Shown: positions 1 to 64,000, counted from the first letter of the stretch. The stretch is DNA of 64,000 nucleotides from an uncultured Actinomycetes bacterium (GCA_963817105.1 CAWFNA010000001.1:66711-130710); one strand, 5' to 3'. Notes: generated from the sequence alone by a model not told the origin. Translations and numbers: made by a program.

Positions 1-695
1 TGCTCGACGCCCTTGAGCGCCTCGCCGTCGTCGGCCAGCAGGGCCCCGAGCTTGTGGCGGACCGCGCCGACCTGGAGCACCATCACGCTCATGGCGTGCG
101 CGACGATGTCGTGGAGCTCGCGCGCGATCCGCGCCCGCTCCTCGGCGGTCGCGATGCGCGCGGCCGCTTCGCGCTCTCGCTCGGCCTGGGCCGCACGGAC
201 CTCCGCCGCATCGGCCTGCTGCGCGCGCTCGCGGAGCGCGTAGCCGGCGAGCCAGCCGATCGCGAAGAAGAGGGGAACGAAGAAGAGCTCGGAGGCGTCG
301 TGCGCCGGGTCCTGGTCGACGATGATCGCCGCACCGCCGACCACAGCGCCGAGGCCGATCCACGCCTCGAGCTCGTTGCGGAGGTTGCCGAGTAGGAAGG
401 CCGCCGCCAGCCCGGCCGCGGAGATCGCCGGCGTATCCGAGATCAGCCGCCCGTCGACGAACGAGAACGCAGCGCCCAGCAGCCAGACGGTGAACGGCGC
501 GCCGAAGGGGAACCGGCGGCGCAGGAGCAGCGGCGCGATCGTCGCCGCCGTCGCCGGCACCGTGAACCATGGCGTCGTGCGCGGAGCATCCGGGTCGTTG
601 CTCCGGAACGCGGCGGCAAGCGTGGCCGCGACAGTCGCGACCACGACCACGGTGTCGAATCCGTATTGGCGCGCCAGCGCCCAGACCCTGCTCAC
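1..695 (-). CDS. sensor histidine kinase, HisKA_3 (NarX/DesK-like); C-terminal part lies beyond the left edge
   Basis: Reverse translation from GTG at 693-695 gives VSRVWALARQYGFDTVVVVATV..., about 4 hydrophobic segments. It then reads ...ERARIARELHDIVAHAMSVMVLQVGAVRHKLG, which is the ELHDxVAH H-box of HisKA_3 kinases. The ORF is open at the window edge, so it is absent from the ORF track. Confidence 0.8.
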   Translation of the reverse strand, partial: MSRVWALARQYGFDTVVVVATVAATLAAAFRSNDPDAPRTTPWFTVPATAATIAPLLLRRRFPFGAPFTVWLLGAAFSFVDGRLISDTPAISAAGLAAAFLLGNLRNELEAWIGLGAVVGGAAIIVDQDPAHDASELFFVPLFFAIGWLAGYALRERAQQADAAEVRAAQAEREREAAARIATAEERARIARELHDIVAHAMSVMVLQVGAVRHKLGALLADDGEALKGVE

Positions 696-729
696 GCAGG
701 TGAACGTACTGCAGGCGCAGGTAGGCCGC

Positions 730-747
730 CTCCTACCGAGGTAGGAG
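730..747. promoter_or_regulatory. candidate operator: perfect inverted repeat CTCCTACC-GA-GGTAGGAG
   Basis: 8-bp arms with a 2-nt spacer, about 105 bp upstream of the hydrolase start. The same half-site recurs at 2917-2938. Confidence 0.45.
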
Positions 748-850
748 CCGGAATCGGCGGCTGGTACGACCGCGAACGCGCCCCGGCGACGATGCCCCGC
801 GCAGCCCGTGCTCCTAGCGTCGAGCCATCAACTCGATGAAAGGGAGCACC

Positions 851-2893
851 ATGAAAAGCACAGCGTTCACGATGTCGCGCATCGTCGCGATCGCCCTCCT
901 CGGGCTCGCGACGATGGGCCTCGCGTATCTCCACTTCACGAGCGGCGAGGATCGCGTCTCGGTCCCGCCGGGAGCACACGCGGGCCAGCTCAACCTCCAT
1001 GCGTGCCGCTACGCCACCGAGGGCGGCAGCTACGGCGCCGACTGCGGCACGCTCGTCGTGCCCGAGAACCGGCACGAGGCGGGCTCGCGCCTGATCGCGC
1101 TGCCGGTCACGCGCATCCGCGCCCGCTCGGCCCATCCCGGCGTCCCGATCTTCCGCCTGCAGGGCGGCCCGGGGATCACGAACATGACGTTCGAGGCGGC
1201 GAGCCGGCTTGCGCAGAAGCGCGACGTCGTCCTCGTCGGCTATCGCGGCGTCGACGGCTCGTCGCGGCTCGACTGCCCCGAGGTCGCCTCGGCCCGCGCG
1301 CACGCGCGCGAGTTCCTGACCGAGCAGTCGTTCCGCGCCGACGGGGACGCCTTCAAGGCGTGCGCGCAGCGACTCCGGGACGACGGCGTCGACCTCGCCG
1401 GCTACTCGCTGCCCGAGCGCATCGACGACTTCGAGGCGGCGCGCCGCGCGCTCGGCTACGACCGCATCGATCTCGTCAGCGAGAGCCTCGGGACGCGTCT
1501 GGCGATGATCTACGCCTGGCGCTACCCGCACGCGATCCACCGCTCGGTGATGATCGGCGTCAACCCGCCCGGGAACTTCCTCTGGAGCGCGAAGACGATG
1601 GGCGAGCAGATCCGCCGTTACGCCGCGGCGTGCGCGCAGGACGCGTCGTGCAAGAGCCGCACGGGCGACCTCGCCGCCTCGATCCACTCCGCCTACGCGG
1701 ACATGCCCAGCCGCTGGTGGTTCCTCCCGATCAAGCGGGGCAACGTCAAGGTGGCCGCGTACTTCGGCATGGTCAACGCGACCACCGACGGCTCCGGCCC
1801 GCTCAACGGGCCGTGGACGATCGACACGCTCCTCTCGGCCGACAAGGGCGACGGGAGCGGCGCCTGGCTCCTGTCGATGCTGGCGGGACTGATGTTCCCG
1901 CACGGTCAGGTCTGGGGCGACGTCGCTGCGGCTGGCCGGAGCGACGCCGCGTTCGCCCGGCGGTTCTTCGCGTCGCATGCTGACCGCGGCTCGGTGATCG
2001 GCAGCCCAGGCACGGACCTGATCTGGGCGGACGGCCGGCTGCTCGACGCGTGGCCCGCGAATCCCGACGAGAACGAGTACGCCCGCGTCCAGGACTCGAA
2101 GGTCGAGACGCTTCTGGTCGGCGGCAAGCTCGACTTCGCGACGCCGCCGCAGAACGCGGCGCGGCAGCTTCTGCCGCACCTGCCGAACGGCCACGAGGTC
2201 CTCCTGGACAACCTCGGCCACACCGACGACTTCTGGGCGTACGAGCCGGCCGCGAGTAGTCACATGATCAACACGTTCCTTGCCGGCGGCCGCGTCGACA
2301 CCTCCCGCTACACGCCGGCCAGCGTCGACTTCACGCCGGCGGTGGGCCAGGTCGGGATCGCAAAGATCGTCGCAGCCGTGATGCTGGGGCTCGCGGCGCT
2401 GACGGTCGTGTCGCTGCTGTGGCTGGGCCTGCGCGTGCGGCGCCGCGCGCTCGGGCGGAAGGGCGCGGCGGCAGTGCGCTCGGTGTACGCGCTCGTGCTC
2501 GGCCTCGGCGGTCTGTTCCTCGGGATGCTGATCGCGCTGACCGCGCTGCCGACGGTGCCGCTCAACGACGAGCTGCTCGCGTCGCTCGCAGTCGGCGTAC
2601 CCGTCGCGCTGGGCGTCTTCTTCGCCTGGGTCAGTCCCGCCTGGTCGTCACGAACGAAGGTGACGGGCTTCGCCGTCGCGCTCGGCGGCGCGCTCCTCGG
2701 CGCGTGGCTCGGGTACAACGTGACGTCCGCAGCGTTCGGGCTCCTGGCGCCGCTCGTCGCCGTGATCGGCGCGGTGGTCGGCGGCAACGCCCTCGTGCTC
2801 GGTCTCGACATCGCGTGGGACCGGCAGGCGCACCGGCGCGTCGCCCCGACGGCCGCCGCCGAAGGGCTCCAGGCGAGCATCTCCACGAGCTGA
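851..2893 (+). CDS. alpha/beta-hydrolase (S33/TAP-like) with a C-terminal multi-pass membrane domain
   Basis: ORF 836..2893. The second ATG (851) has AGGGAG 6 nt upstream. There is an N-terminal signal/TM segment, an LQGGPGIT oxyanion region and an SESLG nucleophile elbow. The last ~200 aa form about 5 hydrophobic helices. Confidence 0.75.
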   Translation: MKSTAFTMSRIVAIALLGLATMGLAYLHFTSGEDRVSVPPGAHAGQLNLHACRYATEGGSYGADCGTLVVPENRHEAGSRLIALPVTRIRARSAHPGVPIFRLQGGPGITNMTFEAASRLAQKRDVVLVGYRGVDGSSRLDCPEVASARAHAREFLTEQSFRADGDAFKACAQRLRDDGVDLAGYSLPERIDDFEAARRALGYDRIDLVSESLGTRLAMIYAWRYPHAIHRSVMIGVNPPGNFLWSAKTMGEQIRRYAAACAQDASCKSRTGDLAASIHSAYADMPSRWWFLPIKRGNVKVAAYFGMVNATTDGSGPLNGPWTIDTLLSADKGDGSGAWLLSMLAGLMFPHGQVWGDVAAAGRSDAAFARRFFASHADRGSVIGSPGTDLIWADGRLLDAWPANPDENEYARVQDSKVETLLVGGKLDFATPPQNAARQLLPHLPNGHEVLLDNLGHTDDFWAYEPAASSHMINTFLAGGRVDTSRYTPASVDFTPAVGQVGIAKIVAAVMLGLAALTVVSLLWLGLRVRRRALGRKGAAAVRSVYALVLGLGGLFLGMLIALTALPTVPLNDELLASLAVGVPVALGVFFAWVSPAWSSRTKVTGFAVALGGALLGAWLGYNVTSAAFGLLAPLVAVIGAVVGGNALVLGLDIAWDRQAHRRVAPTAAAEGLQASISTS

Positions 2894-2916
2894 CCGGCGA
2901 CTCGTCCCGCTTTCGC

Positions 2917-2938
2917 GGCTCCTACTCAGGTAGGAGCC
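2917..2938. promoter_or_regulatory. candidate operator or hairpin: GGCTCCTAC-TCAG-GTAGGAGCC
   Basis: 9-bp perfect inverted repeat, 24 nt after the hydrolase stop and about 105 bp upstream of the MMPL start. No T-tract follows it. It shares the CTCCTAC/GTAGGAG half-sites with 730-747. Confidence 0.45.
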
Positions 2939-3042
2939 GCGACCGTCTTCGGGGACGAGCGCGACTCCGACCTCGCGCCGACGACCCCGCGGCCGTGCCC
3001 TCGTAGCGTCGACGGCATAGACGAACCAAGGAGGAACGAGCT

Positions 3043-5244
3043 ATGTCACTGCCACGCCAACACTCCAATCTCGCGGCCCGGATGGGCCGCTGGAGCGCAA
3101 GCCACTGGAAGACGGCGGTCTTCGGCTGGCTCGCGCTCGTGGTCGTCGCGTTCGGCATCAGCAGCGCGATCGGCGTCGAAGACCATCGACAAGAACACCG
3201 CCGGGCCCGGCGAGTCGGGCCGCATGGACAGGATCCTCGACGCCGGGTTTAAGCTCCCCGCGAACGAGAGCGTCCTGTCCAGAGCCGCAGCGCTCGGGCC
3301 GGGACGCCTGCGTTCGACGCCGCCGTCCGCGACGTCGTTGCCCGGGTTTCGAAGGTCGCCGCCGTGCAGAGCGTCCGGTCGCCGAAGATCGCGAAGGACG
3401 GCCGGGCCGCGCTCGTCGAGTTCGAGATCCGCGGTGACAAGGACAAGGCCGGCGACAAGATCGCACCGGTCCTCGCCGCAGTCGCCGCCGCGGAGCGGAG
3501 CCACCCCGGCTTCTTCGTCGGTGAGTTCGGCGACGCGAGCGCAGCCAAGGCCGTCGACACGCTCTTCGCACACGACCTCGGCCGAGCCGGCGTCATCTCG
3601 CTCCCGATCACGCTGATCATCCTGGCCGTCGCATTCGGCGCGCTCGTCGCGGCGGGAATCCCGCTCCTGCTAGCGCTGACGGCCGTCTTCGCGACGTTCG
3701 GGCTCACCGCGCTCCCGAGCCACGTGTTTCCGATCGCCCAGGAGGCGTCCGCCGTCGTGCTGCTGGTCGGGCTCGCGGTCGGCGTCGACTACTCGATGTT
3801 CTACCTCCGGCGCTTCCGCGAGGAGCGCGCCGCGGGGCGCAGCCAGGAGGCGGCGCTCGAGGCGGCCGCGGCGACGTCGGGGCGGTCGGTGCTCATCTCC
3901 GGCCTGACGGTGATGGTCGCGATGGCGGGCCTGTTCCTCACGGGCGACGCGACGTTCGCCTCGTTCGGCTACGCGACGATGATGGTCGTCGCGGTGGCGG
4001 TGCTGGGCTCGCTGACCGTGCTCCCGGCGCTGCTGTCGAAGCTGGGCGACCGGGTCGACCGTGGACGCGTCCCGTTCGTCGGCCGCCTCGGCCGCGGCGA
4101 CGGCGAGGGGCGCCTCTGGGGAGCGGTTGTCGACCGTGTCCTACGCCGGCCGGTGCTCTCGGCCGTGATCTCGGGAGGACTGCTCGTTGCGCTCGCCCTG
4201 CCGGCGCTGCAGCTGCGGATTGCGACGCCGGGGCCCGAGGCCGCCTTCCCGAAGTCGCTCGACATCGTGAAGACCTACGACCGCATGCAGCAGGCGTTCC
4301 CCGGGACGGCGCTCCCCGCGAACGTCGTCGTCAAGGCCCCGAGCGTGAAGGCCCCCGAGGTGCGGGCCGCGATCCAGCGGCTCGAGCGCCGCGCCCGCAC
4401 CAGCGCCGACATGGGTGAGCCGATCACCGTCGACGTGAACGGAGCCGGCACGGTCGCGAACATCACCGTGCCGATCGCCGGGACGGGCACCGACCCGGCG
4501 TCGAACACCGCGCTGGCCGAGCTCCGCGACGAGCTCGTGCCGCAGACGGTCGGGGCGCTCCCGAACGTCGAGGCCGGCGTGACGGGCCTCACGGCCGAGT
4601 GGAAGGACGCCGGCGAGCAGATGAAGTCGAAGCTCCCGCTGGTCATCGGCTTCGTCCTCCTGTTCGCGTTCGTTCTGATGCTGGTCGCGTTCCGGTCGAT
4701 CGTGGTCGCTGCGAAGGCGATCCTGCTCAACCTGCTGTCCGTCGCAGCCGCGTACGGCGTGCTCGTGCTCGTCTTCCAGCACGGCATCGGCAAGGGGCTG
4801 CTCGGGTTCGGCAGCACGTCCGGGATCGACCCCGTCGTCCCGCTCCTGCTCTTCGTGATCCTGTTCGGGCTCTCGATGGACTACCACGTCTTCATCGTCA
4901 GCCGGATCCGGGAGACGTTCGACCGCGGCGCGAGCATGGACGAGGCGATCTCGCACGGGATCAAGTCGACCGCCGGGGTCGTGACGAGCGCGGCCGTCGT
5001 CATGGTCGCCGTGTTCTCGGTCTTCGCGACCCTCTCGTTCCTGATGTTCAAGCAGTTCGGCGTCGGGCTCGCCGTAGCGATCCTGATCGACGCGACCCTC
5101 GTCCGCGGCGTCCTCCTGCCCGCGACGATGAAGCTCCTCGGCGAGCGCAACTGGTACCTCCCGCGCTGGCTCGAGTGGCTGCCGCGGCTGGAGCACGACG
5201 AGGCGGCGCCGGCGCCCGAGGCAAAGCCCGTCCTCTCGGCTTAG
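3043..5244 (+). pseudogene. MMPL/RND-superfamily membrane transporter with two apparent frameshifts near the 5' end
   Basis: The N-terminus MSLPRQHSNLAARMGRWSASHWKTAVFGWLALVVVAFG is in frame 1. KTIDKNTAGPGESGRMDRILDAGFKLPANESVL is in frame 2. From about 3300 it returns to frame 1 (TPAFDAAVRDVVARVSKVAAVQSVRSP...) and joins ORF 3364..5244, which has two 6-TM blocks typical of MMPL. Confidence 0.8.
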
Positions 5245-5253
5245 CCGTTCGCA

Positions 5254-5285
5254 GATCCCGGCCGGGCGCCGACCCGGCCGGGATC
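5254..5285. terminator. bidirectional stem-loop between convergent genes
   Basis: GATCCCGGCCGGG-CGCCGA-CCCGGCCGGGATC: a 13-bp perfect stem with a 6-nt loop, between the MMPL stop (5244) and the isochorismatase-like stop (5294). Confidence 0.6.
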
Positions 5286-5293
5286 CGTCCGCG

Positions 5294-5971
5294 CTAGATG
5301 CGCGCGAGCGCCGCCACCACCGCGTCGGTGTCGGCGACGACGCCGAACACGCCGTTCTCGACGGTCGTCATGTGGAGCGCCGCGTGATGTGCTGCGGGAT
5401 CACCGGACCCGCACGCATCGCTGACGAGCAGGCACTCGAAGCCGCGATCGATCGCCTCGCGCAGCGTCGAGTGGACGCAGACGTCCGTAGTCACGCCGGC
5501 GACGATCAGGGCGCGTGCGCCTCCGGCTGCGAGGATCGGCGCGAGGTCGGTTCCCCAGAACGCGCCGTTCCCGCTCTTGTCCACGACCGGCTCGCCCGGG
5601 ATCGGCTCCAGTTCCGGGACGATCTCGAACCCGGGCTCGCCGCGGATCAGGAGCCGCCCCAGCGGGCCGGGCTTGCCGATTGCCGACGTGCCGTCCCGGA
5701 CCCGCGCGAGCCGGTGCGGCGGCAGCTCGCCGAGATCCGGCCGGAACCCCTGCCGCGTGTGGACGACCGCCAGGCCCGCGGTCCGCGCCGCCTCGAGGAG
5801 CCGGCGCGCCGGTCCGATCGCCGACCGGACGGCGCCGACGTCGTAGCCCATGGCCGCGAGGTACCCGCCCGCCTCGAGGAAGTCCCGTTGCATGTCGATC
5901 AGCAGGAGCGCGACTCCGCTCCGGGTCAGGCCGTCGTGCGGGAACGGACGTGGATCCGCGTCGATCCGCAT
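5294..5971 (-). CDS. isochorismatase-family cysteine hydrolase
   Basis: Internal ATG (MRIDADPRPF...) of ORF 5294..6064. Motifs: ALLLIDMQRDF, VVDKSGNGAFWGTDL, LIVAGVTTDVCVHST (catalytic Cys context). Confidence 0.8.
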   Translation of the reverse strand: MRIDADPRPFPHDGLTRSGVALLLIDMQRDFLEAGGYLAAMGYDVGAVRSAIGPARRLLEAARTAGLAVVHTRQGFRPDLGELPPHRLARVRDGTSAIGKPGPLGRLLIRGEPGFEIVPELEPIPGEPVVDKSGNGAFWGTDLAPILAAGGARALIVAGVTTDVCVHSTLREAIDRGFECLLVSDACGSGDPAAHHAALHMTTVENGVFGVVADTDAVVAALARI

Positions 5972-5982
5972 CAGTGGCTCGG

Positions 5983-6699
5983 TCAGGTTTCGGGCTCGCC
6001 GCGCTTGACCACGGTCGTCACGACCCGGAGGCCGAACCGGCCGGGCATCAGCACGACGTCCCACATCTGCTTCACCATGCCTCCGCCCGGCAGTTCCTCG
6101 GCGATCGACTCCACGATCTCGTCGGTCGCATCGAGCACCTCTCCTCCTACGTCGAGTGCTCCGCTCGCCATCTCGCCCGCGTTCGCGACCGCCGCCATCG
6201 CGATCGCGCTCGAGATCGCCAACCCGAGCTCCTCGACCGTGTCGCGGACCTCCTGCGCGGCCTTGTCACGCGCCTGCCCGAGCTCCTCCGTCGACTGTTC
6301 CGGGCGGGTGGCGAGGCGCCACCACGTTCTGATCCGGCTGCGGCTCAGAGCGACCGCGAGCACGGTCCCGACCACGAGCCACGCCGCGCCGAGCACGAGC
6401 GCCGCCAGCCACGGCGACATGACGGCCGAGAGCCCGTAGACGGCGGCCACGTTCGCGAGCACGAAGGCCGAGAGGAACGCGACCGCGGCGAGGCAGGCGG
6501 CGACGATGCCACGGGCCGCCCGGCGGGCCTCGGGCATGTTCTGGGAGGCGGTGAGCTCGGCCTGGCAGAGCGCCAGGGCGCTCATGTCATGGCCCAGCTC
6601 CACCAGCAGCTCCGTGACGGTCGGCTTCTCGTCGCCCGCCTCGTGCTCGTCGAGCTCTTCGGTCTCGTCTACGTCTGGAGACGCTTCAACCGTGTCCAC
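5983..6699 (-). CDS. phage-holin-family (Holin-X/DUF1469-like) membrane protein
   Basis: Acidic N-terminus followed by two adjacent TM helices (GIVAACLAAVAFLSAFVLANVAAVYGL / WLAALVLGAAWLVVGTVLAVAL) and a charged tail, which matches the holin superfamily III layout. Confidence 0.55.
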   Translation of the reverse strand: MDTVEASPDVDETEELDEHEAGDEKPTVTELLVELGHDMSALALCQAELTASQNMPEARRAARGIVAACLAAVAFLSAFVLANVAAVYGLSAVMSPWLAALVLGAAWLVVGTVLAVALSRSRIRTWWRLATRPEQSTEELGQARDKAAQEVRDTVEELGLAISSAIAMAAVANAGEMASGALDVGGEVLDATDEIVESIAEELPGGGMVKQMWDVVLMPGRFGLRVVTTVVKRGEPET

Positions 6700-6782
6700 C
6701 GTCGGCCCTTCGTCTATCGCTGCCGGAGCCTAGTCCGTCGGGACGGGGGAGCGCTTCCTCGAGCCGCAGCGCTGGTCTGAGG

Positions 6783-8117
6783 TCAGTGCGTCAGTCCGAG
6801 CACGTGGGCCTTGGCGGCTGCGAACTCCGTGTCGTCGAGGGAGCCCGTTGTGTGGAGACCTGCAAGCCGCTCCAGCTCGCCCGTCGCGCCTTCCGACCGA
6901 GGAGCCCGCCGATGACCGACGGCTTCGCGGACCGTCTCGAGCAGGCCGGTCGGCTCCGTATCCGGAAACTCGCGTGCCGTCTGGCGTCGCAGCACCTCGA
7001 GGCCGAGGAGCGCAAGCACGAACCACACGATCACCGTGCGGGGGAAGCCGAACTGCGGCGTCGGCCGCCACCAGAGCAGCAGGAGGTAGCCGCCGATGAC
7101 GATGGGATAGGCGACGTCGGCGCGGCGCAGGTACGGAGACACCGCCCGTCGCGCCCGCACGGCACGCGGCCTCGGACTGCTCAACCAGATCCCGATCAGC
7201 GCGATGACCGCGATGATGATCGCCGTCCAGCCGTCGCCGCGGAGGAGCTCTGTCAGGATCGAGTAGACCCGCGCGGCCGCGGGCCCTGCCGACTCCGTCT
7301 TCACGAGGTGATCGACGAGGTAGCGGCCGATCAGCGTCTGGACGACGAGGATGATCAGGCCTGCAGCGAGCAGTCCGATCGCGAGGGCGCGCAGCTCCAC
7401 CCGCCGGTGGCCGCGCGCCAGCCATACCGCCGCGGCGGCCGCCGCGAGCGCGAGCGCCCAGATCCAGTCGGCGACGAACCGGAGCAGCCGGGTCGCGTCC
7501 TGGGCGGTCTTCAGCTGCCCCGACTCGACGATCGTCACCTTCGCCGAGCCCCGGGGGATGCGGGCCTCGAGATTCGGGATGAACGAGAAGCGGTTCCCGA
7601 GGTCGAGGACGAGCGGACTGACGTCCAGCACGACCTTGCCGCCGCTCGTCTGAGCGATCCTCGTGTTCCCATCGAGGACGGCGACGAACTGGCGCTGGGC
7701 CGCCGACGCAGCGCCGACGAACACGTCCTGCACGCCCGGGCGCTGCAGCAGCCGCCGCGCCGAGCGGTCGGCGGTCTCGCGCACGGCACCGGCGATCGGG
7801 CCCGCGAGCCCGTCCAGGTTCGCCGGCAGCCGCTTCTGCAGCGCTGCCGGCACGTCGACGTTCGCATAGAGCTGGTCGGTCAGAGTCGCGGCGACCTGCT
7901 CCTGCACCGTCCTGTCGGCGATCAGCGCACGAGCCGTATGGCGGAACTGGGAGGTGTCGAGCGCCTCCCGCTTGACGAAGTTGGCGAGGACGCTGACGAT
8001 CGCGAGCAGGATCGCCACCACCGTCAGCGAGCGGGCGGCGAGCAGTCGTCGCCGGGACGCGACCGGACTGGAGTCCTGGGGCGGCGGGCTCGGCGGCGGA
8101 GGGGCTTCGGTCATCAC
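6783..8117 (-). CDS. multi-pass membrane protein with a C-terminal SHOCT domain
   Basis: 444-aa ORF with several TM helices. The C-terminus ELERLAGLHTTGSLDDTEFAAAKAHVLG matches the SHOCT short C-terminal motif. Confidence 0.65.
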   Translation of the reverse strand: MMTEAPPPPSPPPQDSSPVASRRRLLAARSLTVVAILLAIVSVLANFVKREALDTSQFRHTARALIADRTVQEQVAATLTDQLYANVDVPAALQKRLPANLDGLAGPIAGAVRETADRSARRLLQRPGVQDVFVGAASAAQRQFVAVLDGNTRIAQTSGGKVVLDVSPLVLDLGNRFSFIPNLEARIPRGSAKVTIVESGQLKTAQDATRLLRFVADWIWALALAAAAAAVWLARGHRRVELRALAIGLLAAGLIILVVQTLIGRYLVDHLVKTESAGPAAARVYSILTELLRGDGWTAIIIAVIALIGIWLSSPRPRAVRARRAVSPYLRRADVAYPIVIGGYLLLLWWRPTPQFGFPRTVIVWFVLALLGLEVLRRQTAREFPDTEPTGLLETVREAVGHRRAPRSEGATGELERLAGLHTTGSLDDTEFAAAKAHVLGLTH

Positions 8118-8221
8118 AGGCGGCGCGGTCGGACGTCCGCGGCCGCGCGTGAGTGTTCAGTCTTTGTCCGGCAAGTCCTCCGACTCGACCCGGTCGGTGC
8201 AGCCGAGGCTCGACGTGAACG

Positions 8222-8602
8222 TCAGGTCTGGAAGCCGATGGTGCGGTGTGTCCCGTCGCAGAACGGTTTGTTGCCCGAACCGCCACAACGGCAGAGAGCG
8301 ACGCGTGTGTCCTCGCGCACGACATTGCCGTCGGCGTCGACGATGCGGACGCGACCGCGAAGGAAGAGCGGGCCGTTCGGGCGCGGCTCGAGCGTCGTCG
8401 GCTCCTGAGGCTCCTCCTGCGGGCCGCCGTCGAGGCGGCGGAAGTGAAGCGCGCCCGTCGGGCAGGTGAGAATCGTTTCCGCGATCTCGTCCGGGACGGC
8501 TCCGTCGGGGTCGACCCACGGGCGCGCCTCGGGCTTGAAGACGTTGTTCAGCCGGCGCCAGCAGTTCCCCGAGTGGATGCAAAGGCGCGGCTCCCAGATC
8601 AC
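8222..8602 (-). CDS. divergent 4Fe-4S mono-cluster + CDGSH iron-sulfur domain protein
   Basis: CIHSGNC...CPTGAL in the N-terminal half; CRCGGSGNKPFCDGTH (CDGSH signature) in the C-terminal half. Confidence 0.8.
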   Translation of the reverse strand: MIWEPRLCIHSGNCWRRLNNVFKPEARPWVDPDGAVPDEIAETILTCPTGALHFRRLDGGPQEEPQEPTTLEPRPNGPLFLRGRVRIVDADGNVVREDTRVALCRCGGSGNKPFCDGTHRTIGFQT

Positions 8603-8666
8603 CTCGATCTCCTTGTTCGCGTAGAGCCGGCTCGGGCCGCGCTGTTCTCGCGGCGACCGTGTCGTG

Positions 8667-8954
8667 TCACAGCACGAGGTCGGCGTACTCCGGGTGCCGC
8701 CGGAGATACTCCGACACGAACGGGCAAAGAGGTATCACTTTCAGCCCGTGGGCGCGGACGTCGTCCAGCGCGCTCTCGACGAGCCGTGTGCCGAGGCCGC
8801 GGCCTTCGAGCTCCTCGGAGATCTCGGTGTGGAGAAAGACGCGCCCCTTGGGCCGCTGCCGGTAGACGAGCTCGCCGACGACGCCACCGTCCAGGACGAG
8901 CTCGTACCGGCGCGCCTCGGGGTTGTCCCGGACCGTGACCGCCGCTTCAATCAC
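8667..8954 (-). CDS. small GNAT-like N-acetyltransferase (YjdJ/Acetyltransf_CG type)
   Basis: Internal GTG (VIEAAVTVRDNPEARRYELV...) of ORF 8667..9188. GRGLGTRLVESALDDVRAHGLKVIPLCPFV is typical of the ~95-aa family. The upstream part of the ORF is low-complexity. Confidence 0.65.
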   Translation of the reverse strand: MIEAAVTVRDNPEARRYELVLDGGVVGELVYRQRPKGRVFLHTEISEELEGRGLGTRLVESALDDVRAHGLKVIPLCPFVSEYLRRHPEYADLVL

Positions 8955-9029
8955 CGTCCGAGAGTACTCGAGACCTGTCGCCCCGCTGCCGAAGACGGTG
9001 GGCTGAGACGCCCCCTCTAGAGTGTCGTC

Positions 9030-9426
9030 GTGCTGAGAGGGCGCTGCGGATGCAATGCCGTCGGCTACGAGGTGTCCGACGAGTTCATCGTCGCGTTCAA
9101 CTGCTACTGCTCGAACTGCCGTGCAGATGACGGGCTCGGCCTTCTTGCCATGGGGCGAGATCGAGCCCGAGAAGCTGAGGGTGACCAAGGGTGCCGACTC
9201 GTTGATCTTGATTGGCGATGCTCACGACCACCACGCGAGGCGCTGCGGGAAGTGCTTCTCGCTGCTGTATTGGACGGGCTACGAAGGCAAGATCCGAGTG
9301 CCCTATGGGTCACTGATCGACGAGCCGAGGCTCAAGCCGACGGCTCACATGTTCGTCGGCTCAAAAGCTCCTTGGTACGAGATCCTCGACGACCTCCCTC
9401 AGCATGACGAGTACCCGTGGCCTTGA
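9030..9426 (+). pseudogene. GFA (glutathione-dependent formaldehyde-activating/CENP-V) family protein with one apparent frameshift
   Basis: N-terminus MLRGRCGCNAVGYEV...FNCYCSNCR (frame of ORF 9030) continues as MTGSAFLPWGEIEPEKLRV...ARRCGKCFSLLYW (frame of ORF 9055). The shift is near 9122-9130. Confidence 0.7.
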
Positions 9427-9427
9427 T

Positions 9428-9973
9428 TTACGCCCAGGGCAGACGAGCCCAGTTCGGCGGCCGCTCTCGCCGGAACCGCTCGACCGTCGCGTACGCCTGC
9501 CTCCAGTCGGAGGTCTCCTCCGCCACGCTCGCGCCGTAGCGCGCCGCGAGCTCCGACACCGGGTAGTGCACTCCGGTCCCCGAGCGCGAACCGACCATCA
9601 GGATCACACACGGCCCCTCGCCCGCACCCACGAAGGCGTGCTCGGTCCACGGGGAAGAGTGGAAGAAGTCCCAGAGCCGCAGGCGTCGCTCCTCGTCCTC
9701 GACGAGCAGCGCGCACTCCCCTGAAAGGACGAGGAACGCCTCCTGGTTCGACTCGGCGTGGTAGAGACCGGTCTGTCCTGGCTCCAGGACGGTGACGTTG
9801 ATCCCGAGCTGGGCGAACTCGACCGGCGGATCGCCGTACTCGTTCTCGAAGGCGCACCTCGCGCCCCTCCTCTCCGAGAACCACCACTCGCTGTCGCGCA
9901 CGTTGACGACGAACCAGCCCTGGGTCACGGGCGTGAGCCCCGATCCGAAGTCCTCGAGTTGTGCTCCGGGCAC
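9428..9973 (-). CDS. cupin-domain protein
   Basis: Internal GTG of ORF 9428..10081. GINVTVLEPGQTGLYHAESNQEAFLVLSGECALLVEDEE is a cupin beta-barrel core. Confidence 0.65.
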   Translation of the reverse strand: MPGAQLEDFGSGLTPVTQGWFVVNVRDSEWWFSERRGARCAFENEYGDPPVEFAQLGINVTVLEPGQTGLYHAESNQEAFLVLSGECALLVEDEERRLRLWDFFHSSPWTEHAFVGAGEGPCVILMVGSRSGTGVHYPVSELAARYGASVAEETSDWRQAYATVERFRRERPPNWARLPWA

Positions 9974-10019
9974 GGACGCGATTCTCGCACCGCGGTTAGT
10001 CGCGAGCGTCGCCTCGGAG

Positions 10020-10484
10020 CTAGTCCTCGCCTTCCCAGTACTCGACCGTGGGTCCGGGCCTCGCGAACATGATGTCTTCATCCTCGACGCCCTTGGCGAG
10101 AACCTTTCCGGTGTCGAGGTACTCGACGATCTCGCCGGGGATCATCGAGGAGAGCATGAGTACGCGAATAGGCGAGTCCGTTCGGTTGATGATCTGATGC
10201 GCACCCTCCTTGCCGCGCGGAAAGCAGACGGCGTCACCCTCCTTCAGCACATGTTCACCCTCGGGCGTGCGCAGCGTGGGCTCGCCGCGGAGCACGATCA
10301 CCCATTCCTCATTCAGGTGGTGCGCGTGGTAGGGCCAGAGCCTGCTGCCAGGCTCGACCTCGGACATGGTCGCGCCGATTAGCTCACCGCCGATGCGTTG
10401 GCCGACAAGCGCGCCCTTGAAGCGCCAGCCCTCGCGGTCCCTCGTCCCGTCCCACTCGTCGCTGTTGAGATTGAAAGTCCTCAT
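10020..10484 (-). CDS. cupin-domain protein
   Basis: ATG at MRTFNLN within ORF 10020..10544. LWPYHAHHLNEEWVIVLRGEPTLRTPEGEHVLKEGDAVCFPRGKEGAHQIIN contains the cupin motifs. Confidence 0.7.
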   Translation of the reverse strand: MRTFNLNSDEWDGTRDREGWRFKGALVGQRIGGELIGATMSEVEPGSRLWPYHAHHLNEEWVIVLRGEPTLRTPEGEHVLKEGDAVCFPRGKEGAHQIINRTDSPIRVLMLSSMIPGEIVEYLDTGKVLAKGVEDEDIMFARPGPTVEYWEGED

Positions 10485-10548
10485 TCGGTAAACCCCGAGC
10501 ACGCGCGGCCTCCGTCGGGGCATCTCGAGGCGGCTATTCTCCATCGCC

Positions 10549-11112
10549 GTGCCCGCCTACGTTGTCAGAGCGCTGGACGAGTCGACCTGGCCTGCGTTCG
10601 CCGCGCTGGTGGAACGCAACAATGGCATCTTCGGGGGCTGCTGGTGCATGGGGTTCCACGAAGACAACAAAGGCACGGTGCCCCCCAAGCGCGAGCGGAA
10701 GCTCGCTCGCGTGCGGGCAGGCACGGCGCATGCGGCCCTCGTGTTCGACGGCGACGACTGCCTGGGCTGGTGCCAGTTCGGCGCGCCCGACGAGGTGCCG
10801 AGGATCAAGAACCGCGCCGTGTACGAGAAGAGCCTGACGGCGTTGCCGGACTGGCGAACCGCGTGCCACTTCGTCGGCAAGGGGCACCGTCGCCAGGGTG
10901 TCGCCACCGCGGCGCTCGCGGGCGCGCTCGACCTCATCGCGGATCTCGGCGGCGGGAGGGTGGAGGGCTACCCGGAGGACGCAGGCTCGGTCCCTGCCGG
11001 CTTTCTCTACCACGGTGCTCTGTCGACGTACGAGGGACTCGGATTCGTGCGCGACCGCAAGATCGGCAAGCACCGCTGGGTCGTTACAAAGGTGGTCGAG
11101 CCAAAGCCTTAG
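10549..11112 (+). CDS. GNAT-family N-acetyltransferase
   Basis: 187-aa ORF. GKGHRRQGVATAALAGALDLIADLGG is an acetyl-CoA-binding Q/RxxGxA motif. Confidence 0.75.
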   Translation: MPAYVVRALDESTWPAFAALVERNNGIFGGCWCMGFHEDNKGTVPPKRERKLARVRAGTAHAALVFDGDDCLGWCQFGAPDEVPRIKNRAVYEKSLTALPDWRTACHFVGKGHRRQGVATAALAGALDLIADLGGGRVEGYPEDAGSVPAGFLYHGALSTYEGLGFVRDRKIGKHRWVVTKVVEPKP

Positions 11113-11164
11113 GCGGCGTCGCGACGCTCCAGGGACATTCTCGAACGCCGGCGCATGCAAGACC

Positions 11165-11246
11165 GCGACCACCTGAGTAGTACGGCGTGCCCTTCCACGC
11201 TGCGAGGCACTTGGGGGATCCCTGCTTCAGTGGCCCGCTCGCCGCC
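11165..11246 (+). repeat. cassette-junction repeat, copy 0 (degenerate)
   Basis: CTGAGTAG at 11173-11180 (cacCTGAGTAGtacgg). An arm-like cagtggcccgctcgccgcc lies at 11228-11246. It follows the GNAT stop directly. Confidence 0.4.
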
Positions 11247-11315
11247 GAAATCAAGCACTAGGATGCCCCCGCTGCAAGTGTCGGCATTCGGAGCTCATCC
11301 AGGAGGTACGGCTAG

Positions 11316-11717
11316 ATGGCGGAGGCCAAGCAGGTTGTCGAGCGGCACGTCGACGCGTTCAACGCACACCAGCCGGACGCCGATCCGTGGGCTGAAGACG
11401 CCGAGTTCGTGGTACCGGGTGCGTCGATGCGCGGCCGTGAGGACGTGCTGGCGTTCCTCGGCGCTTTCCAGGAGGGATTTCCCGACGGGCGGCTCGAGCT
11501 GTCGCGGGTCTTCGGCGAGGGCTCCCTCGTCGCAGCGGAAGGACGGTTCATTGGCACGCACAGCGGCGTGTTCCGCACGCCCTCTGGCGAGGTCCCGGCC
11601 ACCGGTCGGCATGTCGAGTTCCGCTGGATGTCCGCCTATGAGGCTCGTGGCGACGAGCTCGCCTCCGAGCATCTGTTCTTCGATCAAGTCGAGCTCCTCG
11701 CCCAACTTGGCCTCTAG
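11316..11717 (+). CDS. SnoaL-like/ester-cyclase (NTF2-fold) protein
   Basis: AGGAGG RBS 8 nt upstream. VVERHVDAFNAHQPD...FLGAFQEGFPDGRLEL...RFIGTHSGVF matches the SnoaL polyketide-cyclase-like pattern. Confidence 0.7.
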   Translation: MAEAKQVVERHVDAFNAHQPDADPWAEDAEFVVPGASMRGREDVLAFLGAFQEGFPDGRLELSRVFGEGSLVAAEGRFIGTHSGVFRTPSGEVPATGRHVEFRWMSAYEARGDELASEHLFFDQVELLAQLGL

Positions 11718-11814
11718 ACGCGAGAGAGATCAGCTTTCTTTACGTCAAGGTCGAGTGCCCGGGCCCGACGCCGTTTCGCCAACCCCCAAGGCTCAAGCGC
11801 TCGTAGTCGGGACT

Positions 11815-11895
11815 CCACGCGCTGAGTAGCGATGGCCCTAGGACGAGAACAAAGCATGACGACTTGAGCTAGGACGGGGACGGGTTGAGTAGCAA
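11815..11895 (+). repeat. cassette-junction repeat, copy 1 (degenerate; two core starts)
   Basis: gcgCTGAGTAGCGatgg at 11822-11829 and gTTGAGTAGCaac at 11885-11893. Confidence 0.45.
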
Positions 11896-12114
11896 CTAGC
11901 CGATGCGGGTTGGGCAAGTGCTTCGGCGGCGCTATAGTCAAGGCGCCGGTGTCCCGAGCACCAGACCGTCGTAGATTCCGAGCGGGGAAGCCACACCACA
12001 CTCGGTTGCGCCAGCGTTCCGCATGACGGCTGAGCCCGGATCATCCGCGGAGCCAGGGTGGCCGGGCGTGAAGCTAGGTGGGCGGGGACGAGCAGGCGGG
12101 AGTTCGTTTCCGCG

Positions 12115-12690
12115 TCAGGCGGGCGGATGTTTCCAGACGACTGTCGTCCGCCCCGAATCGACAGGGGTGACGGTTTCTGTCGGTATCGCACCGAGTCTCT
12201 CGGCGACCCGCTGAGAGCGGACGTTATCGGACGAGATCAGAGAGACAAGCCGGTCGATGGATCGACACCCATATGCCCATTTCCGGATGGCCGCGGCTGC
12301 TTCGCTCGCATATCCGTGGCCCCAGTGCGCACGTATCAAGGCCCACCCAAGCTCCGGCTGACCATGGCTTCCTGCGTTAGCCCAGGTCGAGGGCGTCCAG
12401 CCGCGTGTATCGAAGATCATGAGACCGGCCTGGCCGACCACCTGCTGGTCGGTAGCTGCGGTCTCAATGATGAACGCACCGAGCCCGTCCGTTCTCCAAC
12501 CACCGATCCATTCTTCGATGATGGCTCGTGCTTCCTCGGTTGCTGAGACGGGCTCTTTGCCCAAGCCATGCATCACCTCGGAGTCCGTGAACAGGTCGTA
12601 AAGCGCGTCCGCGTCCCGCAGAGTCGGCGTGCGTAGGCAAAGCCTGTCCGTATGAAGGAGCACCTCCCAGGACGAGGCGTCAGGAGCCAC
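12115..12690 (-). CDS. GNAT-family N-acetyltransferase (RimJ/RimL-like)
   Basis: 191-aa ORF. TDRLCLRTPTLRDADAL...ELGWALIRAHWGHGYASEAAAAIRKWAY is typical of RimJ/L-type GNATs. Confidence 0.8.
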   Translation of the reverse strand: MAPDASSWEVLLHTDRLCLRTPTLRDADALYDLFTDSEVMHGLGKEPVSATEEARAIIEEWIGGWRTDGLGAFIIETAATDQQVVGQAGLMIFDTRGWTPSTWANAGSHGQPELGWALIRAHWGHGYASEAAAAIRKWAYGCRSIDRLVSLISSDNVRSQRVAERLGAIPTETVTPVDSGRTTVVWKHPPA

Positions 12691-12721
12691 GCCAAGAGGC
12701 TAACCGGAGCCGCAACCGCCG

Positions 12722-12852
12722 CTTGGGCCAGTGTGCTCTCGCCTGACATCGCTCATCAGGCCTGCCGCGCTGAGTAGCGTGGATCAAATAGGGCATAACG
12801 ACCGCTGTCATGATCCGGCCGCGACAGCGTTCAGGCGAGAGCGCGCCGCCCA
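12722..12852 (+). repeat. cassette-junction repeat, copy 2 (complete: inverted arms + core + internal hairpin)
   Basis: Left arm cttgggccagtgtGCTCTCGCCTGAc (12735-12746) is the exact inverse of TCAGGCGAGAGC (12831-12842). Core catcaggcctgccgcgCTGAGTAGCGTGGATCAAATAGGGCATAAC starts at 12770. Extra hairpin GCTGTC...GACAGC at 12804-12828. Confidence 0.8.
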
Positions 12853-12887
12853 CACGACGGCGCGGTGGGCGTGGCATCCTGATTGGC

Positions 12888-13487
12888 GTGCGCGTCCTCG
12901 ATCGATCGCTGTCGCGGTTCCCCAGGCCACTCCGAACACTGATCGACTGGACGCTTACGATCACCCTTGCCGTTATGGGAGTGCTTGTCTTCCAGGCCGA
13001 GATCGCGAAGCCGTACAGGATCCCCTCGGCCTCGATGGAGCCGACTCTCCATTGCGGGAAGCCTGCGGACGACTGTAGGTCTCGCGTCTCTGATCGAGTG
13101 ATCGCGAACCGAATCGTCTACCGGTTCCATGCACCCGAGCGTGGCGACATCATCGTCTTCAACGCGCCTGCCAGGGTGAAAGCGGCTTGCAACGCCAGTG
13201 GCGTGTTCGTCAAGCGGATCGTCGGGCTTCCTGGCGAGCAGGTTTCGATGCAAGAGGGTCACGTCCTCATCAACGGAGTTCGGCTGAGGGAGCCTTATCT
13301 CGCCCCCGCCTATCGCGGGCGGGAGAGCGGCGAATGGCCTCGGAGCCCCCGAGCCGGCTACTTCGTGCTCGGCGACAACCGCGCGATGTCGTGCGACTCA
13401 CGCCGTTGGGGCGTCGTTCCGCGCGAGAGCATCATCGGCCGAGTCGATATCCGGTACTGGCCGCCCAATCGGGCGGGCGAACCCTAG
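12888..13487 (+). CDS. lepB: signal peptidase I
   Basis: ORF 12810..13487. I prefer GTG 12888 because the first 26 codons lie inside the repeat. Motifs: IPSASMEPTL (catalytic Ser box), GDIIVF, VKRIVGLPGE, GDNRAMSCDSRRWG. Confidence 0.8.
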   Translation: MRVLDRSLSRFPRPLRTLIDWTLTITLAVMGVLVFQAEIAKPYRIPSASMEPTLHCGKPADDCRSRVSDRVIANRIVYRFHAPERGDIIVFNAPARVKAACNASGVFVKRIVGLPGEQVSMQEGHVLINGVRLREPYLAPAYRGRESGEWPRSPRAGYFVLGDNRAMSCDSRRWGVVPRESIIGRVDIRYWPPNRAGEP

Positions 13488-13597
13488 CCAGCCAGCTTCT
13501 CCTCCACGCCGGTGCCGCGGATGCACCCTGAACGCGGGCTACGTCCACGTCGCTACGAACGATCCCACCGGATTCGCCACTCCGTCGGCGGATTAGA

Positions 13598-14629
13598 GTG
13601 CCTCGGCCTGTGGCCGAACGAGTCCTCACGCTACGCGAGCTGAACCGCGCGACACTCGCGCGGCAGCTCCTCCTCCAGCGCACGCGACTCTCGCCAACGG
13701 CGGTGATCGAGCGCCTCGTCGGGATGCAGGCGCAGTCGCCGCAGGCTCCGTACGTCGGTATCTGGACGCGCACGACGGGGTTCCGGCGCGGGTCGCTCGA
13801 GCGGCTGCTCCGGCAGTCCACGATCGTCAGGGCGACGGCGACGCGGCAGACGCTGCACCTCGTCACGCGGCGCGACTATGCGCTCATCCGGGCGGCCTTC
13901 CCCTGGGAGACGGAACGGGCGAATCAGCTCGCCCCGTCGGTGCGCGCGCTCGCAGCCGGGGGACCCGTCACGTCGGCGGAGGCGCTCGCCCACCTGGAGA
14001 GCGAGTACGGCCTCGCCGGCGTCGATGCGCGCCGCGCCTGGCAGACGGCGCGCGTCGCAGCGCACATCGTCCACCACCCCGAGACGGCGCTCTGGCAGCC
14101 GCGCAACGAGCAACGGTTTGTCGCGATCGAGGAACCGGAGGCGCACGTCCCGGTCGAGGCGCGCGTCGAGATCTTCCGCCGCTACCTCGCGGCCTTCGGC
14201 CCCTCGACGCGCCGCGACATCGGAGCCTGGAGCATGATCCGCGTGGCCGAGATCGACGCTGCACTGGAGCTGCTCGAGCCGCTGCGCCGCTTCCGCGACG
14301 AGCAGGGCCGCGAGCTCCTCGACGTCCCACGAGCGCCGCTGCCGGACGCCGAGACCCCGGCGCCCGTACGCTTCCTGCCGAAGTGGGACAACGTCCTGCT
14401 CGCCTGGGCCGACCGGACGCGCGTGCTCCCCGAGCAGTACCGGAAGACGGTGATCAAGATGAACGGCGACGTCGCGCAGACGTTCCTGGTCGACGGATTC
14501 GTCGCCGGGATCTGGCGCGTCGACGACGGCCGTGTCGTGCTGGAGCCGTTCGAGCCTCTTTCAGCCGCGGCGCGGCGCGAGATCGAGGACGAGGCAGGGC
14601 GTCTGGAGGCGTTCCTCGCCGAGCCCTAG
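13598..14629 (+). CDS. winged-helix DNA-binding protein of the YcaQ/AlkZ (DUF1006) DNA-glycosylase family
   Basis: 343-aa ORF. LNRATLARQLLLQR...ERLVGMQAQSPQAPYVGIWTR...LPKWDNVLLAW are characteristic of the family. Confidence 0.7.
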   Translation: MPRPVAERVLTLRELNRATLARQLLLQRTRLSPTAVIERLVGMQAQSPQAPYVGIWTRTTGFRRGSLERLLRQSTIVRATATRQTLHLVTRRDYALIRAAFPWETERANQLAPSVRALAAGGPVTSAEALAHLESEYGLAGVDARRAWQTARVAAHIVHHPETALWQPRNEQRFVAIEEPEAHVPVEARVEIFRRYLAAFGPSTRRDIGAWSMIRVAEIDAALELLEPLRRFRDEQGRELLDVPRAPLPDAETPAPVRFLPKWDNVLLAWADRTRVLPEQYRKTVIKMNGDVAQTFLVDGFVAGIWRVDDGRVVLEPFEPLSAAARREIEDEAGRLEAFLAEP

Positions 14630-14740
14630 TCGCGCTCGGCGAGCAGCTGCTGCATGCGCGCGATCTCGATCCGCTGGCCGTCCTCGACGTTATGCGGTGC
14701 CACGCTTCGGATCGTACGCAGCAACCACGCAACGTCCACC

Positions 14741-14857
14741 CCGTCGGCTGGGCCAGTGTGCTCTCGCCTGGACATCGCCCGAGGGCCTGCCACGCTGAGT
14801 AGGAAGGATCAATAGGGCAGAACAGTCGCGTTAGGTGGGAACACGCTCGCCCAGGCC
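14741..14857 (+). repeat. cassette-junction repeat, copy 3 (complete: left arm + core + right arm)
   Basis: The sequence is ccgtcggctgggccagtgtgctctcgcctggac - atcgcccgagggcctgccacg - CTGAGTAGGAAGGATCAATAGGGCAGAAC (core from 14795) - agtcgcGTTAGGTGGGAACACGCTCGCCCAGGCC. Confidence 0.8.
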
Positions 14858-14875
14858 ACTCTCGCCCCGTTGGCT

Positions 14876-15427
14876 TCAGAGTCCTCGTCGGAGCCAATCG
14901 TCTCGGCGAACCTCGTACACCGTCATCGGCTCGCCCGAGCGCCCGCGGCCTGGGCCACGCGCTGCGAATCCGAGCTTGGCGGCAAGGCGACGAGATGGTT
15001 CGTTCGCTCCCTCCTCGATGTAGGCCGTGATGCTCTCGACGTCGGTACGGCCCCAGAGGTCATCGATTGCTGCTTCCATCGCCTCGGTCGCGATGCCTTC
15101 CCTCCGCCGCTCCTCGGTCACCCACCAGCCCGCCTCGACCTCGTCGGACGCGATTCCCTCGATGCCATGACCGGCAAGGCGCAGCTCGGCGCCGCCGAGG
15201 AAGCTCTCGTCTCGTCTGTCCCGGATCGCCCAGGGGCCGAAGCCGTGCTCTCGCCACTGCAGCTCGGCGGCGCGAGTGTCGCGCAATGCGTCGGCGGGGT
15301 TGTTCGACGCTCGTGCGTGCTCGGCCTCGTCGAGTCGTCTCAGCGGGATCAGGATCAGACGCGCTGTTCGGAGAACGATCCCGCCGCGTGCCGGCCCCGC
15401 TGATTCGCCCGCGTAGCGTCCATGCAC
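14876..15427 (-). CDS. GNAT-family N-acetyltransferase (RimJ/RimL-like)
   Basis: 183-aa ORF. TARLILIPLRRLD...EAGWWVTEERRREGIATEAMEAAIDDLW. The start codon is uncertain. Confidence 0.75.
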   Translation of the reverse strand: MHGRYAGESAGPARGGIVLRTARLILIPLRRLDEAEHARASNNPADALRDTRAAELQWREHGFGPWAIRDRRDESFLGGAELRLAGHGIEGIASDEVEAGWWVTEERRREGIATEAMEAAIDDLWGRTDVESITAYIEEGANEPSRRLAAKLGFAARGPGRGRSGEPMTVYEVRRDDWLRRGL

Positions 15428-15471
15428 GCCCGCAGTATGGCCCGATCCGTTCTGGTGTTATTCCCGAACTC

Positions 15472-15583
15472 ATTGGCCCACGTCAGGGCGCTACCGCCTG
15501 AGTAGCGTGGATCAATAGGGCAGAACGGCGTCAGGGGCTTTTCGCCCTGCGGTCGCGACGGGCAGGCGAGAGGAAGCTCGCTC
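15472..15583 (+). repeat. cassette-junction repeat, copy 4
   Basis: The sequence is attggcccacgtcagggcgctaccgcCTGAGTAGCGTGGATCAATAGGGCAGAAC (core from 15498), then hairpin CAGGGGCttttcGCCCTG, then arm GGCAGGCGAGAGGAAGCTCGCTC (15561-15583). Confidence 0.7.
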
Positions 15584-15639
15584 TGTCGAACCAGCGAGTC
15601 GTCACTCGCTCAGGTCGGCGTTAGTGTCTTTCGGTACCA

Positions 15640-15879
15640 ATGGTGGGCACTGCCACGATTACTACGACTGCTGCAGTTGCCGGCCTCGTTGCAAGCCTTG
15701 GAATCGGCAGTGTCATTGGCGCCGTCGCCGCTGGCTGGATTGCCCAGAGGGAGAAGTTCCGCGAACGCACCATCGAGGCGTGCGATGAGTTCCTCGAGAA
15801 GGAGAGCCGCGCGCGTGAGTTGTTGTTTCATGCCGAGCGTGCCCTCTTCTGCTCGATCGCGCCGAATCCCATGCGATGA
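15640..15879 (+). CDS. hypothetical small membrane protein
   Basis: 79-aa ORF with one clear TM (AAVAGLVASLGIGSVIGAVAAGWIA) and a charged tail. No family recognised. The rest of this inter-repeat interval has no convincing ORF. Confidence 0.3.
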   Translation: MVGTATITTTAAVAGLVASLGIGSVIGAVAAGWIAQREKFRERTIEACDEFLEKESRARELLFHAERALFCSIAPNPMR

Positions 15880-16289
15880 CACCCGGCGACCCGCAGCGGG
15901 GCGCTCGCCGACGCGACTGCGGCGTGCCGCGTGTTGCAGACACATGCCTAACCGGCTGTCACTCTTCTTTGGTACAGGCGAGGCGCGGGCGGCGGCTCAC
16001 CAGGCTCACAGGGTTGGCGCGCGGTACTTCTCCTGGCGAGACTCCCTCTACACGTTCGCCGTCGATGACGGCCCCCGACCGAAAGCCGGCGAGAACGAGC
16101 ATTTCGAGGTGAGGAAGGCAGGCGTACAACGCGTTCGCGCAGCACGCAAATGCTGTCATCAGGCCGCGGTTGAGGGACTCCTTCCCTGCAGGGCGGCGGA
16201 ACGCTTGACGGCTCCCATCTGCTTCGCCGAACCGTTCGTTTCTGGCTGAGTGGCAGCGGCTCCGCAGCTTGCTCGCCGGCCGGAGAGGC

Positions 16290-16353
16290 TCGCATCTGTA
16301 ACTACTGAGTAGCGGTAAATACCCGACTCCCTCAGGCGAGAGGACGCTCGCTC
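16290..16353 (+). repeat. cassette-junction repeat, copy 5 (short core + right arm)
   Basis: actaCTGAGTAGCGGTAAATAcccgactccCTCAGGCGAGAGGACGCTCGCTC. Core at 16305-16312, arm at 16330-16353. A weaker CTGAGTGG lies at 16246. Confidence 0.55.
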
Positions 16354-16412
16354 AACTCGCGGTCCTAGCCCCAGAGCTCGAGAAAGAGTAGACGGGCGGC
16401 TCAGCCCGGCGG

Positions 16413-18939
16413 ATGATCACGTCGGGCATGCGAGACGACCGCCCAAGCGGCACGGTCACTTTCCTCTTCACCGACGTCGAGGATTCGACGAAGCTTCTCG
16501 ACGAGCTCGGTGCGGAGGACTACGCGGAGGCGCTCGGCGAGCACCGACAGCTGATCCGCGAGGCCTGCGCTGACGGAGGCGGGGTCGAGGTCGACACCCA
16601 GGGCGACGCGCTCTTCCTGGCCTTCCCCACCGCGCCCGGCGCACTGAAGGCTGCTGCGGCCTTCACCGAGGCGCTCGCTCCAGGTCCCGTTCATGTACGA
16701 GTCGGCGTGCACACCGGGACGCCGCTTCGGACCGACGAGGGTTATGTCGGCGGCGACGTCCACCGCGCGGCGCGCATCGCCGCCTGCGGCCACGGCGGGC
16801 AGGTGCTCGTGTCGGCGTCGACTGCACAACTCGTCGAATTCGAACTCACGCGACCTTGGCGATCACCGGCTCAAGGACCTGTCCGCTCCCGAACGCCTGT
16901 ACCAGCTCGGCGAGCGCGAATTCCCGGCGCTCAAGTCGCTCTACCGCACGAACCTGCCGATCCCGGCCACGCCGTTCCAAGGAAGGGAGCAGGAGCTTTC
17001 CGAGGTGGTCGAGCGCCTGTCGAAAGACGATGCTCGCCTCCTCACGCTGACCGGGCCCGGAGGGACAGGGAAGACGCGGCTCGCCCTGCAGGCGGCGGGC
17101 ATGGCTTCGGAGGACTATCCCGACGGCGATCTTCTGGGTGCCGCTTGCGCCGCTTCGGGACCCAAGCCTCGTCCTCGCGACAGCTGGCCAGATACTCGGC
17201 TCGAAGAGCGCTCTCGCCGAGCACATCGCCGACCGGCGGATGCTCTGTCTGTTCGACAATTTCGAAGCAAGTCGTGGAGGCGGCAAGCGACCTCGCGGCA
17301 CTCGTCAGCTGCTTGCCCGAACCTCGACGTCCTCGTCACGAGCAGGGAGCGCCTGCGCGTCTCCGGTGAGCAGACCTACCCCGTGCCGCCGCTCGCCGAG
17401 TCAGATGGCGAGGCGCTCTTCGCCACGCGAGCCCGCGCCGTCGATCCCTCCTTCGTCCTGACCGACGCGGTACGAGAGCTGTGCCTGCACCTCGACGAGC
17501 TTCCGCTCGCCATCGAACTCGCCGCCGCCCGCACCGGCGCTCTTCAGCCCCGAGCAGGTGCTGGAGCGCCTCTCCGAGCGCCTCGACCTGCTGAGAGGCG
17601 GACGCGACGCCGATCCCCGCCAGCAGACGCTGCGCGCGACGATCGAGTGGAGCCACGACCTCCTCTCGGGGGAGGAGCAGCTTCTCTTCTCCCGCCTCGC
17701 CGTCTTTGCCGGAGGGTGCACGTACGAGGCTGCCGAGGAGATCGCGAGGCGCAGATCCTCGACACCCTGGAGTCGCTGCTCGACAAGAGCCTGGTCCGCA
17801 AGCGCGACTCGAAGCTCAAGCTCCGCTACTGGATGCTCGAGACGATCCGCGAGTACGCGGTCGAGCAACTCGAGGCGTCGGGAGAGGCCGACGAGCTACG
17901 TCGGCGGCACGCAGAGTGGTTTCTCGATCTGGCCGAGGAGGCCGAGCCCTATCTGCGCGAAGGCAGCCAGGAGTGGATAGCGCGCCTCGATGCAGAGCAC
18001 GACAACATGCGCTCTGCTCTCGATTTTTGTGGAGTCTCGCGCGAGGGTCAGCTCAGTATGAGGCTGACGGGCGCGCTGACGCACTTCTGGTTGGGCCGCG
18101 GCCACCTGAGTGAGGGCCGGCGGCGCTTGGAGGCTGCGCTCTCCTCTGATGCCCGTCCGACAACTGCCCGCAGCAAGGCGCTGACCGGAGCCTCGTTCAT
18201 GGCTCTACGGCTTGGAGACCATGAATCTGCCCGCGCCCGAGCGCAGGAGGCGCTTCGGCTGTATCGCGATCTCGACGATCCCTGGGGGGTTGCCTACGCG
18301 ACGATGACGGTCGGCGTCACATTCGCCGAGGCAGGCGATCTGGCAGCTGCCCGGCCGTTCTTGGAAGCGAGCATGCTCGCCTTTCGCGAGCTCGGCAATG
18401 AGTACTACACAGGAGTGGCGGCGGAGAACGTCGCCTGGGTCGTACATGGTCTTGGCGACAAGCATCGCGCGCGGGCGCTCCTCGAGGAAAATCTCGAACG
18501 AGCGCGTGCGCTCAACAATCGGCGCCACGAGATGATCGCGATCGACGGGCTGGCCATTTTCGCTCGTGACGACGGTCGGCTGGAGGAAGCCCTCTCGATG
18601 CTCGGGGAGGTCCTGAAATTCAGTCGGGAGCTGGGCGATCGCCTCGAGCTCGCGATCGGTCTCGGCAGCCTCGCGGAGGTGCTCGCTCTCGCTGGCGAGT
18701 CGTACAGGGCGGCTTGCTTGTTGGCGAGTTCGGAAGCTCTGACGGAGGAGATCGACGCAAGAACGCCATGGTGGGCAGCGGAGAGGAACGAGAAGACCGC
18801 TCGCGTGATCCGCGAGCGGCTCGACGAATACGTCTTCGATCAAGCCTGGGGGCAGGGTGCGAAGCTGAGCCTCGAGGAGGCGTGCGCACTCGCACTGGGC
18901 GAAGCTGAGCGGAACACAAACGCGAAGGGCGGCCCGTAG
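16413..18939 (+). pseudogene. adenylate/guanylate cyclase - NB-ARC/STAND ATPase - TPR protein with about 6 apparent frameshifts
   Basis: Cyclase domain: GTVTFLFTDVEDSTKL...GDALFLAF...GVHTGTP...GGDVHRAARI. Walker A: LTLTGPGGTGKTRLA. Then VLVTSRERL...LPLAIELAAAR and C-terminal TPR-like repeats. The pieces switch between the frames of ORFs 16413, 16693, 17138 and 17558 near 16850, 17130, 17270, 17300, 17550 and 17750. Confidence 0.8.
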
Positions 18940-18950
18940 CCGCCCCGCGT

Positions 18951-19033
18951 GCGCATCAGGCCTGCCGCGCTGAGTAGCGTGGATCAATAGGGCAGAACAG
19001 TCGGGTCGGGTGAGAACACGCTCGGCCAGCCGA
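18951..19033 (+). repeat. cassette-junction repeat, copy 6
   Basis: gcatcaggcctgccgcgCTGAGTAGCGTGGATCAATAGGGCAGAACagtcgGGTCGGGTGAGAACACGCTCGGCCAGCCGAGG. Core from 18970. It starts 12 nt after the stop of the cyclase-STAND gene. Confidence 0.75.
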
Positions 19034-19208
19034 GGTTCTTTGCGCTCGTAGAGTTCAGCCGATCTAATCGGTCAGAGAGGGAAGCCTGGCGAAACTACTA
19101 CAACCAGGTGAAGAGGTTAAGAGGGCGATCGTCGCGCGTATTCGGGGCGGCCAGGATCTCCTAGCCAAAGCTGAGATCGCTGAAAGGTCCGGAGGATATG
19201 AAGACTGG

Positions 19209-19814
19209 ATGGCTCTGTTCGCTCAATGGCGCGAAGCGACGGCCGCCGAGCTCACTGCACTCTATGAAGAGAGGGAGACAGCGCGGGAATTCACCGCTGT
19301 CACAGGGACGGCAGATCACTCATCCCCGCAGTTCACCTTTCCACACAGGAAGAGAGCGCTCGAGACGGGGCTCTTCTGGCTGGAGCGCCTGATTGACAGA
19401 CTTGAACTTGCGATCGTGGAATCGTCAGATGCCACGGCGATAGAGAGTTTGCATCCCGCGATCTCGTCTTCGTGCCGCAAGCTTTACGAGGACGGCGCTT
19501 ATGCAGAAGCAGTCGAAAAGAGCTTCAAGATAGTTCGCGACAGGCTTCGTATTCTCACAACCTACGAGACCGGATCGGATGCCTTTGGCAAGGGCAACCT
19601 CTACGTAGACGGGGCGGCAGCTCAGCATGTCGATGGAGATTTCCAGGCTGGCGTGAAGTTTCTGACGATGGCGATCGATCGCTTCCGTAACGAAAAGGTC
19701 CACACCGCGGATGGAAACATCAGCGATCCGATCCGCGCCTATGAGTACCTGCGTCTCAGCAGCCTTGCCATGCATCTCCTCGAGAGGGCTCAGAGCCGCC
19801 CCTCAGCATCGTAG
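19209..19814 (+). CDS. TIGR02391 (Hypoth_ymh) family protein
   Basis: The C-terminal ~125 aa (LHPAISSSCRKLYEDGAYAEAVEKSFKIVRDRLR...FLTMAIDRFRNEKVHT...AYEYLRLSSLAMHLLERA) fit the TIGR02391 pattern. The gene lies in a visibly lower-GC patch. Confidence 0.65.
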   Translation: MALFAQWREATAAELTALYEERETAREFTAVTGTADHSSPQFTFPHRKRALETGLFWLERLIDRLELAIVESSDATAIESLHPAISSSCRKLYEDGAYAEAVEKSFKIVRDRLRILTTYETGSDAFGKGNLYVDGAAAQHVDGDFQAGVKFLTMAIDRFRNEKVHTADGNISDPIRAYEYLRLSSLAMHLLERAQSRPSAS

Positions 19815-19950
19815 AGTGATGTGCTCAACCCCTTGCCTGGTGGCCTAAAGCCCTGTCCTGTCGAGCGTTCGGCGCCGTCGGTCGTCTTTCGCTGGTAGTC
19901 ACTACGCTGAGCCTGCAGAGGCGCCGTCCTCGAGCGACATTCGCGCACTC

Positions 19951-19995
19951 AATGGCCGGCGCACGTCAGGCCGCCACCGTCTGAGCGGCTGGTTC
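19951..19995 (+). repeat. cassette-junction repeat, copy 7 (degenerate, terminal)
   Basis: aatggccggcgcacgtcaggccgccaccgtCTGAGcggctgg resembles the left half of copy 4 (cacgtcagggcgctaccgcCTGAGTAGCGTGG). It overlaps the stop of the PaaK-like fragment. Confidence 0.3.
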
Positions 19996-20975
19996 AGGCC
20001 CGTGCGGCGCGCTTGACGAGTTTGAGCCTGGCGGCGTGCCCGCTCTCGCGCTCGATCTCCGGCACCGTGACGACCTCGATCGGCGGCGGGACGGCTCCGG
20101 AGGATTCGAGCACGTCGAGCACCGCGGCCCGCACCCGCAGAGGAGTGTCGGCGGCCGAGTCGCGCGGGACGATCCGGATCTCCAGCCGCCCGTCGTGCTG
20201 GACGACCTGGTACTGACGGAGCTCGGCGAGGCAGGCGAACGGCTCCCGGAGGCGGTAGGGATGGACGGCGACCTCGCCCCCGCGCGCGCCCGGGAAGCGG
20301 AGGATGTCGTCGCTCCGCCCCTCGACCGCGGCGATGCTTCGATACGGCAGGGGGCTCGCGTGCGTGTCGCCGGCGAGCATGACCGAGTCGGAGAGCTCGT
20401 AGCGGATCAGCGGCTGCGTCCGGTTGACGAGATTGGTCACGAGCACCTTGAAGCCCGGGACGCCCGGCGGGACGGGCCGGTTGCTCTCGTCGACGACCTC
20501 GACGATGGAGAGGTCCTCGTAGAGGTCGAGCTCCCGTCGCGGCGGCGTGCTCGTGGCGATGTACAGCGTCTCGGTCGACGCGTAGACCTCGACGGGCACG
20601 ATCCCCCAGGCGTCTCCGATCCAGCCGCGCGCCTCGTCGGTCAGGACCTCGCTGCTGACGCCGACGATCCGCGGCGCGATCCGAAGCCGTCCCTCGAGCT
20701 GCTCCTGCGCGAGCAGCGCCGCGACGCTCCGTAGGTGAGGACGGCCGCGGGCTGGTACTCGTTGAGCGAAGCCACGGTCTCGTCGAGCGGCGTCGAGACG
20801 GAGAGCACCGGGGCTCCGGACCGGCCGGAGCGAAAGGCGGCGAACAGCTCTCGCGTGATGTGGAGCGGGTTCGGGGCGCTGATCGCCGCGAGCCGCGTCT
20901 CGGGGGTGAGGCCGACGCGCGCGAACAGGCGCAGCGAGACGGCGACCTTGCCATGTCGGTGTCGTGGGTCGAGGC
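19994..20975 (-). pseudogene. phenylacetate-CoA ligase/F390-synthetase-like adenylate-forming enzyme, 5'-truncated, with one frameshift
   Basis: ORF 19994..20599 gives the C-terminal half (VEVYASTE...). Upstream in another frame it reads KVAVSLRLFARVGLTPETRLAAISAPNPLHITRELF...LNEYQPAAVLTYG / SVAALLAQEQLEGRLRIAPRIVGVSSEVL, with a shift near 20735. The N-terminal ~130 aa, including the adenylation P-loop, are missing, and the fragment abuts the TetR stop. Confidence 0.65.
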
Positions 20976-20986
20976 GGGGGCTGTGG

Positions 20987-21588
20987 TCATCTCGTCAGTC
21001 CAATCGCGATGGCGGTGTGCATCTCCTCGAACAGGTCCGCGGAGACGGAGGAGGGGTCGAGCAGGCGGTCGAGCGCCATGCCGCGCGCGAGCGCGTTTGA
21101 GCCGCGGGCGATGTCCTTCGTCGGGATCGCGAAGGTGACCCCCTGACGGGCGCCGAGCTCGTCGATCAGCCCGGCGATGATGGTGAAGAAGCGCTCGCGC
21201 CGCTCGGCGACGGCGGTCCGGAGCGCCGGGCGCCGCGACGCGTGCGCCCAGAACTCGAGCAGGAGCGGCGTCCAGCGCGGCTCGCCCTCGTCCGCCGCGA
21301 CCATGGACCGCGCGACCGCGCGGTAGCTCGACTCGAGGTCCTTCTCGTCGAGCAGGACGTCCGCGAGGATCCACGCCCGCCGCTCGAACTGGGCGTCGAG
21401 GACGGCGAGGAACAGCTCGTCCTTGCCCGCGAAGTTGGAGTAGACCGCGCCCTTCGAATACCGGCGCGCTCCGCGATCTCGTCGAGCGACGCGCCGTGGA
21501 GGCCGCGCTCGAGGAAGACCTCGAGGGCGGCGGCGACGAGGCCGCCACGCGTCTGCTCGCGGCGTTCCGCGTGGGTCAGGCGACCCAT
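20987..21588 (-). pseudogene. TetR/AcrR-family transcriptional regulator with one apparent frameshift
   Basis: MGRLTHAERREQTRGGLVAAALEVFLERGLHGASLDEIAERAG (ORF 21166..21588) continues as SKGAVYSNFAGKDELFLAVLD... in the frame of ORF 20987..21895. The shift is near 21455. Confidence 0.8.
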
Positions 21589-21591
21589 TTG

Positions 21592-21623
21592 AATACCAAG
21601 AGTATTTCCATACGCTCAGTATC
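21592..21623. promoter_or_regulatory. two tandem ATAC-N5-GTAT palindromes (candidate TetR operators)
   Basis: AATACcaagaGTATT (21592-21606) and CATACgctcaGTATC (21609-23), with centres 17 bp apart, in the AT-rich gap between the TetR start and the 21698 gene. Confidence 0.5.
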
Positions 21624-21697
21624 TTTAGCGGTTTGCGAGGAACTCTGTCAAGCCTCGCGACCCGGGGCCAGGCGCGGGTGGCTGTAGGCTGCCGCGC

Positions 21698-21913
21698 GTG
21701 ATCCCGTGGATCATCATGGCCGTGATCGCCGTACCGCTCGTCGTGGTCGCCTTCATCGCGTCGCGTCGCAAAACGGCCTCGGGCGAGCTGTCCGCAAGTA
21801 CGGACGCGGACGAAAGAGCGCGAGTCGAGCAGGAGTTCGCCGAGGCCGAGGCGTACGAGGCGGAATGGCGCGAGGAGGACAAGGAGCGGTACCACCAGGA
21901 GCGCTTGCCCTAG
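21698..21913 (+). CDS. hypothetical small membrane protein
   Basis: 71-aa ORF. It has an N-terminal TM (IPWIIMAVIAVPLVVVAFIA) followed by an acidic coiled tail. Confidence 0.4.
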   Translation: MIPWIIMAVIAVPLVVVAFIASRRKTASGELSASTDADERARVEQEFAEAEAYEAEWREEDKERYHQERLP

Positions 21914-21953
21914 TCCGCGCAGAGCGCTTAGCCGGCCCGAGGACGGTTGAGCG

Positions 21954-23279
21954 ATGACACCCGCTCCCTCACCACCGCCTGGGGCTTCTCCCGATCCGGC
22001 AGAGCTCCTCAGGAGCCGCAGCTACATGGCGCTCCTGGCATTCGGCGCCGTCATCGGCGTGCCGGTGGCGACGGTTGCGTTCTTCTTCCTCAAGGGGGTG
22101 GACGAGGCTCAGCGTTACCTCTTCGCAACGCTTCCCGGGGAGCTGGGGTTCGACGGGCAACCGAGCTGGTGGCCGATACCGCTGCTTGCCCTGAGCGGGC
22201 TGGTGGTAGCGCTCACGATCCGGCACCTGCCGGGGACGGGAGGGCACAAGCCGGCGGAGGGGTTCAAGGCATCCGGGCCCGTGCCGCCGATCGAGCTCCC
22301 CGGGATCGTCATTGCAGCGTTCGCCACGCTCAGCCTCGGGGTCGTCCTCGGCCCGGAGGCGCCTCTGATCGCGATCGGCAGCGGCCTCGGAGTCCTCGCC
22401 GTCCACCTGCTCAAGCGCGACGCGCCTCAGATGGCCAGTGTCGTGATCGGCGCCGCCGGGAGCTTCGCCGCGATCAGCACGCTCCTCGGCTCGCCTCTTC
22501 CGGCCGCGTTCCTGATGATGGAGGTGGCCGGGATCGGCGGCGCGATGCTCGGAGTGGTGCTCGCGCCCGGGCTGCTCGCTGCCGGTGTCGGCTCGCTGAT
22601 CTTCATCGGGCTCGACAACTGGACCGGCTTCAGCACCTTCTCGCTCGCAGTCCCGGACATCCCTCCGGCCGGCAGCCCCGGTGTGTCCGAGTTTCTGTGG
22701 GCGCTCGCGATCGGCGTCATCGCGGCAATCCTCGGCGCCGGCATCAAGTGGCTGGCGCTGGCGCTTCAGCCGATCGTCGAACGCCGAAGCGTGCTACTGA
22801 CACCCGTTGTCGGCGTCGCGATCGGCGTTGTCGTCCTGATCTTCGTCGAAGTAACGGGGAGAAGCTCCGCCGAGGTGCTCTTCTCGGGACAGAATCAGCT
22901 CCCGGGCCTGATCGAAGGCGCCGCCGGCTGGACCGTGGGCGCGCTCCTGATGATCGTCCTCTGCAAGGGCCTCGCGTACAGCTTCTCGCTGAGCAGCTTC
23001 CGAGGCGGCCCCATTTTCCCGAGCATGTTCATCGGCGCCGCCGGCGGCATTGCGCTCTCCCACCTTCCCGGCCTGCCGATGATCGCGGGTGCCGCAATGG
23101 GTATCGGCGCGCTGATGGTCGCAATGCTGGGACTGCCGCTCACGTCCGTTCTCATCGTGAGCGTGCTCCTCGAGGCCGACGGCCTGACCCTGATGCCGCT
23201 CGTGATCGTCGCCGTCGTGGTCTCCTACGTCGTCTCGGCCCGGCTCCGTCCTAGCCCCGTCTCCGCGGCACCCTCGTAG
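21954..23279 (+). CDS. ClC-family voltage-gated chloride channel/antiporter
   Basis: 441 aa with 10 or more TM helices. It carries the selectivity-filter-like motifs GPEAPLIAIGSGLG and GGPIFPSMFIGAAGG. Confidence 0.8.
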   Translation: MTPAPSPPPGASPDPAELLRSRSYMALLAFGAVIGVPVATVAFFFLKGVDEAQRYLFATLPGELGFDGQPSWWPIPLLALSGLVVALTIRHLPGTGGHKPAEGFKASGPVPPIELPGIVIAAFATLSLGVVLGPEAPLIAIGSGLGVLAVHLLKRDAPQMASVVIGAAGSFAAISTLLGSPLPAAFLMMEVAGIGGAMLGVVLAPGLLAAGVGSLIFIGLDNWTGFSTFSLAVPDIPPAGSPGVSEFLWALAIGVIAAILGAGIKWLALALQPIVERRSVLLTPVVGVAIGVVVLIFVEVTGRSSAEVLFSGQNQLPGLIEGAAGWTVGALLMIVLCKGLAYSFSLSSFRGGPIFPSMFIGAAGGIALSHLPGLPMIAGAAMGIGALMVAMLGLPLTSVLIVSVLLEADGLTLMPLVIVAVVVSYVVSARLRPSPVSAAPS

Positions 23280-23288
23280 GCAGCCGGA

Positions 23289-24458
23289 TCACCGCGCACG
23301 AGCCACTCCGAACGACGCGAATCCCATGACCAGAGCAACGATTGCACTGAACCCGTAGACGGTGGGCAGCGACACGCCGTGGTCGAGCAGCGGCCCGACC
23401 CCGAACGCGGCGATCCCGTAGCCCAGCTGGTAGAAGGCGATCACTCCGCCGGCGACCGCGGCGGCCATCGTCGGCGAGCTCCTTCTCGCCGAAGCCGATC
23501 GTCAGCGGAAGGAGGGCGGAGCAGCCGAGCCCCGCGACGCCGAACGCCACGATCCCGGCGGCGGTGGCGTCGTCCGGTAGGAGGGCGATCACCACGAAGG
23601 TTGCGGCAAGCAGGAACGGCAGGACGCGGTACGTCGTGCGCACGGGCAGCCAGCGCTCGACGGCGGCGCTGAGGACGCGTCCGACCGTGACCATCGTCCA
23701 GAACGCGGTGAGCGCGATCGCAGCCTGCGTCGTCGAGGCGCCGAGCTCGCTCGTCATGTCGAGCTGCGACCAGTTGCCGTTGACCGTCTCGCAGAAGCCA
23801 TAGAGCACGGCGAAGGCGGCGAACATCCAGAAGCGAGTCGGGGATGCCCGCCGTCCTCGACGAGCGCGGGCGCGTCCGTACGCAGCGGGAGGCCGAGGCT
23901 CCGAACGAGAAGCGCGGTGAGGAGGATCGCCGACAGCACCGGGAGGCCCCACCAGAAGCCGAGCCCCACGAAGATCGCGACGAGCACCGGCGCGAATGCC
24001 GTGCCAAGCCCGAGCAGCGCGTTGAGGACGAGGACAGACGATTCGACCGCGGCGGGATGGAAGGCCGCGGTCAGGGTGTTCAGGGACGGCACTGTGAGGC
24101 CGAACCCGACGCCGAGGAACGCCGTGGCGACGAGCAGGAGCGGGAAGGCGACGGACGTGTCGTCCTCGACGAACGTGCTGGAGATCAGCAGCAGCATCGA
24201 GACGAGGCTGCAGACGAGGCCGGCAAGGTAGACCCGCTTCGTGCCGAAGCGGCCGCCGAGCGACGCCCCGAGCAGCGACGCGGCGATCGCAGTCGCGACC
24301 TGGGGCAGGAACAGGACGCCGTACTGCGTGTTCGACAGGTCGTACCGGTCGGGGTCGGTGAAGATCGTGCTGGCGGCCGGGAACGTGACCAGCACGATCC
24401 CCTGCGCGGCCCCCGCCGCGTAGACGACGGACGTCTCGGCGCGTGACGCGATGGCCAC
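23289..24458 (-). pseudogene. MFS transporter with two apparent frameshifts
   Basis: N-terminal 6 TM in ORF 23754..24458. It continues as FWMFAAFAVLYGFCETVNGNWSQL...LPLTIGFGEKEL in the frame of the long 23251..26250 ORF, then as SPTMAAAVAGGVIAFYQLGYGIAAFGVGPLLD...SFGVARAR* in a third frame, with the stop at 23289-23291. Confidence 0.7.
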
Positions 24459-24491
24459 CTCGGCGAGTTTCTCGCATCGGTGAGATTCGCG

Positions 24492-24512
24492 GGTTCACCC
24501 GGTCTGGGTGAA
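24492..24512. promoter_or_regulatory. candidate operator GTTCACCC-ggtct-GGGTGAAC
   Basis: Perfect 8-bp inverted repeat in the divergent MFS/zwf intergenic region. Confidence 0.4.
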
Positions 24513-24591
24513 CAGCCCTCGGCGACGCTCCGGGAGAGTGGTCGACTCTGCCCACACGCGGGACCGCGCTGAGGCGACGAAAGGGGAACGA

Positions 24592-26018
24592 GTGACCGCT
24601 GACGCACCCACCACGGCCCAGACGGGTCAGCCACCAAAGCTCGAAGGCCGCCCTGCCGACCGCCTGGTGGTCTTCGGGATCACGGGCGACCTGGCGAAGG
24701 TCATGACGTTCAGGTCGCTCTACCGGCTGGAGCAGCGCGGCCTGCTGGATTGCCCGATCCTCGGCGTGGCGGTCGACGACTGGTCCGTCGACCAGCTGAT
24801 CGAGCGTGCCCGCGAGTCGATCGTGGGCACCGGCGAGCAGCTCGACGAGGACGTCTTCAAGCGCTTCGCCGCGCGCCTGTCGTACGTCGCGGGGGATTTC
24901 GGCGACGCCGCCACGTACGAGCGGGTCGCGGACGCGATCGGGGACGCGAGCCTGCCGGTCTTCTACCTCGAGATCCCGCCGTTCCTGTTCGGCAGGGTCA
25001 TCCAGGGTCTCGCGGAGGCCGGGCTGACCAAGTCGGCCCGCGTCGTCGTCGAGAAGCCGTTCGGGCACGACCTCGAGTCCGCGCGCGCGCTCGCGGACGA
25101 GATCCACGCCTACATCGACGAGTCGCAGCTCTTCCGGATCGACCACTACCTCGGGAAGATGGGCATCGACGAGATCGTCCATCTGCGGTTCGCGAACTCG
25201 ATGCTCGAGCCGATCTGGAGCCGCAACTACCTGTCGTCGGTCCAGATCACGATGGCGGAGGACTTCGGCGTCGAGGACCGCGGCCACTTCTACGATCCGG
25301 TCGGCGCGCTGCGCGACGTGGTCGTCAACCACCTGATGCAGGTGGTCTCCCTCTGCGCGATGGAGGCGCCGGCACGCGGCGACCCGCAGACGATCAAGGA
25401 CTCCCAGATCGCGCTCTTCCGCGCCGTCAAGGAGGCCGACCCGGCGCACTACGTCCGCGGCCAGTACGACGGCTACCGCTCGATCGACGGCGTCGCGCCG
25501 GACTCGAGCACCGAGACGTTCGTCGCCCTGCGGCTCGAGATCGAGAACTGGCGCTGGGCCGGCGTGCCGTTCTTCATCCGCGGCGGCAAGCGCCTGCCCG
25601 TCACCCAGACCGAGCTCCGGCTCGTGTTCAAGCATCCACCGCGGCTCGGCTTCGCGGCGTTCGACCGGGACATCGAGCCGAACCAGCTCGTCGTCAAGCT
25701 CGACCCGTCGACCGGCGTGCGGCTCGAGCTCGACGCGCACCGGGCGGACGGGCCCGGCCCGATCGAGCTCGACATGGAGTTCTCCGCGGAAGGCGGCGAG
25801 GGCGCCACGCCGTACGAGGTGCTGCTCCACGCCGCGCTGGTCGGCCAGAGCATCCGCTTCACCCGACAGGACGCGGTCGAGGAGCAATGGCGGGTCTTCC
25901 AGCCGCTGCTCGACGCACCGCCGCCGGTGCACCCGTACGCGCCGGGATCGTGGGGGCCCGAGGCGGCGAACGAGCTGGTCTCCGGTCACGGGCGCTGGCA
26001 CGGCCCCTGGATCGCCTC

Positions 26019-26022
<4 letters not shown>
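24592..26022 (+). CDS. zwf: glucose-6-phosphate 1-dehydrogenase
   Basis: GTG 24592 is preceded by AAAGGGGA. Motifs: [11 protein letters not shown] (NADP site), [16 protein letters not shown] (active-site peptide). Confidence 0.9.
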
Positions 26023-27933
<1,911 letters not shown>

Positions 27934-27942
27934 GGAGGAGAC

Positions 27943-29497
27943 ATGGACGCCTACGACGTGATCATCATCGGAACGGGCGCGGGCGGCGGGACGCTCGCCC
28001 GGCACCTCGCGCCCTCCGGGAAGCGGATCCTCCTGCTCGAGCGCGGCGACTGGCTGCCGCGCGAGCCGTCGAACTGGCTCGCGCAGGACGTGTTCGTCGA
28101 CAACAAGTACGTCTCGCCCGACACGTGGTACGACGAGAGCGGTACGCCGTTCCAGCCGCAGGTCCACTACTTCGTCGGCGGTGCGACGAAGCTCTACGGC
28201 GCGGCGCTCTACCGGCTGCGGCCGAAGGACTTCGGCGAGCTCCACCACCACGACGGCATCTCGCCGGCGTGGCCGATCACCTACGACGAGCTCGAGCCGT
28301 ACTACACGCAGGCCGAGCACCTCTACGAGGTGCACGGCGCCCACGGGGAGGACCCGACCGAGGGGCCGCGCGAGCGCGCAGTACCCGTACCCGGCCGTGT
28401 CGCACGAGCCGCGGATCCAGCAGCTCCACGACGACCTCGAGGCCGAGGGCTACCACCCGTTCCACGCGCCGTGCGGGATCCGGCTGAACGAGGCGAACAT
28501 GCCCTACAGCGCCTGCGTGCGCTGCGCGAACTGCGACGGCTTCCCGTGCGCGGTGCACGGCAAGTCGGACGCCGAGGTGCTGGGCGTGCGCCCGGCGCTC
28601 GAGCACTCGAACGTCACGCTGCTCACCAACGCGAGGGCGACCAAGCTCGAGACGAACGAGGCCGGGACCGCCGTGACCGAGGTCGTCGTCGAGCGCAACG
28701 GCGACACGGAGCGCTACTCCGCCGACATCGTCGTCGTCGCCTGCGGCGCCGCGAACACGGCCGCGCTGCTGCTCTCCTCGGCGAACGACAAGCACCCGAA
28801 CGGGCTCGCCAACGGCTCCGACCAGGTCGGCCGCAACTACATGTTCCACGCGAGCTCGGCAGTGCTCGCGCTCTCACGTGAGGAGAACCCGACCGTCTTC
28901 CAGAAGACGCTCGGGCTGAACGACTTCTACTTCGGCAGCGACGAGCACGACTACCCGCTCGGGAACATCCAGATGGTCGGCAAGTCGCAGGCGCCGATGT
29001 TCCACGGCGAGAAGCCGACCGAGACGAAGCTCGCGCCGCACTGGTCGCTCGAGGCGATCGCGAAGCACGCGATCGACTTCTGGCTCTCGACCGAGGACCT
29101 GCCGCTGCCCGAGAACCGGGTGACCGTCGACGGCGAGGGACGCGTCACGCTCGCGTACAGGGCGACGAACGACAAGCCGAAGGAGGAGCTCTACAAGAAG
29201 CTGAAGTCGATTGCTGGGCAAGCTGCGCATGGAGCCCGACCACCTGTTCGGGCGGTTCGCCTACATGAAGAACGAGATCCCCGTCGCCGGCTGCGCCCAC
29301 CAGGCAGGCACCTGCCGCTTCGGCTCCGACCCGGCGACGTCGGCGCTCAACGTCGACTGCCGCGCGCACGAGGTCGACAACCTCTACGTCGTCGACACCA
29401 GCGTCTTCCCGTCGATCGGCGCGGTGAACCCGCGCTGACCGCGATGGCGAACTCGCTGCGCGTCGGCGACCACCTGCTCGGGCGGATGGGGGCTTGA
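27943..29497 (+). pseudogene. GMC-family FAD oxidoreductase with 3 apparent frameshifts
   Basis: YDVIIIGTGAGGGTLA (FAD fold). It continues in ORF 28181..29497 (CVRCANCDGFPCAVHGKSDA..., VVACGAANTAALLL), ORF 29211..29438 (HQAGTCRFG..., [15 protein letters not shown]) and a tail, [16 protein letters not shown]. Confidence 0.8.
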
Positions 29498-29504
29498 TGC
29501 GGAG

Positions 29505-30411
29505 ATGGGCTCCCGTCCGGCGAGCAGATCGAGCTCCGCGCCGGCGACCAGCGTGTCGTGGTCGTCGAGGTCGGCGCCGGGCTCCGCTCGTACACCGCCG
29601 GAGACCGGGCGATCCTCGACGGCTACGGCGAGGACGAGATGGCCCCCGCCGGGCGCGGGCAGGTGCTCATCCCCTGGCCGAACCGGCTCCAGGACGGCGC
29701 CTACGAGTTCGCGGGCACGCAGTACCGCCTCCCGCTCAACGAGCCCGAGGCCGGCAACGCGATCCACGGCCTCGTGCGCTGGGCGGCCTGGTCGGTGGGC
29801 GAGCGAGACCGAGGATCGAGTCGTGATGGAGCACACGCTGCATCCGCAGCCCGGCTATCCGTTCGCGCTCGCGCTCACGCTCGAGTACGCGCTCGTCCGA
29901 CGCCGGCCTCGCGCGTCACCTCGACCGCGACGAACGTCGGACGTGAGGCCTGTCCGTACGGGAGCGGCATGCACCCGTACCTGACCGTCGGCACGGAGAC
30001 GGTGGACACGGTCGTCCTGCGCGCGCCCGGGCGAACCGTGCTGCAGACCGACGCGCGGGGGATCCCGGTGGGCGCCGCGCCGGTGGAGGGCACCGAGTAC
30101 GACTTCAGGCAGCCGAGGGCGATCGGCTCGACGAGGCTCGACAACGCGTACACCGACCTCGAGCGCGACGACGACGGGCGCGCCCGGGTGGAGCTTCGGC
30201 ATCCGGACGACGGGAGCACCCTCTCGGTCTGGCTCGGCGAGGGCTACCGGTACCTGGAGCTGTTCACCGGCGACTCGCAGCCGAGCGTCGACCGCCGGAG
30301 CCTCGCCGTCGAGCCGATGACCTGCCCGCCGAACGCGTTCCGGAGCGGGGAGGGCGTGCTCGTGCTCGAGCCCGGGCGAGTCGACGACGGCCGAATGGGG
30401 GATCCAGGTAT
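29505..30411 (+). pseudogene. aldose 1-epimerase-family protein with about 5 apparent frameshifts
   Basis: GEQIELRAGDQRVVVVEVGAGLRSY..., GRGQVLIPWPNRLQDG, NAIHGLVRW, HPQPGYPF, GSGMHPYL, LAVEPMTCPPNAF. The inferred end, ESTTAEWGIQV*, overlaps the next ATG. Confidence 0.7.
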
Positions 30412-30790
30412 GAGCGACGACGATCTTGCGGTCGCAAGGCAGTTCCTCGAGGCGCTCGCAGCGGCAGCCAGGACGGGCGACCACGACGGCCTCTATCCGC
30501 TGCTCGCTCCCGACGTGGAGTGGCTGACACCGCTGCGCAACCTGCACGGCGTCGGGGAGGTGCGCGATCAGCCGTCGTGGCCCTGGATCGCGCCGCGGAC
30601 GAGCCTCGAGATCGACTTCGAGGAGAAGGAGACGACCGATCTCGGCGGCGGCCGGATCGTCTCGGACTTCCGCGAGGTCTACCGGACGAAGAGCACGGGC
30701 GACTTCGCCTACGCGCGCGACCGCCGGATCGAGCTGACGATCCGAGGGGACAAGGTCGCCCGCTACGAGCTGAGGTTCGACGGCTCATGA
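30410..30790 (+). CDS. NTF2/SnoaL-like small protein
   Basis: MSDDDLAVARQFLEALAAAARTGDHDGLYPLLAPDVEWLTP... (126 aa). The ATG overlaps the inferred epimerase stop, and its own stop overlaps the ndh ATG (ATGA). Confidence 0.55.
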   Translation: MSDDDLAVARQFLEALAAAARTGDHDGLYPLLAPDVEWLTPLRNLHGVGEVRDQPSWPWIAPRTSLEIDFEEKETTDLGGGRIVSDFREVYRTKSTGDFAYARDRRIELTIRGDKVARYELRFDGS

Positions 30791-32048
30791 CGAACGAGCG
30801 TCCACGCGTCCTGATCCTCGGCGGCGGCTTCGCCGGCGTCGGCGCCGCCAAGAAGCTCGAGCAAGCGGACGCCGAGGTCGTCCTCGTCGACCGCCACGAC
30901 TACCACACCTTCCAGCCGCTGCTCTACCAGCTGGCGACCGGCCTGCTCGAGACGACCGGCGGTCGGCCACTCCCTGCGCGACCTGGTCGCACGACAGGAC
31001 AACACGACCGTGCACCAGGCGACCGTCACCGCCGTCGACCTCGACGCGCGACAGGTCAGCTTCGACGAGCATCGCGCCGCTGGGCTACGACTACCTCGTC
31101 CTCGGGCTGGGCGCCGAGGTCAACTTCTTCGGCACCGAGGGCGCCGCCGAGCACGCGTTCCCGATGTACACGCTGCCGCACGCCGTCCACCTGAAGGATC
31201 ACCTGCTCGAGCGCTGGGAGGCCGCCGACCGCGATCCGAGCCTGATCGAGGACGGCGCGCTCAACGTCGTCGTCGTCGGCGGCGGCCCGACCGGGCGTGG
31301 AGACCGCGGGCGCGGTCGCCGAGCTCTACCGCGCCTCCTTCGCCAAGGACTACCCGTCGATCCCGCAGGACCAGGCGCGCGTGATCCTGGTCGAGGCCGG
31401 GCCGGAGCTGTTCTCGATGTTCAAGCCGAAGCTCCGCGAGTACGCGACGAAGGCGCTCACCGAGCGCACGGTCGAGGTGATGACCGGCGCGCTGGTCGCG
31501 TCGGTCTCGCCCACGCGGGTGACGCTCAAGTCCGGAGAGGAGCTGAAGGCGCACACCCTCGTCTGGGGCGCCGGCCTCCAGGGCAACAAGCTCGTCCAGT
31601 CGCTCGGGATCGAGCTGGAGCGCGGCAACCGCATCGGGGTCGGGCCCGACCTCACGCTTCCCGACCACCCCGAGGTCTACGTGCTCGGCGACGTCGCGGC
31701 GATCACGGACGCCAAGACGAAGCAGGTCCTGCCACAGCTCGGGTCGGTCGCGCTCCAGTCCGGCGAGCACGCGGGGGAGACGATCGCCCGGCGGATCGCC
31801 GGCAAGGAGCCCAAGCCGTTCGAGTACAAGGACAAGGGCACGATGGCGATGATCGGGCGCGGCGCCGCGGTCGTGCAGATGCTCGGCGGCCGCACGATGA
31901 CGGGGAAGAAGGCGCAGGCGGCCTGGGGCGACGGTGCACCTCGCGCTGCTGCCGACGAACGAGGACCGCGCGAAGGCCATCGTCGACTGGGCCGGAAGCC
32001 GCGTTCACCCATCAACGCGTCGGCAGGATCACCGTGGAAGATGACTAG
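30787..32048 (+). pseudogene. ndh: type II NADH dehydrogenase (NDH-2) with about 5 apparent frameshifts
   Basis: RVLILGGGFAGVGAAKKL, DRHDYHTFQPLLYQLATG, VVVGGGPTG-VETAGA (second dinucleotide fold; the shift sits in a GGG run near 31293), VWGAGLQG, VLGDVA. Confidence 0.85.
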
Positions 32049-33474
32049 GTGGTGAGCGTGATCCTCGCGTCATCGACCGTGGACCTCGCGCGGGCGCAGT
32101 TCGCGACGACGTCGCTCTACCACTTCCTGTTCGTGCCGCTGACGCTCGGGCCTCGGCCCGATCGTGGCGACCTTCCAGACGCTCTGGTACCGGACGGGGA
32201 ACGAGGCGTGGCTGCGGCTGACGCGCTTCTTCGGGACGCTCTTCCTGATCAACTTCGCGATCGGCGTCGCGACCGGGCTCGTGCAGGAGTTCCAGTTCGG
32301 GATGAACTGGTCGGTCTACTCGCGCTTCGTCGGCAACGTCTTCGGCGCGCCGCTCGCGATCGAGGGCCTCGCCGCGTTCATGCTCGAGTCGACGTTCCTC
32401 GGCCTCTGGATCTTCGGCTGGAACCGGCTCTCGCCGCGCCTGCACCTGGCCACGCTCTGGATCGCCGTCCTCGGAACCTGGATGTCGGCGTACTTCATCC
32501 TCGTCGCGAACTCGTTCATGCAGGACCCGGTCGGCTACAAGATCGTGAACGGCGAGGCGCAGCTCACGAGCGTCTGGAAGCTGCTGTCGAGCGACTGGGC
32601 GCTGTGGGCGTTCGGCCACACGATCTTCGCCGGGCTGACCGCCGGCGCGGCCGTCGTCTTCGGCGTCTGCTGCTGGCAGCTCGCCCGCGAGGCGAAACCA
32701 GGAGGTCTTCCTGCGCGGCGCGAAGGTGGCGCTGATCGTCCTCGTCCCGATCGCGTGCCTCAACCTCTGGTTCGGCAGCCACTTCGGGATCCTGGTCACC
32801 GAGCTGCAGCCGATGAAGATCTCGGCCGCCGAGGCGCTCTGGAACACCGAGCAGCCGGCGTCCTTCTCGCTCTTCCAGATCGGCGGCTTCACGCAGAGCG
32901 ACCGAGACGCCGAGCTTCAGCATCGAGGTCCCCGATCTCCTCTCGTACCTCTCGACCGGCTCGTTCAACGGCAAGGTCGTGGGCCTGAACCAGCTCAACC
33001 AGCAGTACGAGAAGCATGTACGGGCGCGGGCAACTACGTGCCGCCGGTCCAGCGCGATCTACTGGAGCATGCGCGTGATGGCGTACGCCGGCTCGCTGGT
33101 CGCGCTCGTCGCGATCCTCGGCGCGTTCCTGCTACTGGAAGCGCAGGCTCGAACGGCTCCGCTGGTTCCTGTGGGTCGGCGTCGGCGACGACGTTCCTGC
33201 CGTTCATCGCCTGCCTCGCCGGCTGGTGCCTGACCGAGATCGGACGGCAGCCGTGGATCGTCCAGGGCCTGCTCAAGACGCGACCAGGCGAACTCGCCGA
33301 ACGTGAGCACGACCTGGCTCGCGATCAGCCTCAGCGTCTTCGTCGACGCTCTACCTGATCCTGCTCGTCGTCGACATCTGGCTGATGCGGCGGTACGCGA
33401 ACCTCGACCCGTCGAGCGAGCCGGAGCACGGCGGCGAGGTCACGCCCGGGCCTGCGCCGGTGGTGGGCTACTGA
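32049..33474 (+). pseudogene. cydA: cytochrome bd ubiquinol oxidase subunit I with about 9 apparent frameshifts
   Basis: DLARAQFATTSLYHFLFVPLTLG, GLVQEFQFGMNWSVYSRFVGNVFGAPLAIEGLAAFMLESTFLGLWIFGW, QPMKISAAEALW (Q-loop), TEIGRQPWIVQGLLKT. The pieces are spread over all three frames. Confidence 0.9.
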
Positions 33475-34533
33475 TGGATCTCCAGATCCTCTGGTTCGTG
33501 CTCATCGCCTTCCTCTGGTCCGGCTACTTCCTGCTCGAGGGATTCGACTTCGGCGTCGGGATGCTGCTGCCGTTCCTGCCGCGCAACGAGTCCGAGCAGG
33601 CGCGCGATGTTCGGGACGATCGGGCCGGTCTGGGACGGCAACGAGGTGTGGCTCGTGGTCGCCGGCGGCGCGACCTTCGCCGCGTTCCCGGCGTGGTACG
33701 CGTCGATGTTCTCCGGGCTTCTACATCGCGCTGCTGCTCGTGCTCTTCTTCCTGATCGTCCGCGTGGTCTCGTTCGAGTGGCGCGCGAAGAGCGACGAGC
33801 CCGCGCTGGCGCACGATCTGGCTGTGGGCGAACACGGTCGGCAGCTTCGGCGCGTCGCTCATCTGGGGCGTCGGGCCTCTCGGCCCTCCTCTACGGCGTG
33901 CCGCTCGACTCGAACGGCGACTTCACCGGCACCTTCTGGGACCTCTTCAGCCGGTACACGATCCTCGCCGGCCTCGCGGTCGTCGCCGTCTTCGCCTTCC
34001 ACGGCGCGACGTTCCTCACGCTCCGGACGACCGGTGAGCTGTGCGAGCGCGCCGGCCGCGCGGCCCGGCGGCTCTCGCTCCCGGCCGTCGTCGCTCGGCG
34101 CCGGCTTCCTCGTCTCGACGGTCGTCGTCGCCGTGCAGCGCAACGACAAGGACGTCTTCCCGCCGGTCCTGCCGGCCGCGATCGGGATCGCGCGCGCTCG
34201 TGCTCGCGGCGTTCCTCACTCGCAGGCGGAGCGGCTGGGCGTTCGCGACGACCGCGGTCGGGACGGTCGCCGCCGTCGCGACGCTGTTCACGAGCCTGTA
34301 TCCGCGCGTGATGGTCTCCGACCCGAACTTCGGCAACAGCCTCACGGTCGAGAACGCCGCGTCGGCGCACTACACGCTCGCGGTGATGAGCGTCGTGGCG
34401 CTGATCGTCGACGCCGGTCGTCCTCCTCTACCAGGGCTGGACGTACCGCGTCTTCCGCCACCGGCTCGGCGGCGACGAGCCGACGCCGGAGTCCGAGCCG
34501 GGCCCCGAGCTGCGCGCGCAGCCCGAGGGCTAG
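33474..34533 (+). pseudogene. cydB: cytochrome bd ubiquinol oxidase subunit II with about 7 apparent frameshifts
   Basis: The ATG overlaps the cydA stop (TGATG). Motifs: MDLQILWFVLIAFLWSGYFLLEGFDFGVGMLLPF, GPVWDGNEVWLVVAGGATFAAFP, VVLLYQGWTYRVF. Confidence 0.85.
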
Positions 34534-34536
34534 GCC

Positions 34537-36219
34537 GTGCGGGCGCTCGACCCGCGCCTCGTCCGCCGCGCCCGGCCGGTCCGCGTGCTGCTCGGCGTCG
34601 ACGCGGGGCTCGGCCTCGCGACCGCGCTGCTCGTGCTCGTCCAGGCGACGCTGCTCGCGCACATCGTCGCTCGCGCGTTCCGCGGCGCGTCGCTCGGCGC
34701 GCTCGCGACCGACCTCGTCCTGTTCGCGCTCGCCTTCGCCGCTACGCGGCGCTCTCGCGTGGGGCTTCGAGGTCGCGGGCTCGCGCGCCGCGGCCGACGT
34801 GCTCTCCGAGCTCCGGCTCGAGCTCGTCGCGCGGCGGCTCCGCGCGCAGCCGGCGGCGCTCGACGGCGTCGAGGCGGCGGAGATCGCCGCGGCCGGCGTC
34901 CAGGGCGTCGACGGGCTCGCTGCGTACTTCGGGCGCTACCTGCCGCAGGTCGTGCTCGCGTGCGTCGTGCCGCTCGCCGTGCTCGGCTGGGTCGCCGCCG
35001 TCGACCTCACCTCGGCGCTCGTGATGCTCCTGACCCTGCCGCTCGTGCCGGTGTTCATGTGGCTGATCGGCCGCTACACCGAGGAGCGCACGCGCGAGCG
35101 CTGGCTGGCGCTCCGGCTCCTCTCGACCCACTTCCTCGACGTCGTGCGCGGGCTGCCGACGCTGCGGCTGCTGAACCGCGAGCCGCGCTCAGGCCGAGCG
35201 GATCGGCGAGGTGAGCGAGCAGTACCGGCGCGCGACGATGGGGACGCTGCGCGTCGGGTTCCTCTCGGGCTCGGTGCTCGAGCTGGCGGCGACGCTCGGC
35301 GTCGCGCTCGTCGCCGTGACGGTCGGCGTGCGGCTCGTCGACGGCGGGCTCGGCCTCCAGGCCGGGCTGACGGTGCTCGTGCTCGCGCCCGAGCTCTACC
35401 TGCCGCTGCGCCAGCTCGGCGCGCAGTTCCACGCGAGCGCGGACGGGCTCGCGGTCGCCGACCGGATCCTCGCCCTCGCTCGACGCGCCGGCCGAGGTCG
35501 GCTCCGGCGGAGCGCTCTCGGCGCCCTCGCCGGCGGCCGCCGCGGTGCGCTTCGAGGGCGTGTCGTTCGCGTACCCGGCGCGGCCCGGGCTCGTGCTCGA
35601 CGGGCTCGACCTGGAGCTCGCCCCGGGCGAGACGGTCGCGCTCGTCGGCGAGAGCGGCGCCGGCAAGAGCACGGTCGCGAGCCTGCTCCTCCGTCTCGCC
35701 GAGCCGACGGCCGGGCGCGTGACCGTCGGCGGCGTCGACCTCGCCGCGCTGCGACACGGACGCCTGGCGCCGTCAGCTCGCGTGGGTGCCGCAGCACCCG
35801 ACGATCTTCCGCGGGACGGTCGCGGACAACATCCGGCTCGGCCGACCGGACGCGGGCGACGCGGCGGTTCGCGACGCGGCCGAGCTCGCCGGCGCCGACG
35901 GGTTCGTCGGGGCGCTGCCCGACGGCTACGAGACGCTCGTCGGCGACGGCGGCCGGCCGCTCTCGGCCGGCGAGCGCCGGCGGATCGCGCTCGCGCGCGC
36001 GTTCCTGCGCGACGCGCCGCTCGTCGTCCTCGACGAGCCGACCGCCGATCTCGATCGCGAGAGCGCCGAGCTCGTCGGCCGAGGCGGTCGAGCGGCTCCG
36101 CCGCGGCCGCACCGTGCTCGCTGATCGCGCACCGGCCCGAGCTCGCCGCGCGCGCCGACCGCGTCGTCGTGCTCGAGGGCGGCCGGGCGGCCGTCGGCTC
36201 CGGGCGGGAGGCGGCATGA
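34537..36219 (+). pseudogene. cydD: thiol reductant ABC exporter subunit CydD with about 6 apparent frameshifts
   Basis: 6-TM domain followed by an NBD: GESGAGKST (Walker A), [15 protein letters not shown] (signature), [12 protein letters not shown] (Walker B). Confidence 0.8.
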
Positions 36220-37889
36220 CGCCGACGCGCCGCCGGCTGCTCGCGCTCGCGGGGGCGCCGCGCCGGCGCGTCGCGCTCTCGGTCGGGCTCGGCGCCGCGA
36301 CGGTGCTCTGCGGCGTCGGGCTGATGGCGACGGCCGGCTACCTGATCTCGCGCGCCGCCGAGCGGCCGGCCGTGCTCTCGCTCGACGGTCGCGATCGTCT
36401 GCGTGCGCTTCTTCGGCCTCGCGCGCCCGCTCGCGCGCTACCTCGAGCGGCTCGCCTCGCACGACCTCGCCCTCCGCGCGCTCGGCCGCGCGCGCGTGCG
36501 CGTCTACGAGCGCGTCGAGCCGCTCGCGCCCGCCCAGCTCGAGGGCTACCGGCGCGGCGACCTGCTCTCGCGGCTGGTCGCCGACGTCGACTCGCTCCAG
36601 AACCTGCACCTGCGCGGCGTCGGGCCGCCGCTCGTCGCGCTCGTCTCGGGCGCGGTCTCGGTCGCCGTCACGGCCGCGTTCCTGCCGGCCGCGGCGGTCG
36701 TCCTCGCCGCCGGGCTCCTCGCCGGCGGGATCGCCGTGCCGGCGGTCGCCGGCGCGCTCGGCCGGCGGGCGGGCGCGGCTCGAGGCGGCTGCGCGCGGCG
36801 AGCTCTCGGCCGAGCTCGTCGAGACTCGTCCGCGGCGCGCCGGAGCTCGCGGTCTACGGCGCGCGAGGACGAGCGCCTGGGCCGGCTGCGCGAGGCCGAC
36901 CGCACGCTCGTCCGCCTCGCCCGGCGCGCGGCGCTCGCCGACGGCGCCGGCGACGGGCTGAGGCTCGTCGTCACCGGCGCGACCGTCGCCGGCGTGCTCG
37001 CCGTCGCCGTCTCGGCGCACGCGGCGGGACATCTCGACCGCGTCCTGATCGCGATGCTCGCGCTGCTCGCGCTCGCGTCGTTCGAGGCCGTGCAGCCGCT
37101 CTCGCAGGCCGCGCGCGAGCTGGCCGAGACGCTCGCGGCCGGGCGGCGGCTGCTCGAGCTGACCGACCGCGAGCCGGCGGTCGTCGACCCGGCCGAGCCC
37201 GCTGCCGCTTCCGGCGGAGCCGTTCGCGGTCGCGCTCGAGGGCGTTCGCGCGCGCTACGCGCCGGGCGAGCCGCCGGCGCTCGACGGCTTCGACCTCCGG
37301 CTCGAGCCGGGCCGGCGGGTCGCGCTCGTCGGCCCGAGCGGCGCCGGCAAGACGACGGTCGACGAACCTGCTCGTCCGCTTCCTCGACCCCGAGGCGGGC
37401 CGCGTCACGCTCGGCGGCCGCGACCTGCGCGAGTACCGGCAGGAGGACGTCCGCCGCGCGATCGCCGTCGCGGGCCAGGACTCGCACCTCTTCTCGACGA
37501 CGATCCGCGAGAACGTCCGCCTCGGCGCGACCGATGCGACCGACGACGAGATCGAGGACGCGCTCCGGCGCGCGCGGATCCTGGACTGGGTGCGCGGCCT
37601 GCCGGACGGCTGGGACACGCTCGTCGGCGAGGAGGGCCGCGAGCTCTCCGGCGGGCAGCGCCAGCGCCTCGTCGTCGCGCGCGCGCTCCTCGCCGGACGC
37701 GCCGGTGCTCGTGCTCGACGAGCCGACGGCGCACCTCGACACCGCCGACGGCCGAGCGGCTGATCGACGGACGTGCTCGACGCGGCCGGCGACCGCTCGG
37801 TGCTGCTGATCACGCATCGCCCCGAAGGGCTCGACCGGATGGACGAGGTCGTGGCGCTGCCGGCAGGCGCAGCGCCGCGCCGCGCGTAG
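36216..37889 (+). pseudogene. cydC: thiol reductant ABC exporter subunit CydC with about 7 apparent frameshifts
   Basis: The ATG overlaps the cydD stop (ATGA). TM domain followed by GPSGAGKTT, LSGGQRQRLVVARALL, VLVLDEPTAHLD. Confidence 0.8.
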
Positions 37890-38686
37890 TGTTCTTCTCG
37901 CTTCCGACCTGGGCGCTCGCACTCGTCATCCTGGCGATTGTCGGAGCGGCGGCGGCTGTCGGCTATGCGACGGGCTACTACCTGCGCGAGCACGAGGCGA
38001 AGGTGCGCGAGCCCTTCGGCGTGCTCCAGGCAGCCATCCTGGGCGTCGTCGGCCTGCTCCTTGCCTTCGGGCTCACGCTCGCGGTCGGGCGGTACGAAGA
38101 CCGGCGCGCGGCCGCGGTCACCGAGGCGAACGCGATCGAAACGACGTATCTCCGCGCCCAGCTCGTCGCCGAGCCCGCGCGGACCAGGTCGCTCGTCCTC
38201 CTTCGCCGCTACACCGACCTCGCCCTGCAGGTCTACAGGGAGATACCGGGCAGTCCCGGCATGCGACGCACGACCGGAGCCGAGGACGTCCTCCAGCGGC
38301 GGCTGTGGGGCCTCGCCGGGCAGGCGATCGGCGGCGCGCCGCTCGCGAGTGCGCCGCGGCTCTACGTCGACAGCCTCAACTCGACGTTCGACGCACAGGC
38401 TGCACGCCTCGCTGGGCTCATGAACCGCGTTCCGGGCGCCGTGCTGGCGCTCGAGGTCTTCGGCGCCGCCGCGGCTCTCGGCGTGCTCGCCCTGCACATC
38501 TCGATCCTCGGTCGCGGGCTCATGCCGCTGGTCGTGACCGGCGCGCTCGTCACGCTCCTGCTGCTCGTGACCTTCGATCTCGACCGCCCGACCCGCGGGC
38601 TCATCGACGTCCCGTCCGCGCCGCTCGCCGCGGTCCGTGCGTCGATGGTGCTGCCTCCCGCGGCAAGTGGGCCGACCCAGCCGTGA
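37889..38686 (+). CDS. DUF4239-like membrane protein
   Basis: 265 aa. The GTG overlaps the cydC stop by 1 nt. TM - soluble region - 2 TM layout (EANAIETTYLRAQL...; C-terminal FDLDRPTRGLI). It is a paralog of 39642..40472. Confidence 0.55.
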   Translation: MFFSLPTWALALVILAIVGAAAAVGYATGYYLREHEAKVREPFGVLQAAILGVVGLLLAFGLTLAVGRYEDRRAAAVTEANAIETTYLRAQLVAEPARTRSLVLLRRYTDLALQVYREIPGSPGMRRTTGAEDVLQRRLWGLAGQAIGGAPLASAPRLYVDSLNSTFDAQAARLAGLMNRVPGAVLALEVFGAAAALGVLALHISILGRGLMPLVVTGALVTLLLLVTFDLDRPTRGLIDVPSAPLAAVRASMVLPPAASGPTQP

Positions 38687-38731
38687 GACGGCGATGAGCA
38701 TGCGCAGGAGCGCGGCCTAGCCGACGGTCCG

Positions 38732-39622
38732 GTGCTTCAGCTTCGCGTCTACGGAGATTCGGCCGCGATGGCTGTCGTCGCGGAGAGGCTCGAGTCTCTC
38801 CCGGGGCGCGGCACGTGAGCTTGGTCGAGACGACGCGGGACGGGGATGCGCTCGTGAGCGCGGACCTCCGCCCCGATGCGGCCGATCGTGCCCTTGCGAC
38901 GCTCGAGTCGCTCGGCGTGTCGGCCGACGACATCACGCTGGTGCAGCTCGACACGATCGCGCTCGCGGGTGGAGCGGGCGACGTGACGGGTCTCATCTGG
39001 GCGGACGTGCTCGGCCGGGCACGCCTCCAGGCGCGAGCGCCGGGCCGCTACCTCGTCCTGATGGCGGCGGCCGGCGTCATCGCCGGCCTCGCCGTCCTCA
39101 ACGACAGCCCGACGCTGATCGTCGGCGCGATGGCCATCAGCCCCGACCTGCTTCCCGTGACCGCTGCCTGCACCGGGCTCGTCTTTCGCCGCCGACGGCT
39201 CGTCGTGCGCGGGCTCGCGGCGCTGATCGTCGGCCTCGGCGTCGCCGGTCTCCTCGCCGCAGGGGTGGCCGCCCTGCTCGACGGGCTCGGGCGGCTCCCG
39301 GAGGGGTTCAGCCTCGGCGAGTTCTCGGCCGCGCAGACCCACGTCAACGCGACCACGATTCTCGTCGCTTTCGCCGCCGGCGTCGCCGGGATGCTCGCGG
39401 TCGAGACGCGGGCGAGCGCTGCGGTCGGCGTCGCGATCTCGGTCACCACCATCCCGGCGGCCGCCTATCTCGGCGTCGCACTCGGGATCGGCGAGCTTCG
39501 AGAAGTCGTTGTCCGGCCTCGCAGTGCTGGGCGCGAACGTGGCGATGATGCTGATCGGCGGGTCGATCGCCCTCGCAGTCCAGCGAGCCATGGCGTCGAC
39601 TCCCTCGATCGCGGGAGGATGA
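38732..39622 (+). pseudogene. DUF389 (TIGR00341) membrane protein with 2 apparent frameshifts
   Basis: VLQLRVYGDSAAMAVVAERLESLPG / ARHVSLVETTRDG... (shift near 38800). Multi-TM core as in ORF 38815..39645. The tail SLSGLAVLGANVAMMLIGGSIALAVQR is in another frame (shift near 39500). Confidence 0.6.
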
Positions 39623-39641
39623 GTGAGGCGGTGATGGCGCG

Positions 39642-40472
39642 GTGAATCTCGTGTGGGCGGGCCTCATCGTCCTCGGCGTCGCCGCAGTGGCGATCGCGGC
39701 GATGCTGCTCGTCCGCCGAGGTGCCCCTGAGGGCAGCTACTTCGAGGATGGCGATCGCGCGTCCGGGATCTTCGGCGTCCTTGCCACCGGCTTCGCCGTG
39801 CTGATCGGATTCGTCGTCTTCCTCTCCTTCGAGAGCTTCGACACGTCGCGCAGCGGCGCCGAAGCAGAGGCGCGGACCGTGGTGCAGCAGTTCGAGACCG
39901 CGCAGTTCCTGCCTGTCGCCGTGCGAGCGCGGCTCTCCGGTGATCTCGTCTGCTATGCGCGCGCGGTGATCTACCAGGAGTGGCCGCGGATGCAATCCGG
40001 CACTCTCGGCGATTCGAGGAACCCGTGGAGCCTGGCGATGCTGCGCACCTTGCGGACGACGGAGCCACGCTCGGCGTCGGAGCAGACGGCCTACGCCAAG
40101 TGGTTCGATCAGCGATCCGACCGAGAGGACGGGCGCGCGGACCGCATCCACGGCGCCGAAGGAGTGATCCCACTTCCGGTCTGGATCGTCCTCCTCCTCG
40201 CCTCCGGCGTCATCTTCGTCTACATGATGTTCTTCGCCGACAGCGCCGAGCGGGCGATCGTGCAGGCGACGATGATGGGCGGCGTCGCGGTCGTCATCAC
40301 ATCGACGCTGCTGTTGCTGGTGTTCCTCGACCATCCCTACGAGTCGGGAGTGGGCGGTCTCCGCCCGGTGGCCATGAAGCGCGCGCTCACGCAGATTCGG
40401 CAGGAACGGGCGTTTGCGCGGGAGAGGATCATCGTCCCGTGCGACTCGAAGGGGATCGCGCAAGGAGCCTGA
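39642..40472 (+). CDS. DUF4239-like membrane protein (second copy)
   Basis: 276 aa with the same architecture as 37889..38686 (EARTVVQQFETAQFLP...; LDHPYESGVGGL). Confidence 0.55.
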   Translation: MNLVWAGLIVLGVAAVAIAAMLLVRRGAPEGSYFEDGDRASGIFGVLATGFAVLIGFVVFLSFESFDTSRSGAEAEARTVVQQFETAQFLPVAVRARLSGDLVCYARAVIYQEWPRMQSGTLGDSRNPWSLAMLRTLRTTEPRSASEQTAYAKWFDQRSDREDGRADRIHGAEGVIPLPVWIVLLLASGVIFVYMMFFADSAERAIVQATMMGGVAVVITSTLLLLVFLDHPYESGVGGLRPVAMKRALTQIRQERAFARERIIVPCDSKGIAQGA

Positions 40473-40493
40473 GTCGGCAAAAGGAGTGAGACG

Positions 40494-42012
40494 ATGAGGA
40501 ACGCGGACGACCCGCCCCGATCGCTCGACCCGGGTTCCGCGCCGGCCTCCGAAGAGGGCGCGACGCACGTCCTGGACGAGAGCGCAGCGACCGGCGGCAG
40601 CTCTTCCAGGCCGAAGCCGGTGCCGCACTTCACGCCCGCCGAGCGGGTCGCCCGGGGCAGGGCCGCGCGCTCCGAGCTTCCGCGCTCGGCGCACGCCTCC
40701 TGGGAGCCGGCGCCAAGACGCACAGATCCCGTCGATCTGCTCGAGGAGCAGGCGCAGACCCGTCTGCCAGAGCTCGGCCCGATCCGGTACGGGCGCATGC
40801 TCGTGTCGCCGTTCACCTTCTTCCGCGGCGCCGCCTATCTGATGGCGGCCGATCTCGCGGATGGGCCGCGGACAGGCCTACACGCTCAACTCTGCGGAGA
40901 CGCGCACCTCTCCAACTTCGGCATCTTCGCCGCGCCGGATCGGAGGCTCGTCTTCAGCATCAATGACTTCGACGAGACACTTCCGGGGCCATTCGAGTGG
41001 GACCTGAAGCGGCTCGCCGCGAGCGTCGTGGTGGCGGGCCGGGATCGCGGCTTCGACGAGGCGGTCTGCCGCTCGGTCGTGATGGCGGCGGCGCGTGAGT
41101 ATCGCGAAGCGATCGCCCGCTTCGCGGAGATGCGCAACATCGACGTCTGGTACACGCGCCTCGACGTCGCGGCGATCCTCAAACAGCTCGGAGCATCGGC
41201 GTCCCGCAAGCAGATGAAGCGCTTCCAGACCGACGTCGCCAAGGTGCACACGAAGGACAGCATGCGAGCCCTCGCAAAGCTGTGTCGGACCGTCGACGGC
41301 GAGCTGCGGATCGTCGGCAACCCTCCCCTCGTCACGCCGATCGAGGACGTCCTCCCAGATGCTGAGCAGGACGACCTGGAGGACGTCGTGCGGCGCATGA
41401 TTCGCACGTACAGACGCACGCTGCCGCGCGACCGGCGCAACCTGCTCGAGAGCTACCGGTACGTGCATGCCGCTCGGAAGGTCGTCGGTGTCGGCAGCGT
41501 GGGTACCCGCTCCTGGATCCTGCTGATGGTGGGCCGCGACAAGAACGACCCGCTGTTCCTCCAGTTCAAGGAAGCGCAGGCCTCGGTCCTGGAGCCGTTC
41601 CTCGGGAAGAGCCAGTACACCCAGCACGGACGGCGCGTCGTGGAAGGGCAGCGGATGATGCAGGCGGCGCCCGACATCCTGCTCGGGTGGGAGCGAATCG
41701 TGACGATCGACGGGGAAAAACGGGACTTCTACATCCGGCAACTCTGGGATGCCAAGGGCTCGGTGGACGTCGAACTGATGGACCCGCCAGAGCTGGAGGC
41801 CTACGGCCAAGATCTGCGGCTGGACGCTCGCGAGAGCCCACGCGCGCTCGGGCGACAGGATCGCGATCGCCGCCTATCTCGGCAGCGGCGACTCCTTCGA
41901 CCGCGCCATGGCCTCGTTCTCCGAGACGTACGCCGACCAAAACGATCGGGACTACCGCACGCTGAAGGAGGCAGCAGCGTCCGGCCGCATCGTCGCCGAG
42001 ATGGGAGTTTGA
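40494..42012 (+). pseudogene. DUF2252 family protein with one apparent frameshift near the 3' end
   Basis: AAGGAG RBS. Motifs: RYGRMLVSPFTFFRGAA, CGDAHLSNFG, NDFDETLPGPFEWDLKRLAAS. The C-terminus ICGWTLARAHARSGDRIAIAAYLGSGDSFD...RIVAEMGV* is in a different frame from about 41810. Confidence 0.75.
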
Positions 42013-42299
42013 TCACTCCGCCCTCGGATGCACGACTGAGGCGCTGAGCTGTAGCGGGCGGGCCTTGCCGGGCGTGATCGTCGCCCGCGCCGTCAACACC
42101 TTCACTCAACCCGGACCACGGCCGGTTGCGCGTGGGCGCGCGACCGCCGCAGATCGAGTACGAACACCGAGCTTCTCGTAGGCGTTTTCGAGGCCGTTCG
42201 ACGGGAGCCTGGACGCCCAGGACGACCGTAGGGGTCGGCCGTGTCGGAGTAGGGGAAACCCGCTAGAGCGGCCGTCGGAAGCCGCCTAGGGTCGAGGGC

Positions 42300-45128
42300 A
42301 TGAGAGCTCCAAGAAAGGACGCCATGTTCAGTAGAAAGCTGCTCGGCGCGCTTGCAGTCCTTGCCGCGACGGTCGTGTCTTCGGCGTCCGCCGCGGGGAA
42401 CTCGGCGCAGGCCGACAATCGCCCTGTGCGCTTCTGGTCCTTCCACGAGGTGCAGGAGGGCGTCGGTGACGTCGAGCTTGCATCCGAGTCCGGGGTGGGC
42501 GGCCGGTTGGAAGAGAGCGTCGTCTTCGGCCCGGCGGCCTTCAACTTCCCGGAGAGCCACCGCAACGACACGCTCGCCCGTGGCCGCGCCTTCTCGTCCG
42601 CCGACGGCAAGCGGTTCGACGTGCTGGCCCAGGCCCCGACGGTCAGCGTCGGCCGGCGAGGGTCGCCCAAGGGCGGCTCCTCGCATCTGGAGCAGTTCCA
42701 GGCCTTCGAGAAGCGATCCGACTTCGCTTCGCTGCGCATCACCATCTCGCAGGCGATCGTCGACGCCATCGATGCAAACGGTCCGAAGCTCCTCCGTACC
42801 GAATGCCCGGCCACCTTCGACTGCCGGCCGATCAGGGGCTTGGTCCGCTTCCAGGCGAGGGCCTACGCCGAGTCGGCCGGTGGCGACTTCTTCCGGCGCG
42901 GGGGCGTCGCGTACGTCGAAGGTAACCAGGGGCATTGGACGATCAAGGCACCGACGTCATCTGACTCGAGGGCGCGGCTCTGGGACAACGACGACTTTCG
43001 CCTCGATGAGGACTTCGAGAACACCGGAAGCGGGTCGCACGCGCTCGCGCGGCTGCGCGAGCCGGTGACGATGGACGTCAACCTCTCCTCGCTTCGAGAC
43101 CACGAGCTGTTCGCCGTGCAGGTCACCCTCGATGCTCAGACCTTCGACGCCCGTGGCCGCGAGTCGGCGGTCGAGGCGTTCATCAGGGATCCGCAAAGTG
43201 CTGTCCCCGCGCTCGTCGAGACCGCGGGCCTGAAGCCCCGCGGCGCGCCGACGTTCACGGCGCCCCCGATCGAGGCGCTGCCGGAGGCGCAGTGCCCGGC
43301 CGGGCCCGACCCGGCGGCCGGGACGCTGCAGCTGAGCGAGCCCACGTACGTCACGGACGAGACGACCGGAGTGCCGATGCTCCTCCTGGTCACCCGCACG
43401 GGCGGCACGAGCGGCGAGGCGAGCGCCGTGGTCACCACGAGCGCCGGCTCGGCGGATGCAGGTACCGACTACACCGAGACGAGCACGCGCGTCGTGTTCG
43501 GCGACGGAGACTCGGCCCCTCGGCTCGTCGAGATCCCGATCCTTCAGGACGAGGAGCCCGAGCCCGAGGAGACGTTCTCGGTCTCGCTCACCGATGCCCG
43601 GTGCGGCGCTGTTGGTGAGCAGAGCCGGACGGAGGCGACGATCGTGGACGACGACTCGCCCGACGAGCAGCAGGCGAGCTTCACGATCGGCGGCACCGTC
43701 ACCGGACTGCAAGGGTCCGGCCTGGTGCTCGACAACCTGGGCGCCGACCTCGGCGTCGGTAACGGGCCGTTCGCGTTCCCCGGCGCCGTCGCCGACGGCC
43801 TGCCCTACGACGTCACGATCGCGACCCAGCCGAACAGCCCCGACCAGGTCTGCACGGTGACCAACGGCTCGGGCACGGTGACGGGCGCCGATGTGACCGA
43901 TATCGCCGTGGGCTGCGCTCCCCCGGCGCCGTCCTCGGGACTCGATCCGACGTTCGGTGGCGACGGCCGGGTGTCGACCGTGGTCGGCCACGGCGAGGCA
44001 GAAGCGGTTCTCGTTCAGCCCGACGGCGGCATCGTCACCTTCGGCCGTCGCGCCGTGAGCGGCGGCATCGACTTCGCGCTCACGCGCCACGACTCCGACG
44101 GCAACCTCGATCCAGGCTTCGGAGCCGGCGGCATCGTCACGACCGACCTCGGCAGTCAGACCGACGAAGCCTTCGACGCGGCGTTCGATGCCGACGGTGG
44201 ATTCGTGGTCGTCGGGCGCACCGACGGTCCGGGCTCCAACCGCAACTTCGGAGTCGTCCGCTATCGGGCTGACGGCAGCCTCGACACCGGCTTCGGAGCC
44301 GGCGGCATCGTCGAGACCGACTTCGCCGGTCAGGTCGACCAGGCCAACGCGGTCGCCGTGCAAGCGAACGGCAAGATCGTCGTCGCCGGGCTCGCCGCCA
44401 GGACCGGTGTGGCGGGCGCAGACAACGACTTCGCGCTTGCCCGCTACCTCGACGACGGCACGCTCGACACGAGCTTCGGCGGGGACGGGATCGTCACGAG
44501 CGATCTCGGAACAAGGACGGACATCGCCCGTGCCCTCGTCGTCCAGCCGGACGGCCGCATCGTCGTCGCCGGCACGGTCGATGACGACGTCGCGCTCGTG
44601 CGCTACGGCGACGACGGAGAGGTGGACACCACCTTCGGCCGCAATGGCGTCACGATCACCGAGTTCGGCTCGGACGACTTCGCCAACGGTGTTGCGCTGA
44701 CTTCCGACGGCCGGATCCTCGTCGCCGGGCACACCCTCGGGACCGGACTGAACACCGACTTCGCGCTCATGCGTTACGGCTCAGACGGTGCGCTGGACGA
44801 GTCGTTCGGCAAGGGCGGCATCGTGACGACCGACATCGGCGGCGGCGACGACTTCGGAGAGGGTCTGACCGTGGACACCGCCGGCAGGATCGTCGTCGTC
44901 GGTCGTGCGACCAGCTCGACGATCCTCGACATGGCCGTCGTCCGTTACGACGGCAACGGCACCCTTGACGCCGGCTTCGGCGAGAACGGCATCGTCGAGG
45001 CCGACTTCCACGGCAGCGGGGAGTTCGGGCAGGACGTCGCCATCCAGGCCGACGGCAAGATCGTGGCGGCCGGGTACACCGCAAACGGCATCGACACGGA
45101 GTTTGCCCTGATCCGCATCAATCCCTAG
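42300..45128 (+). CDS. secreted Calx-beta + delta-60-repeat (TIGR02608-like beta-propeller) protein
   Basis: Signal peptide FSRKLLGALAVLAATVVSSASAAG. Calx-beta-like block GTLQLSEPTYVTDE...AGTDYTETSTRVVFGDGDSAPRLVEIPILQDEEPEPEETFSVSL. At least 9 repeats of FG.(G/N)G.V..D....D.A.A...Q.DG(K/R)IVVAG. No frameshifts in 2.8 kb. Confidence 0.8.
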   Translation: MRAPRKDAMFSRKLLGALAVLAATVVSSASAAGNSAQADNRPVRFWSFHEVQEGVGDVELASESGVGGRLEESVVFGPAAFNFPESHRNDTLARGRAFSSADGKRFDVLAQAPTVSVGRRGSPKGGSSHLEQFQAFEKRSDFASLRITISQAIVDAIDANGPKLLRTECPATFDCRPIRGLVRFQARAYAESAGGDFFRRGGVAYVEGNQGHWTIKAPTSSDSRARLWDNDDFRLDEDFENTGSGSHALARLREPVTMDVNLSSLRDHELFAVQVTLDAQTFDARGRESAVEAFIRDPQSAVPALVETAGLKPRGAPTFTAPPIEALPEAQCPAGPDPAAGTLQLSEPTYVTDETTGVPMLLLVTRTGGTSGEASAVVTTSAGSADAGTDYTETSTRVVFGDGDSAPRLVEIPILQDEEPEPEETFSVSLTDARCGAVGEQSRTEATIVDDDSPDEQQASFTIGGTVTGLQGSGLVLDNLGADLGVGNGPFAFPGAVADGLPYDVTIATQPNSPDQVCTVTNGSGTVTGADVTDIAVGCAPPAPSSGLDPTFGGDGRVSTVVGHGEAEAVLVQPDGGIVTFGRRAVSGGIDFALTRHDSDGNLDPGFGAGGIVTTDLGSQTDEAFDAAFDADGGFVVVGRTDGPGSNRNFGVVRYRADGSLDTGFGAGGIVETDFAGQVDQANAVAVQANGKIVVAGLAARTGVAGADNDFALARYLDDGTLDTSFGGDGIVTSDLGTRTDIARALVVQPDGRIVVAGTVDDDVALVRYGDDGEVDTTFGRNGVTITEFGSDDFANGVALTSDGRILVAGHTLGTGLNTDFALMRYGSDGALDESFGKGGIVTTDIGGGDDFGEGLTVDTAGRIVVVGRATSSTILDMAVVRYDGNGTLDAGFGENGIVEADFHGSGEFGQDVAIQADGKIVAAGYTANGIDTEFALIRINP

Positions 45129-45135
45129 GCGCGTA

Positions 45136-46359
45136 TTAGCTGCTCGCGGCGTCCGCCATCGAGGCGACGCGCGGCGCGGAGCTGTTCCGGAGGAGCACCG
45201 CGGCGAATGCCAGGCCTCCGATCGTCATCAGGGCGGAGAGGACGAGGAAGAAGGTCGAGAGCGAGACGTAGCGGAGCGCCTCGCCGGCGGCGAGGAAGCC
45301 GAGCGGGCCGGCGATCGTCGCGACCGTGAAGACCGCCGTGATCACCTTCGGCCGGAGCGCCTCGGGCGTTCGCACCGTGAGCACACCGGCGATCGGCGCG
45401 TTGACGAGCGGCGTGAAGAATCCGAACGCGCCGACCACGATGCCCGAGAGGGCCCACGGCAGCGGCACGGCGAGCAGGTAGAGCGGTAGGGGCATGACGA
45501 CGATCGCGACCGCGGCGAGCTTCAGGAGGTCGGCCTTGCGCGCGAGCTGCTGCGCGGCGAGCGCGCCGCAGAGCGCGCCGACGCCGAACGCCCCGAAGAG
45601 GTAGCCGAGGACCTTCGCGTCCGCGTCGTAGCGGAAGTACGCGAGCGCCTGGATGCCGATCAGGAGCCCCTGCACGACGAAGTTGAGCGCGCAGGCGGCG
45701 ATCATGAGCCGCCCGAGGAGCTGGTCGCGCGCGAGGAAGCGGAGGCCGGCGAAGATTCCCTGCGACTCCGTAGTCGCGGCGACGCGGCGGCCGGCCTTGA
45801 CGACGAGCAGGATCGTGAGGAACGAGAACACGTACGTGCAGCCGTCCACGACGAGCACGGTGGACGGGCTCGTCGCCGCGATCAGCACGCCGGCCAGCAC
45901 CGGCCCCGCGATCTGCGTGATCTGCTGCGCGCCGGCGAGCACCGCGCTCACCTGCGTGACCGCCCGCTCGTCCTCGCCCGCAACCTCCGGAACGACGATC
46001 CGCGCCGACGCGAAGTAGGGCGCGGTGAAGACGCCGATCGCGAAGGTCACACCGAGGAGCGCAGGGAAGGAGAGATCGCCCGTCGCGTGCAGGATCGGGA
46101 TCACGAGCATGAGCGGCCCGCGCGCGGCGTCCGAGATGAGCATCGTCCGCTTGGCGCCGAGGCGCGCGATCACCGAGCCCGCCGGGAGGCCGACGACCGC
46201 GATCGGCAGCATCTCGGCCGCGAGGACCCAGCCCATCTTCGCGGTCGAGCCCGTCGTGGCGAGGACGAACCACGGCAAGGCGATGAACGTCATCGCCGAG
46301 CCGGTCAGCGAGACGAGCTCCGCGGAGATCAGGCCGATGAGGGAGCGGCTTCGGGGCAC
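45136..46359 (-). CDS. MFS transporter (MFS_3/EntS-like)
   Basis: ORF 45136..46404. I prefer GTG 46359 (VPRSRSLIGLISAEL...) because the first 15 codons translate an AT-rich promoter-like stretch. 12 TM. Confidence 0.75.
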   Translation of the reverse strand: MPRSRSLIGLISAELVSLTGSAMTFIALPWFVLATTGSTAKMGWVLAAEMLPIAVVGLPAGSVIARLGAKRTMLISDAARGPLMLVIPILHATGDLSFPALLGVTFAIGVFTAPYFASARIVVPEVAGEDERAVTQVSAVLAGAQQITQIAGPVLAGVLIAATSPSTVLVVDGCTYVFSFLTILLVVKAGRRVAATTESQGIFAGLRFLARDQLLGRLMIAACALNFVVQGLLIGIQALAYFRYDADAKVLGYLFGAFGVGALCGALAAQQLARKADLLKLAAVAIVVMPLPLYLLAVPLPWALSGIVVGAFGFFTPLVNAPIAGVLTVRTPEALRPKVITAVFTVATIAGPLGFLAAGEALRYVSLSTFFLVLSALMTIGGLAFAAVLLRNSSAPRVASMADAASS

Positions 46360-46402
46360 GGGGAGATAATAATACGTCTGTACGGTTTTGTAAAGTGCGG
46401 TC
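46360..46402. promoter_or_regulatory. divergent promoter region with -10 boxes placed for leaderless transcripts
   Basis: TAAAGT (46391-46396) lies 6 nt before the TetR ATG 46403. TATTAT on the reverse strand (46366-46371) lies 6 nt before the MFS GTG 46359. Confidence 0.45.
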
Positions 46403-46990
46403 ATGCCGAAGGTGAGCCAGGAGCACCTCGACGCCCGCCGCGCCGAGATCCTCGAGGGGGCACGCCGCGCGTTCGCGAGATACGGGTACGGGGGCGCGAC
46501 GGTCGCCCGCCTCGAGGAGGAGATCGGGCTGTCGCGGGGGGCGATCTTCCACTACTTCGACTCGAAGCTCGACCTCTTCGTCGAGCTCGCATTCGTCGAC
46601 AACCTCCGCTACGTGGGCATGCTGACCGAGCACGGGGTCGAGGCCGTGCTCCGGGCGATCGCGGCCGCGGACCGGGACTGGCTGAACGTCCTGATCGAGA
46701 CGGAGGTGCGGCTCTGGCACGACCCCGAGCTCCAGCAGCGGATGTCCAAAGTGGAGCAGCGAGCGCAGGAGCAGAGAGAGCAGCTCCTCGCCTCGTTCGA
46801 ACGTGCCCAGGCCGAGGGTCGACTGCGGACGGACCTCGACCTGGCCGACATCGTCGACTTCTCGACGATCCTGATCAACGGGCTCGCCGTCCGGGTTGCG
46901 GGCGGCGACCCGATGAGCATCGACGCCTTCGTACGCCTGGTGAACGACGCCCTACTCCCGCGCGGTCAGGAGCTAGCGTTCCCGTCGTGA
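46403..46990 (+). CDS. TetR/AcrR-family transcriptional regulator
   Basis: RRAEILEGARRAFARYGYGGATVARLEEEIGLSRGAIFHYFDSKLDLF is a TetR HTH. Confidence 0.85.
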   Translation: MPKVSQEHLDARRAEILEGARRAFARYGYGGATVARLEEEIGLSRGAIFHYFDSKLDLFVELAFVDNLRYVGMLTEHGVEAVLRAIAAADRDWLNVLIETEVRLWHDPELQQRMSKVEQRAQEQREQLLASFERAQAEGRLRTDLDLADIVDFSTILINGLAVRVAGGDPMSIDAFVRLVNDALLPRGQELAFPS

Positions 46991-48664
46991 GCAGCACCGC
47001 GGCTCCCACGGCCGGCGCAGGCGCAGACGAGCGGCCGACCCTCAAGCAGCTCCTCGAGATCCTCGGGAGCGACCTGGTCGAGGTCGTGGCCACGCCGCAC
47101 GGGATCGACGTTCCGGTCAACGAGCCCGTGATCTACGACTCGACCGAGCGGCTGGCGATCGTGCCCGGCGCGGTCGTGCTCGCGGTCGGGGTCCAGGGCG
47201 GGACGCCGCAGGCGTCGCGGTTGCTGACCGAGGCCGCAGAGGCGGGCGCGGCCGCCGTCGTCTTCAAGGGGACCGCGGACGAAGCGGCCGCCGGCGTCGC
47301 GGTCCTCTCCGTCCCGGAGGAGCTGACGTGGACCCAGCTGCACGCCTTCGTCCTGAACGCGAGTCGCTTCTCCTCGCAGGAGAGCTCGGGTGGTGGGATC
47401 GCAGGCGTCCCGCTCGGTGATCTCTTCGCCCTCTCGAACGCGATCGCGGGCATGGTCGGAGGCGCGGTCACGATCGAGGACCCGAGCAGGCGCGTGCTCG
47501 CCTACTCGAACCTCGACGACCAGCCGATCGACGGCGGCCGTCGCCGCTCGATCCTCGGACGGCAGGTCCCGGACATCCCCGGCATGCGGCAGCTCTACCG
47601 GCAGCTCTTCTCGACCGCGGGCGTGATGACGGAGGACGGCCTCGTCCTGCGGAAGCTGCTCGGCATCGACGATCTGCGCTCGCGCTCCGCCGTGGCGATC
47701 CGTGCGGGGACGCAGGCGATCGGCTCGATCTGGGTCGTCCACGACGATGAGCGCCTCAGCGAGGAAGCGGAGCGCGCGCTCGTCGAGGCTGCTCGGATCG
47801 CCGTGCCGCACGTGATCCAGGCGCGGGCGGCCCGTGACGTCGACCGGCGGATGCGCGCCGAGATGGTGCTCGCCGTGCTCGAGGGCCGTGGCTCCGCGGA
47901 GGAGACCGCGAGCCGACTCGGGTTCGCGCCGACCGAGGCGCTCTCGCTCTTCGCCCTCCAGCTGACGAGCTCCGAGTCAGGCGATCGACGAGCTCGAGCG
48001 CGAGCGGCTCGTGGATCTCGTCGGCTTCTACTGCGAGGTCTTCCGGCGGTCGAGCGCGGCCGTCGCGAGCGGCCAGAACGTGTACGTCCTGCTCCAGGGC
48101 GAGCGGACGATCGTGCCGGAGCGACTCGTCCGGCTCGCCCAGGAGATCCAGGCCCATGCCGAGACGCGACTCGGAGTCGGCCTGCTCGCCGCGATCGGAT
48201 CGACCGTGGAGAACGTGCACGACGTCCCGCGGGCGCGGCGCGAGGTCGAGAACGTCCTGACGGTGCTCGGCAACGACGCAAAGGGGCGGACGGTGGCCAC
48301 GGTCGAGGACGTCCGCAGCGAGGTCGTCATCCTCGAGCTGCGCGAGGCGAGCGCCGCCCGCCCGAGCCTCACGCGCGGGAAGCTCGAGCGCGTCCTGGCG
48401 TACGACTCGGCGCACGGGACGGCGTACGCGCAGACACTGCGCGCCTACCTCGACGCGTTCGGGGACGTCGCCACGGCGGCGACGCAGACCTCGATCCACC
48501 CGAACACGTTCCGCTACCGGATGCGGCGGCTCGTCGAGCTCTGCGACCTCGACCTCGCGAATCCCGAGGAGCGCCTGGTCATCGAGCTGCAGCTGCGCCT
48601 GCTCGGGGACGACACGTCTCGACGGCGGTCGTCACCCGACGGAGAACCTCCGGCAGCGGCGTGA
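46987..48664 (+). pseudogene. PucR/CdaR-family transcriptional regulator with one apparent frameshift
   Basis: GTG 46987 overlaps the TetR stop (GTGA). N-terminal sensory part in the frame of ORF 46087..48741. After about 47980 it continues as IDELERERLVDLVGFY... (ORF 48011..48664) and ends with the PucR C-terminal HTH, TLRAYLDAFGDVATAATQTSIHPNTFRYRMRRLVEL. Confidence 0.75.
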
Positions 48665-49706
48665 CGCCGAGCCCGGGCCCGGTCGGGACGGCCAGTCGCC
48701 CGTCGTCCAGCACGAACGGCTCGGTGAGGTCCTCCTCGTAGTACCTCCCTGACGCCGACGTGTCCCCCGGCAGCGTGAAGTTCGGGAGCCCGGCCAGCGC
48801 GACGTTCGCGGCGCGGCCGAGGCCCGTCTCGAGCATGCCGCCGCACCAGACCGGGACGTCGAGCGCCGCACACACGTCGTGGACGCGGCGCGCCTCGAGA
48901 TAGCCGCCGACCCGCCCGGCCTTGACGTTGACGACGCTGCACGCTCCGAGCGCGATCGCGGCCTCCGCCATGCGGGCCGACGTGATCGACTCGTCGAGGC
49001 AGACGGGCGTGCTCGCCAGTTTTGCCAGCTGGGCGTGGGCGGGGATGTCCTCCTCCGGGAACGGCTGCTCGATCAGCAGCAGGCCGAACTCGTCGAGCGC
49101 GGTGAGCGCGGGGATGTCGTCGACGCCGTACGCGGCGTTCGCGTCGACCTGGAGCGCGATGTCCCCGAAGTGCTCGCGCACGGCGCGGACGGGCTCGACG
49201 TCGTAGCCCGGCTCCACCTTCAGCTTGATCCGTCGGTAGCCCTCCGCCAGGTGCCGCTCGACCGTGCCCAGCAACTCGGCGACGGTCTCGTGGATCCCGA
49301 TCGAGACGCCGCAGTCGACCTCGGTGCGGACCGCCCCGAGGAACGCGCCGAACGAGACATCCTGTGCGCGCAGCTCGGCGTCGAGGATCGCCATCTCCAC
49401 CGCCGCTTTCGCCATCGGGTGGCCGCGGACCGGCCGGAGCAGCTCCGCGACCTCGACGGCCGCGACGTCGTCGACGGTGAACAGCCTCGGCAGCAGGTGC
49501 GTGCGGATGACGTCCTGCGCGCCGTCGACGTACTCAGCCGAGTACAGCGGCTCGACGAGCGCGACGCACTCGCCCCACCCCTCCGAGTCGGGCCCGATCA
49601 CGCGCACCAGGAGGATGTCGCGGTGGTGCTGCGTGCCGAACGAGGTCGTGAACGGCTCGACGAGGGGGATGTGGACGCGGCGCAGCTCGACGAGGTCGAT
49701 CTTCAT
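48579..49706 (-). CDS. enolase-superfamily o-succinylbenzoate synthase/N-acylamino-acid racemase family protein
   Basis: MKIDLVELRRVHIPLVEPFTTSFG. Catalytic and metal motifs: IKLKV (KxK), DANAAY, IEQP, CLDES, VNVKAGRVGG. Confidence 0.8.
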   Translation of the reverse strand: MKIDLVELRRVHIPLVEPFTTSFGTQHHRDILLVRVIGPDSEGWGECVALVEPLYSAEYVDGAQDVIRTHLLPRLFTVDDVAAVEVAELLRPVRGHPMAKAAVEMAILDAELRAQDVSFGAFLGAVRTEVDCGVSIGIHETVAELLGTVERHLAEGYRRIKLKVEPGYDVEPVRAVREHFGDIALQVDANAAYGVDDIPALTALDEFGLLLIEQPFPEEDIPAHAQLAKLASTPVCLDESITSARMAEAAIALGACSVVNVKAGRVGGYLEARRVHDVCAALDVPVWCGGMLETGLGRAANVALAGLPNFTLPGDTSASGRYYEEDLTEPFVLDDGRLAVPTGPGLGVTPLPEVLRRVTTAVETCRPRAGAAAAR

Positions 49707-50563
49707 CGTGTGAGGACGAACCAGCCGTCCCGCGTGATCGCCTCGGCGCGAAAGCCGTCGGAGAGCGATCGGCCGACGGTGTCGCGGAGGGCGCGCCGCC
49801 ACGCGTGCGCGCGGCCGGCGTCGGACTCGCGGAGCCGGACGATGTCCTCCGGGATCCAGGCCAGGAGCGTGTCGCCGTCGGCAGTCGCGGTCGTCGGCGA
49901 GCCGGCGGCGTCAGCCTGCAGGATCACCGCCGCGTCGGTCTCCGGCGCGGCCGCCTCGGAGGTGGAGCGGTCTGCCGCCGCGGCCACCCGGTCGGATGCG
50001 AGATCCCAGAGCACCTCGACGCGGTCGGTCTCCTCGCCCGAGTTCAGGCGGTCGTCGATCCGGCCGTAGAAGTCGTCGTGGTACGCGACGATCGTCGCGC
50101 CGAGCTTGACGAGGTTGAAGAACATGTTCATGCGTACGAGGGGATCCGCCGTCCACCGGACCGTGAGCGCACCGTGCTCCAGCGCCCACGTGCGCTGGAA
50201 CTGCTTCAGCGCGAAGCCGACTGACCGTCCCTGGAGGGTGGGGTCGACGCCGGTGATGTGCGAGTGCAGGTGCAGCTCGCCTCCCTCGATCCCGAAAAAG
50301 CCGAGGGAGATGCCGACCAGCTCGTCACCGGACCATGCGCCGGCGACGAAGTTGTCCGCGTGGGACAGGGCCCTGAGCAGGCTCGCAGGCGCCTTGGGCT
50401 CGTCGTCGTCCCAGATGCGCGAGACGAGCTGCGACCCCGACTCGAACTCCGGCAGCGTCTCGAGCACGCGGACGTCGACGCCCGCGTGCTCCGCCGCCTC
50501 GCGGGCCGCAGCGGCGGCGCGATCCTGAGGCGCGTCCAAAGTGCGGAGCTCGATTCGACTCAT
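49703..50563 (-). CDS. GNAT-fold N-acyltransferase (candidate amino-acid N-succinyl/acetyl-transferase)
   Basis: MSRIELRTL... within ORF 49703..50674. GVDPTLQGRSVGFALKQFQRTWALEHG is a CoA-binding motif. Its stop overlaps the racemase ATG (ATGA). Confidence 0.65.
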   Translation of the reverse strand: MSRIELRTLDAPQDRAAAAAREAAEHAGVDVRVLETLPEFESGSQLVSRIWDDDEPKAPASLLRALSHADNFVAGAWSGDELVGISLGFFGIEGGELHLHSHITGVDPTLQGRSVGFALKQFQRTWALEHGALTVRWTADPLVRMNMFFNLVKLGATIVAYHDDFYGRIDDRLNSGEETDRVEVLWDLASDRVAAAADRSTSEAAAPETDAAVILQADAAGSPTTATADGDTLLAWIPEDIVRLRESDAGRAHAWRRALRDTVGRSLSDGFRAEAITRDGWFVLTR

Positions 50564-50655
50564 GCCTCGATGCTTCCACGCGCGTCCGGTTCCAGCCTGG
50601 TCGGCGCACACAAGCTTCGGGACCGGACTTTGGGGTGTGAAACGATCGGAACCCT

Positions 50656-51795
50656 TTGGAGGGCCTGCTCGCACAGCTGCGCGACCGGACGCCGCAGATG
50701 GTCGATGCGCTGCGCATCCTGGTCGAGGCTGAGTCGCCGACGGCGGATCCCGCCGCGTGCGCGGCGTGCGCCGACGTCGCCGACGAGCTGGCGTCGCGGC
50801 TGCTCGGAACGCGCGGAGAACGCTGCGAGGTGGACGGGCGCGTGCACCTCCGCTGGCGGTTCGGATCCGCGGACCGCGTGCTCCTGATCGGGCACCTCGA
50901 CACCGTCTGGCCGCTCGGGACGCTCGCGTCGTGGCCGTTCGCCGCCGACGGCGAGACCGCGACCGGGCCCGGCGTGTTCGACATGAAGGCCGGCGTCGTC
51001 CAGCTCCTGTTCGCCCTGAACGCCCTCGAGGCGCTCGACGGCGTCGTCGTCCTCCTGACGTCCGACGAGGAGATCGGGTCGCCGACGTCGCGCGCGCTGA
51101 TCCAGGAGACGGCGGCGTCCGTCGAGGCGGCGCTCGTGCTCGAGCCGAGCGCGGCCGGAGCGTTGAAGACCGAGCGGAAGGGCGTCGCGACCTACCGGCT
51201 CGACGTCGAGGGACGCGCGGCGCACGCCGGGCTCGACCCCGAGCTGGGCGTGAACGCGGCGGTCGAGCTCGTCCACCAGTTGCTGGCCGTCGTGGAGCTG
51301 GCCGATCACGCCCAGGGGACGACCGTGAACCCCGGCATCGTCGCGGCGGGCACCGCGGTCAACACCGTCCCGGCCCAGGCAACGGCGCAGATCGACGTGC
51401 GGACGAGGTCTCGCGCCGAGGCGGACCGCATCGACGCCGCCTTCCGCGCGCTCCAGCCCGTCGCCGCAGGTGCGGTCCTCGCGGTCGAGCGGGTCTCGGC
51501 GGTGCCGCCGTTGGAGCGAGCCTCATCGGCGTCGCTGTTTCGTCGCGCCGAGAAGCTCGCGCGCCGGCTCGGGCTGCCGGCGCTCACGGAGGCTGCCGTC
51601 GGCGGCGGCTCCGACGGCAACATGATTGCGGAGCTCGGCGTCCCGACCCTGGACGGCCTCGGCGCGATCGGAGACCACGCGCACGGCCGCGGCGAGTACG
51701 TCCGGATCGGCGCGATGGCGGAGCGTGCGGCGCTCGTCGCGGCGCTCGTCGAGGATCTCCTTGTCGGCGGCACCGAGGGCACGGCCTCCGATTAG
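50656..51795 (+). CDS. M20-family metallopeptidase/amidohydrolase (carboxypeptidase G2-like)
   Basis: LIGHLDTVWP, GVFDMKAG, LLTSDEEIGS, GGGSDGN, DHAHGRGEYV. TTG start. Confidence 0.8.
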   Translation: MEGLLAQLRDRTPQMVDALRILVEAESPTADPAACAACADVADELASRLLGTRGERCEVDGRVHLRWRFGSADRVLLIGHLDTVWPLGTLASWPFAADGETATGPGVFDMKAGVVQLLFALNALEALDGVVVLLTSDEEIGSPTSRALIQETAASVEAALVLEPSAAGALKTERKGVATYRLDVEGRAAHAGLDPELGVNAAVELVHQLLAVVELADHAQGTTVNPGIVAAGTAVNTVPAQATAQIDVRTRSRAEADRIDAAFRALQPVAAGAVLAVERVSAVPPLERASSASLFRRAEKLARRLGLPALTEAAVGGGSDGNMIAELGVPTLDGLGAIGDHAHGRGEYVRIGAMAERAALVAALVEDLLVGGTEGTASD

Positions 51796-51843
51796 GCGTC
51801 GAGAACGAGGCGAGGGCTGGGCCGCGAGGAGAGGCTTAGGCCG

Positions 51844-54800
51844 GTGACTCGCCGCCAGCGAATCGACGACCTGACCACGGTTGCCGTGCCGGAGCAGCCC
51901 GCCCTCTCACCGGACGGCGGCGAGGTGGTCTACGTGCTCCGCACGATCGACGCGGACGCCGACAGGGCCGTGCGTGCCCTCTGGCGAGTCGGAGCACGGA
52001 CGGGCGAGCCGCAACAACTGACCCGCGGCACCGCGGACATGTCGCCAGCCTGGTCGCCGGATGGATCGCGGATCGCCTTCCTCCGCGCGCAGGACGGGCC
52101 GGCGCAGATCTGGACGCTTCCGGCCGCGAGGCGGCGAGCCGCAGCAGCTGACGACGCTGCCGCTCGGCGCCGGCGCGCCGGTCTGGAGCCCCGACGGGTC
52201 GAGCATCGCGTTCGCCGCGGCCACCGACATGCTCGCCGACGAGGGCGAGGACGACGCGGCCCGGGCGAAGCGGGCGGCGGCGCCGATCGTCGCCGACCGG
52301 CTCGACTACCAGGCCGACGGAGCCGGCTTCATCCGCACGATCCGCAAGCACGTGCATGTCCTCGACCCCGAGACCAAGGACTGCCGCCAGGTCACCCGCG
52401 GCGACTGGCACGCCGGTGACCCGTCCTGGTCGCCGGACAGCGAGAAGCTCGCGTTCGCGGCGGCGACCGCGCCCGACGCCGACCTCCGGCCGCGCGTCCC
52501 TGTCCACCTTGTCCACGTGGGCGAGACCGATGGGACGCCGGAGCCCGTCGCGCTCCACGATGGGCTCGCCGGCGCGATCACGTGGAGCAGCGACGGCTCG
52601 TCGCTACTCGTCGTCGGCTGGCCCGGCGATCCGGTCGGCCACCAGGGCCTGTTCCGCGTGCCGCTGGACGGCGGCGAGGCCGAGAACCTCGCGGCCCCCC
52701 TCGACCGGAACGTGATGCAGGGCGGGCCGGCCTATCCTGGGGGGCTGCCGCAGCTCGCCGAGGACGGCCGAGTCGTTGTCTTCTGCGTCCGTGACCGCGG
52801 CTGCACGCACCTGTACTCGACGCCGCTGGAGGGCGGCGCTCCCGAGCCGGTCGTCGCCGGCGCCGGCCGCGTCGTCTCGGGCCTGTCGCTCGCCGGCGGG
52901 ACGGCCGCAGTCGTGCTCGCCACGCCCACGTCGCTCGGCGAGATCGTCGTCGTCGACCTGGCCACCGGCGAGGAGACGGTCCGCACGAGCCACGGCGAGA
53001 GCGAGGTCGAGCTGTACGTGCGCGAGGAGCGCGTCTTCGCGATCTCGGACGGGGTCGAGGTGCACGGCTGGCTCATGCGCGACCAGTCGGTCGCCAGGCC
53101 CCAGCCGCTCCTGCTGGACATCCACGGCGGGCCGCACAACGCCTGGAACGGCGCCGCCGACGACATGCACCTGTACCACCAGGAGCTCGTCCGCCGTGGG
53201 TGGACGATCCTGCTGATCAACCCGCGCGGGAGCGACGGGTACGGCGAGGAGTTCTACCTCGGCGTCCGCAACGCGTGGGGCGAGGTCGACGCGAAGGACT
53301 TCCTCGAGCCGATCGACGACCTCGTCGCGGAGGGCATCGCCGATCCGAAGCGGCTAGCGGTCACCGGCTACAGCTACGGCGGCTACATGACCTGTTACCT
53401 CACGAGTCGGGACGACCGGTTCACGGCCGCCGTCGCGGGTGGTGTCGTCGCCGATCTCACCAGCCAGGCAGGCACGGCCGACATGGGGCACTTCATGAAC
53501 GCGTACGAGCTCGGCGGCACGCCGTGGGCCGACCGCGAGCGCTTCGACGCGATGTCGCCCTTCGCGTCGGTCGACCGCGTCGAGACGCCGACGCTGATCC
53601 TCCACGGGGCCGCCGACCAACGCTGCCCCGTGGGCCAGGCGCAGCAATGGCACACCGCCCTGCGCGAGCTCGGCGTCCCGACGCGGCTCGTGCTCTACCC
53701 CGAGGCCGGGCACCTCTTTATCCTCGAAGGCAGGCCGTCGCACCGCATCGACTACAACCAACGTGTCATCGACTGGGTGGAGGAATACGCCGTGGAAACT
53801 CGCACGAAGATCGATCAGAAGCACTGGCAGCGCCGACTCGGCGAGATCGCCGAACGGCATCGGGTGCCGGGCGCCACGCTCGGGATCCTGCGCTTCAACC
53901 CCGACGGCGAGGACGAGCTCGTCGAGGCGGCGTACGGCCTCCTGAACAAGGAGACGGGCGTCGAGACCACGACCGACTCGGTCTTCCAGATCGGGTCGAT
54001 CACGAAGGTCTGGACCGCGACCGTCGCGATGCAGCTCGTCGACGAGGGCAAGGTCGACCTCGACGCGCCCGTCGCCGACGTGCTCCCCGAGCTCACCCTC
54101 GCGGACGAGGACGTGGCGAAGCAGGTGACGCTGCGCCAGCTCCTCACGCACACGAGCGGCATCGACGGCGACATCTTCACCGACACCGGGCGGGGCGACG
54201 ACGCGGTCGAGAAGTACGTCGCCCAGCTGGCGGACGCCGGCCAGAACCACCCCATCGGCGCGACCTGGTCGTACTGCAACTCCGGCTACACGATCGTCGG
54301 GCGCGTGATCGAGAAGCTGACGGAGGGCACCTGGGACGCCGCGATGGGCGAGCGGCTCTTCACGCCTCTGGGCCTGCAGCACACGGGGACGCTCCCGGAG
54401 GAAGCGCTGCTCCACCGGGCGGCCATGGGCCACATCGGCGACGACAACGACCGCGCGCCGACCTGGGTCCTGCCGCGGTCGGCCGGCCCGGCCGGCCTGA
54501 TCAACTCGACCGTCGCCGACGTCCTCGCCTTCGCGCGGATGCACCTCGCCGGCGGCGTCGCGGCGGACGGGACGCGCGTGCTCAGCGAGGAGAGCGCGGC
54601 GGCCATGACGGAGCACCAGGCCGACGTGCCCGACAAGCACACGCTCGGGGACTCGTGGGGGCTCGGCTGGATCCGCTTCGACTGGAACGGCCGGCGCCTG
54701 ATCGGCCACGACGGGAACACGCTCGGCCAGGCGGCATACCTGAAGCTCTTCCCCGACGAGGGCCTGGCGGTCACGCTCCTCACGAACGGCGGCAGCGGCC

Positions 54801-55177
54801 ACGACCTCTATGTCGAGCTCTACCGCGAGATCTTCGCCGAGCTCGCGGACCTCGAGATGCCGGATCCGCTCAAGCCGCCGGCCGAGCCCGTGGAGGTCGA
54901 CGTCGACTCCCACGTCGGCACGTACGAGCGCGCGAGCGTCAAGATCGAGGTGCTGAACGACGGCGACGGGCCGCTCCTGCGCACGACCGTCACCGGACCG
55001 CTCGCCGAGCTGATGCCGAAGACGACCGAGGAGTACGCCCTCATCCCAGTGGAGGACAACCTTTTCGTCGTTCAGCCGTCACAGACGGAGACATGGATCC
55101 CGGTGACCTTCTATGAGCTGTCGGGCGGCGAGAAGTACATGCACTTCGGTGCCCGCGCGACGCCGAAAGTGGGCTAA
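51844..55177 (+). pseudogene. fusion protein: beta-propeller + S9 prolyl-oligopeptidase domain + beta-lactamase-fold serine hydrolase (D-aminopeptidase-like) + C-terminal barrel, with one apparent frameshift
   Basis: N-terminus in ORF 51844..52419 (WSPDGSRIAF repeats), with a shift near 52127 into ORF 52061..55177. S9 motifs: HGGPHNAW, GYSYGG, LILHGAADQRCP, EAGHLF. Then QIGSITKVW (SxxK), YCNSGY (YxN), GHDGNTLG, and a ~110-aa tail. Confidence 0.75.
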
Positions 55178-55363
55178 GGAGCGGCGCCGGTCGCTGAGGC
55201 GACTGGTGGCCGCTCGTGTGGAATCACCAATCTCGCGCTGGGCGTTCGTCCGAGGCGACGAGGCTGGTCGATGACCGCGGTTCCATGATCTGTACGAGCG
55301 GAAGGTCGGCGAAGGGGGCTCGCCAACCCGGAAAACCTGGCATGGTCGAATGGGAGGGTGTAG

Positions 55364-56942
55364 ATGCGTAGGGTAGTTGGTGCAATCGTGACCGCCGCCG
55401 CGGTCGTGTTGCTCACAGCAGGTCTCGCGACCGGAAGCCTGGGCCCCGGCGGGGGAGCGGGTTCTCTGGCGGCGTCGTCCCCGCAGGCTTCGGCGGCGAA
55501 GGCCGCCGTCAAGGGCACGCTCACGATCGCGATCGGGAGCGACCCGGGCAACCTCGATCCACAGCTGTCATTGCTCTCGACGACGCGAGGGGTCAACAAC
55601 TTCGCCTACGACACGCTCGTCCACATCGTCGGGCCGGGCCAGGTCCCGGTCGGGGCTCGCGACGTCCTGGAAGGTGCTCTCGACGACGAGGGTCCGGTTC
55701 ACGCTGGTGCGTGGCGCCACGTGCTCCGACGGCAGCGCCATGAACGCGTCGGTCGTCAAGCGGAACCTCGATTTCGTCAGCGACCCGAAGAACAAGTCGC
55801 CGCTGCTCGGCGTGTTCGTCCCCCCGAACCTGACGGTCGCTGCGAACAACAGGGCCCGAACGGTCACGGTCACCAGTCCGACGCCGAACCCGTTCCCGCT
55901 GCAAGGGCTCGGGCTCGTCCAGATGGTCTGCACGCGGGGCATGAACAACCGCTCTCTGCTCGTGCACCGCGCAATCGGGAGCGGCCCGTACCGGCTCACG
56001 CAGGCGGTCTCCGGTGACCACTACACCTTCGCGGTGCGCAACGGATACCACTGGGGATCCGGCGGTGGGACGACCCGCGCGCTGCCGTCGAAGGTCGTCT
56101 TCAAGGTCGTCTCGAACGAGACGACGACGGCGAACCTCCTGCTCTCGCACGGCGTGAACATCGGCTCGATCATCGGTCCCGACCGCACGCGTCTGAACCG
56201 GGCCAAGCTGTTCAAGGTCGTCCTGGCCGCCACGCCCAACGAGTTCTGGTTCAACCAGAACAGCGGCCACGCAGCCGCGAACGCGGGCGTCCGCCGCGGG
56301 CTCGTCCAGGCAATGCGGCTCACCCAGATCGGATCGATCATCACCTCCGGGCGGGGCGTGCCGATCAGGACGTTGACGAGCCAGGCCTTTACGCCGTGCA
56401 AGGGGAACTCCGTCAAGGGGAGCATCCCGGCCTACAACCCGACCGCCGCGAGGGCGGCCCTCTCGAGCCGTCCCGCGATCAGGATCGTCTACCCGTCGGA
56501 TTTCGGCGCTTCGATCACGGCGGCGATGGAGCTCCTCCAGGCTCAGCTCTCGACGGCGGGCGCGAGGGTGACCCTCGTCGGAGGCACCGAGACGGATCTC
56601 TTGACGGCGCTCTTCGGCACCGGCAACTGGGACATTGCGTTCGCCCCGGTGACGGTCGCGAACCCGTCGCAGCTCGTCGGGCTCGTCTCGGGGCCGGCAG
56701 CGCCGAACGGCGCGAACTTCAGCAACATCGACAACGCCTCGTACAAGTCGCTGTCCACGTCCGCGCTCGGGAAGTTCGGCGCGGCCGCGTGCAGGGACTG
56801 GATCAGGGCGGAGTCCGCGCTGATGCGGGGCAGCGACGTCGCTCCGACGAACGTCACGACCACCGCGACGTACGGCAGCAGGGCAAGGTTCGGGCTCGAC
56901 GTCGCGGGCATCATCCCGACGAGCGTGAGGCTCACGAAGTGA
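55364..56942 (+). pseudogene. ABC transporter substrate-binding protein, family 5 (peptide/nickel type), with one apparent frameshift
   Basis: Signal peptide MRRVVGAIVTAAAVVLLTAG, then GTLTIAIGSDPGNLDPQ. The shift is near 55650 into ORF 55674..56942. Confidence 0.75.
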
Positions 56943-56943
56943 G

Positions 56944-57939
56944 GTGACAGAAGCCTCGGCTTCTGTCCCGCGTCCACGGCACTGGTGGGCGGACCATCCC
57001 CGGTCCGCCCACGTGGTGCGCCGTTCGGCTCGACTCGTCGTCTCGCTCGTCCTGTTGCTGACGGCGACGTTCGTGATGATCCATCTCGTGCCTGGCGACC
57101 CGGTTCGGGCATCGCTGGGGTTCACTGCGCCGGAGAGCCTCGTCCGCGAACGGCGCGCGGCGCTCGGGCTCGACGATCCAATCGCCACGCAGTACGTCCA
57201 CTACGTCGGTCGTGTCCTGCACGGCGACTTCGGGACGTCGCTGACGTCGCAGGAGCCGGTCACCGACATTGTGCGCGCACGCTTTCCGGCCACGTTGCGC
57301 ATCGCGGGGCTCGCATTCCTCGTGGCGATGCTGATCTCGATTCCCCTCGGCGTGACGATGGCCGCGGCAACCCGTGACGGCCGGCGCCGGGGTGTCGAGC
57401 TTGCGTTCACCTCGACGTCGGGCGCGCTCGCCTCGATCCCTTCGTACTTGCTCGCGGTCGGCCTCGTCTACGTCTTCGCCGTCACGTGGAAAGCCCTGCC
57501 GGTGGCAGGCCGCAGCGGCGCCTCGTCGTACGTGCTCCCGGTCGCCGCGCTCGCGATCGGGCCGGCGCTCGCGCTGTCGCGGATCGTCCGGGTCGAGGGC
57601 CTCAGAGTGCTCGACCAGGACTTCATCCGCACGGCTCGCGGGAAGCGGTTGTCGCCCCGCCTGGTGTATCTGCGGCACGCTCTGCCCAACACGCTGACCG
57701 CAACCCTGACGATCGCGGGCCTCCTGCTCGGCACCCTGATCGCCGGAACCGTCCTCGTGGAGAACGTCTTCGCCTGGCCGGGACTGGGGACGTCGCTCGT
57801 CCAGTCGGTCGCCGCGAGGGACTACCCCACGGTGCAGGCGCTCGCCGTGATCTTCGGAGGGCTCGTGCTCGTCATCAACTTCGTCGTGGACATCGCGCTC
57901 GGCGTGATCGATCCGCAGTCGACGATCAACGACCGGTAA
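56944..57939 (+). CDS. ABC transporter permease (DppB/OppB-like)
   Basis: LTATFVMIHLVPGDPV and the FIRTARGKRLS EAA-loop region. The true start may be GTG 57013. Confidence 0.8.
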   Translation: MTEASASVPRPRHWWADHPRSAHVVRRSARLVVSLVLLLTATFVMIHLVPGDPVRASLGFTAPESLVRERRAALGLDDPIATQYVHYVGRVLHGDFGTSLTSQEPVTDIVRARFPATLRIAGLAFLVAMLISIPLGVTMAAATRDGRRRGVELAFTSTSGALASIPSYLLAVGLVYVFAVTWKALPVAGRSGASSYVLPVAALAIGPALALSRIVRVEGLRVLDQDFIRTARGKRLSPRLVYLRHALPNTLTATLTIAGLLLGTLIAGTVLVENVFAWPGLGTSLVQSVAARDYPTVQALAVIFGGLVLVINFVVDIALGVIDPQSTINDR

Positions 57940-57945
57940 GCGGCG

Positions 57946-59872
57946 TTGTCCCGGCGCTGGCTCCAGGTGCTGCGCAGCCCCGTCGGGGCGGTCGCGTTCG
58001 TGATGGTCTCCGTGATCGTCCTGCTTGCGATCGTCGCGCCGGAGATCTGGTCGCATGCGGCATCCCGCTTCGACTTCACCGCCACGCAGCAGGGACCGAG
58101 CCGCGAGCACCTGCTCGGCACCGACGCGCTCGGGCGCGACATCCTCGACAGGATCCTCGTCGCCACGCGCCTGTCGGTCTCGCTGGCTGCCCTCGCTACC
58201 GGGCTCGGCGCTGCGATCGGCATTCCGATCGGCGCGCTGCCGGTGATCGCCGGCCCGCGGCTCGGCCGTCTCGTCGCCGGGTTCATCAACCTGACCGTCG
58301 CCTTCCCGGCGCTCCTGCTCGCGATCTTCGTCGCCGGGATCGTCGGCGTCGGCGCGCGCGGAGCCGTGATCGGCCTCGGCTGCGCCGTCGCGCCGTACTT
58401 CGCGCGTCTGAGCCAGACGCTGTCCGCGTCGGTCGCCGGCTCCGACTACGTCGCCGCTGCGCGCGTGCTCGGCGTCAGCCGCCCCAGGCTGATCTTCCGC
58501 CATGTCCTCCCGAACATCGCCGAGCCGCTCCTACTGACGATCACGATTGCGATGGGGGACGCTCTGCTCGCCCTGGCCGGTCTGAGCTTCCTGGGGCTCG
58601 GTGTCCAGCCGCCCTCCTACGACTGGGGGCGGATGCTCAACGAGGGACTCGATCGGATCTACGTCACGCCGGTGGTGGCGCTCGCGCCCGCGGTCGCGAT
58701 CGTGCTCGCGGCGGTCGGCTTCAACCTCCTCGGCGAGGCCCTCGCCAAGGCGGCGAGCGGCCGGACGGCGCCGCCGCGCTGGAAGGGCGCGGGGACGAGC
58801 GGGGGCGCTGGCGCAGTCGACGCCGAGCCGCCGGCGGCGGCCGCGGGCCGCGCCGACACCGAGCTCGTCCTCGAGTGTGAGGGGCTCTCCGTCTCGTTCC
58901 CCGGCGGGTCGGTCCCCGTGCGCGACATCTCGATGTCGCTCGCGCCCGGGGAGATCGTCGGGATCGTCGGCGAGTCCGGCTCCGGCAAGAGCCTCACGGC
59001 CATGGCGATCGCCGACCTGCTGCCGGGGCAGGGGCGCATGACCGCCCGCCGTTTGCGGTTGTTCGGGCAGGACCCGCGTATCGCTCGACGCCGCAGCACG
59101 GCGCAAGCTGCTCGGCTCGTCGCTCGCGATCGTGTACCAGGATCCGATGTCCTCGCTCAATCCGGCTCTGCGCGTCGGGACGCAGCTCACGGAGGTCGCC
59201 GAGGAGCACGGCGGCGCGACGCGATCGGAGGCACGGGAGCGGAGCGTCGACCGCCTGCGGCTCGTGCGCGTGAACAACCCCGAGCGGCGTGTCCGTCAGT
59301 TCCCGTACGAGTTCTCCGGCGGGATGCGCCAGCGGGCCGTGATCGGCATGGGCCTGATGGTCGAGCCCCGGCTGATCATCGCGGACGAGCCGACGACCGC
59401 GCTCGACGTCACGGTGCAGCAGCAGATCCTCCGACTGCTCGACAACGCCAGCAAGTCGTCCGGAGCAGCGGCCATCTTCATCTCGCACGACATCGCCGTC
59501 GTCTCGCAGCTCTGTAGCCGCGTGCTCGTGATGTACGCCGGACGTATCGTCGAGGAGCTCGACATCGAGGCGCTCACGGAGCAGCCGGCGCACCCGTACA
59601 CCGCGGCGCTCGTCGCCGCGGTGCCGACGATGGAGTCGGAGCGCGGCCGCCGGCTCGCGACGATCCCCGGGCGCGCTCCGGGGCCTTTCGATCATTCTCC
59701 GGGCTGCCCATATGCGTCGCGTTGCCCACGTGTGTCCGAGCGCTGTCGCGTCGAGATGCCTCCGCTGGAGCCGCTCGGCGACGGGCATCGCGCCGCATGC
59801 TGGCATCCGATCGGCGCGGGGGAGAGCCCGGCGCCGCTCGAGGAACCGCTCTCGACGCGCGACGTCGCTTGA
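57946..59872 (+). pseudogene. ABC permease (DppC-like) fused in frame to an ATP-binding domain (DppD-like), with one apparent frameshift
   Basis: Permease: HLLGTDALGRDILDRI, YVAAARVLGVSRPRLIFRHVLPN. About 35-aa linker. NBD: GESGSGKS, then a shift near 59070 into ORF 59132..59872 (YQDPMSSLNP, FSGGMRQRA, IIADEPTTALD, PHPYT). Confidence 0.7.
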
Positions 59873-60879
59873 CCACCCTCGAGACCCGTGAGCTGACGGT
59901 GCGGTTCGGTCGCGGCACGTCGACCCTGACCGCCGTCGACCGGGTCGACCTGCTGGTTCCCGAGCAGACGATCCTGGGGCTCGTCGGGGAGTCGGGGTCC
60001 GGCAAGTCGACGGTCGCGCGCGCCCTCGTCGGACTCACCCCGATCGCGGGCGGCGACGTCCTGCTCGACGGAGAGTCCGTCGTGGGTGGGCGCAGTCGCC
60101 GCGTGTCGGCGCATCGGCGCGTGCAGATGGTCTTCCAGGATCCGTTTGCGTCGCTCAATCCCCGGATGACCGTGGGCGCGGCGATCGCGGAGGCGCTGAC
60201 GGTCGGTCGCCGCACCGAACGAGCCGCGCGGGGGGAGTCGGTCACGGACTACCTCGAGCTCGTGCACCTCGATCCGGCGGTCGCGGAGAATCCACCGAGC
60301 CAGCTGTCCGGGGGCCAGCGTCAGCGGGTCGCGATCGCGCGGGCGCTCGCCGCGCGGCCCGAGGTGCTGATCGCCGACGAGATCACCTCGTCGCTCGACG
60401 TCTCCGTCCAGAGCGCGGTCCTCAACCTCATGCGCGACCTGCAGCGGCAGCTCGGGATCTCGATGATCTTCATCTCGCACAACCTCGCGACCGTCCGCTA
60501 CGTCAGCGACATGCTCGCGGTCATGTACCTCGCCCGAGTCGTCGAGGTCGGATCGACCGAGGCGGTCGTGGCCGCACCGGAGCACCCGTACACGAGGACG
60601 CTGCTGGGCGCCGTCCCGCGCCTCGGCGTCCGCATCTCCGAGGGGGAGGCGAGCGGCGTCGACGCCGTCGAGCCTCCGGACCCGCACGACCCCCCGGCGG
60701 GCTGCCGGCTGCACCCGCGCTGCCCGATCGGCCCGCTGGTCGATCCGACGAGGCAGATCTGCATCGACGCCGACCCGCAGGACGAGGCGGGCACGAGGCT
60801 TCATCGAGCGGCCTGCCACTTCGCCGCGCGAGCGATCCCCGGCGACGTCTCGGACGCGCGCGAGCCGACTACGGCCTGA
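59869..60879 (+). CDS. ABC transporter ATP-binding protein (DppF/OppF-like)
   Basis: TTG 59869 overlaps the previous stop. Motifs: GESGSGKST, FQDPFASLNP, LSGGQRQRVAIARAL, LIADEITSSLD, EHPYT. Confidence 0.8.
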   Translation: MTTLETRELTVRFGRGTSTLTAVDRVDLLVPEQTILGLVGESGSGKSTVARALVGLTPIAGGDVLLDGESVVGGRSRRVSAHRRVQMVFQDPFASLNPRMTVGAAIAEALTVGRRTERAARGESVTDYLELVHLDPAVAENPPSQLSGGQRQRVAIARALAARPEVLIADEITSSLDVSVQSAVLNLMRDLQRQLGISMIFISHNLATVRYVSDMLAVMYLARVVEVGSTEAVVAAPEHPYTRTLLGAVPRLGVRISEGEASGVDAVEPPDPHDPPAGCRLHPRCPIGPLVDPTRQICIDADPQDEAGTRLHRAACHFAARAIPGDVSDAREPTTA

Positions 60880-61414
60880 GGCCGTCGATCACGACCTGGA
60901 CGTAGCGGCGCCACGCGTCGCTCCGTCCGGAGTTCATCGACGCCTGGATCGCCGCGCCCACGAGCGCGCCGATGTCGCGCGAGTCGAGGCCGCGACGGAT
61001 GGCGCCCGAGCGCTGCGCGCGGCGGATCAGCCTCCCGGCCGCCTCGTGCAGCTCTTGCTTGGCGTCCGAGACTTCCGCGAAGCCCTCGCACTGCTCGATG
61101 CCCTCGAAGAGGGCGCGGTCGCGTCGGCACGCCTCGGCGGCGACCCACATGAACTCCTCGAGGGCGGCTCCGGTGTCGGGCTGCTCGAGGAGCTCGTGCA
61201 CGCGCGCGACCAGCTCGTCGAGGCGCGCGCCGATGACCGCGGCACGAAGCGCATCCTTCGTCGGAAAGCGGCGGAAGATGGTGCCGTGGCCGACGCCGGC
61301 GCGGCGCGCGATCTCGTCCATGGTCACGTCCGGCCCGAGCTCGGCGTACGCGTCGGAGGCCGCCTCCAGGATGCGGTCGAGGTTCCGCTGTGCGTCGGCG
61401 CGAAGGACGGTCAT
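60869..61414 (-). CDS. TetR/AcrR-family transcriptional regulator
   Basis: MTVLRADAQRNLDRILEAASDAYAELGPDVTMDEIARRAGVGHGTIFRRFPTKDAL. The ATG sits in a CTGATGACC context. It is in the same frame as the upstream MFS with no intervening stop. Confidence 0.75.
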   Translation of the reverse strand: MTVLRADAQRNLDRILEAASDAYAELGPDVTMDEIARRAGVGHGTIFRRFPTKDALRAAVIGARLDELVARVHELLEQPDTGAALEEFMWVAAEACRRDRALFEGIEQCEGFAEVSDAKQELHEAAGRLIRRAQRSGAIRRGLDSRDIGALVGAAIQASMNSGRSDAWRRYVQVVIDGLRP

Positions 61415-62854
61415 CAGGCAGCGACGCGCCAGGGGCTCGTCGGACGCAGCCTGCTCCTCGATGCGCGCCACGTGGTGCTTGCGCAGGAGCGCGAGCATCA
61501 CGATCAGCGCGGCGATCATGACCACGGCGCCGGCCGCGAACGCCCAGTGGAAGCCGACGACGAGGGCGTGGGTCGGCGTGCCGCCCGCGGACGCCATCTT
61601 GCTCGTGGCGAGCGTCGACAGGATCGCCAGCCCGAGCGCGCCGCCGATCTGCTGCGACGTGTTGAAGAGCCCGGAGGCAAGCCCCTGATCCTCGTTCTTG
61701 AGCCCGGTCGTTGCGATCAGGGTCAGCGGCATGAACACCGCGCCCATCCCGAGCGACGAGAGCACGAGCGCGGGCAGGACGTCGGCGACGTACGAGCCGT
61801 GCACCGGCAGCTGCGTGAGCAGCAGGAGACCGCCGGCGGTGAGCAGCATCCCCACCGCGGCGACCGGCCGGACGCCGATCCGCGGCGCGAATTGCGAGGC
61901 GAGCCCTGCCGAGACCATGATCCCCGCCGTGAACGGCAGGAAGGCGAGACCGGCTTCGAGCGGCCCGTAGTCGAGGACGCGCTGCAGGTAGAGCGTGTTG
62001 AAGAAGAACATCGCGAACATTGCCGAGGCGGCGAGGAACATCGAGACGTTCGCGGTCAGCAGTGAGCGGATCCGGAAGATCGACAGCCGGACGAGCGGCG
62101 CCTTCGCCCGCAGCTCGATCGCGACGAACGCCGTGAGCAGCACGCCGGAGAGCGCGAAGAGGCCGATCGTCTTCGCGGATCCCCAGCCGGCCGACTGCGC
62201 GTCGACGATCGCGTAGACGAGTGTCATCAGCCCGCCGGTCACCGTGACTGCGCCGGCGACGTCGTAGCTCTGGTCTGCGTGCTCGTCGCGGGACTCCGGG
62301 ATGAGTCGCAGCGAGAGCACGAAGGTGACGATCCCGACCGGCACGTTGACGAAGAAGATCCACGGCCAGGAGAGGTACTGCGTCAGGATGCCGCCGAGGA
62401 GGAGGCCGACGGCCGAGCCGCCGATCGCGATCGCCGCCCACACGCCGAGTGCCTTTGCACGCTCGGCGCCCTCGCGGAACGTCGTCGCGATGATCGAGAG
62501 CGCAGCGGGCGAGACCAGCGCCGCACCGAGGCCCTGCAAGGCGCGCGCGCCGATGAGCATCCCCTCGCTCGAGGCGAGGCCGTCGAGCAGCGACGCGCTC
62601 GTGAAGATCACGAGCCCGAGCAGGAAGATCCGCTTGCGGCCGAGGAGATCGCCGGCCCGGCCGCCGAGGAGGAGAAAGCCTCCGAAGACGAGGGTGTAGG
62701 CGTTGACGATCCACTGCAGGTTGTTCTCTGACAGACCGAGGTCCTCCTGGATCGAGGGGAGCGCGACGTTCACGATCGTCGCGTCGAGGATGACCATGAA
62801 CTGCGCCAGGCAGATCAGGACCAGGACGACCCACGGGTTGGTTGCTCTACTCAT
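61415..62854 (-). CDS. MFS transporter, DHA2 (EmrB/QacA, 14-TM) family
   Basis: FMVILDATIVNVALPSI, GGRAGDLLGRKRIFL, LQGLGAALVSPAALSII. As sequenced it reads through into the TetR ORF (661-aa ORF 60869..62854). Confidence 0.8.
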
Positions 62855-62878
62855 TCGGCGGCTGCCTCGCTCTCATCT

Positions 62879-62926
62879 GGACTCTTCAGTCCGCTTACCG
62901 TAGCAAGAACCGGACTCGCCGGTCCG
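62879..62926. promoter_or_regulatory. two GGAC-N6-GTCC palindromes (candidate operators of the co-encoded TetR)
   Basis: GGACTcttcAGTCC (62879-62892) and CGGACtcgccgGTCCG (62911-62926), in the divergent MFS/META intergenic region. Confidence 0.4.
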
Positions 62927-62969
62927 CTTGGTGCGTGGTGCGGGATCCGCGGGCGGTAGGTTGTGCGCG

Positions 62970-63756
62970 ATGCGTTCCACGCTGACGTCCTGTGGGTTCC
63001 TGCTCGCAGTCGGGCTGGCGGCAGGGTGTGGCGGCAACGGCGGCAGCAACAGCACGGCAGCCACGGCCGAGCTGCCTCCGTTCGTTGATGTGCCCTGGGT
63101 GCTCGACGGCGGCCTCGAGGTGACGGGCTGGGAGGCGGTGCGACCGAGCGCGACCTTCACGGGCGGGACGGTCGGTGGATCGACCGGCTGCAACCGCTTC
63201 ACGGCTCCGTTCACGCTCGACGGAAGCTCGCTCCGGATCGGGACGATCGCGTCGACCAAGATCGCTTGCCAGCCCCCTGCCGATGCGGTGGAGCGCGAGT
63301 ACCTCGATGCACTTGGGCGTGTGGCTCGTTGGCGCTCGGACGGTTCGCGCCTCGTCCTGCTCGACGAGAATGAGAACGAGCTGCTTCGGTACGCGGCCGC
63401 GACGCCGGTGGGACAGTGGGAGGCGACCGCGATCCAGACCGGCGACGCGCTCGCCAGCCCTCTTCCCGGGACGAAGGTCACGGCGAGGTTCGCCGCCGAC
63501 GGCACGCTCACCGGCCTGGCCGGCTGCAACAGCTATCACAGCTCGTTCACGACCGATCGGGGCGGGATCAAGATCGATCCGCCGGCGGCGACCAGGAAGG
63601 CCTGCGCGTCCCCCGACGGCGTGATGGAGCAGGAGGCGGCCTACCTCGCCTCGCTCCCGACGGCGGATCCACTACCGGCTCGACGGCGAGTCGCTCGCCC
63701 TCCTTCGGGCTGACGGAACCTTCGTCGCGTCCTATCTGCGCGCCGCCAAGCCCTGA
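62970..63756 (+). pseudogene. lipoprotein with two META (HslJ-like) domains and one apparent frameshift near the 3' end
   Basis: Lipobox LAVGLAAGC. GGSTGCNRFTAPF and LAGCNSYHSSF mark the two META domains. The end ...YRLDGESLALLRADGTFVASYLRAAKP* is in another frame from about 63665. Confidence 0.7.
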
Positions 63757-64000
63757 GGGAAGAGGCGTCTCTCCGCTCCGAGGTGTGACGGCCACTCGAG
63801 CTTGCTCGCGCGCCCGAAGAGGAGGTACGCGCGAAGCGCCGCGCGCATCGCGTCGACGAAGCCGTCGACGCGCCGCGGGTCGAACCCGTCCTCCCACCAG
63901 AGATCGAGAACCTGCACGCGTCCGTCGTCGCGCTCGATCCGCGGCTCGATCCGGCCGACGAACCGGTCGCGGAAGAGGATCGGCAGGACGTACCAGCCCC
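63732..64000 (-). CDS. YcaQ/AlkZ-family winged-helix protein, C-terminal part only (N-terminus beyond the right edge)
   Basis: Reverse translation: GWYVLPILFRDRFVGRIEPRIERDDGRVQVLDLWWEDGFDP..., the conserved C-terminal block of the family. Confidence 0.6.
   Translation of the reverse strand, partial: GWYVLPILFRDRFVGRIEPRIERDDGRVQVLDLWWEDGFDPRRVDGFVDAMRAALRAYLLFGRASKLEWPSHLGAERRLFPQGLAARR

Follow-up and report, generated by a model that had tools for sequence, protein, structure and literature searches.

The part of the window (the whole 64-kb stretch of DNA analysed here) between 9.0 and 20.0 kb is best read, with a probability of roughly 0.6, as an array of mobile cassettes with one gene each, old and by now partly decayed, from a family spread through the Gaiellaceae/Thermoleophilia. 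The system acts like an integron without an integron's sites or integrase. An earlier note on this DNA had described an array of accessory genes, one or two per interval, with a co-oriented junction repeat in a high-GC actinobacterial-type host, and had raised the possibility of an undescribed cassette-capture system. The recurrence of the units at other loci supports a modular array of single-gene units, the host is a high-GC actinobacterium of Gaiellaceae/Thermoleophilia type, and a cassette-capture system is still the best reading; no earlier description of it was found in the literature.

The junction site of the related arrays is M1, a site of ~36 bp reading ctcGcc|TG|GGCCAGyGTkCGGGAATGTCmCCyGAg. 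A PWM search of 0.93 Mb recovered 364 copies with no null hits; they lie in 115 loci, of which nearly every one comes from a Gaiellaceae or Thermoleophilia genome. The exact pattern occurs in at least 120 stretches (about one chance match expected, by estimate), whose record titles are nearly all Gaiellaceae, Thermoleophilia or Actinomycetota. Sites are co-oriented throughout in 77 of 81 multi-site loci, and locus L135 has 13 co-oriented sites over 17 kb. Neighbouring sites are a median of 699 bp apart, with a single gene in 133 of 233 intervals. A well-preserved cassette starts with the ~29-bp conserved TG|GGCCAGyGTkCGGGAATGTCmCCyGAg and ends with a weakly conserved c.ctcGcc, so that each junction reads ctcGcc|TG|GGCCAG..., that is, M1. 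Cassette proteins have a median length of 179 aa, and the cargo includes GNAT, cupin, glyoxalase, YCII, RibD_C, GFA, SnoaL, alpha/beta hydrolase and STAND/cyclase proteins, with cyclase and AAA_16 domains among the commonest matches; these are accessory genes, like those of integron cassettes. Watson-Crick pairing within M1 is exactly as frequent as independence predicts, with no structural covariation, and the sites are thus conserved in sequence, not in fold, seemingly in the manner of a protein-binding site.

More than 100 related genomes have single-gene units of the family in reshuffled order, a sign of gene capture by a system that is integron-like in behaviour. Other metagenome genomes contain seven units of the window (GFA, two cupins, three GNATs and AlkZ-like), each on its own and with 79-98% identity. 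Their order differs among loci: cupin cassette 1 adjoins GNAT-D in L039 and lies 5 kb from it in the window. The unit-wise polymorphism that a cassette system implies is present in related genomes, with A-B in L074 against A-X-B in L098, where the additional 1.6 kb is delimited exactly by two M1 sites, and P-Q in L052 against P-(4 cassettes)-Q in L057. Shared cassettes were compared at 45 junctions, some of them not independent, since certain cassettes recur. Identity changes over from the column preceding TG to the one following it, and the variable M1 positions go with the 3' cassette (identity 0.78-0.96), not the 5' cassette (0.32-0.64). By these alignments, shared cassettes break at the invariant TG of M1.

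Under the preferred reading, a site-specific recombinase with its gene in another part of the genome would cut and rejoin at this TG, the centre of the short palindrome CTCGCC-TG-GGCSAG. Cassettes would leave as circles, each with one complete site, and could re-insert at any other site; such exchange would keep all sites in one orientation and leave each gene's orientation as set inside its cassette. Genes face either way relative to M1 (104 co-oriented, 95 opposed), so the cassettes presumably carry their own promoters, which each cassette gene would be able to use. Neither a circular intermediate nor an empty/occupied pair within one population was observed among these loci.

The earlier note had seen no recombinase, and Pfam scans of most called ORFs and tblastn with tyrosine-integrase queries likewise found none in the 64-kb window. 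No recurrent recombinase lies by the arrays, Phage_integrase appearing only twice among 144 upstream and 150 downstream flanking ORFs. The integrases of L004, L059 and L097 adjoin tRNA genes or fragments, like ordinary island integrases; those of L056, L124 and L041 have no tRNA within the 8-kb stretch. Only 2 bp are invariant at the crossover, too few to point to an enzyme class. Serine-recombinase crossover sites have a 2-bp invariant centre within a short imperfect palindrome, and M1 arrays share this with SCC/SCCmec elements (Ccr large serine recombinases) and pseudo-SCC, together with tandem co-oriented elements, short direct-repeat sites, arrays that begin at a backbone gene's 3' end and members lacking a recombinase that would be moved in trans. 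In contrast to SCC, M1 units measure 0.3-3 kb instead of 3-60 kb, the arrays have no single conserved target gene, and ~1.1 Mb of array sequence holds no ccr-like gene among the most frequent Pfam families of flanking and in-array genes.

These likenesses bear on a stepwise accretion of small integrative elements by a housekeeping or island recombinase of the host, in the SCC/Ccr or IMEX/XerCD manner and with no dedicated cassette recombinase. Arrays start directly 3' of the stop codon of a co-oriented backbone gene (at copy c7 in the window, L001 and L117). In L117, a 3.9-kb four-site array lies between ~25-nt duplications of the backbone gene's 3' end, L037 being the unoccupied state, and several arrays sit within tRNA-linked islands. 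Accretion is nevertheless quite unlikely, since the backbone genes beside the arrays differ between loci, so that no single attB gene exists, and the 0.3-3 kb units are far below known integrative elements. The pdif modules of Acinetobacter plasmids (XerCD) and IMEX at dif resemble M1 arrays in their small gene modules bounded by recombinase sites and in a recombinase coded elsewhere. However, pdif sites alternate in orientation and are recognisably 28-bp dif-like, whereas M1 is co-oriented, and its mapped crossover falls 8-9 nt off any placeable Xer central region. Nor does M1 resemble dif of actinobacteria, CACGCCGATAATGCACATTATGTCAAGT (PMC3025954).

Like sedentary chromosomal integrons and CALIN (IntI/attC), M1 arrays are long rows of mostly single-gene accessory cassettes with one co-oriented site each, reshuffled between genomes, with a cargo of GNAT, cupin, glyoxalase and SnoaL-type genes and some gene-less cassettes. 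In both, a precise crossover lies near one site edge, and the adjacent cassette thereby supplies one arm of the rebuilt site. This one-gene-per-repeat layout with co-oriented sites and typical cargo, and a GTTAGGT heptamer fitting GTTRRRY within copy c3, would suit a genuine but divergent CALIN with unusual attC sites, the type of array to which the earlier note had likened gene content and layout. Such an assignment did not hold and is extremely improbable. The note's own remark that the sites depart from the attC consensus was correct: the crossover is ctcGcc|TG|GGCCAG, not G|TTRRRY, and no attC boxes were found at the sites. The range of attC sizes is 57-141 bp, but the conserved part of M1 is a duplex sequence of ~36 bp with no R''/R' boxes, conserved fold or covariation, and the stem expected among repeat copies folded as single-stranded DNA was not common to them. 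No IntI-class integrase was detected, the best TIGR02249 score being 64 bits against a cutoff of 265, nor was an attI/Pc platform seen at M1 arrays, whose genes, unlike those of integrons, show no orientation bias. Integrons are essentially unreported in the host phylum, as the earlier note had said, and Actinobacteria lack complete integrons (PMC9024848).

In the window, the array reaches left to about 9.0 kb, where GFA, two cupin and one GNAT unit have decayed junction sites, and G+C is lowered over 9-20 kb. Families of the named units were assigned with Pfam. A GNAT (Acetyltransf_CG) gene at 8667-9188 (-), where the low-GC region begins on the left, is possibly one more old cassette; none of the fetched loci has a homologous unit. 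The GFA cassette (9021-9427, +) has lost its junction sites, and its gene (9030-9407) is truncated or frameshifted; its 84% identical counterpart, L093 5113-5518, has an M1 site on either side. Cupin cassette 1 (9426-9995, -; Cupin_2), with a decayed M1 read from the sequence at ~9963-9990 (-), is 96-97% identical to units of L066 and L057 and also occurs in L052 and L039. Cupin cassette 2 (10000-10493, -; gene 10020-10544) has nine matches in eight other loci. Eight of them show 72-92% identity, each as a unit standing alone; a second L098 copy is at 75%. The GNAT-A cassette (10549-11140, +; gene 10549-11112) is 79-82% identical to L052 and L120, the homology stopping at the M1 site. The sole well-preserved canonical M1 of the window, TGCGCCGGCGTTCGAGAATGTCCCTGGAG, occupies 11124-11163 (-) and scores 34.5 bits, against a PWM null with only one position scoring -2 or more in 2 x 64 kb. 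Most of the other sites are decayed, and with a single intact M1 the array may now be inactive.

Further right, the SnoaL-like cassette gene (11316-11717, +) encodes a protein with an exact match on a 1.4-kb contig from another sample, and the GNAT-B cassette (12115-12747, -; gene 12115-12690) is 88% identical to L079 5064-5697. The signal peptidase S26 (LepB) cassette (12810-13487, +), a partial match to L114, is followed 3' by a decayed M1-like remnant, read from the sequence at ~13505-13540. The AlkZ/YcaQ-like DNA glycosylase cassette (13553-14759, +; gene 13598-14629) is 96% identical to a stand-alone unit of L069 and L099 that ends there at M1. LepB and AlkZ-like, which the earlier note had placed together in one interval, are two separate units. 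The GNAT-D cassette (14797-15502, -; gene 14876-15427; decayed M1 at 15447-15486, -) is 97.7% identical over 706 nt to a unit of L003 in unrelated context, its ends being the two 8-mers described below; it is 98% identical to that of L039 and occurs in 13 loci altogether, and its protein has 529 homologues at E<=1e-20. The interval at 15586-16304 has no recognisable gene, its ORFs at 15610-15945 (-) and 15677-16249 (+) lacking a Pfam match. The adenylate cyclase/STAND ATPase/TPR gene (16413-18939, +), frameshifted in this assembly, is 68-72% identical to cassettes of L004, L095 and L036 and belongs to the commonest protein cluster of the loci (41 proteins, 31 loci). The Hypoth_Ymh (TIGR02391-type) gene (19209-19814, +) lies in the interval of lowest G+C (0.59).

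The 8-mer CTGAGTAG, which had been taken for the junction repeat, was recovered at the same seven starts (11173, 11822, 12770, 14795, 15498, 16305 and 18970), all on the + strand. Shuffling the window gives an expectation of 0.61 on both strands, and none of 100 shuffles reaches 8; a further exact copy at 2922 (-) belongs to an unrelated hairpin, GCGGCTCCTAC-CTGA-GTAGGAGCCGC. The degenerate eighth copy at 19981 (c7, CTGAGCGG) is real, its 28-nt upstream flank being 86% identical to that of the 15498 copy. The core of about 30 nt described for four copies measures 29 nt; it is exact at 15498 and 18970, with three mismatches at 14795 and a 1-nt insertion at 12770. The flanking arm reported on most copies (TCAGGCGAGAG..CGCTCGCC) is present 3' of c2 to c6, and its inverse 5' of c2 and c3 only.

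Copy c0 (11173-11180, +) has a type-2 left flank and no core on its right, and c1 (11822-11850, +) is the 8-mer with a diverged core, CGATGGCCCTAGGACGAGAAC. Copies c2 (12723-12853, +; arm 12723-12746, 8-mer 12770, core to 12798, inverse arm 12831-12853) and c3 (14748-14854, +; arm 14748-14771, 8-mer 14795, core to 14823, inverse arm 14831-14854) are complete mini-elements. Copy c4 (15498-15585, +) combines 8-mer and core (15498-15526), an arm (15562-15585) and a type-2 left flank. Copy c5 (16305-16355, +) has a type-II centre, AACTA CTGAGTAG CGGTAAATACCCGAC, with an arm at 16332-16355; this centre also occurs in L092 (five copies), L061, L099, L096 and L083. Copy c6 (18970-19029, +) consists of 8-mer and core (18970-18998) and an arm (19006-19029). 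At the right end of the array (19926-19988), a decayed M1 (19926-19965, -) precedes c7, and the stop codon of a convergent backbone gene (19994-19996) lies 5 nt past the end of c7 and 13 nt from its start. The 8-mer element likewise forms a family: outside the window, CTGAGTAGCG occurs 13 times against an estimated ~2 expected.

The 8-mer is not the family's primary junction site but the centre of a gene-less, palindromic mini-element of 80-130 bp adjoining M1. Two inverted, M1-derived arms of ~20 bp with TG...CA ends surround its core. A minority of junctions have it, next to the crossover point of M1. In the window, the right halves of M1 are mostly decayed or deleted, so that mini-elements are what is seen as the junction repeat. 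Against the preferred reading, no compensatory changes were seen in the mini-element arms, and folding c3 gives nothing better than shuffled sequence does.

Such inverted doublets recall REP/REPIN-RAYT systems and BIMEs. M1 could be a REP/REPIN-like or MITE-like selfish repeat, with the mini-element as its doublet. A single-copy transposase (RAYT or other) would have carried both in trans into intergenic parts of a variable region, and what look like cassettes would reflect ordinary gene flux and homologous recombination between repeats. The inverted arms, the single-strand fold of c2, which pairs both arms in a long hairpin (z = -3.1), and a GTAG in the doublet centre, the tetranucleotide heading REP sequences, agree with this, as do the strictly intergenic repeats, the absence of a recombinase in cis and the presumed mobilisation by a gene located elsewhere. 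It is nonetheless rather unlikely. M1 singlets are not covariation-backed palindromic hairpins. Unlike REPs, M1 stays co-oriented over many kilobases, without alternating or inverted pairs, and bounds portable gene units; its breakpoint is fixed, not scattered over the shared 36 bp, and no target-site duplication is evident. Over the stretches of 8-20 kb and this 64-kb window, M1 sites form clusters; arrays end sharply in the 8-kb stretches, and the window's remaining 53 kb has no M1 copy.

On the 8-mer strand, either type of core has stop codons in all three frames, and four loci have CATACT-N6-7-GTG, a possible leaderless-type promoter, between M1 and the start of GNAT-D. Together with the resemblance of M1 to a protein-binding site, this would fit operator, promoter, terminator or translation-stop signals kept for control of the accessory genes instead of recombination. 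Such a role is very unlikely as the whole explanation: the orientation of a gene does not follow that of its site, the core has neither a promoter nor a terminator consensus, Rfam gave no match, and the shuffling of single units with a fixed breakpoint takes more than regulation to explain.

Within the preferred cassette reading, the mini-element may have its own part in exchange. L092 carries five same-strand copies of the 8-mer element, which lies 24 nt from the M1 TG at three junctions (one in L061, two in L092). In L039, both left-flank kinds are joined head to head across an inverted 8-mer, the product expected from exchange within it. The 8-mer is invariant between mosaic flanks, which suggests a second exchange point in the 8-mer itself.

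Comparison with 115 further loci from other genomes and metagenomes (L numbers below) showed that the array at 9.0-20.0 kb of the window splits into pieces, each found alone elsewhere, in agreement with the separate units described in the earlier note. These pieces are the GFA unit (9021-9427, best match 84%), the cupin 1 unit (9426-9995, best matches 96-97%), the cupin 2 unit (10000-10493, eight loci, up to 92%), the GNAT-A unit (10570-11140, best matches 79-82%), the GNAT-B unit (12119-12747, best match 88%), the AlkZ-like unit (13553-14759, best match 96%) and the GNAT-D unit (14797/14842-15480/15510, 13 loci). Because the left-hand units recur alone in other loci, the start of the array was placed near 9.0 kb. 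The gene calls of the earlier note were correct; its single interval holding LepB and the AlkZ-like gene consists of two separate units. Unit order varies among genomes: cupin 1 abuts GNAT-D in L039 and lies 5 kb from it in the window. Positions 14797-15502 are 97.7% identical to L003 over 706 nt; this match ends at most two bases from both flanking 8-mers, and the rest of L003 is unlike the window. G+C content over 9-20 kb is 0.59-0.68, against about 0.71 elsewhere in the window.

The 8-mer CTGAGTAG is present on the + strand at all seven reported positions (11173, 11822, 12770, 14795, 15498, 16305 and 18970; copies c0 to c6). Dinucleotide-preserving shuffles gave a mean of 0.61 occurrences on both strands, and eight were reached in 0 of 100. 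The eighth exact occurrence, at 2922 on the - strand, was rejected as an array repeat: it belongs to an unrelated structure at 2912-2939 (-), downstream of the hydrolase gene 818-2893, where it extends over loop and stem of an 11-bp perfect hairpin (GCGGCTCCTAC/GTAGGAGCCGC). The 29-nt core CTGAGTAGCGTGGATCAATAGGGCAGAAC, which starts with the 8-mer, was recovered exactly at 15498 and 18970, with three mismatches at 14795 and with a one-base insertion at 12770, and the degenerate copy at 19981 (c7) has a 28-nt left flank 86% like that of the 15498 copy. The arm attributed to most copies, TCAGGCGAGAG..CGCTCGCC, was upheld in part: it follows c2 to c6, and its inverse stands upstream of c2 and c3 only. 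The core is rare, being found only in the window, L001, L003, L004, L039 (twice) and L079, and its pattern had 0 matches in a collection of representative genomes.

A more widespread site accompanies these copies. Locus L001 carries the core once, followed downstream by three small genes, each with a different repeat, TGGGCCAGYGTTCNGGAATGTCCCCTGAG, after it; its GNAT is 78% identical to the window GNAT at 14876-15427, for which soil metagenomes yielded 529 homologues (E<=1e-20), including one with a Gaiellaceae label. Six repeats of the L001 type lie on a single strand of L006, with one gene per interval in either orientation. A scan with the pattern TGSGCSAGYGTKCGGGAATGTC, covering one genome per species, matched at least 120 stretches where about one chance match was estimated; nearly all the stretches listed are titled Gaiellaceae, Thermoleophilia, Solirubrobacterales or Actinomycetes/Actinomycetota MAGs, and three short contigs among the listed matches come from other bins (Gemmatimonadales, Polyangiaceae and Acidobacteriota). 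The resulting junction site, termed M1, has the logo c.ctcGcc TG gGCCAGyGTkCGGGAATGTCmCcyGAg, and its position weight matrix (PWM) returned 364 sites in 0.93 Mb and 0 with reversed or complemented controls. The co-orientation claimed for the repeats holds for both kinds: all M1 sites share a strand in 77 of the 81 loci with at least two, and the window 8-mers lie 7/7 on +. M1 density reaches nine per 8 kb, with 13 sites over 17 kb in L135, and median spacing is 699 bp; all the evidence is comparative, and the clustering of M1 refers to 8-20-kb stretches and the 64-kb window. One gene of at least 80 aa occupies 133 of 233 M1 intervals. M1 matched no Rfam family, Rfam (which holds no attC covariance model) returned nothing at gathering threshold on the window and ten M1-rich loci, and a promoter and terminator scan found nothing at the repeats. 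An M1-like variant forms a perfect 38-nt direct repeat in L003 (1-38 and 1317-1354, ACCGCGTGCGCATGTTCGATTCATGCCGGGGGCACTTC); one copy lies at the contig end, and the assembly appears broken at the repeat.

The exchange point was located with 45 junctions, from partly non-independent pairs of loci that have a cassette in common but not its neighbour, by following identity column by column. Where the shared cassette lies 3' of M1, identity is at background through the column before the TG and 0.78-1.0 from the TG on, four variable positions inside M1 also falling in the high-identity part. Where it lies 5', identity is high up to the TG and then at background (0.32-0.64) at those four positions. 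This switch places the exchange at the invariant TG (T 97%, G 96%), the centre of a short palindrome, CTCGCC-TG-GGCSAG, whose flanking positions vary. The long conserved part of M1 moves along with the cassette on its downstream side; the weak ctcGcc arm is part of the upstream one.

Gain and loss of units follow the same boundaries. L074 has the order A-B and L098 the order A-X-B, the extra 1.6 kb spanning one M1 site to the next, and L052 has P-Q where L057 has P, four cassettes and Q; strict searching gave no A-B/A-X-B pairs, and relaxed thresholds gave several. In L037 (~1900-1960) only degenerate M1-like sequence follows the stop codon of a gene, an unoccupied locus, and at the equivalent point L117 (2470-2560 and 6400-6470) is occupied by a 3.9-kb, four-site M1 array, inserted straight after the stop codon and bounded by an approximately 25-nt duplication of the gene's 3' end. 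The closest relatives, L128-L131 (88-90% protein identity), lack M1, the core and any homologue of the array region, and L128/L129 have no cassette array beside the CLC channel gene, around which the backbone of all four is rearranged. A cassette-by-cassette comparison across loci was therefore used in place of same-locus synteny with these relatives.

The duplication in L117 and the arrays that start at gene 3' ends favour a rival explanation, in which arrays accrete through the action of Xer or island integrases; against it, the backbone genes beside arrays are varied and M1 is unlike dif. The sites of Xer-dependent modules (pdif, IMEX) are 28-bp dif-like sequences made up of a XerC arm, a 6-bp centre and a XerD arm. 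M1 and the dif site of Frankia alni (PMC3025954), which may differ from that of Gaiellaceae, have only ATGTCA in common, and any central region that could be fitted to M1 would leave the crossover 8-9 nt outside it. M1 was rejected as a dif/Xer site on both sequence and crossover position, and accretion by Xer or island integrases is kept as a less probable candidate. Arrays do occur near tRNA-Lys (L097), a tRNA fragment (L059) and tRNA-Ala (L005), and L004 holds a 9.3-kb island with an M1 array, bounded by a perfect 28-nt direct repeat (3331-3358 and 12669-12696) that corresponds to the 3' end of tRNA-Cys (12670-12740, -), beside which lies a decayed C-terminal tyrosine-integrase fragment (12380-12657, +).

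The integrases of L004, L059 and L097 adjoin tRNA genes or fragments, like ordinary island integrases, and the stretches with the L056, L124 and L041 integrases contain no tRNA. No recombinase family recurred among 144 upstream and 150 downstream ORFs flanking arrays, and six contexts of 13-21 kb contained no annotated recombinase except the L004 remnant; a dedicated integrase adjoining the arrays was rejected on these 294 ORFs and six contexts. Two loci from a viral scan were also set aside as uninformative: L002 is a chance match within a gene of a low-GC phage, and L132 covers the end of a prophage, with a single M1 at 8 kb from the prophage integrase.

The earlier note had likened the array to sedentary integron (CALIN) arrays; it works like an integron cassette array, and like one it has co-oriented sites, one per cassette, yet on the features that follow it lies outside that family. 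An attC site comprises R'' (RYYYAAC) and R' (GTTRRRY) boxes, with crossover between the G and the TT of the latter. The M1 crossover is at ctcGcc-TG-GGCCAG, not G-TTRRRY, and no GTT occurs at the junction in the logo; the only GTTAGGT, in c3, is a chance match 50 nt from any boundary. Whereas attC is conserved as a folded single strand, with paired arms and extrahelical bases and a variable sequence, M1 has a conserved part of about 36 bp, and its 354 aligned sites show no covariation: at 17/17 candidate pairs, observed Watson-Crick pairing equals the expectation under independence, with mutual information <=0.03. The shared secondary structure anticipated for the repeats was likewise not recovered, as DNA folds of the eight window copies gave no common stem (z -3.1 to +1.1), and an attC-like hairpin was rejected on the folds and the covariation test together. 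Integron cassette ORFs are almost all co-oriented with their site, promoterless and read from Pc; this one-way arrangement is absent from M1 arrays, where genes called in the fetched loci with a crude GC3-based caller are random relative to the site (104 co-oriented, 95 opposed).

A complete integron requires an IntI-class integrase beside the array, which a CALIN can lack. Across the 64-kb window, the ORFs scanned include no recombinase, as the earlier note had observed, and no transposase family. Of the 115 loci, about six carry tyrosine recombinases or pieces of them (five loci with integrase-like matches, and the L004 fragment); the three integrase ORFs tested (L056, L097 and L059) reached 44-64 bits with the integron-integrase model TIGR02249, whose cutoff is 265. 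The near-absence of integrons from Actinobacteria and Firmicutes is a long-standing puzzle (PMC9024848), and no description of the present arrays was found in the literature searched.

Site-specific exchange at the TG by a recombinase acting in trans is the best-supported mechanism, and it would proceed through circular cassettes, each with one rebuilt site. Such a model would explain the co-oriented sites, the arbitrary gene orientation, the gain and loss of single units and the fixed breakpoint. Two invariant bases amid variable ones would be easier to reconcile with a serine-type 2-bp overlap, or with single-strand exchange as in integrons, than with the 6-8-bp overlap of tyrosine recombinases. 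Serine recombinases cross over at short imperfect palindromes, within an invariant and asymmetric 2-bp centre; the TG of M1 in its palindrome bears a resemblance to such a site, and no more than a resemblance. A further-reaching reading, to which we give a probability of about 0.45, is that Gaiellaceae and related Thermoleophilia possess a lineage-wide cassette system that evolved independently of integrons. Its arrays would comprise 13 or more self-expressed cassettes of one gene at the longest, every cassette with an approximately 36-bp double-stranded site, and cassettes would be exchanged at the TG by a non-IntI (possibly serine) recombinase encoded off the array, the mini-cassettes built on CTGAGTAG being a second, possibly regulatory or recombinogenic, component. 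The alternative that the sites are purely regulatory punctuation is opposed by the shuffling of units and by site orientation being independent of gene orientation, and it is kept as an unlikely rival.

The mini-cassettes, or mini-elements, are gene-less units of 80-130 bp that end in TG...CA, have inverted arms of about 20 bp derived from the M1 palindrome and directly adjoin the M1 crossover point, reading in context RC-M1...CTGGCC-CA-GGCGAGGGTTCTCTCTCC-AACTA-CTGAGTAG-CGGTAATACC...TCAGGCGAGAGGACGCTCGCC. Besides the core, a second centre type, AACTA-CTGAGTAG-CGGTAATACCCGAC, is represented by c5 and was seen again five times on a single strand of L092, and in L061, L099, L096 and L083; CTGAGTAGCG occurs 13 times outside the window against an estimated expectation of about 2. 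On the strand of the 8-mer, both centre types close every one of the three reading frames with a stop codon. The flanks of the copies are mosaic, with five combinations seen of two left and three right types, and the 8-mer is the sole invariant segment; in L039, both left-flank types are joined head to head across an inverted 8-mer. Mosaic flanks and the L039 junction are the pattern expected of a second exchange point inside the 8-mer, which they suggest may exist.

The form of these elements bears on another rival, which takes the repeats for a REP/REPIN- or MITE-like family. REPs are imperfect palindromes headed by GTAG, spread genome-wide and often in inverted pairs, and their RAYT is an IS200-like Y1 HUH enzyme, encoded by a gene that the repeats flank. 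The mini-element is an inverted doublet with GTAG inside; this form, and the finding of no recombinase in cis, speak for the rival. M1 singlets are co-oriented and clustered (in the 8-20-kb stretches and the window), with a fixed breakpoint, which speaks against it. Y1_Tnp was not among the 25 commonest families in either flank set or in the in-array set (423 genes in all). MITEs and DDE transposons bear terminal inverted repeats at both ends and a target-site duplication. The mini-element has TG...CA ends and its inverted arms of about 20 bp. In gene cassettes the inverted match is limited to 8-9 bp (P1), there is no duplication, and M1 copies are not in inverse pairs. A repeat family of this kind is a less probable candidate.

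Only one M1 site in the window is intact (11124-11163, 34.5 bits), so mini-elements are what a reading of the raw sequence detects. The ungapped PWM overlooks decayed sites with indels, and remnants at about 9963-9990, 13505-13540, 15447-15486 and 19926-19965 were located by eye; the window array looks largely fossil. Frameshifts or truncations affect GFA (9030-9407), the cyclase-STAND-TPR gene (16413-18939), an AMP-binding-like gene (19994-21548) and the cytochrome bd / ABC transporter genes (32143-37809). These split genes look like long-read assembly indel error or widespread pseudogenes, and they account for failed exact-protein matches. The exact SnoaL protein occurs elsewhere in one 1.4-kb contig only, and the CDGSH protein has no exact-protein record. 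In L004 the homologue of the STAND gene is unbroken, with an ORF of 867 aa.

Single-gene cassettes encode a median of 179 aa, and the cargo includes adenylate-cyclase/STAND/TPR or NB-ARC proteins, GNAT, alpha/beta hydrolase, RibD_C, glyoxalase, cupin, metallo-beta-lactamase-fold, YCII, AlkZ-like and GFA proteins. This cargo amounts to accessory chemistry together with signalling or defence, a range close to that of sedentary integrons. By far the largest cluster around arrays (41 proteins, 31 loci) combines adenylate-cyclase, AAA_16 (STAND) and TPR or NB-ARC domains, some members with a BTAD domain, often as 3-kb cassettes between M1 sites; it is represented in the window (16413-18939) and in L004, L012, L028, L033, L036, L038, L046, L072, L095, L109, L122 and L126. 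Upstream of the GNAT-D start, CATACT followed 6-7 nt on by GTG is conserved in four loci (window ~15430-15445 (-), L001 ~1255-1270 (-), L003 ~318-332 and L004 ~9848-9862). It looks like an actinobacterial leaderless-transcript promoter inside the cassette, and would be consistent with self-expressed cassettes. Contigs of Gaiellaceae and 'Actinomycetes' MAGs, assembled from long reads of soil, carry cassettes 96-98% identical to those of the window, and the best match of the window CLC protein is 88-90% identical.

Among systems that store and shuffle single genes in the form of cassettes, integrons alone are, to our knowledge, well characterised. If the further-reaching reading above is true, a functionally analogous system that relies on another site, and presumably on another enzyme, would imply more than one origin of gene capture by cassettes, and part of the accessory-gene flux of Gaiellaceae, a lineage abundant in soil and almost uncultured, would be explained. 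The 36-bp site with its defined crossover point offers a handle for seeking the missing recombinase, which could serve genome engineering in high-GC Gram-positive bacteria. The most frequent cargo, cyclase/STAND NTPase genes, suggests a store of signalling or defence genes, a role reportedly argued of late for sedentary integrons.

Two observations concern the window beyond the array. The block G6PD - GH15 - GMC oxidoreductase - cytochrome bd - ABC transporter (21972-37882) is inverted relative to CLC in L128/L129 (10037-21344). Positions 34000-38000 have a G+C content of 0.76-0.80 and a strongly negative AT skew, and overlap the ABC-transporter genes, whose frames are hard to call.

What the first reader, a model, noticed from the sequence alone, without database searches (positions are those of the whole stretch)
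46987..60879. Candidate D-amino-acid-peptide salvage locus: PucR regulator, racemase-GNAT-M20 trio, D-aminopeptidase-like fusion and Dpp-type importer
**Established background**
- An enolase-superfamily N-succinylamino-acid racemase, a GNAT succinyltransferase and an M20 desuccinylase together form an irreversible D-to-L amino-acid conversion route. It has been characterised in a Geobacillus species.

**Observed here**
- The same three families are adjacent. The racemase and GNAT are translationally coupled (ATGA), and the M20 gene is divergent.
- Immediately after them come an S9 peptidase fused to a beta-lactamase-fold (D-stereospecific peptidase-like) domain and a five-component-equivalent peptide ABC importer.
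- A PucR-type regulator sits upstream.

**Inference**
- The locus forms one regulon that imports D-residue-containing peptides (muropeptides or non-ribosomal peptides), cleaves them and converts the released D-amino acids to the L form.
- I am not aware of this combined arrangement having been described.
Basis: partly seen in the sequence, partly recalled or inferred. Interest (0 to 1): 0.6.

Follow-up and report, generated by a model that had tools for sequence, protein, structure and literature searches.

The report
Conserved actinobacterial D-peptide salvage gene cluster
A soil actinobacterium carries a conserved gene block joining a peptide importer, a two-headed peptidase and the known three-enzyme route that turns D-amino acids into L-amino acids; the same block surrounds the classic Amycolatopsis racemase, so that enzyme's natural role can now be tested.

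Summary
The cluster is far more conserved than chance allows.

[quoted passage not shown] It keeps the catalytic residues and R266.
- **Menaquinone:** I found no MenD and no MenB above cut-off, but two futalosine-route genes. OSBS activity is therefore not needed.
- **Conservation:** the same gene order recurs in 31 species-level Gaiellaceae/Thermoleophilia genomes. The same gene set recurs on one strand in cultured Pseudonocardia and an Amycolatopsis-like genome.
- **Distribution:** the locus was not found in 52 other species of the window's own genus, so it is a patchy accessory island.
- **Core pair:** GNAT and NSAR are an invariant, translationally coupled pair (40 of 40 phylum-wide loci). 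M20, S12, S9, PucR and Dpp are add-on modules.
- **Regulation:** a shared promoter-region motif lies before the GNAT and binding-protein genes. This supports co-regulation.
- **Corrections:** PucR is convergent with the racemase, not upstream of it. Four genes carry single frameshifts, and short-read contigs show at least two are assembly errors.

D-peptide substrates remain inferred. This is a new variant of a known kind, of moderate interest.

The parts
46403..46990 (+). TetR-family regulator. Neighbour only. Its stop overlaps the PucR start (GTGA).
   Evidence: Pfam TetR_N/TetR_C_6; junction sequence. Present next to PucR only here and in the closest metagenomic relative. Absent from the other loci.
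46987..48664 (+). PucR/CdaR-type regulator, about 558 aa. One frameshift at ~47975-47985 in this assembly. Convergent with the racemase gene, with an 86-bp 3' overlap.
   Evidence: HTH_30 and GGDEF_2; AdeR-like N- and C-terminal parts. Alignment to intact 566-571 aa orthologues locates a single frame change. Conserved in 31/31 loci and in L119, L120 and L078.
48579..49706 (-). N-succinylamino-acid racemase (NSAR/OSBS subfamily), 375 aa.
   Evidence: TIGR01928 305 bits, above cut-off. PDB 1sja Amycolatopsis NAAAR E=9e-154. The KxK motif, K263, D189/E214/D239 and R266 equivalents are conserved.
49703..50563 (-). GNAT-fold acyltransferase, 286 aa, with an extra C-terminal domain of about 80 aa. 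Its stop overlaps the racemase ATG (ATGA).
   Evidence: Weak Pfam Acetyltransf_1. AF2 model pLDDT 86.8 with generic GNAT-fold matches. RSVGFA CoA-binding-type motif. An NSAR gene follows it directly in 40/40 phylum-wide loci.
50564..50655 (.). Divergent promoter/operator region between GNAT and M20. It holds conserved blocks: TTGT-N8-ACCAGG here (ACCATG in relatives) and the extended -10-like TGGAAGCATC 6-9 nt before the GNAT ATG.
   Evidence: Alignment of 27-30 loci. No consensus RNA structure and no Rfam match. Motif census.
50656..51795 (+). M20 metallopeptidase/deacylase (carboxypeptidase G2-like), 379 aa, with no signal peptide.
   Evidence: Peptidase_M20 plus M20_dimer. PDB 1cg2 E=3e-40. 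N-termini of orthologues carry no hydrophobic leader.
51844..55177 (+). Cytoplasmic fusion of about 1111 aa: PD40/Tricorn-like propeller, S9C (acylaminoacyl-peptidase-like) domain, S12 (beta-lactamase-fold, 'CubicO'-type) domain and a C-terminal extension. One frameshift at ~52129.
   Evidence: Pfam. PDB neighbours of both halves. Full-length alignment to intact orthologues shows GYSYGG/D/H and SxxK (SITK), YxN (YCN) and HxG (HDG) motifs, with no signal peptide. Homologues of ~1100 aa at 70-86% identity.
55178..55363 (.). Promoter region of the importer operon. Relatives carry TTGT-N8-ACGATG about 21 nt before a -10-like box. The window copy reads TTCGT...ACGAGG.
   Evidence: Alignment of 28 loci; motif census; window sequence.
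55364..56942 (+). Family-5 solute-binding protein (Dpp/Opp type) with an N-terminal signal/anchor. The assembly has one extra base at 55645.
   Evidence: SBP_bac_5. Frames compared. One base is left out at 55645 in near-identical contigs of three short-read runs. Intact orthologues are 510-527 aa.
56944..57939 (+). DppB-type permease.
   Evidence: BPD_transp_1_N plus BPD_transp_1.
57946..59872 (+). Fused DppC permease and DppD ATPase (about 640 aa). One frameshift at ~59082.
   Evidence: OppC_N/BPD_transp_1 and ABC_tran in one frame, then ABC_tran/oligo_HPY in the next frame. Intact 632-643 aa fusions occur in relatives. One base is left out at 59082 in one short-read contig.
59869..60879 (+). 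DppF-type ATPase. Its TTG start overlaps the DppD stop.
   Evidence: ABC_tran plus oligo_HPY; PRK11308 268 bits, best NCBIfam match but below its cut-off of 408; junction sequence.

Best explanation
This is an accessory nutrient-salvage island for peptides that contain D-amino acids.

**Proposed route**
1. A Dpp-type ABC importer brings oligopeptides into the cell. It consists of a binding protein, DppB, a fused DppC-DppD and DppF.
2. A cytoplasmic two-headed peptidase cleaves them. One head is an S9C acylaminoacyl-peptidase-like domain. The other is an S12 beta-lactamase-fold domain of the type that is usually D-stereospecific.
3. The cytoplasmic M20 enzyme probably helps with cleavage.
4. 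The GNAT N-acylates the released D-amino acids, probably with succinyl-CoA.
5. The NSAR racemises the N-acyl-D-amino acid.
6. The M20 enzyme removes the acyl group from the L-form only, which makes the conversion irreversible.
7. A PucR-type regulator encoded beside the genes controls the divergent GNAT/M20 promoters and the importer promoter through a shared TTGT-N8-AC(C/G)ATG element in the -35 region.

**Shown here:** family membership, intact active-site motifs, cytoplasmic location, no menaquinone need for OSBS, co-conservation, and the shared motif.

**Inferred:** the substrate class, the acyl donor, and the regulator-motif pairing.
For: **Racemase identity**
- TIGR01928 scores above its cut-off.
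- The best solved relative is the Amycolatopsis NAAAR, at 515 bits.
- Catalytic lysines, metal ligands and the R266 equivalent are all present.

**No OSBS need**
- No MenD match and no MenB above cut-off.
- Two PF02621 MqnA/MqnD-type genes are present.
- No second OSBS-like gene scores above cut-off.

**Co-conservation**
- 31 of 31 Thermoleophilia loci found through the GNAT alone keep the order DppF-DppD-DppC-DppB-SBP-S12-S9-M20 <> GNAT-NSAR >< PucR.
- The same gene set lies on one strand in Pseudonocardia xinjiangensis.
- It also lies on one strand in a genome whose NSAR scores 627 bits to the Amycolatopsis T-1-60 enzyme. That locus has no M20.
- A variant with an M19 dipeptidase, a stand-alone S12 gene and PucR also exists.
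- GNAT-NSAR adjacency holds in 40/40 phylum-wide loci. M20 is present in 9/40, S12 in 9/40 and PucR in 5/40.

**Peptidase**
- Both catalytic motif sets are intact and there is no signal peptide.
- S12 neighbours include Pab87, the R61 DD-peptidase, alkaline D-peptidase and D-amino-acid amidase.
- S9 neighbours are acyl-peptide hydrolases.
- Pab87 is D-stereospecific. It sits beside a dipeptide ABC transporter and a D-aminoacylase (PMC2651629).

**Regulation**
- The pattern TTGT-N7-10-AC[CG]ATG has 51 hits in 566 kb of related loci.
- 27 hits lie before the binding-protein gene, 21 before GNAT and 3 before PucR. None lies elsewhere.
- The spacing to a -10-like box is the same at these sites.

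**Literature**
The GNAT/NSAR/M20 trio is the accepted D-to-L conversion pathway context (bioRxiv 10.1101/2022.03.03.481873; PMC12006748).
Against: - There is no biochemical or expression evidence for any step in this lineage.
- S12-fold domains also include esterases and beta-lactamases. The two best PDB hits of the domain, IS11 and an 'alpha/beta hydrolase', are not described as D-peptidases.
- The binding protein gives no clue to its ligand.
- I could not test homology between this GNAT and the characterised Geobacillus succinyltransferase.
- M20 is missing from the Amycolatopsis-like locus and from 31 of 40 phylum-wide GNAT-NSAR loci at the threshold used. The trio is therefore not always local.
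- The motif was derived from the same two promoter regions in which it was then counted. Only the three PucR-upstream hits and the absence of hits elsewhere are independent.
- In the window itself both motif copies deviate (ACCAGG and ACGAGG), and the motif is absent from the Pseudonocardiales loci.
- Two of the four frameshifts (PucR and S9-S12) were not resolved, so pseudogenisation in this strain is not excluded.
Confidence: 0.55

Rival explanations
1. The cluster salvages N-acylated amino acids or peptides rather than D-peptides as such. The importer takes up N-blocked peptides, such as N-acetyl or N-succinyl peptides or lipopeptide fragments. The S9C domain releases the N-acyl amino acid, as acylaminoacyl-peptidases do. 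NSAR equilibrates any N-acyl-D form and M20 deacylates the L form. The GNAT only re-captures free D-amino acids.
For: The S9 half is closest to acyl-peptide hydrolases and acylamino-acid-releasing enzymes. NSAR and M20 both act on N-acyl amino acids (bioRxiv 10.1101/2022.03.03.481873). The fusion is always next to GNAT/NSAR in the extended loci.
Against: This does not explain why an S12 domain, which is mostly D-stereospecific (PMC2651629), is fused to the S9 domain. It also does not explain why stand-alone S12 genes recur in variant loci without S9. The invariant partner of NSAR is the acyltransferase, not a peptidase (40/40). That fits free D-amino acids as the entry point.
Confidence: 0.17
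2. The cluster detoxifies or resists a D-residue peptide antibiotic or a beta-lactam-like compound. The importer and the S12/S9 hydrolase destroy a toxic peptide, and the D-to-L module only clears the toxic D-amino acids that are released.
For: The S12 fold includes beta-lactamases, ClbP and PBP-type enzymes acting on non-ribosomal peptides. The locus is a patchy accessory island: 0 of 52 species in the genus and 6 of 400 in the family carry it. MFS/TetR genes flank it.
Against: The hydrolases are cytoplasmic and coupled to an importer, which suits nutrition better than resistance. No biosynthetic or efflux genes are conserved with the cluster. The flanking MFS-TetR gene belongs to the genus backbone, not to the island.
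Confidence: 0.1
3. The enolase-family enzyme works as o-succinylbenzoate synthase for menaquinone, and its neighbours are unrelated.
For: Pipelines name it and all its close homologues 'o-succinylbenzoate synthase'. It is the only gene in the genome above the TIGR01928 cut-off. Many NSAR/OSBS enzymes are promiscuous.
Against: No MenD was found and no MenB scores above cut-off, while futalosine-route genes are present. The gene was not found in 52 congeners and in 394 of 400 sampled family members, which does not suit an essential quinone gene. It is translationally coupled to a GNAT in 40/40 loci.
Confidence: 0.03
4. In this particular strain the locus is decaying. The frameshifts in PucR and in the S9-S12 gene are real, so the island is a non-functional remnant of a transfer.
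For: There are four frame changes in 14 kb. Two of them were not covered by independent reads. Both promoter motif copies deviate from the consensus.
Against: The two sites that could be checked are assembly errors. GC3 stays above 0.9 and alignment to orthologues is full-length on both sides of each break. There are no stop codons or deletions.
Confidence: 0.1

Closest known systems
[quoted passage not shown] 2006, as summarised in bioRxiv 10.1101/2022.03.03.481873 and PMC12006748)
   Same: The same three families are adjacent. The racemase is in the same NSAR/OSBS subfamily with the same catalytic residues and R266. Genome context excludes a menaquinone role.
   Different: Here the trio is embedded in a larger conserved unit with a Dpp-type importer, an S9-S12 fused peptidase and a PucR regulator. 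The GNAT is about 286 aa with an extra C-terminal domain. Its homology to the characterised succinyltransferase, and its acyl donor, were not testable. The M20 enzyme is carboxypeptidase-G2-like.
Amycolatopsis sp. T-1-60 N-acylamino-acid racemase (NSAR/OSBS; PDB 1sja), with A. mediterranei NSAR annotated from operon context (PMC12006748)
   Same: It is the closest solved relative, at 515 bits. An Amycolatopsis-like genome whose NSAR scores 627 bits to 1sja carries the same importer, S9-S12, GNAT, NSAR and PucR set.
   Different: The lineage differs (Gaiellaceae versus Pseudonocardiales). The genes there are all on one strand and lack a local M20. The held papers mention the GNAT/M20 context only, not the importer or peptidase.
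Pyrococcus abyssi Pab87 'CubicO' S12 D-stereospecific peptidase with neighbouring D-aminoacylase and dipeptide ABC transporter (PMC2651629)
   Same: An S12 beta-lactamase-fold peptidase with SxxK/YxN/HxG motifs is encoded beside a Dpp-type ABC transporter and an N-acyl-amino-acid enzyme. It was proposed to feed on D-residue peptides from bacterial cell-wall debris.
   Different: The host is archaeal. There is no S9 fusion, no NSAR/GNAT module and no PucR. It uses a D-aminoacylase rather than an acylate-racemise-deacylate cycle.
Bacillus subtilis dpp-ykf region: DppA D-aminopeptidase, DppBCDE importer and YkfB L-Ala-D/L-Glu epimerase. From my own knowledge; DppA as a D-aminopeptidase is cited in PMC2651629.
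   Same: A dipeptide importer, a D-specific peptidase and an enolase-superfamily (MLE subgroup) racemase/epimerase are encoded together for murein-peptide recycling.
   Different: The peptidase fold differs (DppA is not S12). The enolase member is a dipeptide epimerase, and B. subtilis AEE scores only 107 bits to this protein. There is no GNAT/M20 cycle.
DgcN/DgcA irreversible D-glutamate conversion pathway (mentioned in PMC12363236; NCBIfam NF042940)
   Same: The logic is the same: N-acylate the D-amino acid, racemise the N-acyl form with an enolase-superfamily enzyme, then deacylate.
   Different: This racemase scores 98 bits against the DgcA model, whose cut-off is 400. It is not a member of that family.

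Membership tests
NSAR/OSBS subfamily (enolase superfamily, MLE subgroup) | Scores above the curated cut-off of the subfamily model and lies nearest to characterised NSAR/OSBS enzymes | tested here: met
   TIGR01928 scores 305.1 bits against a cut-off of 200.65. Ranked PDB hits: Amycolatopsis 515, Deinococcus 324, Thermus 315, Enterococcus 302 and Listeria 283 bits. Dipeptide epimerase scores 107 bits and other OSBS types about 63 bits.
NSAR/OSBS subfamily (enolase superfamily, MLE subgroup) | Catalytic KxK (K161/K163), K263 and metal ligands D189/E214/D239 (Amycolatopsis numbering) | tested here: met
   The residue-by-residue alignment to 1sja shows RIKLK, QVDAN, IEQP, LDES and VNVKAGRVGG.
NSAR/OSBS subfamily (enolase superfamily, MLE subgroup) | Second-shell R266, linked to NSAR activity (bioRxiv 10.1101/2022.03.03.481873) | tested here: met
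   KAGRVGG aligns with KPGRVGG of 1sja.
NSAR as the biological function (not OSBS) | The organism does not need OSBS, or has a separate OSBS in a men operon | tested here: met
   No MenD match. The best MenB-like hit scores 154 bits against a cut-off of 343. Two PF02621 genes score 237 and 210 bits. The genome is 93.8% complete, so absence is not absolute.
NSAR as the biological function (not OSBS) | Racemase activity on N-succinyl or N-acetyl amino acids | not testable with these tools
   Needs an enzyme assay.
Geobacillus-type D-to-L conversion pathway | GNAT, NSAR and M20 genes are adjacent or co-transcribed | tested here: met
   GNAT stop and NSAR start overlap as ATGA. M20 is divergent across a 92-bp spacer. 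The same trio is present in 31/31 related loci.
Geobacillus-type D-to-L conversion pathway | The GNAT is a homologue of the characterised succinyl-CoA:D-amino-acid N-succinyltransferase | not testable with these tools
   No reference sequence could be reached. There is no PDB hit by sequence. The fold is a generic GNAT. Indirect support only: the family is followed by NSAR in 40/40 loci, and one Atlas look-alike cluster is mostly Bacillota.
Geobacillus-type D-to-L conversion pathway | The M20 enzyme is an L-specific N-succinyl-amino-acid hydrolase | not testable with these tools
   Only family placement is available: carboxypeptidase G2 is the nearest solved structure, and all NCBIfam hits are below cut-off.
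MEROPS S12 (D-Ala-D-Ala carboxypeptidase B / D-aminopeptidase / CubicO group) | SxxK, YxN and HxG catalytic motifs in a beta-lactamase fold | tested here: met
   PF00144 scores 228 bits. SITK, YCN and HDG are conserved in all six aligned sequences. PDB neighbours include Pab87, R61, alkaline D-peptidase and D-amino-acid amidase.
MEROPS S12 (D-Ala-D-Ala carboxypeptidase B / D-aminopeptidase / CubicO group) | D-stereospecific peptidase or amidase activity | not testable with these tools
   Needs an assay. The fold also holds esterases and beta-lactamases.
MEROPS S9C (acylaminoacyl-peptidase type) | N-terminal beta-propeller plus an alpha/beta-hydrolase domain with a GxSxGG, Asp, His triad | tested here: met
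   PD40/Tricorn_N and Peptidase_S9 domains. GYSYGG, HGAAD and the His of YPEAGH are conserved. The nearest PDB entries are an S9 peptidase and acyl-peptide hydrolases.
Dpp/Opp-type peptide ABC importer | Family-5 binding protein, two permeases, and two ATPases with the oligo_HPY C-terminal region | tested here: met
   Pfam hits for all components. DppC and DppD are fused, as in relatives. Ligand specificity is not determined.
PucR/CdaR family regulator | C-terminal PucR HTH (HTH_30) preceded by a GGDEF-like domain | tested here: met
   HTH_30 scores 68 bits. GGDEF_2 scores 23.7 bits, just under its cut-off of 24.5. Intact orthologues of 547-571 aa carry both domains.

The most novel reading that the evidence does not exclude
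The fused peptidase and the acyl cycle may work on the peptide itself.

1. The GNAT N-acylates the N-terminal D-residue of an imported peptide.
2. The S9C acylaminoacyl-peptidase head releases that residue as an N-acyl-D-amino acid.
3. NSAR racemises it and M20 deacylates it.
4. Meanwhile the S12 head trims C-terminal D-residues.

This would be an 'acylate-to-cleave' route for dismantling D-residue peptides. It would explain why an acylaminoacyl-type S9 domain is fused to an S12 domain and is kept beside GNAT/NSAR from Gaiellaceae to Amycolatopsis. It would also give the industrial Amycolatopsis racemase a defined natural substrate supply.
Probability: 0.12. Interest if true: 0.8.

Novelty: new variant of a known kind. 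Interest (0 to 1): 0.5.

Why it matters
The N-acylamino-acid racemase of Amycolatopsis is a textbook case of enzyme promiscuity and an industrial catalyst. Its natural role has so far been argued mainly from a three-gene context. This work shows that the racemase-acyltransferase pair is an invariant unit across Actinomycetota. In several lineages, including cultured Pseudonocardia and Amycolatopsis relatives, the pair is built into a larger conserved block with a peptide importer, a large uncharacterised S9-S12 fused hydrolase and a dedicated regulator.

This yields a concrete hypothesis that can be tested in cultivable strains: where the D-amino acids come from and how soil actinobacteria recycle D-residue peptides such as cell-wall debris and non-ribosomal peptides.

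It also flags a systematic mis-annotation. Pipelines call these genes 'o-succinylbenzoate synthase' even though this organism, by the genes found, makes menaquinone by the futalosine route.

Tried and rejected
- **Mis-binned contig:** rejected. Window 26-38.7 kb is syntenic at 75-87% DNA identity with same-genus genomes, and synteny resumes at 60870.
- **Riboswitch or RNA leader in the conserved GNAT-M20 spacer:** rejected. RNAalifold finds no consensus structure, Rfam finds nothing, and the conserved TGGAAC.ATC block sits 6-9 nt before the ATG like an extended -10 box.
- **Dipeptide epimerase, muconate cycloisomerase or DgcA identity for the enolase gene:** rejected, all far below cut-off.
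- **Chloroflexota GNAT homologues (35-39% identity) as a clue to function:** rejected. They are GNAT plus GIY-YIG fusions in a housekeeping context, with no NSAR.
- **Sequence search of the GNAT against solved structures:** no hit.
- **Solved-structure search with the binding protein:** one uninformative hit.
- **Reading Odokonyero et al. 2018 and 2014 for the published operon analysis:** not held. I cannot say whether the importer and peptidase neighbours were already noted there.
- **Short-read contigs at the PucR (~47980) and S9-S12 (~52129) frameshift sites:** nothing was reported there. Runs hold only 5-18% of the sampled words, so those two sites stay open. No habitat claim is made beyond 'soil metagenome' labels.
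- **Kinship of the Gaiellaceae-labelled genomes through locus handles:** not disclosed by the tool. Settled indirectly, because the same genome appears in the family sample.
- **Shared motif in the Pseudonocardiales, L076 and L078 loci:** not found.
- **Literature search for the combined arrangement:** nothing found in the held library.

Full report
**1. What is there**

The window has about 70% G+C, so raw ORF lists are mostly noise. I called coding frames from third-position GC and assigned domains with Pfam and NCBIfam.

Gene map, in window coordinates:
- TetR, 46403-46990 (+).
- PucR-type regulator, 46987-48664 (+).
- Enolase-superfamily racemase, 48579-49706 (-).
- GNAT, 49703-50563 (-).
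- M20, 50656-51795 (+).
- S9 plus beta-lactamase-fold fusion, 51844-55177 (+).
- Family-5 binding protein, 55364-56942.
- DppB, 56944-57939.
- Fused DppC-DppD, 57946-59872.
- DppF, 59869-60879.

Junctions:
- TetR and PucR overlap as GTGA.
- DppD and DppF overlap as TTGA.
- PucR is not upstream of the enzymes. It converges on the racemase gene, and the two 3' ends overlap by 86 bp.

**2. Frameshifts**

Four genes change frame once with no intervening stop: PucR, S9-S12, the binding protein and DppCD.
- When read through, each aligns over its full length to single-ORF orthologues from short-read MAGs and cultured strains.
- Contigs from public short-read soil metagenomes are near-identical to the window. 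They lack one base at 55645 in three runs and one base at 59082 in one run. These are the binding-protein and DppCD sites.
- The other two sites gave no report.
- The assembly has 11 contigs, 93.8% completeness and 6.1% contamination.
- I therefore read the breaks as assembly errors. Decay in this strain is not excluded for PucR and S9-S12.

**3. The racemase**

- It scores 305 bits on TIGR01928, whose cut-off is 201.
- Its best solved relative is the Amycolatopsis N-acylamino-acid racemase (E=9e-154). [quoted passage not shown] Dipeptide epimerases and other OSBS types score far lower.
- The alignment shows the KxK motif, K263, the three metal ligands and the R266 equivalent.
- The genome gives no MenD match and no MenB above cut-off. 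It does have two MqnA/MqnD-type genes.
- No second OSBS-like gene scores above cut-off.
- By the genome-context rule used in the field, NSAR is therefore the biological function, not OSBS.
- Pipelines nevertheless name all close homologues 'o-succinylbenzoate synthase'.

**4. The other proteins**

*GNAT*
- It has only a weak Pfam hit.
- An AlphaFold model from 14 homologues (pLDDT 86.8) matches generic GNAT folds over about 170 residues. It adds a C-terminal domain of about 80 residues.

*M20*
- It is nearest to carboxypeptidase G2.

*S9-S12 fusion*
- The S9 half is nearest to acyl-peptide hydrolases.
- The beta-lactamase-fold half is an S12-type domain. Its neighbours include Pab87, the R61 DD-peptidase, alkaline D-peptidase and D-amino-acid amidase, but also esterase-like entries.
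- Both catalytic motif sets are intact.

*Location*
- Neither the fusion nor the M20 enzyme has a signal peptide. Cleavage would therefore follow import.

**5. Conservation in relatives**

I searched one genome per species with an alignment of the GNAT alone and obtained 36 loci.
- All 31 loci from Thermoleophilia/Gaiellaceae-type MAGs keep the complete order DppF-DppD-DppC-DppB-SBP-S12-S9-M20 <> GNAT-NSAR >< PucR.
- The five Chloroflexota hits are GNAT plus GIY-YIG fusions in an unrelated context.

Within the window's own lineage the locus is patchy.
- It has no DNA match in 52 other species of the genus. The flanks do match at 75-87%, and synteny resumes exactly at 60870.
- A close NSAR is present in 6 of 400 sampled genomes of the family, spanning 4 of 89 genera.
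- It is present in 0 of 400 in the class sample.
- It is therefore an accessory island. I did not decide between transfer and repeated loss.

**6. Conservation across the phylum**

- A profile of the GNAT finds 4365 representative clusters.
- In a 400-genome phylum sample, 77 genomes in 48 of 249 genera carry it.
- I fetched 40 of those loci. NSAR directly follows the GNAT in 40 of 40. The window-type M20 is nearby in 9, an S12 gene in 9, PucR in 5, S9 in 3, and Dpp genes hardly ever.
- The invariant core is therefore GNAT-NSAR, and the rest are modules.

The full module set does recur outside Gaiellaceae.
- The fusion of about 1100 aa is 70-72% identical in Amycolatopsis, Kibdelosporangium, Actinophytocola, Pseudonocardia and Micromonosporaceae.
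- In Pseudonocardia xinjiangensis the order is SBP-DppB-DppCD-DppF-S9S12-M20-GNAT-NSAR-PucR on one strand.
- In a genome whose NSAR scores 627 bits to the Amycolatopsis T-1-60 enzyme, the order is S12-SBP-DppB-DppCD-DppF-S9S12-GNAT-NSAR-PucR.
- A further variant reads M19 dipeptidase-M20-GNAT-NSAR-S12-PucR.

**7. Regulation**

- The GNAT-M20 spacer is 92 bp here and 100-200 bp in relatives. It holds invariant blocks.
- It has no consensus RNA structure and no Rfam match.
- TGGAAC(G/C)ATC lies 6-9 nt before the GNAT start codon. It looks like an extended -10 box of a leaderless transcript. This is inference.
- The pattern TTGT-N7-10-AC[CG]ATG occurs 51 times in 566 kb of the 30 related loci. 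27 hits lie before the binding-protein gene, 21 before GNAT and 3 before PucR. None lies elsewhere.
- Each hit sits about 21 nt upstream of a -10-like box.
- I derived the pattern from the first two sites. Only the three PucR-upstream hits and the absence of hits elsewhere are independent.
- In the window both copies deviate by a T-to-G change.
- This supports co-regulation of the units. Assigning the site to PucR is inference from its constant presence in the locus.

**8. Comparison with what is known**

- The GNAT/NSAR/M20 trio is the known irreversible D-to-L route.
- The idea of an S12 D-peptidase beside a dipeptide ABC transporter and an N-acyl-amino-acid enzyme was put forward for Pyrococcus Pab87.
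- From my own knowledge, B. subtilis dpp-ykf combines a D-aminopeptidase, a dipeptide importer and an enolase-family epimerase.
- I found no description of the present combination in the held literature.
- I could not read the main genome-context paper on NSAR operons.

**9. Verdict**

- The interpretation passes every computational test proposed for it, but it remains a hypothesis as to substrate.
- This is a new variant of a known kind.
- Interest is moderate. It rises because the block surrounds the classic Amycolatopsis racemase and is present in cultivable strains.

**Unpublished genomes**

- G052 and G043 are among the genus genomes counted as lacking the locus.
- G861 supplied one of the 40 phylum loci (L099).
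- No conclusion depends on them.

Noticed in passing
window 60869-62854 (-): A single 661-aa ORF fuses an MFS transporter (residues 14-408) to a TetR-type regulator (residues 495-661). It matches over its full 2.06 kb at 81-85% DNA identity in nine other genomes of the genus (G020, G015, G065 and others), with shorter or weaker matches in the rest. The fusion therefore looks real rather than an assembly artefact.
   Followed up: partly
window 50564-50655 and 55178-55363; L030-L064 at ~9860 and ~5100-5300: A candidate shared operator, TTGT-N8-AC(C/G)ATG, lies about 21 nt upstream of -10-like boxes before GNAT, the binding-protein gene and, in three loci, PucR. There are no other hits in 566 kb. 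A degenerate copy (TTTGG-N7-ACCGAA) faces M20.
   Followed up: partly
window 26000-38000: Third-position GC shows about 24 short frame segments in 12 kb on one strand, far more than in neighbouring stretches.
   Followed up: partly
window 42300-46404: Two genes lie between the genus-conserved backbone and the cluster: a 942-aa Calx-beta/DUF5122 beta-propeller protein (42300-45128) and an MFS gene (45136-46404). The first has no listed same-genus DNA match. The MFS gene has only ~70% matches. An MFS-TetR pair also flanks the cluster in the closest metagenomic relative. The island may therefore start near 42.3 or 45.1 kb.
   Followed up: no
L031, L038, L041, L042 at ~13540-14920: Four related loci carry a second, stand-alone beta-lactamase-fold gene directly beyond PucR. 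It is 40-42% identical to the S12 domain. The Amycolatopsis-like locus L119 has one before the binding-protein gene.
   Followed up: no
L058-L062 at ~10000-11100: Chloroflexota homologues of the GNAT (35-39% identity) are fused to a GIY-YIG nuclease domain. They sit after TrmFO-like, histidine-kinase, aminotransferase and HflX genes.
   Followed up: partly
L078 at 7774-15222: A metagenomic variant of the cluster starts with an M19 (renal-dipeptidase-type) peptidase, followed by M20-GNAT-NSAR-S12-PucR. This is another peptidase type recruited to the same core.
   Followed up: no
P0294, P0256: Two GNAT-family members appear to be longer fusions. One is a 485-aa protein with a C-terminal GatB/YqeY domain. 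The other is a 638-aa protein whose N-terminal 340 residues match no Pfam family.
   Followed up: no
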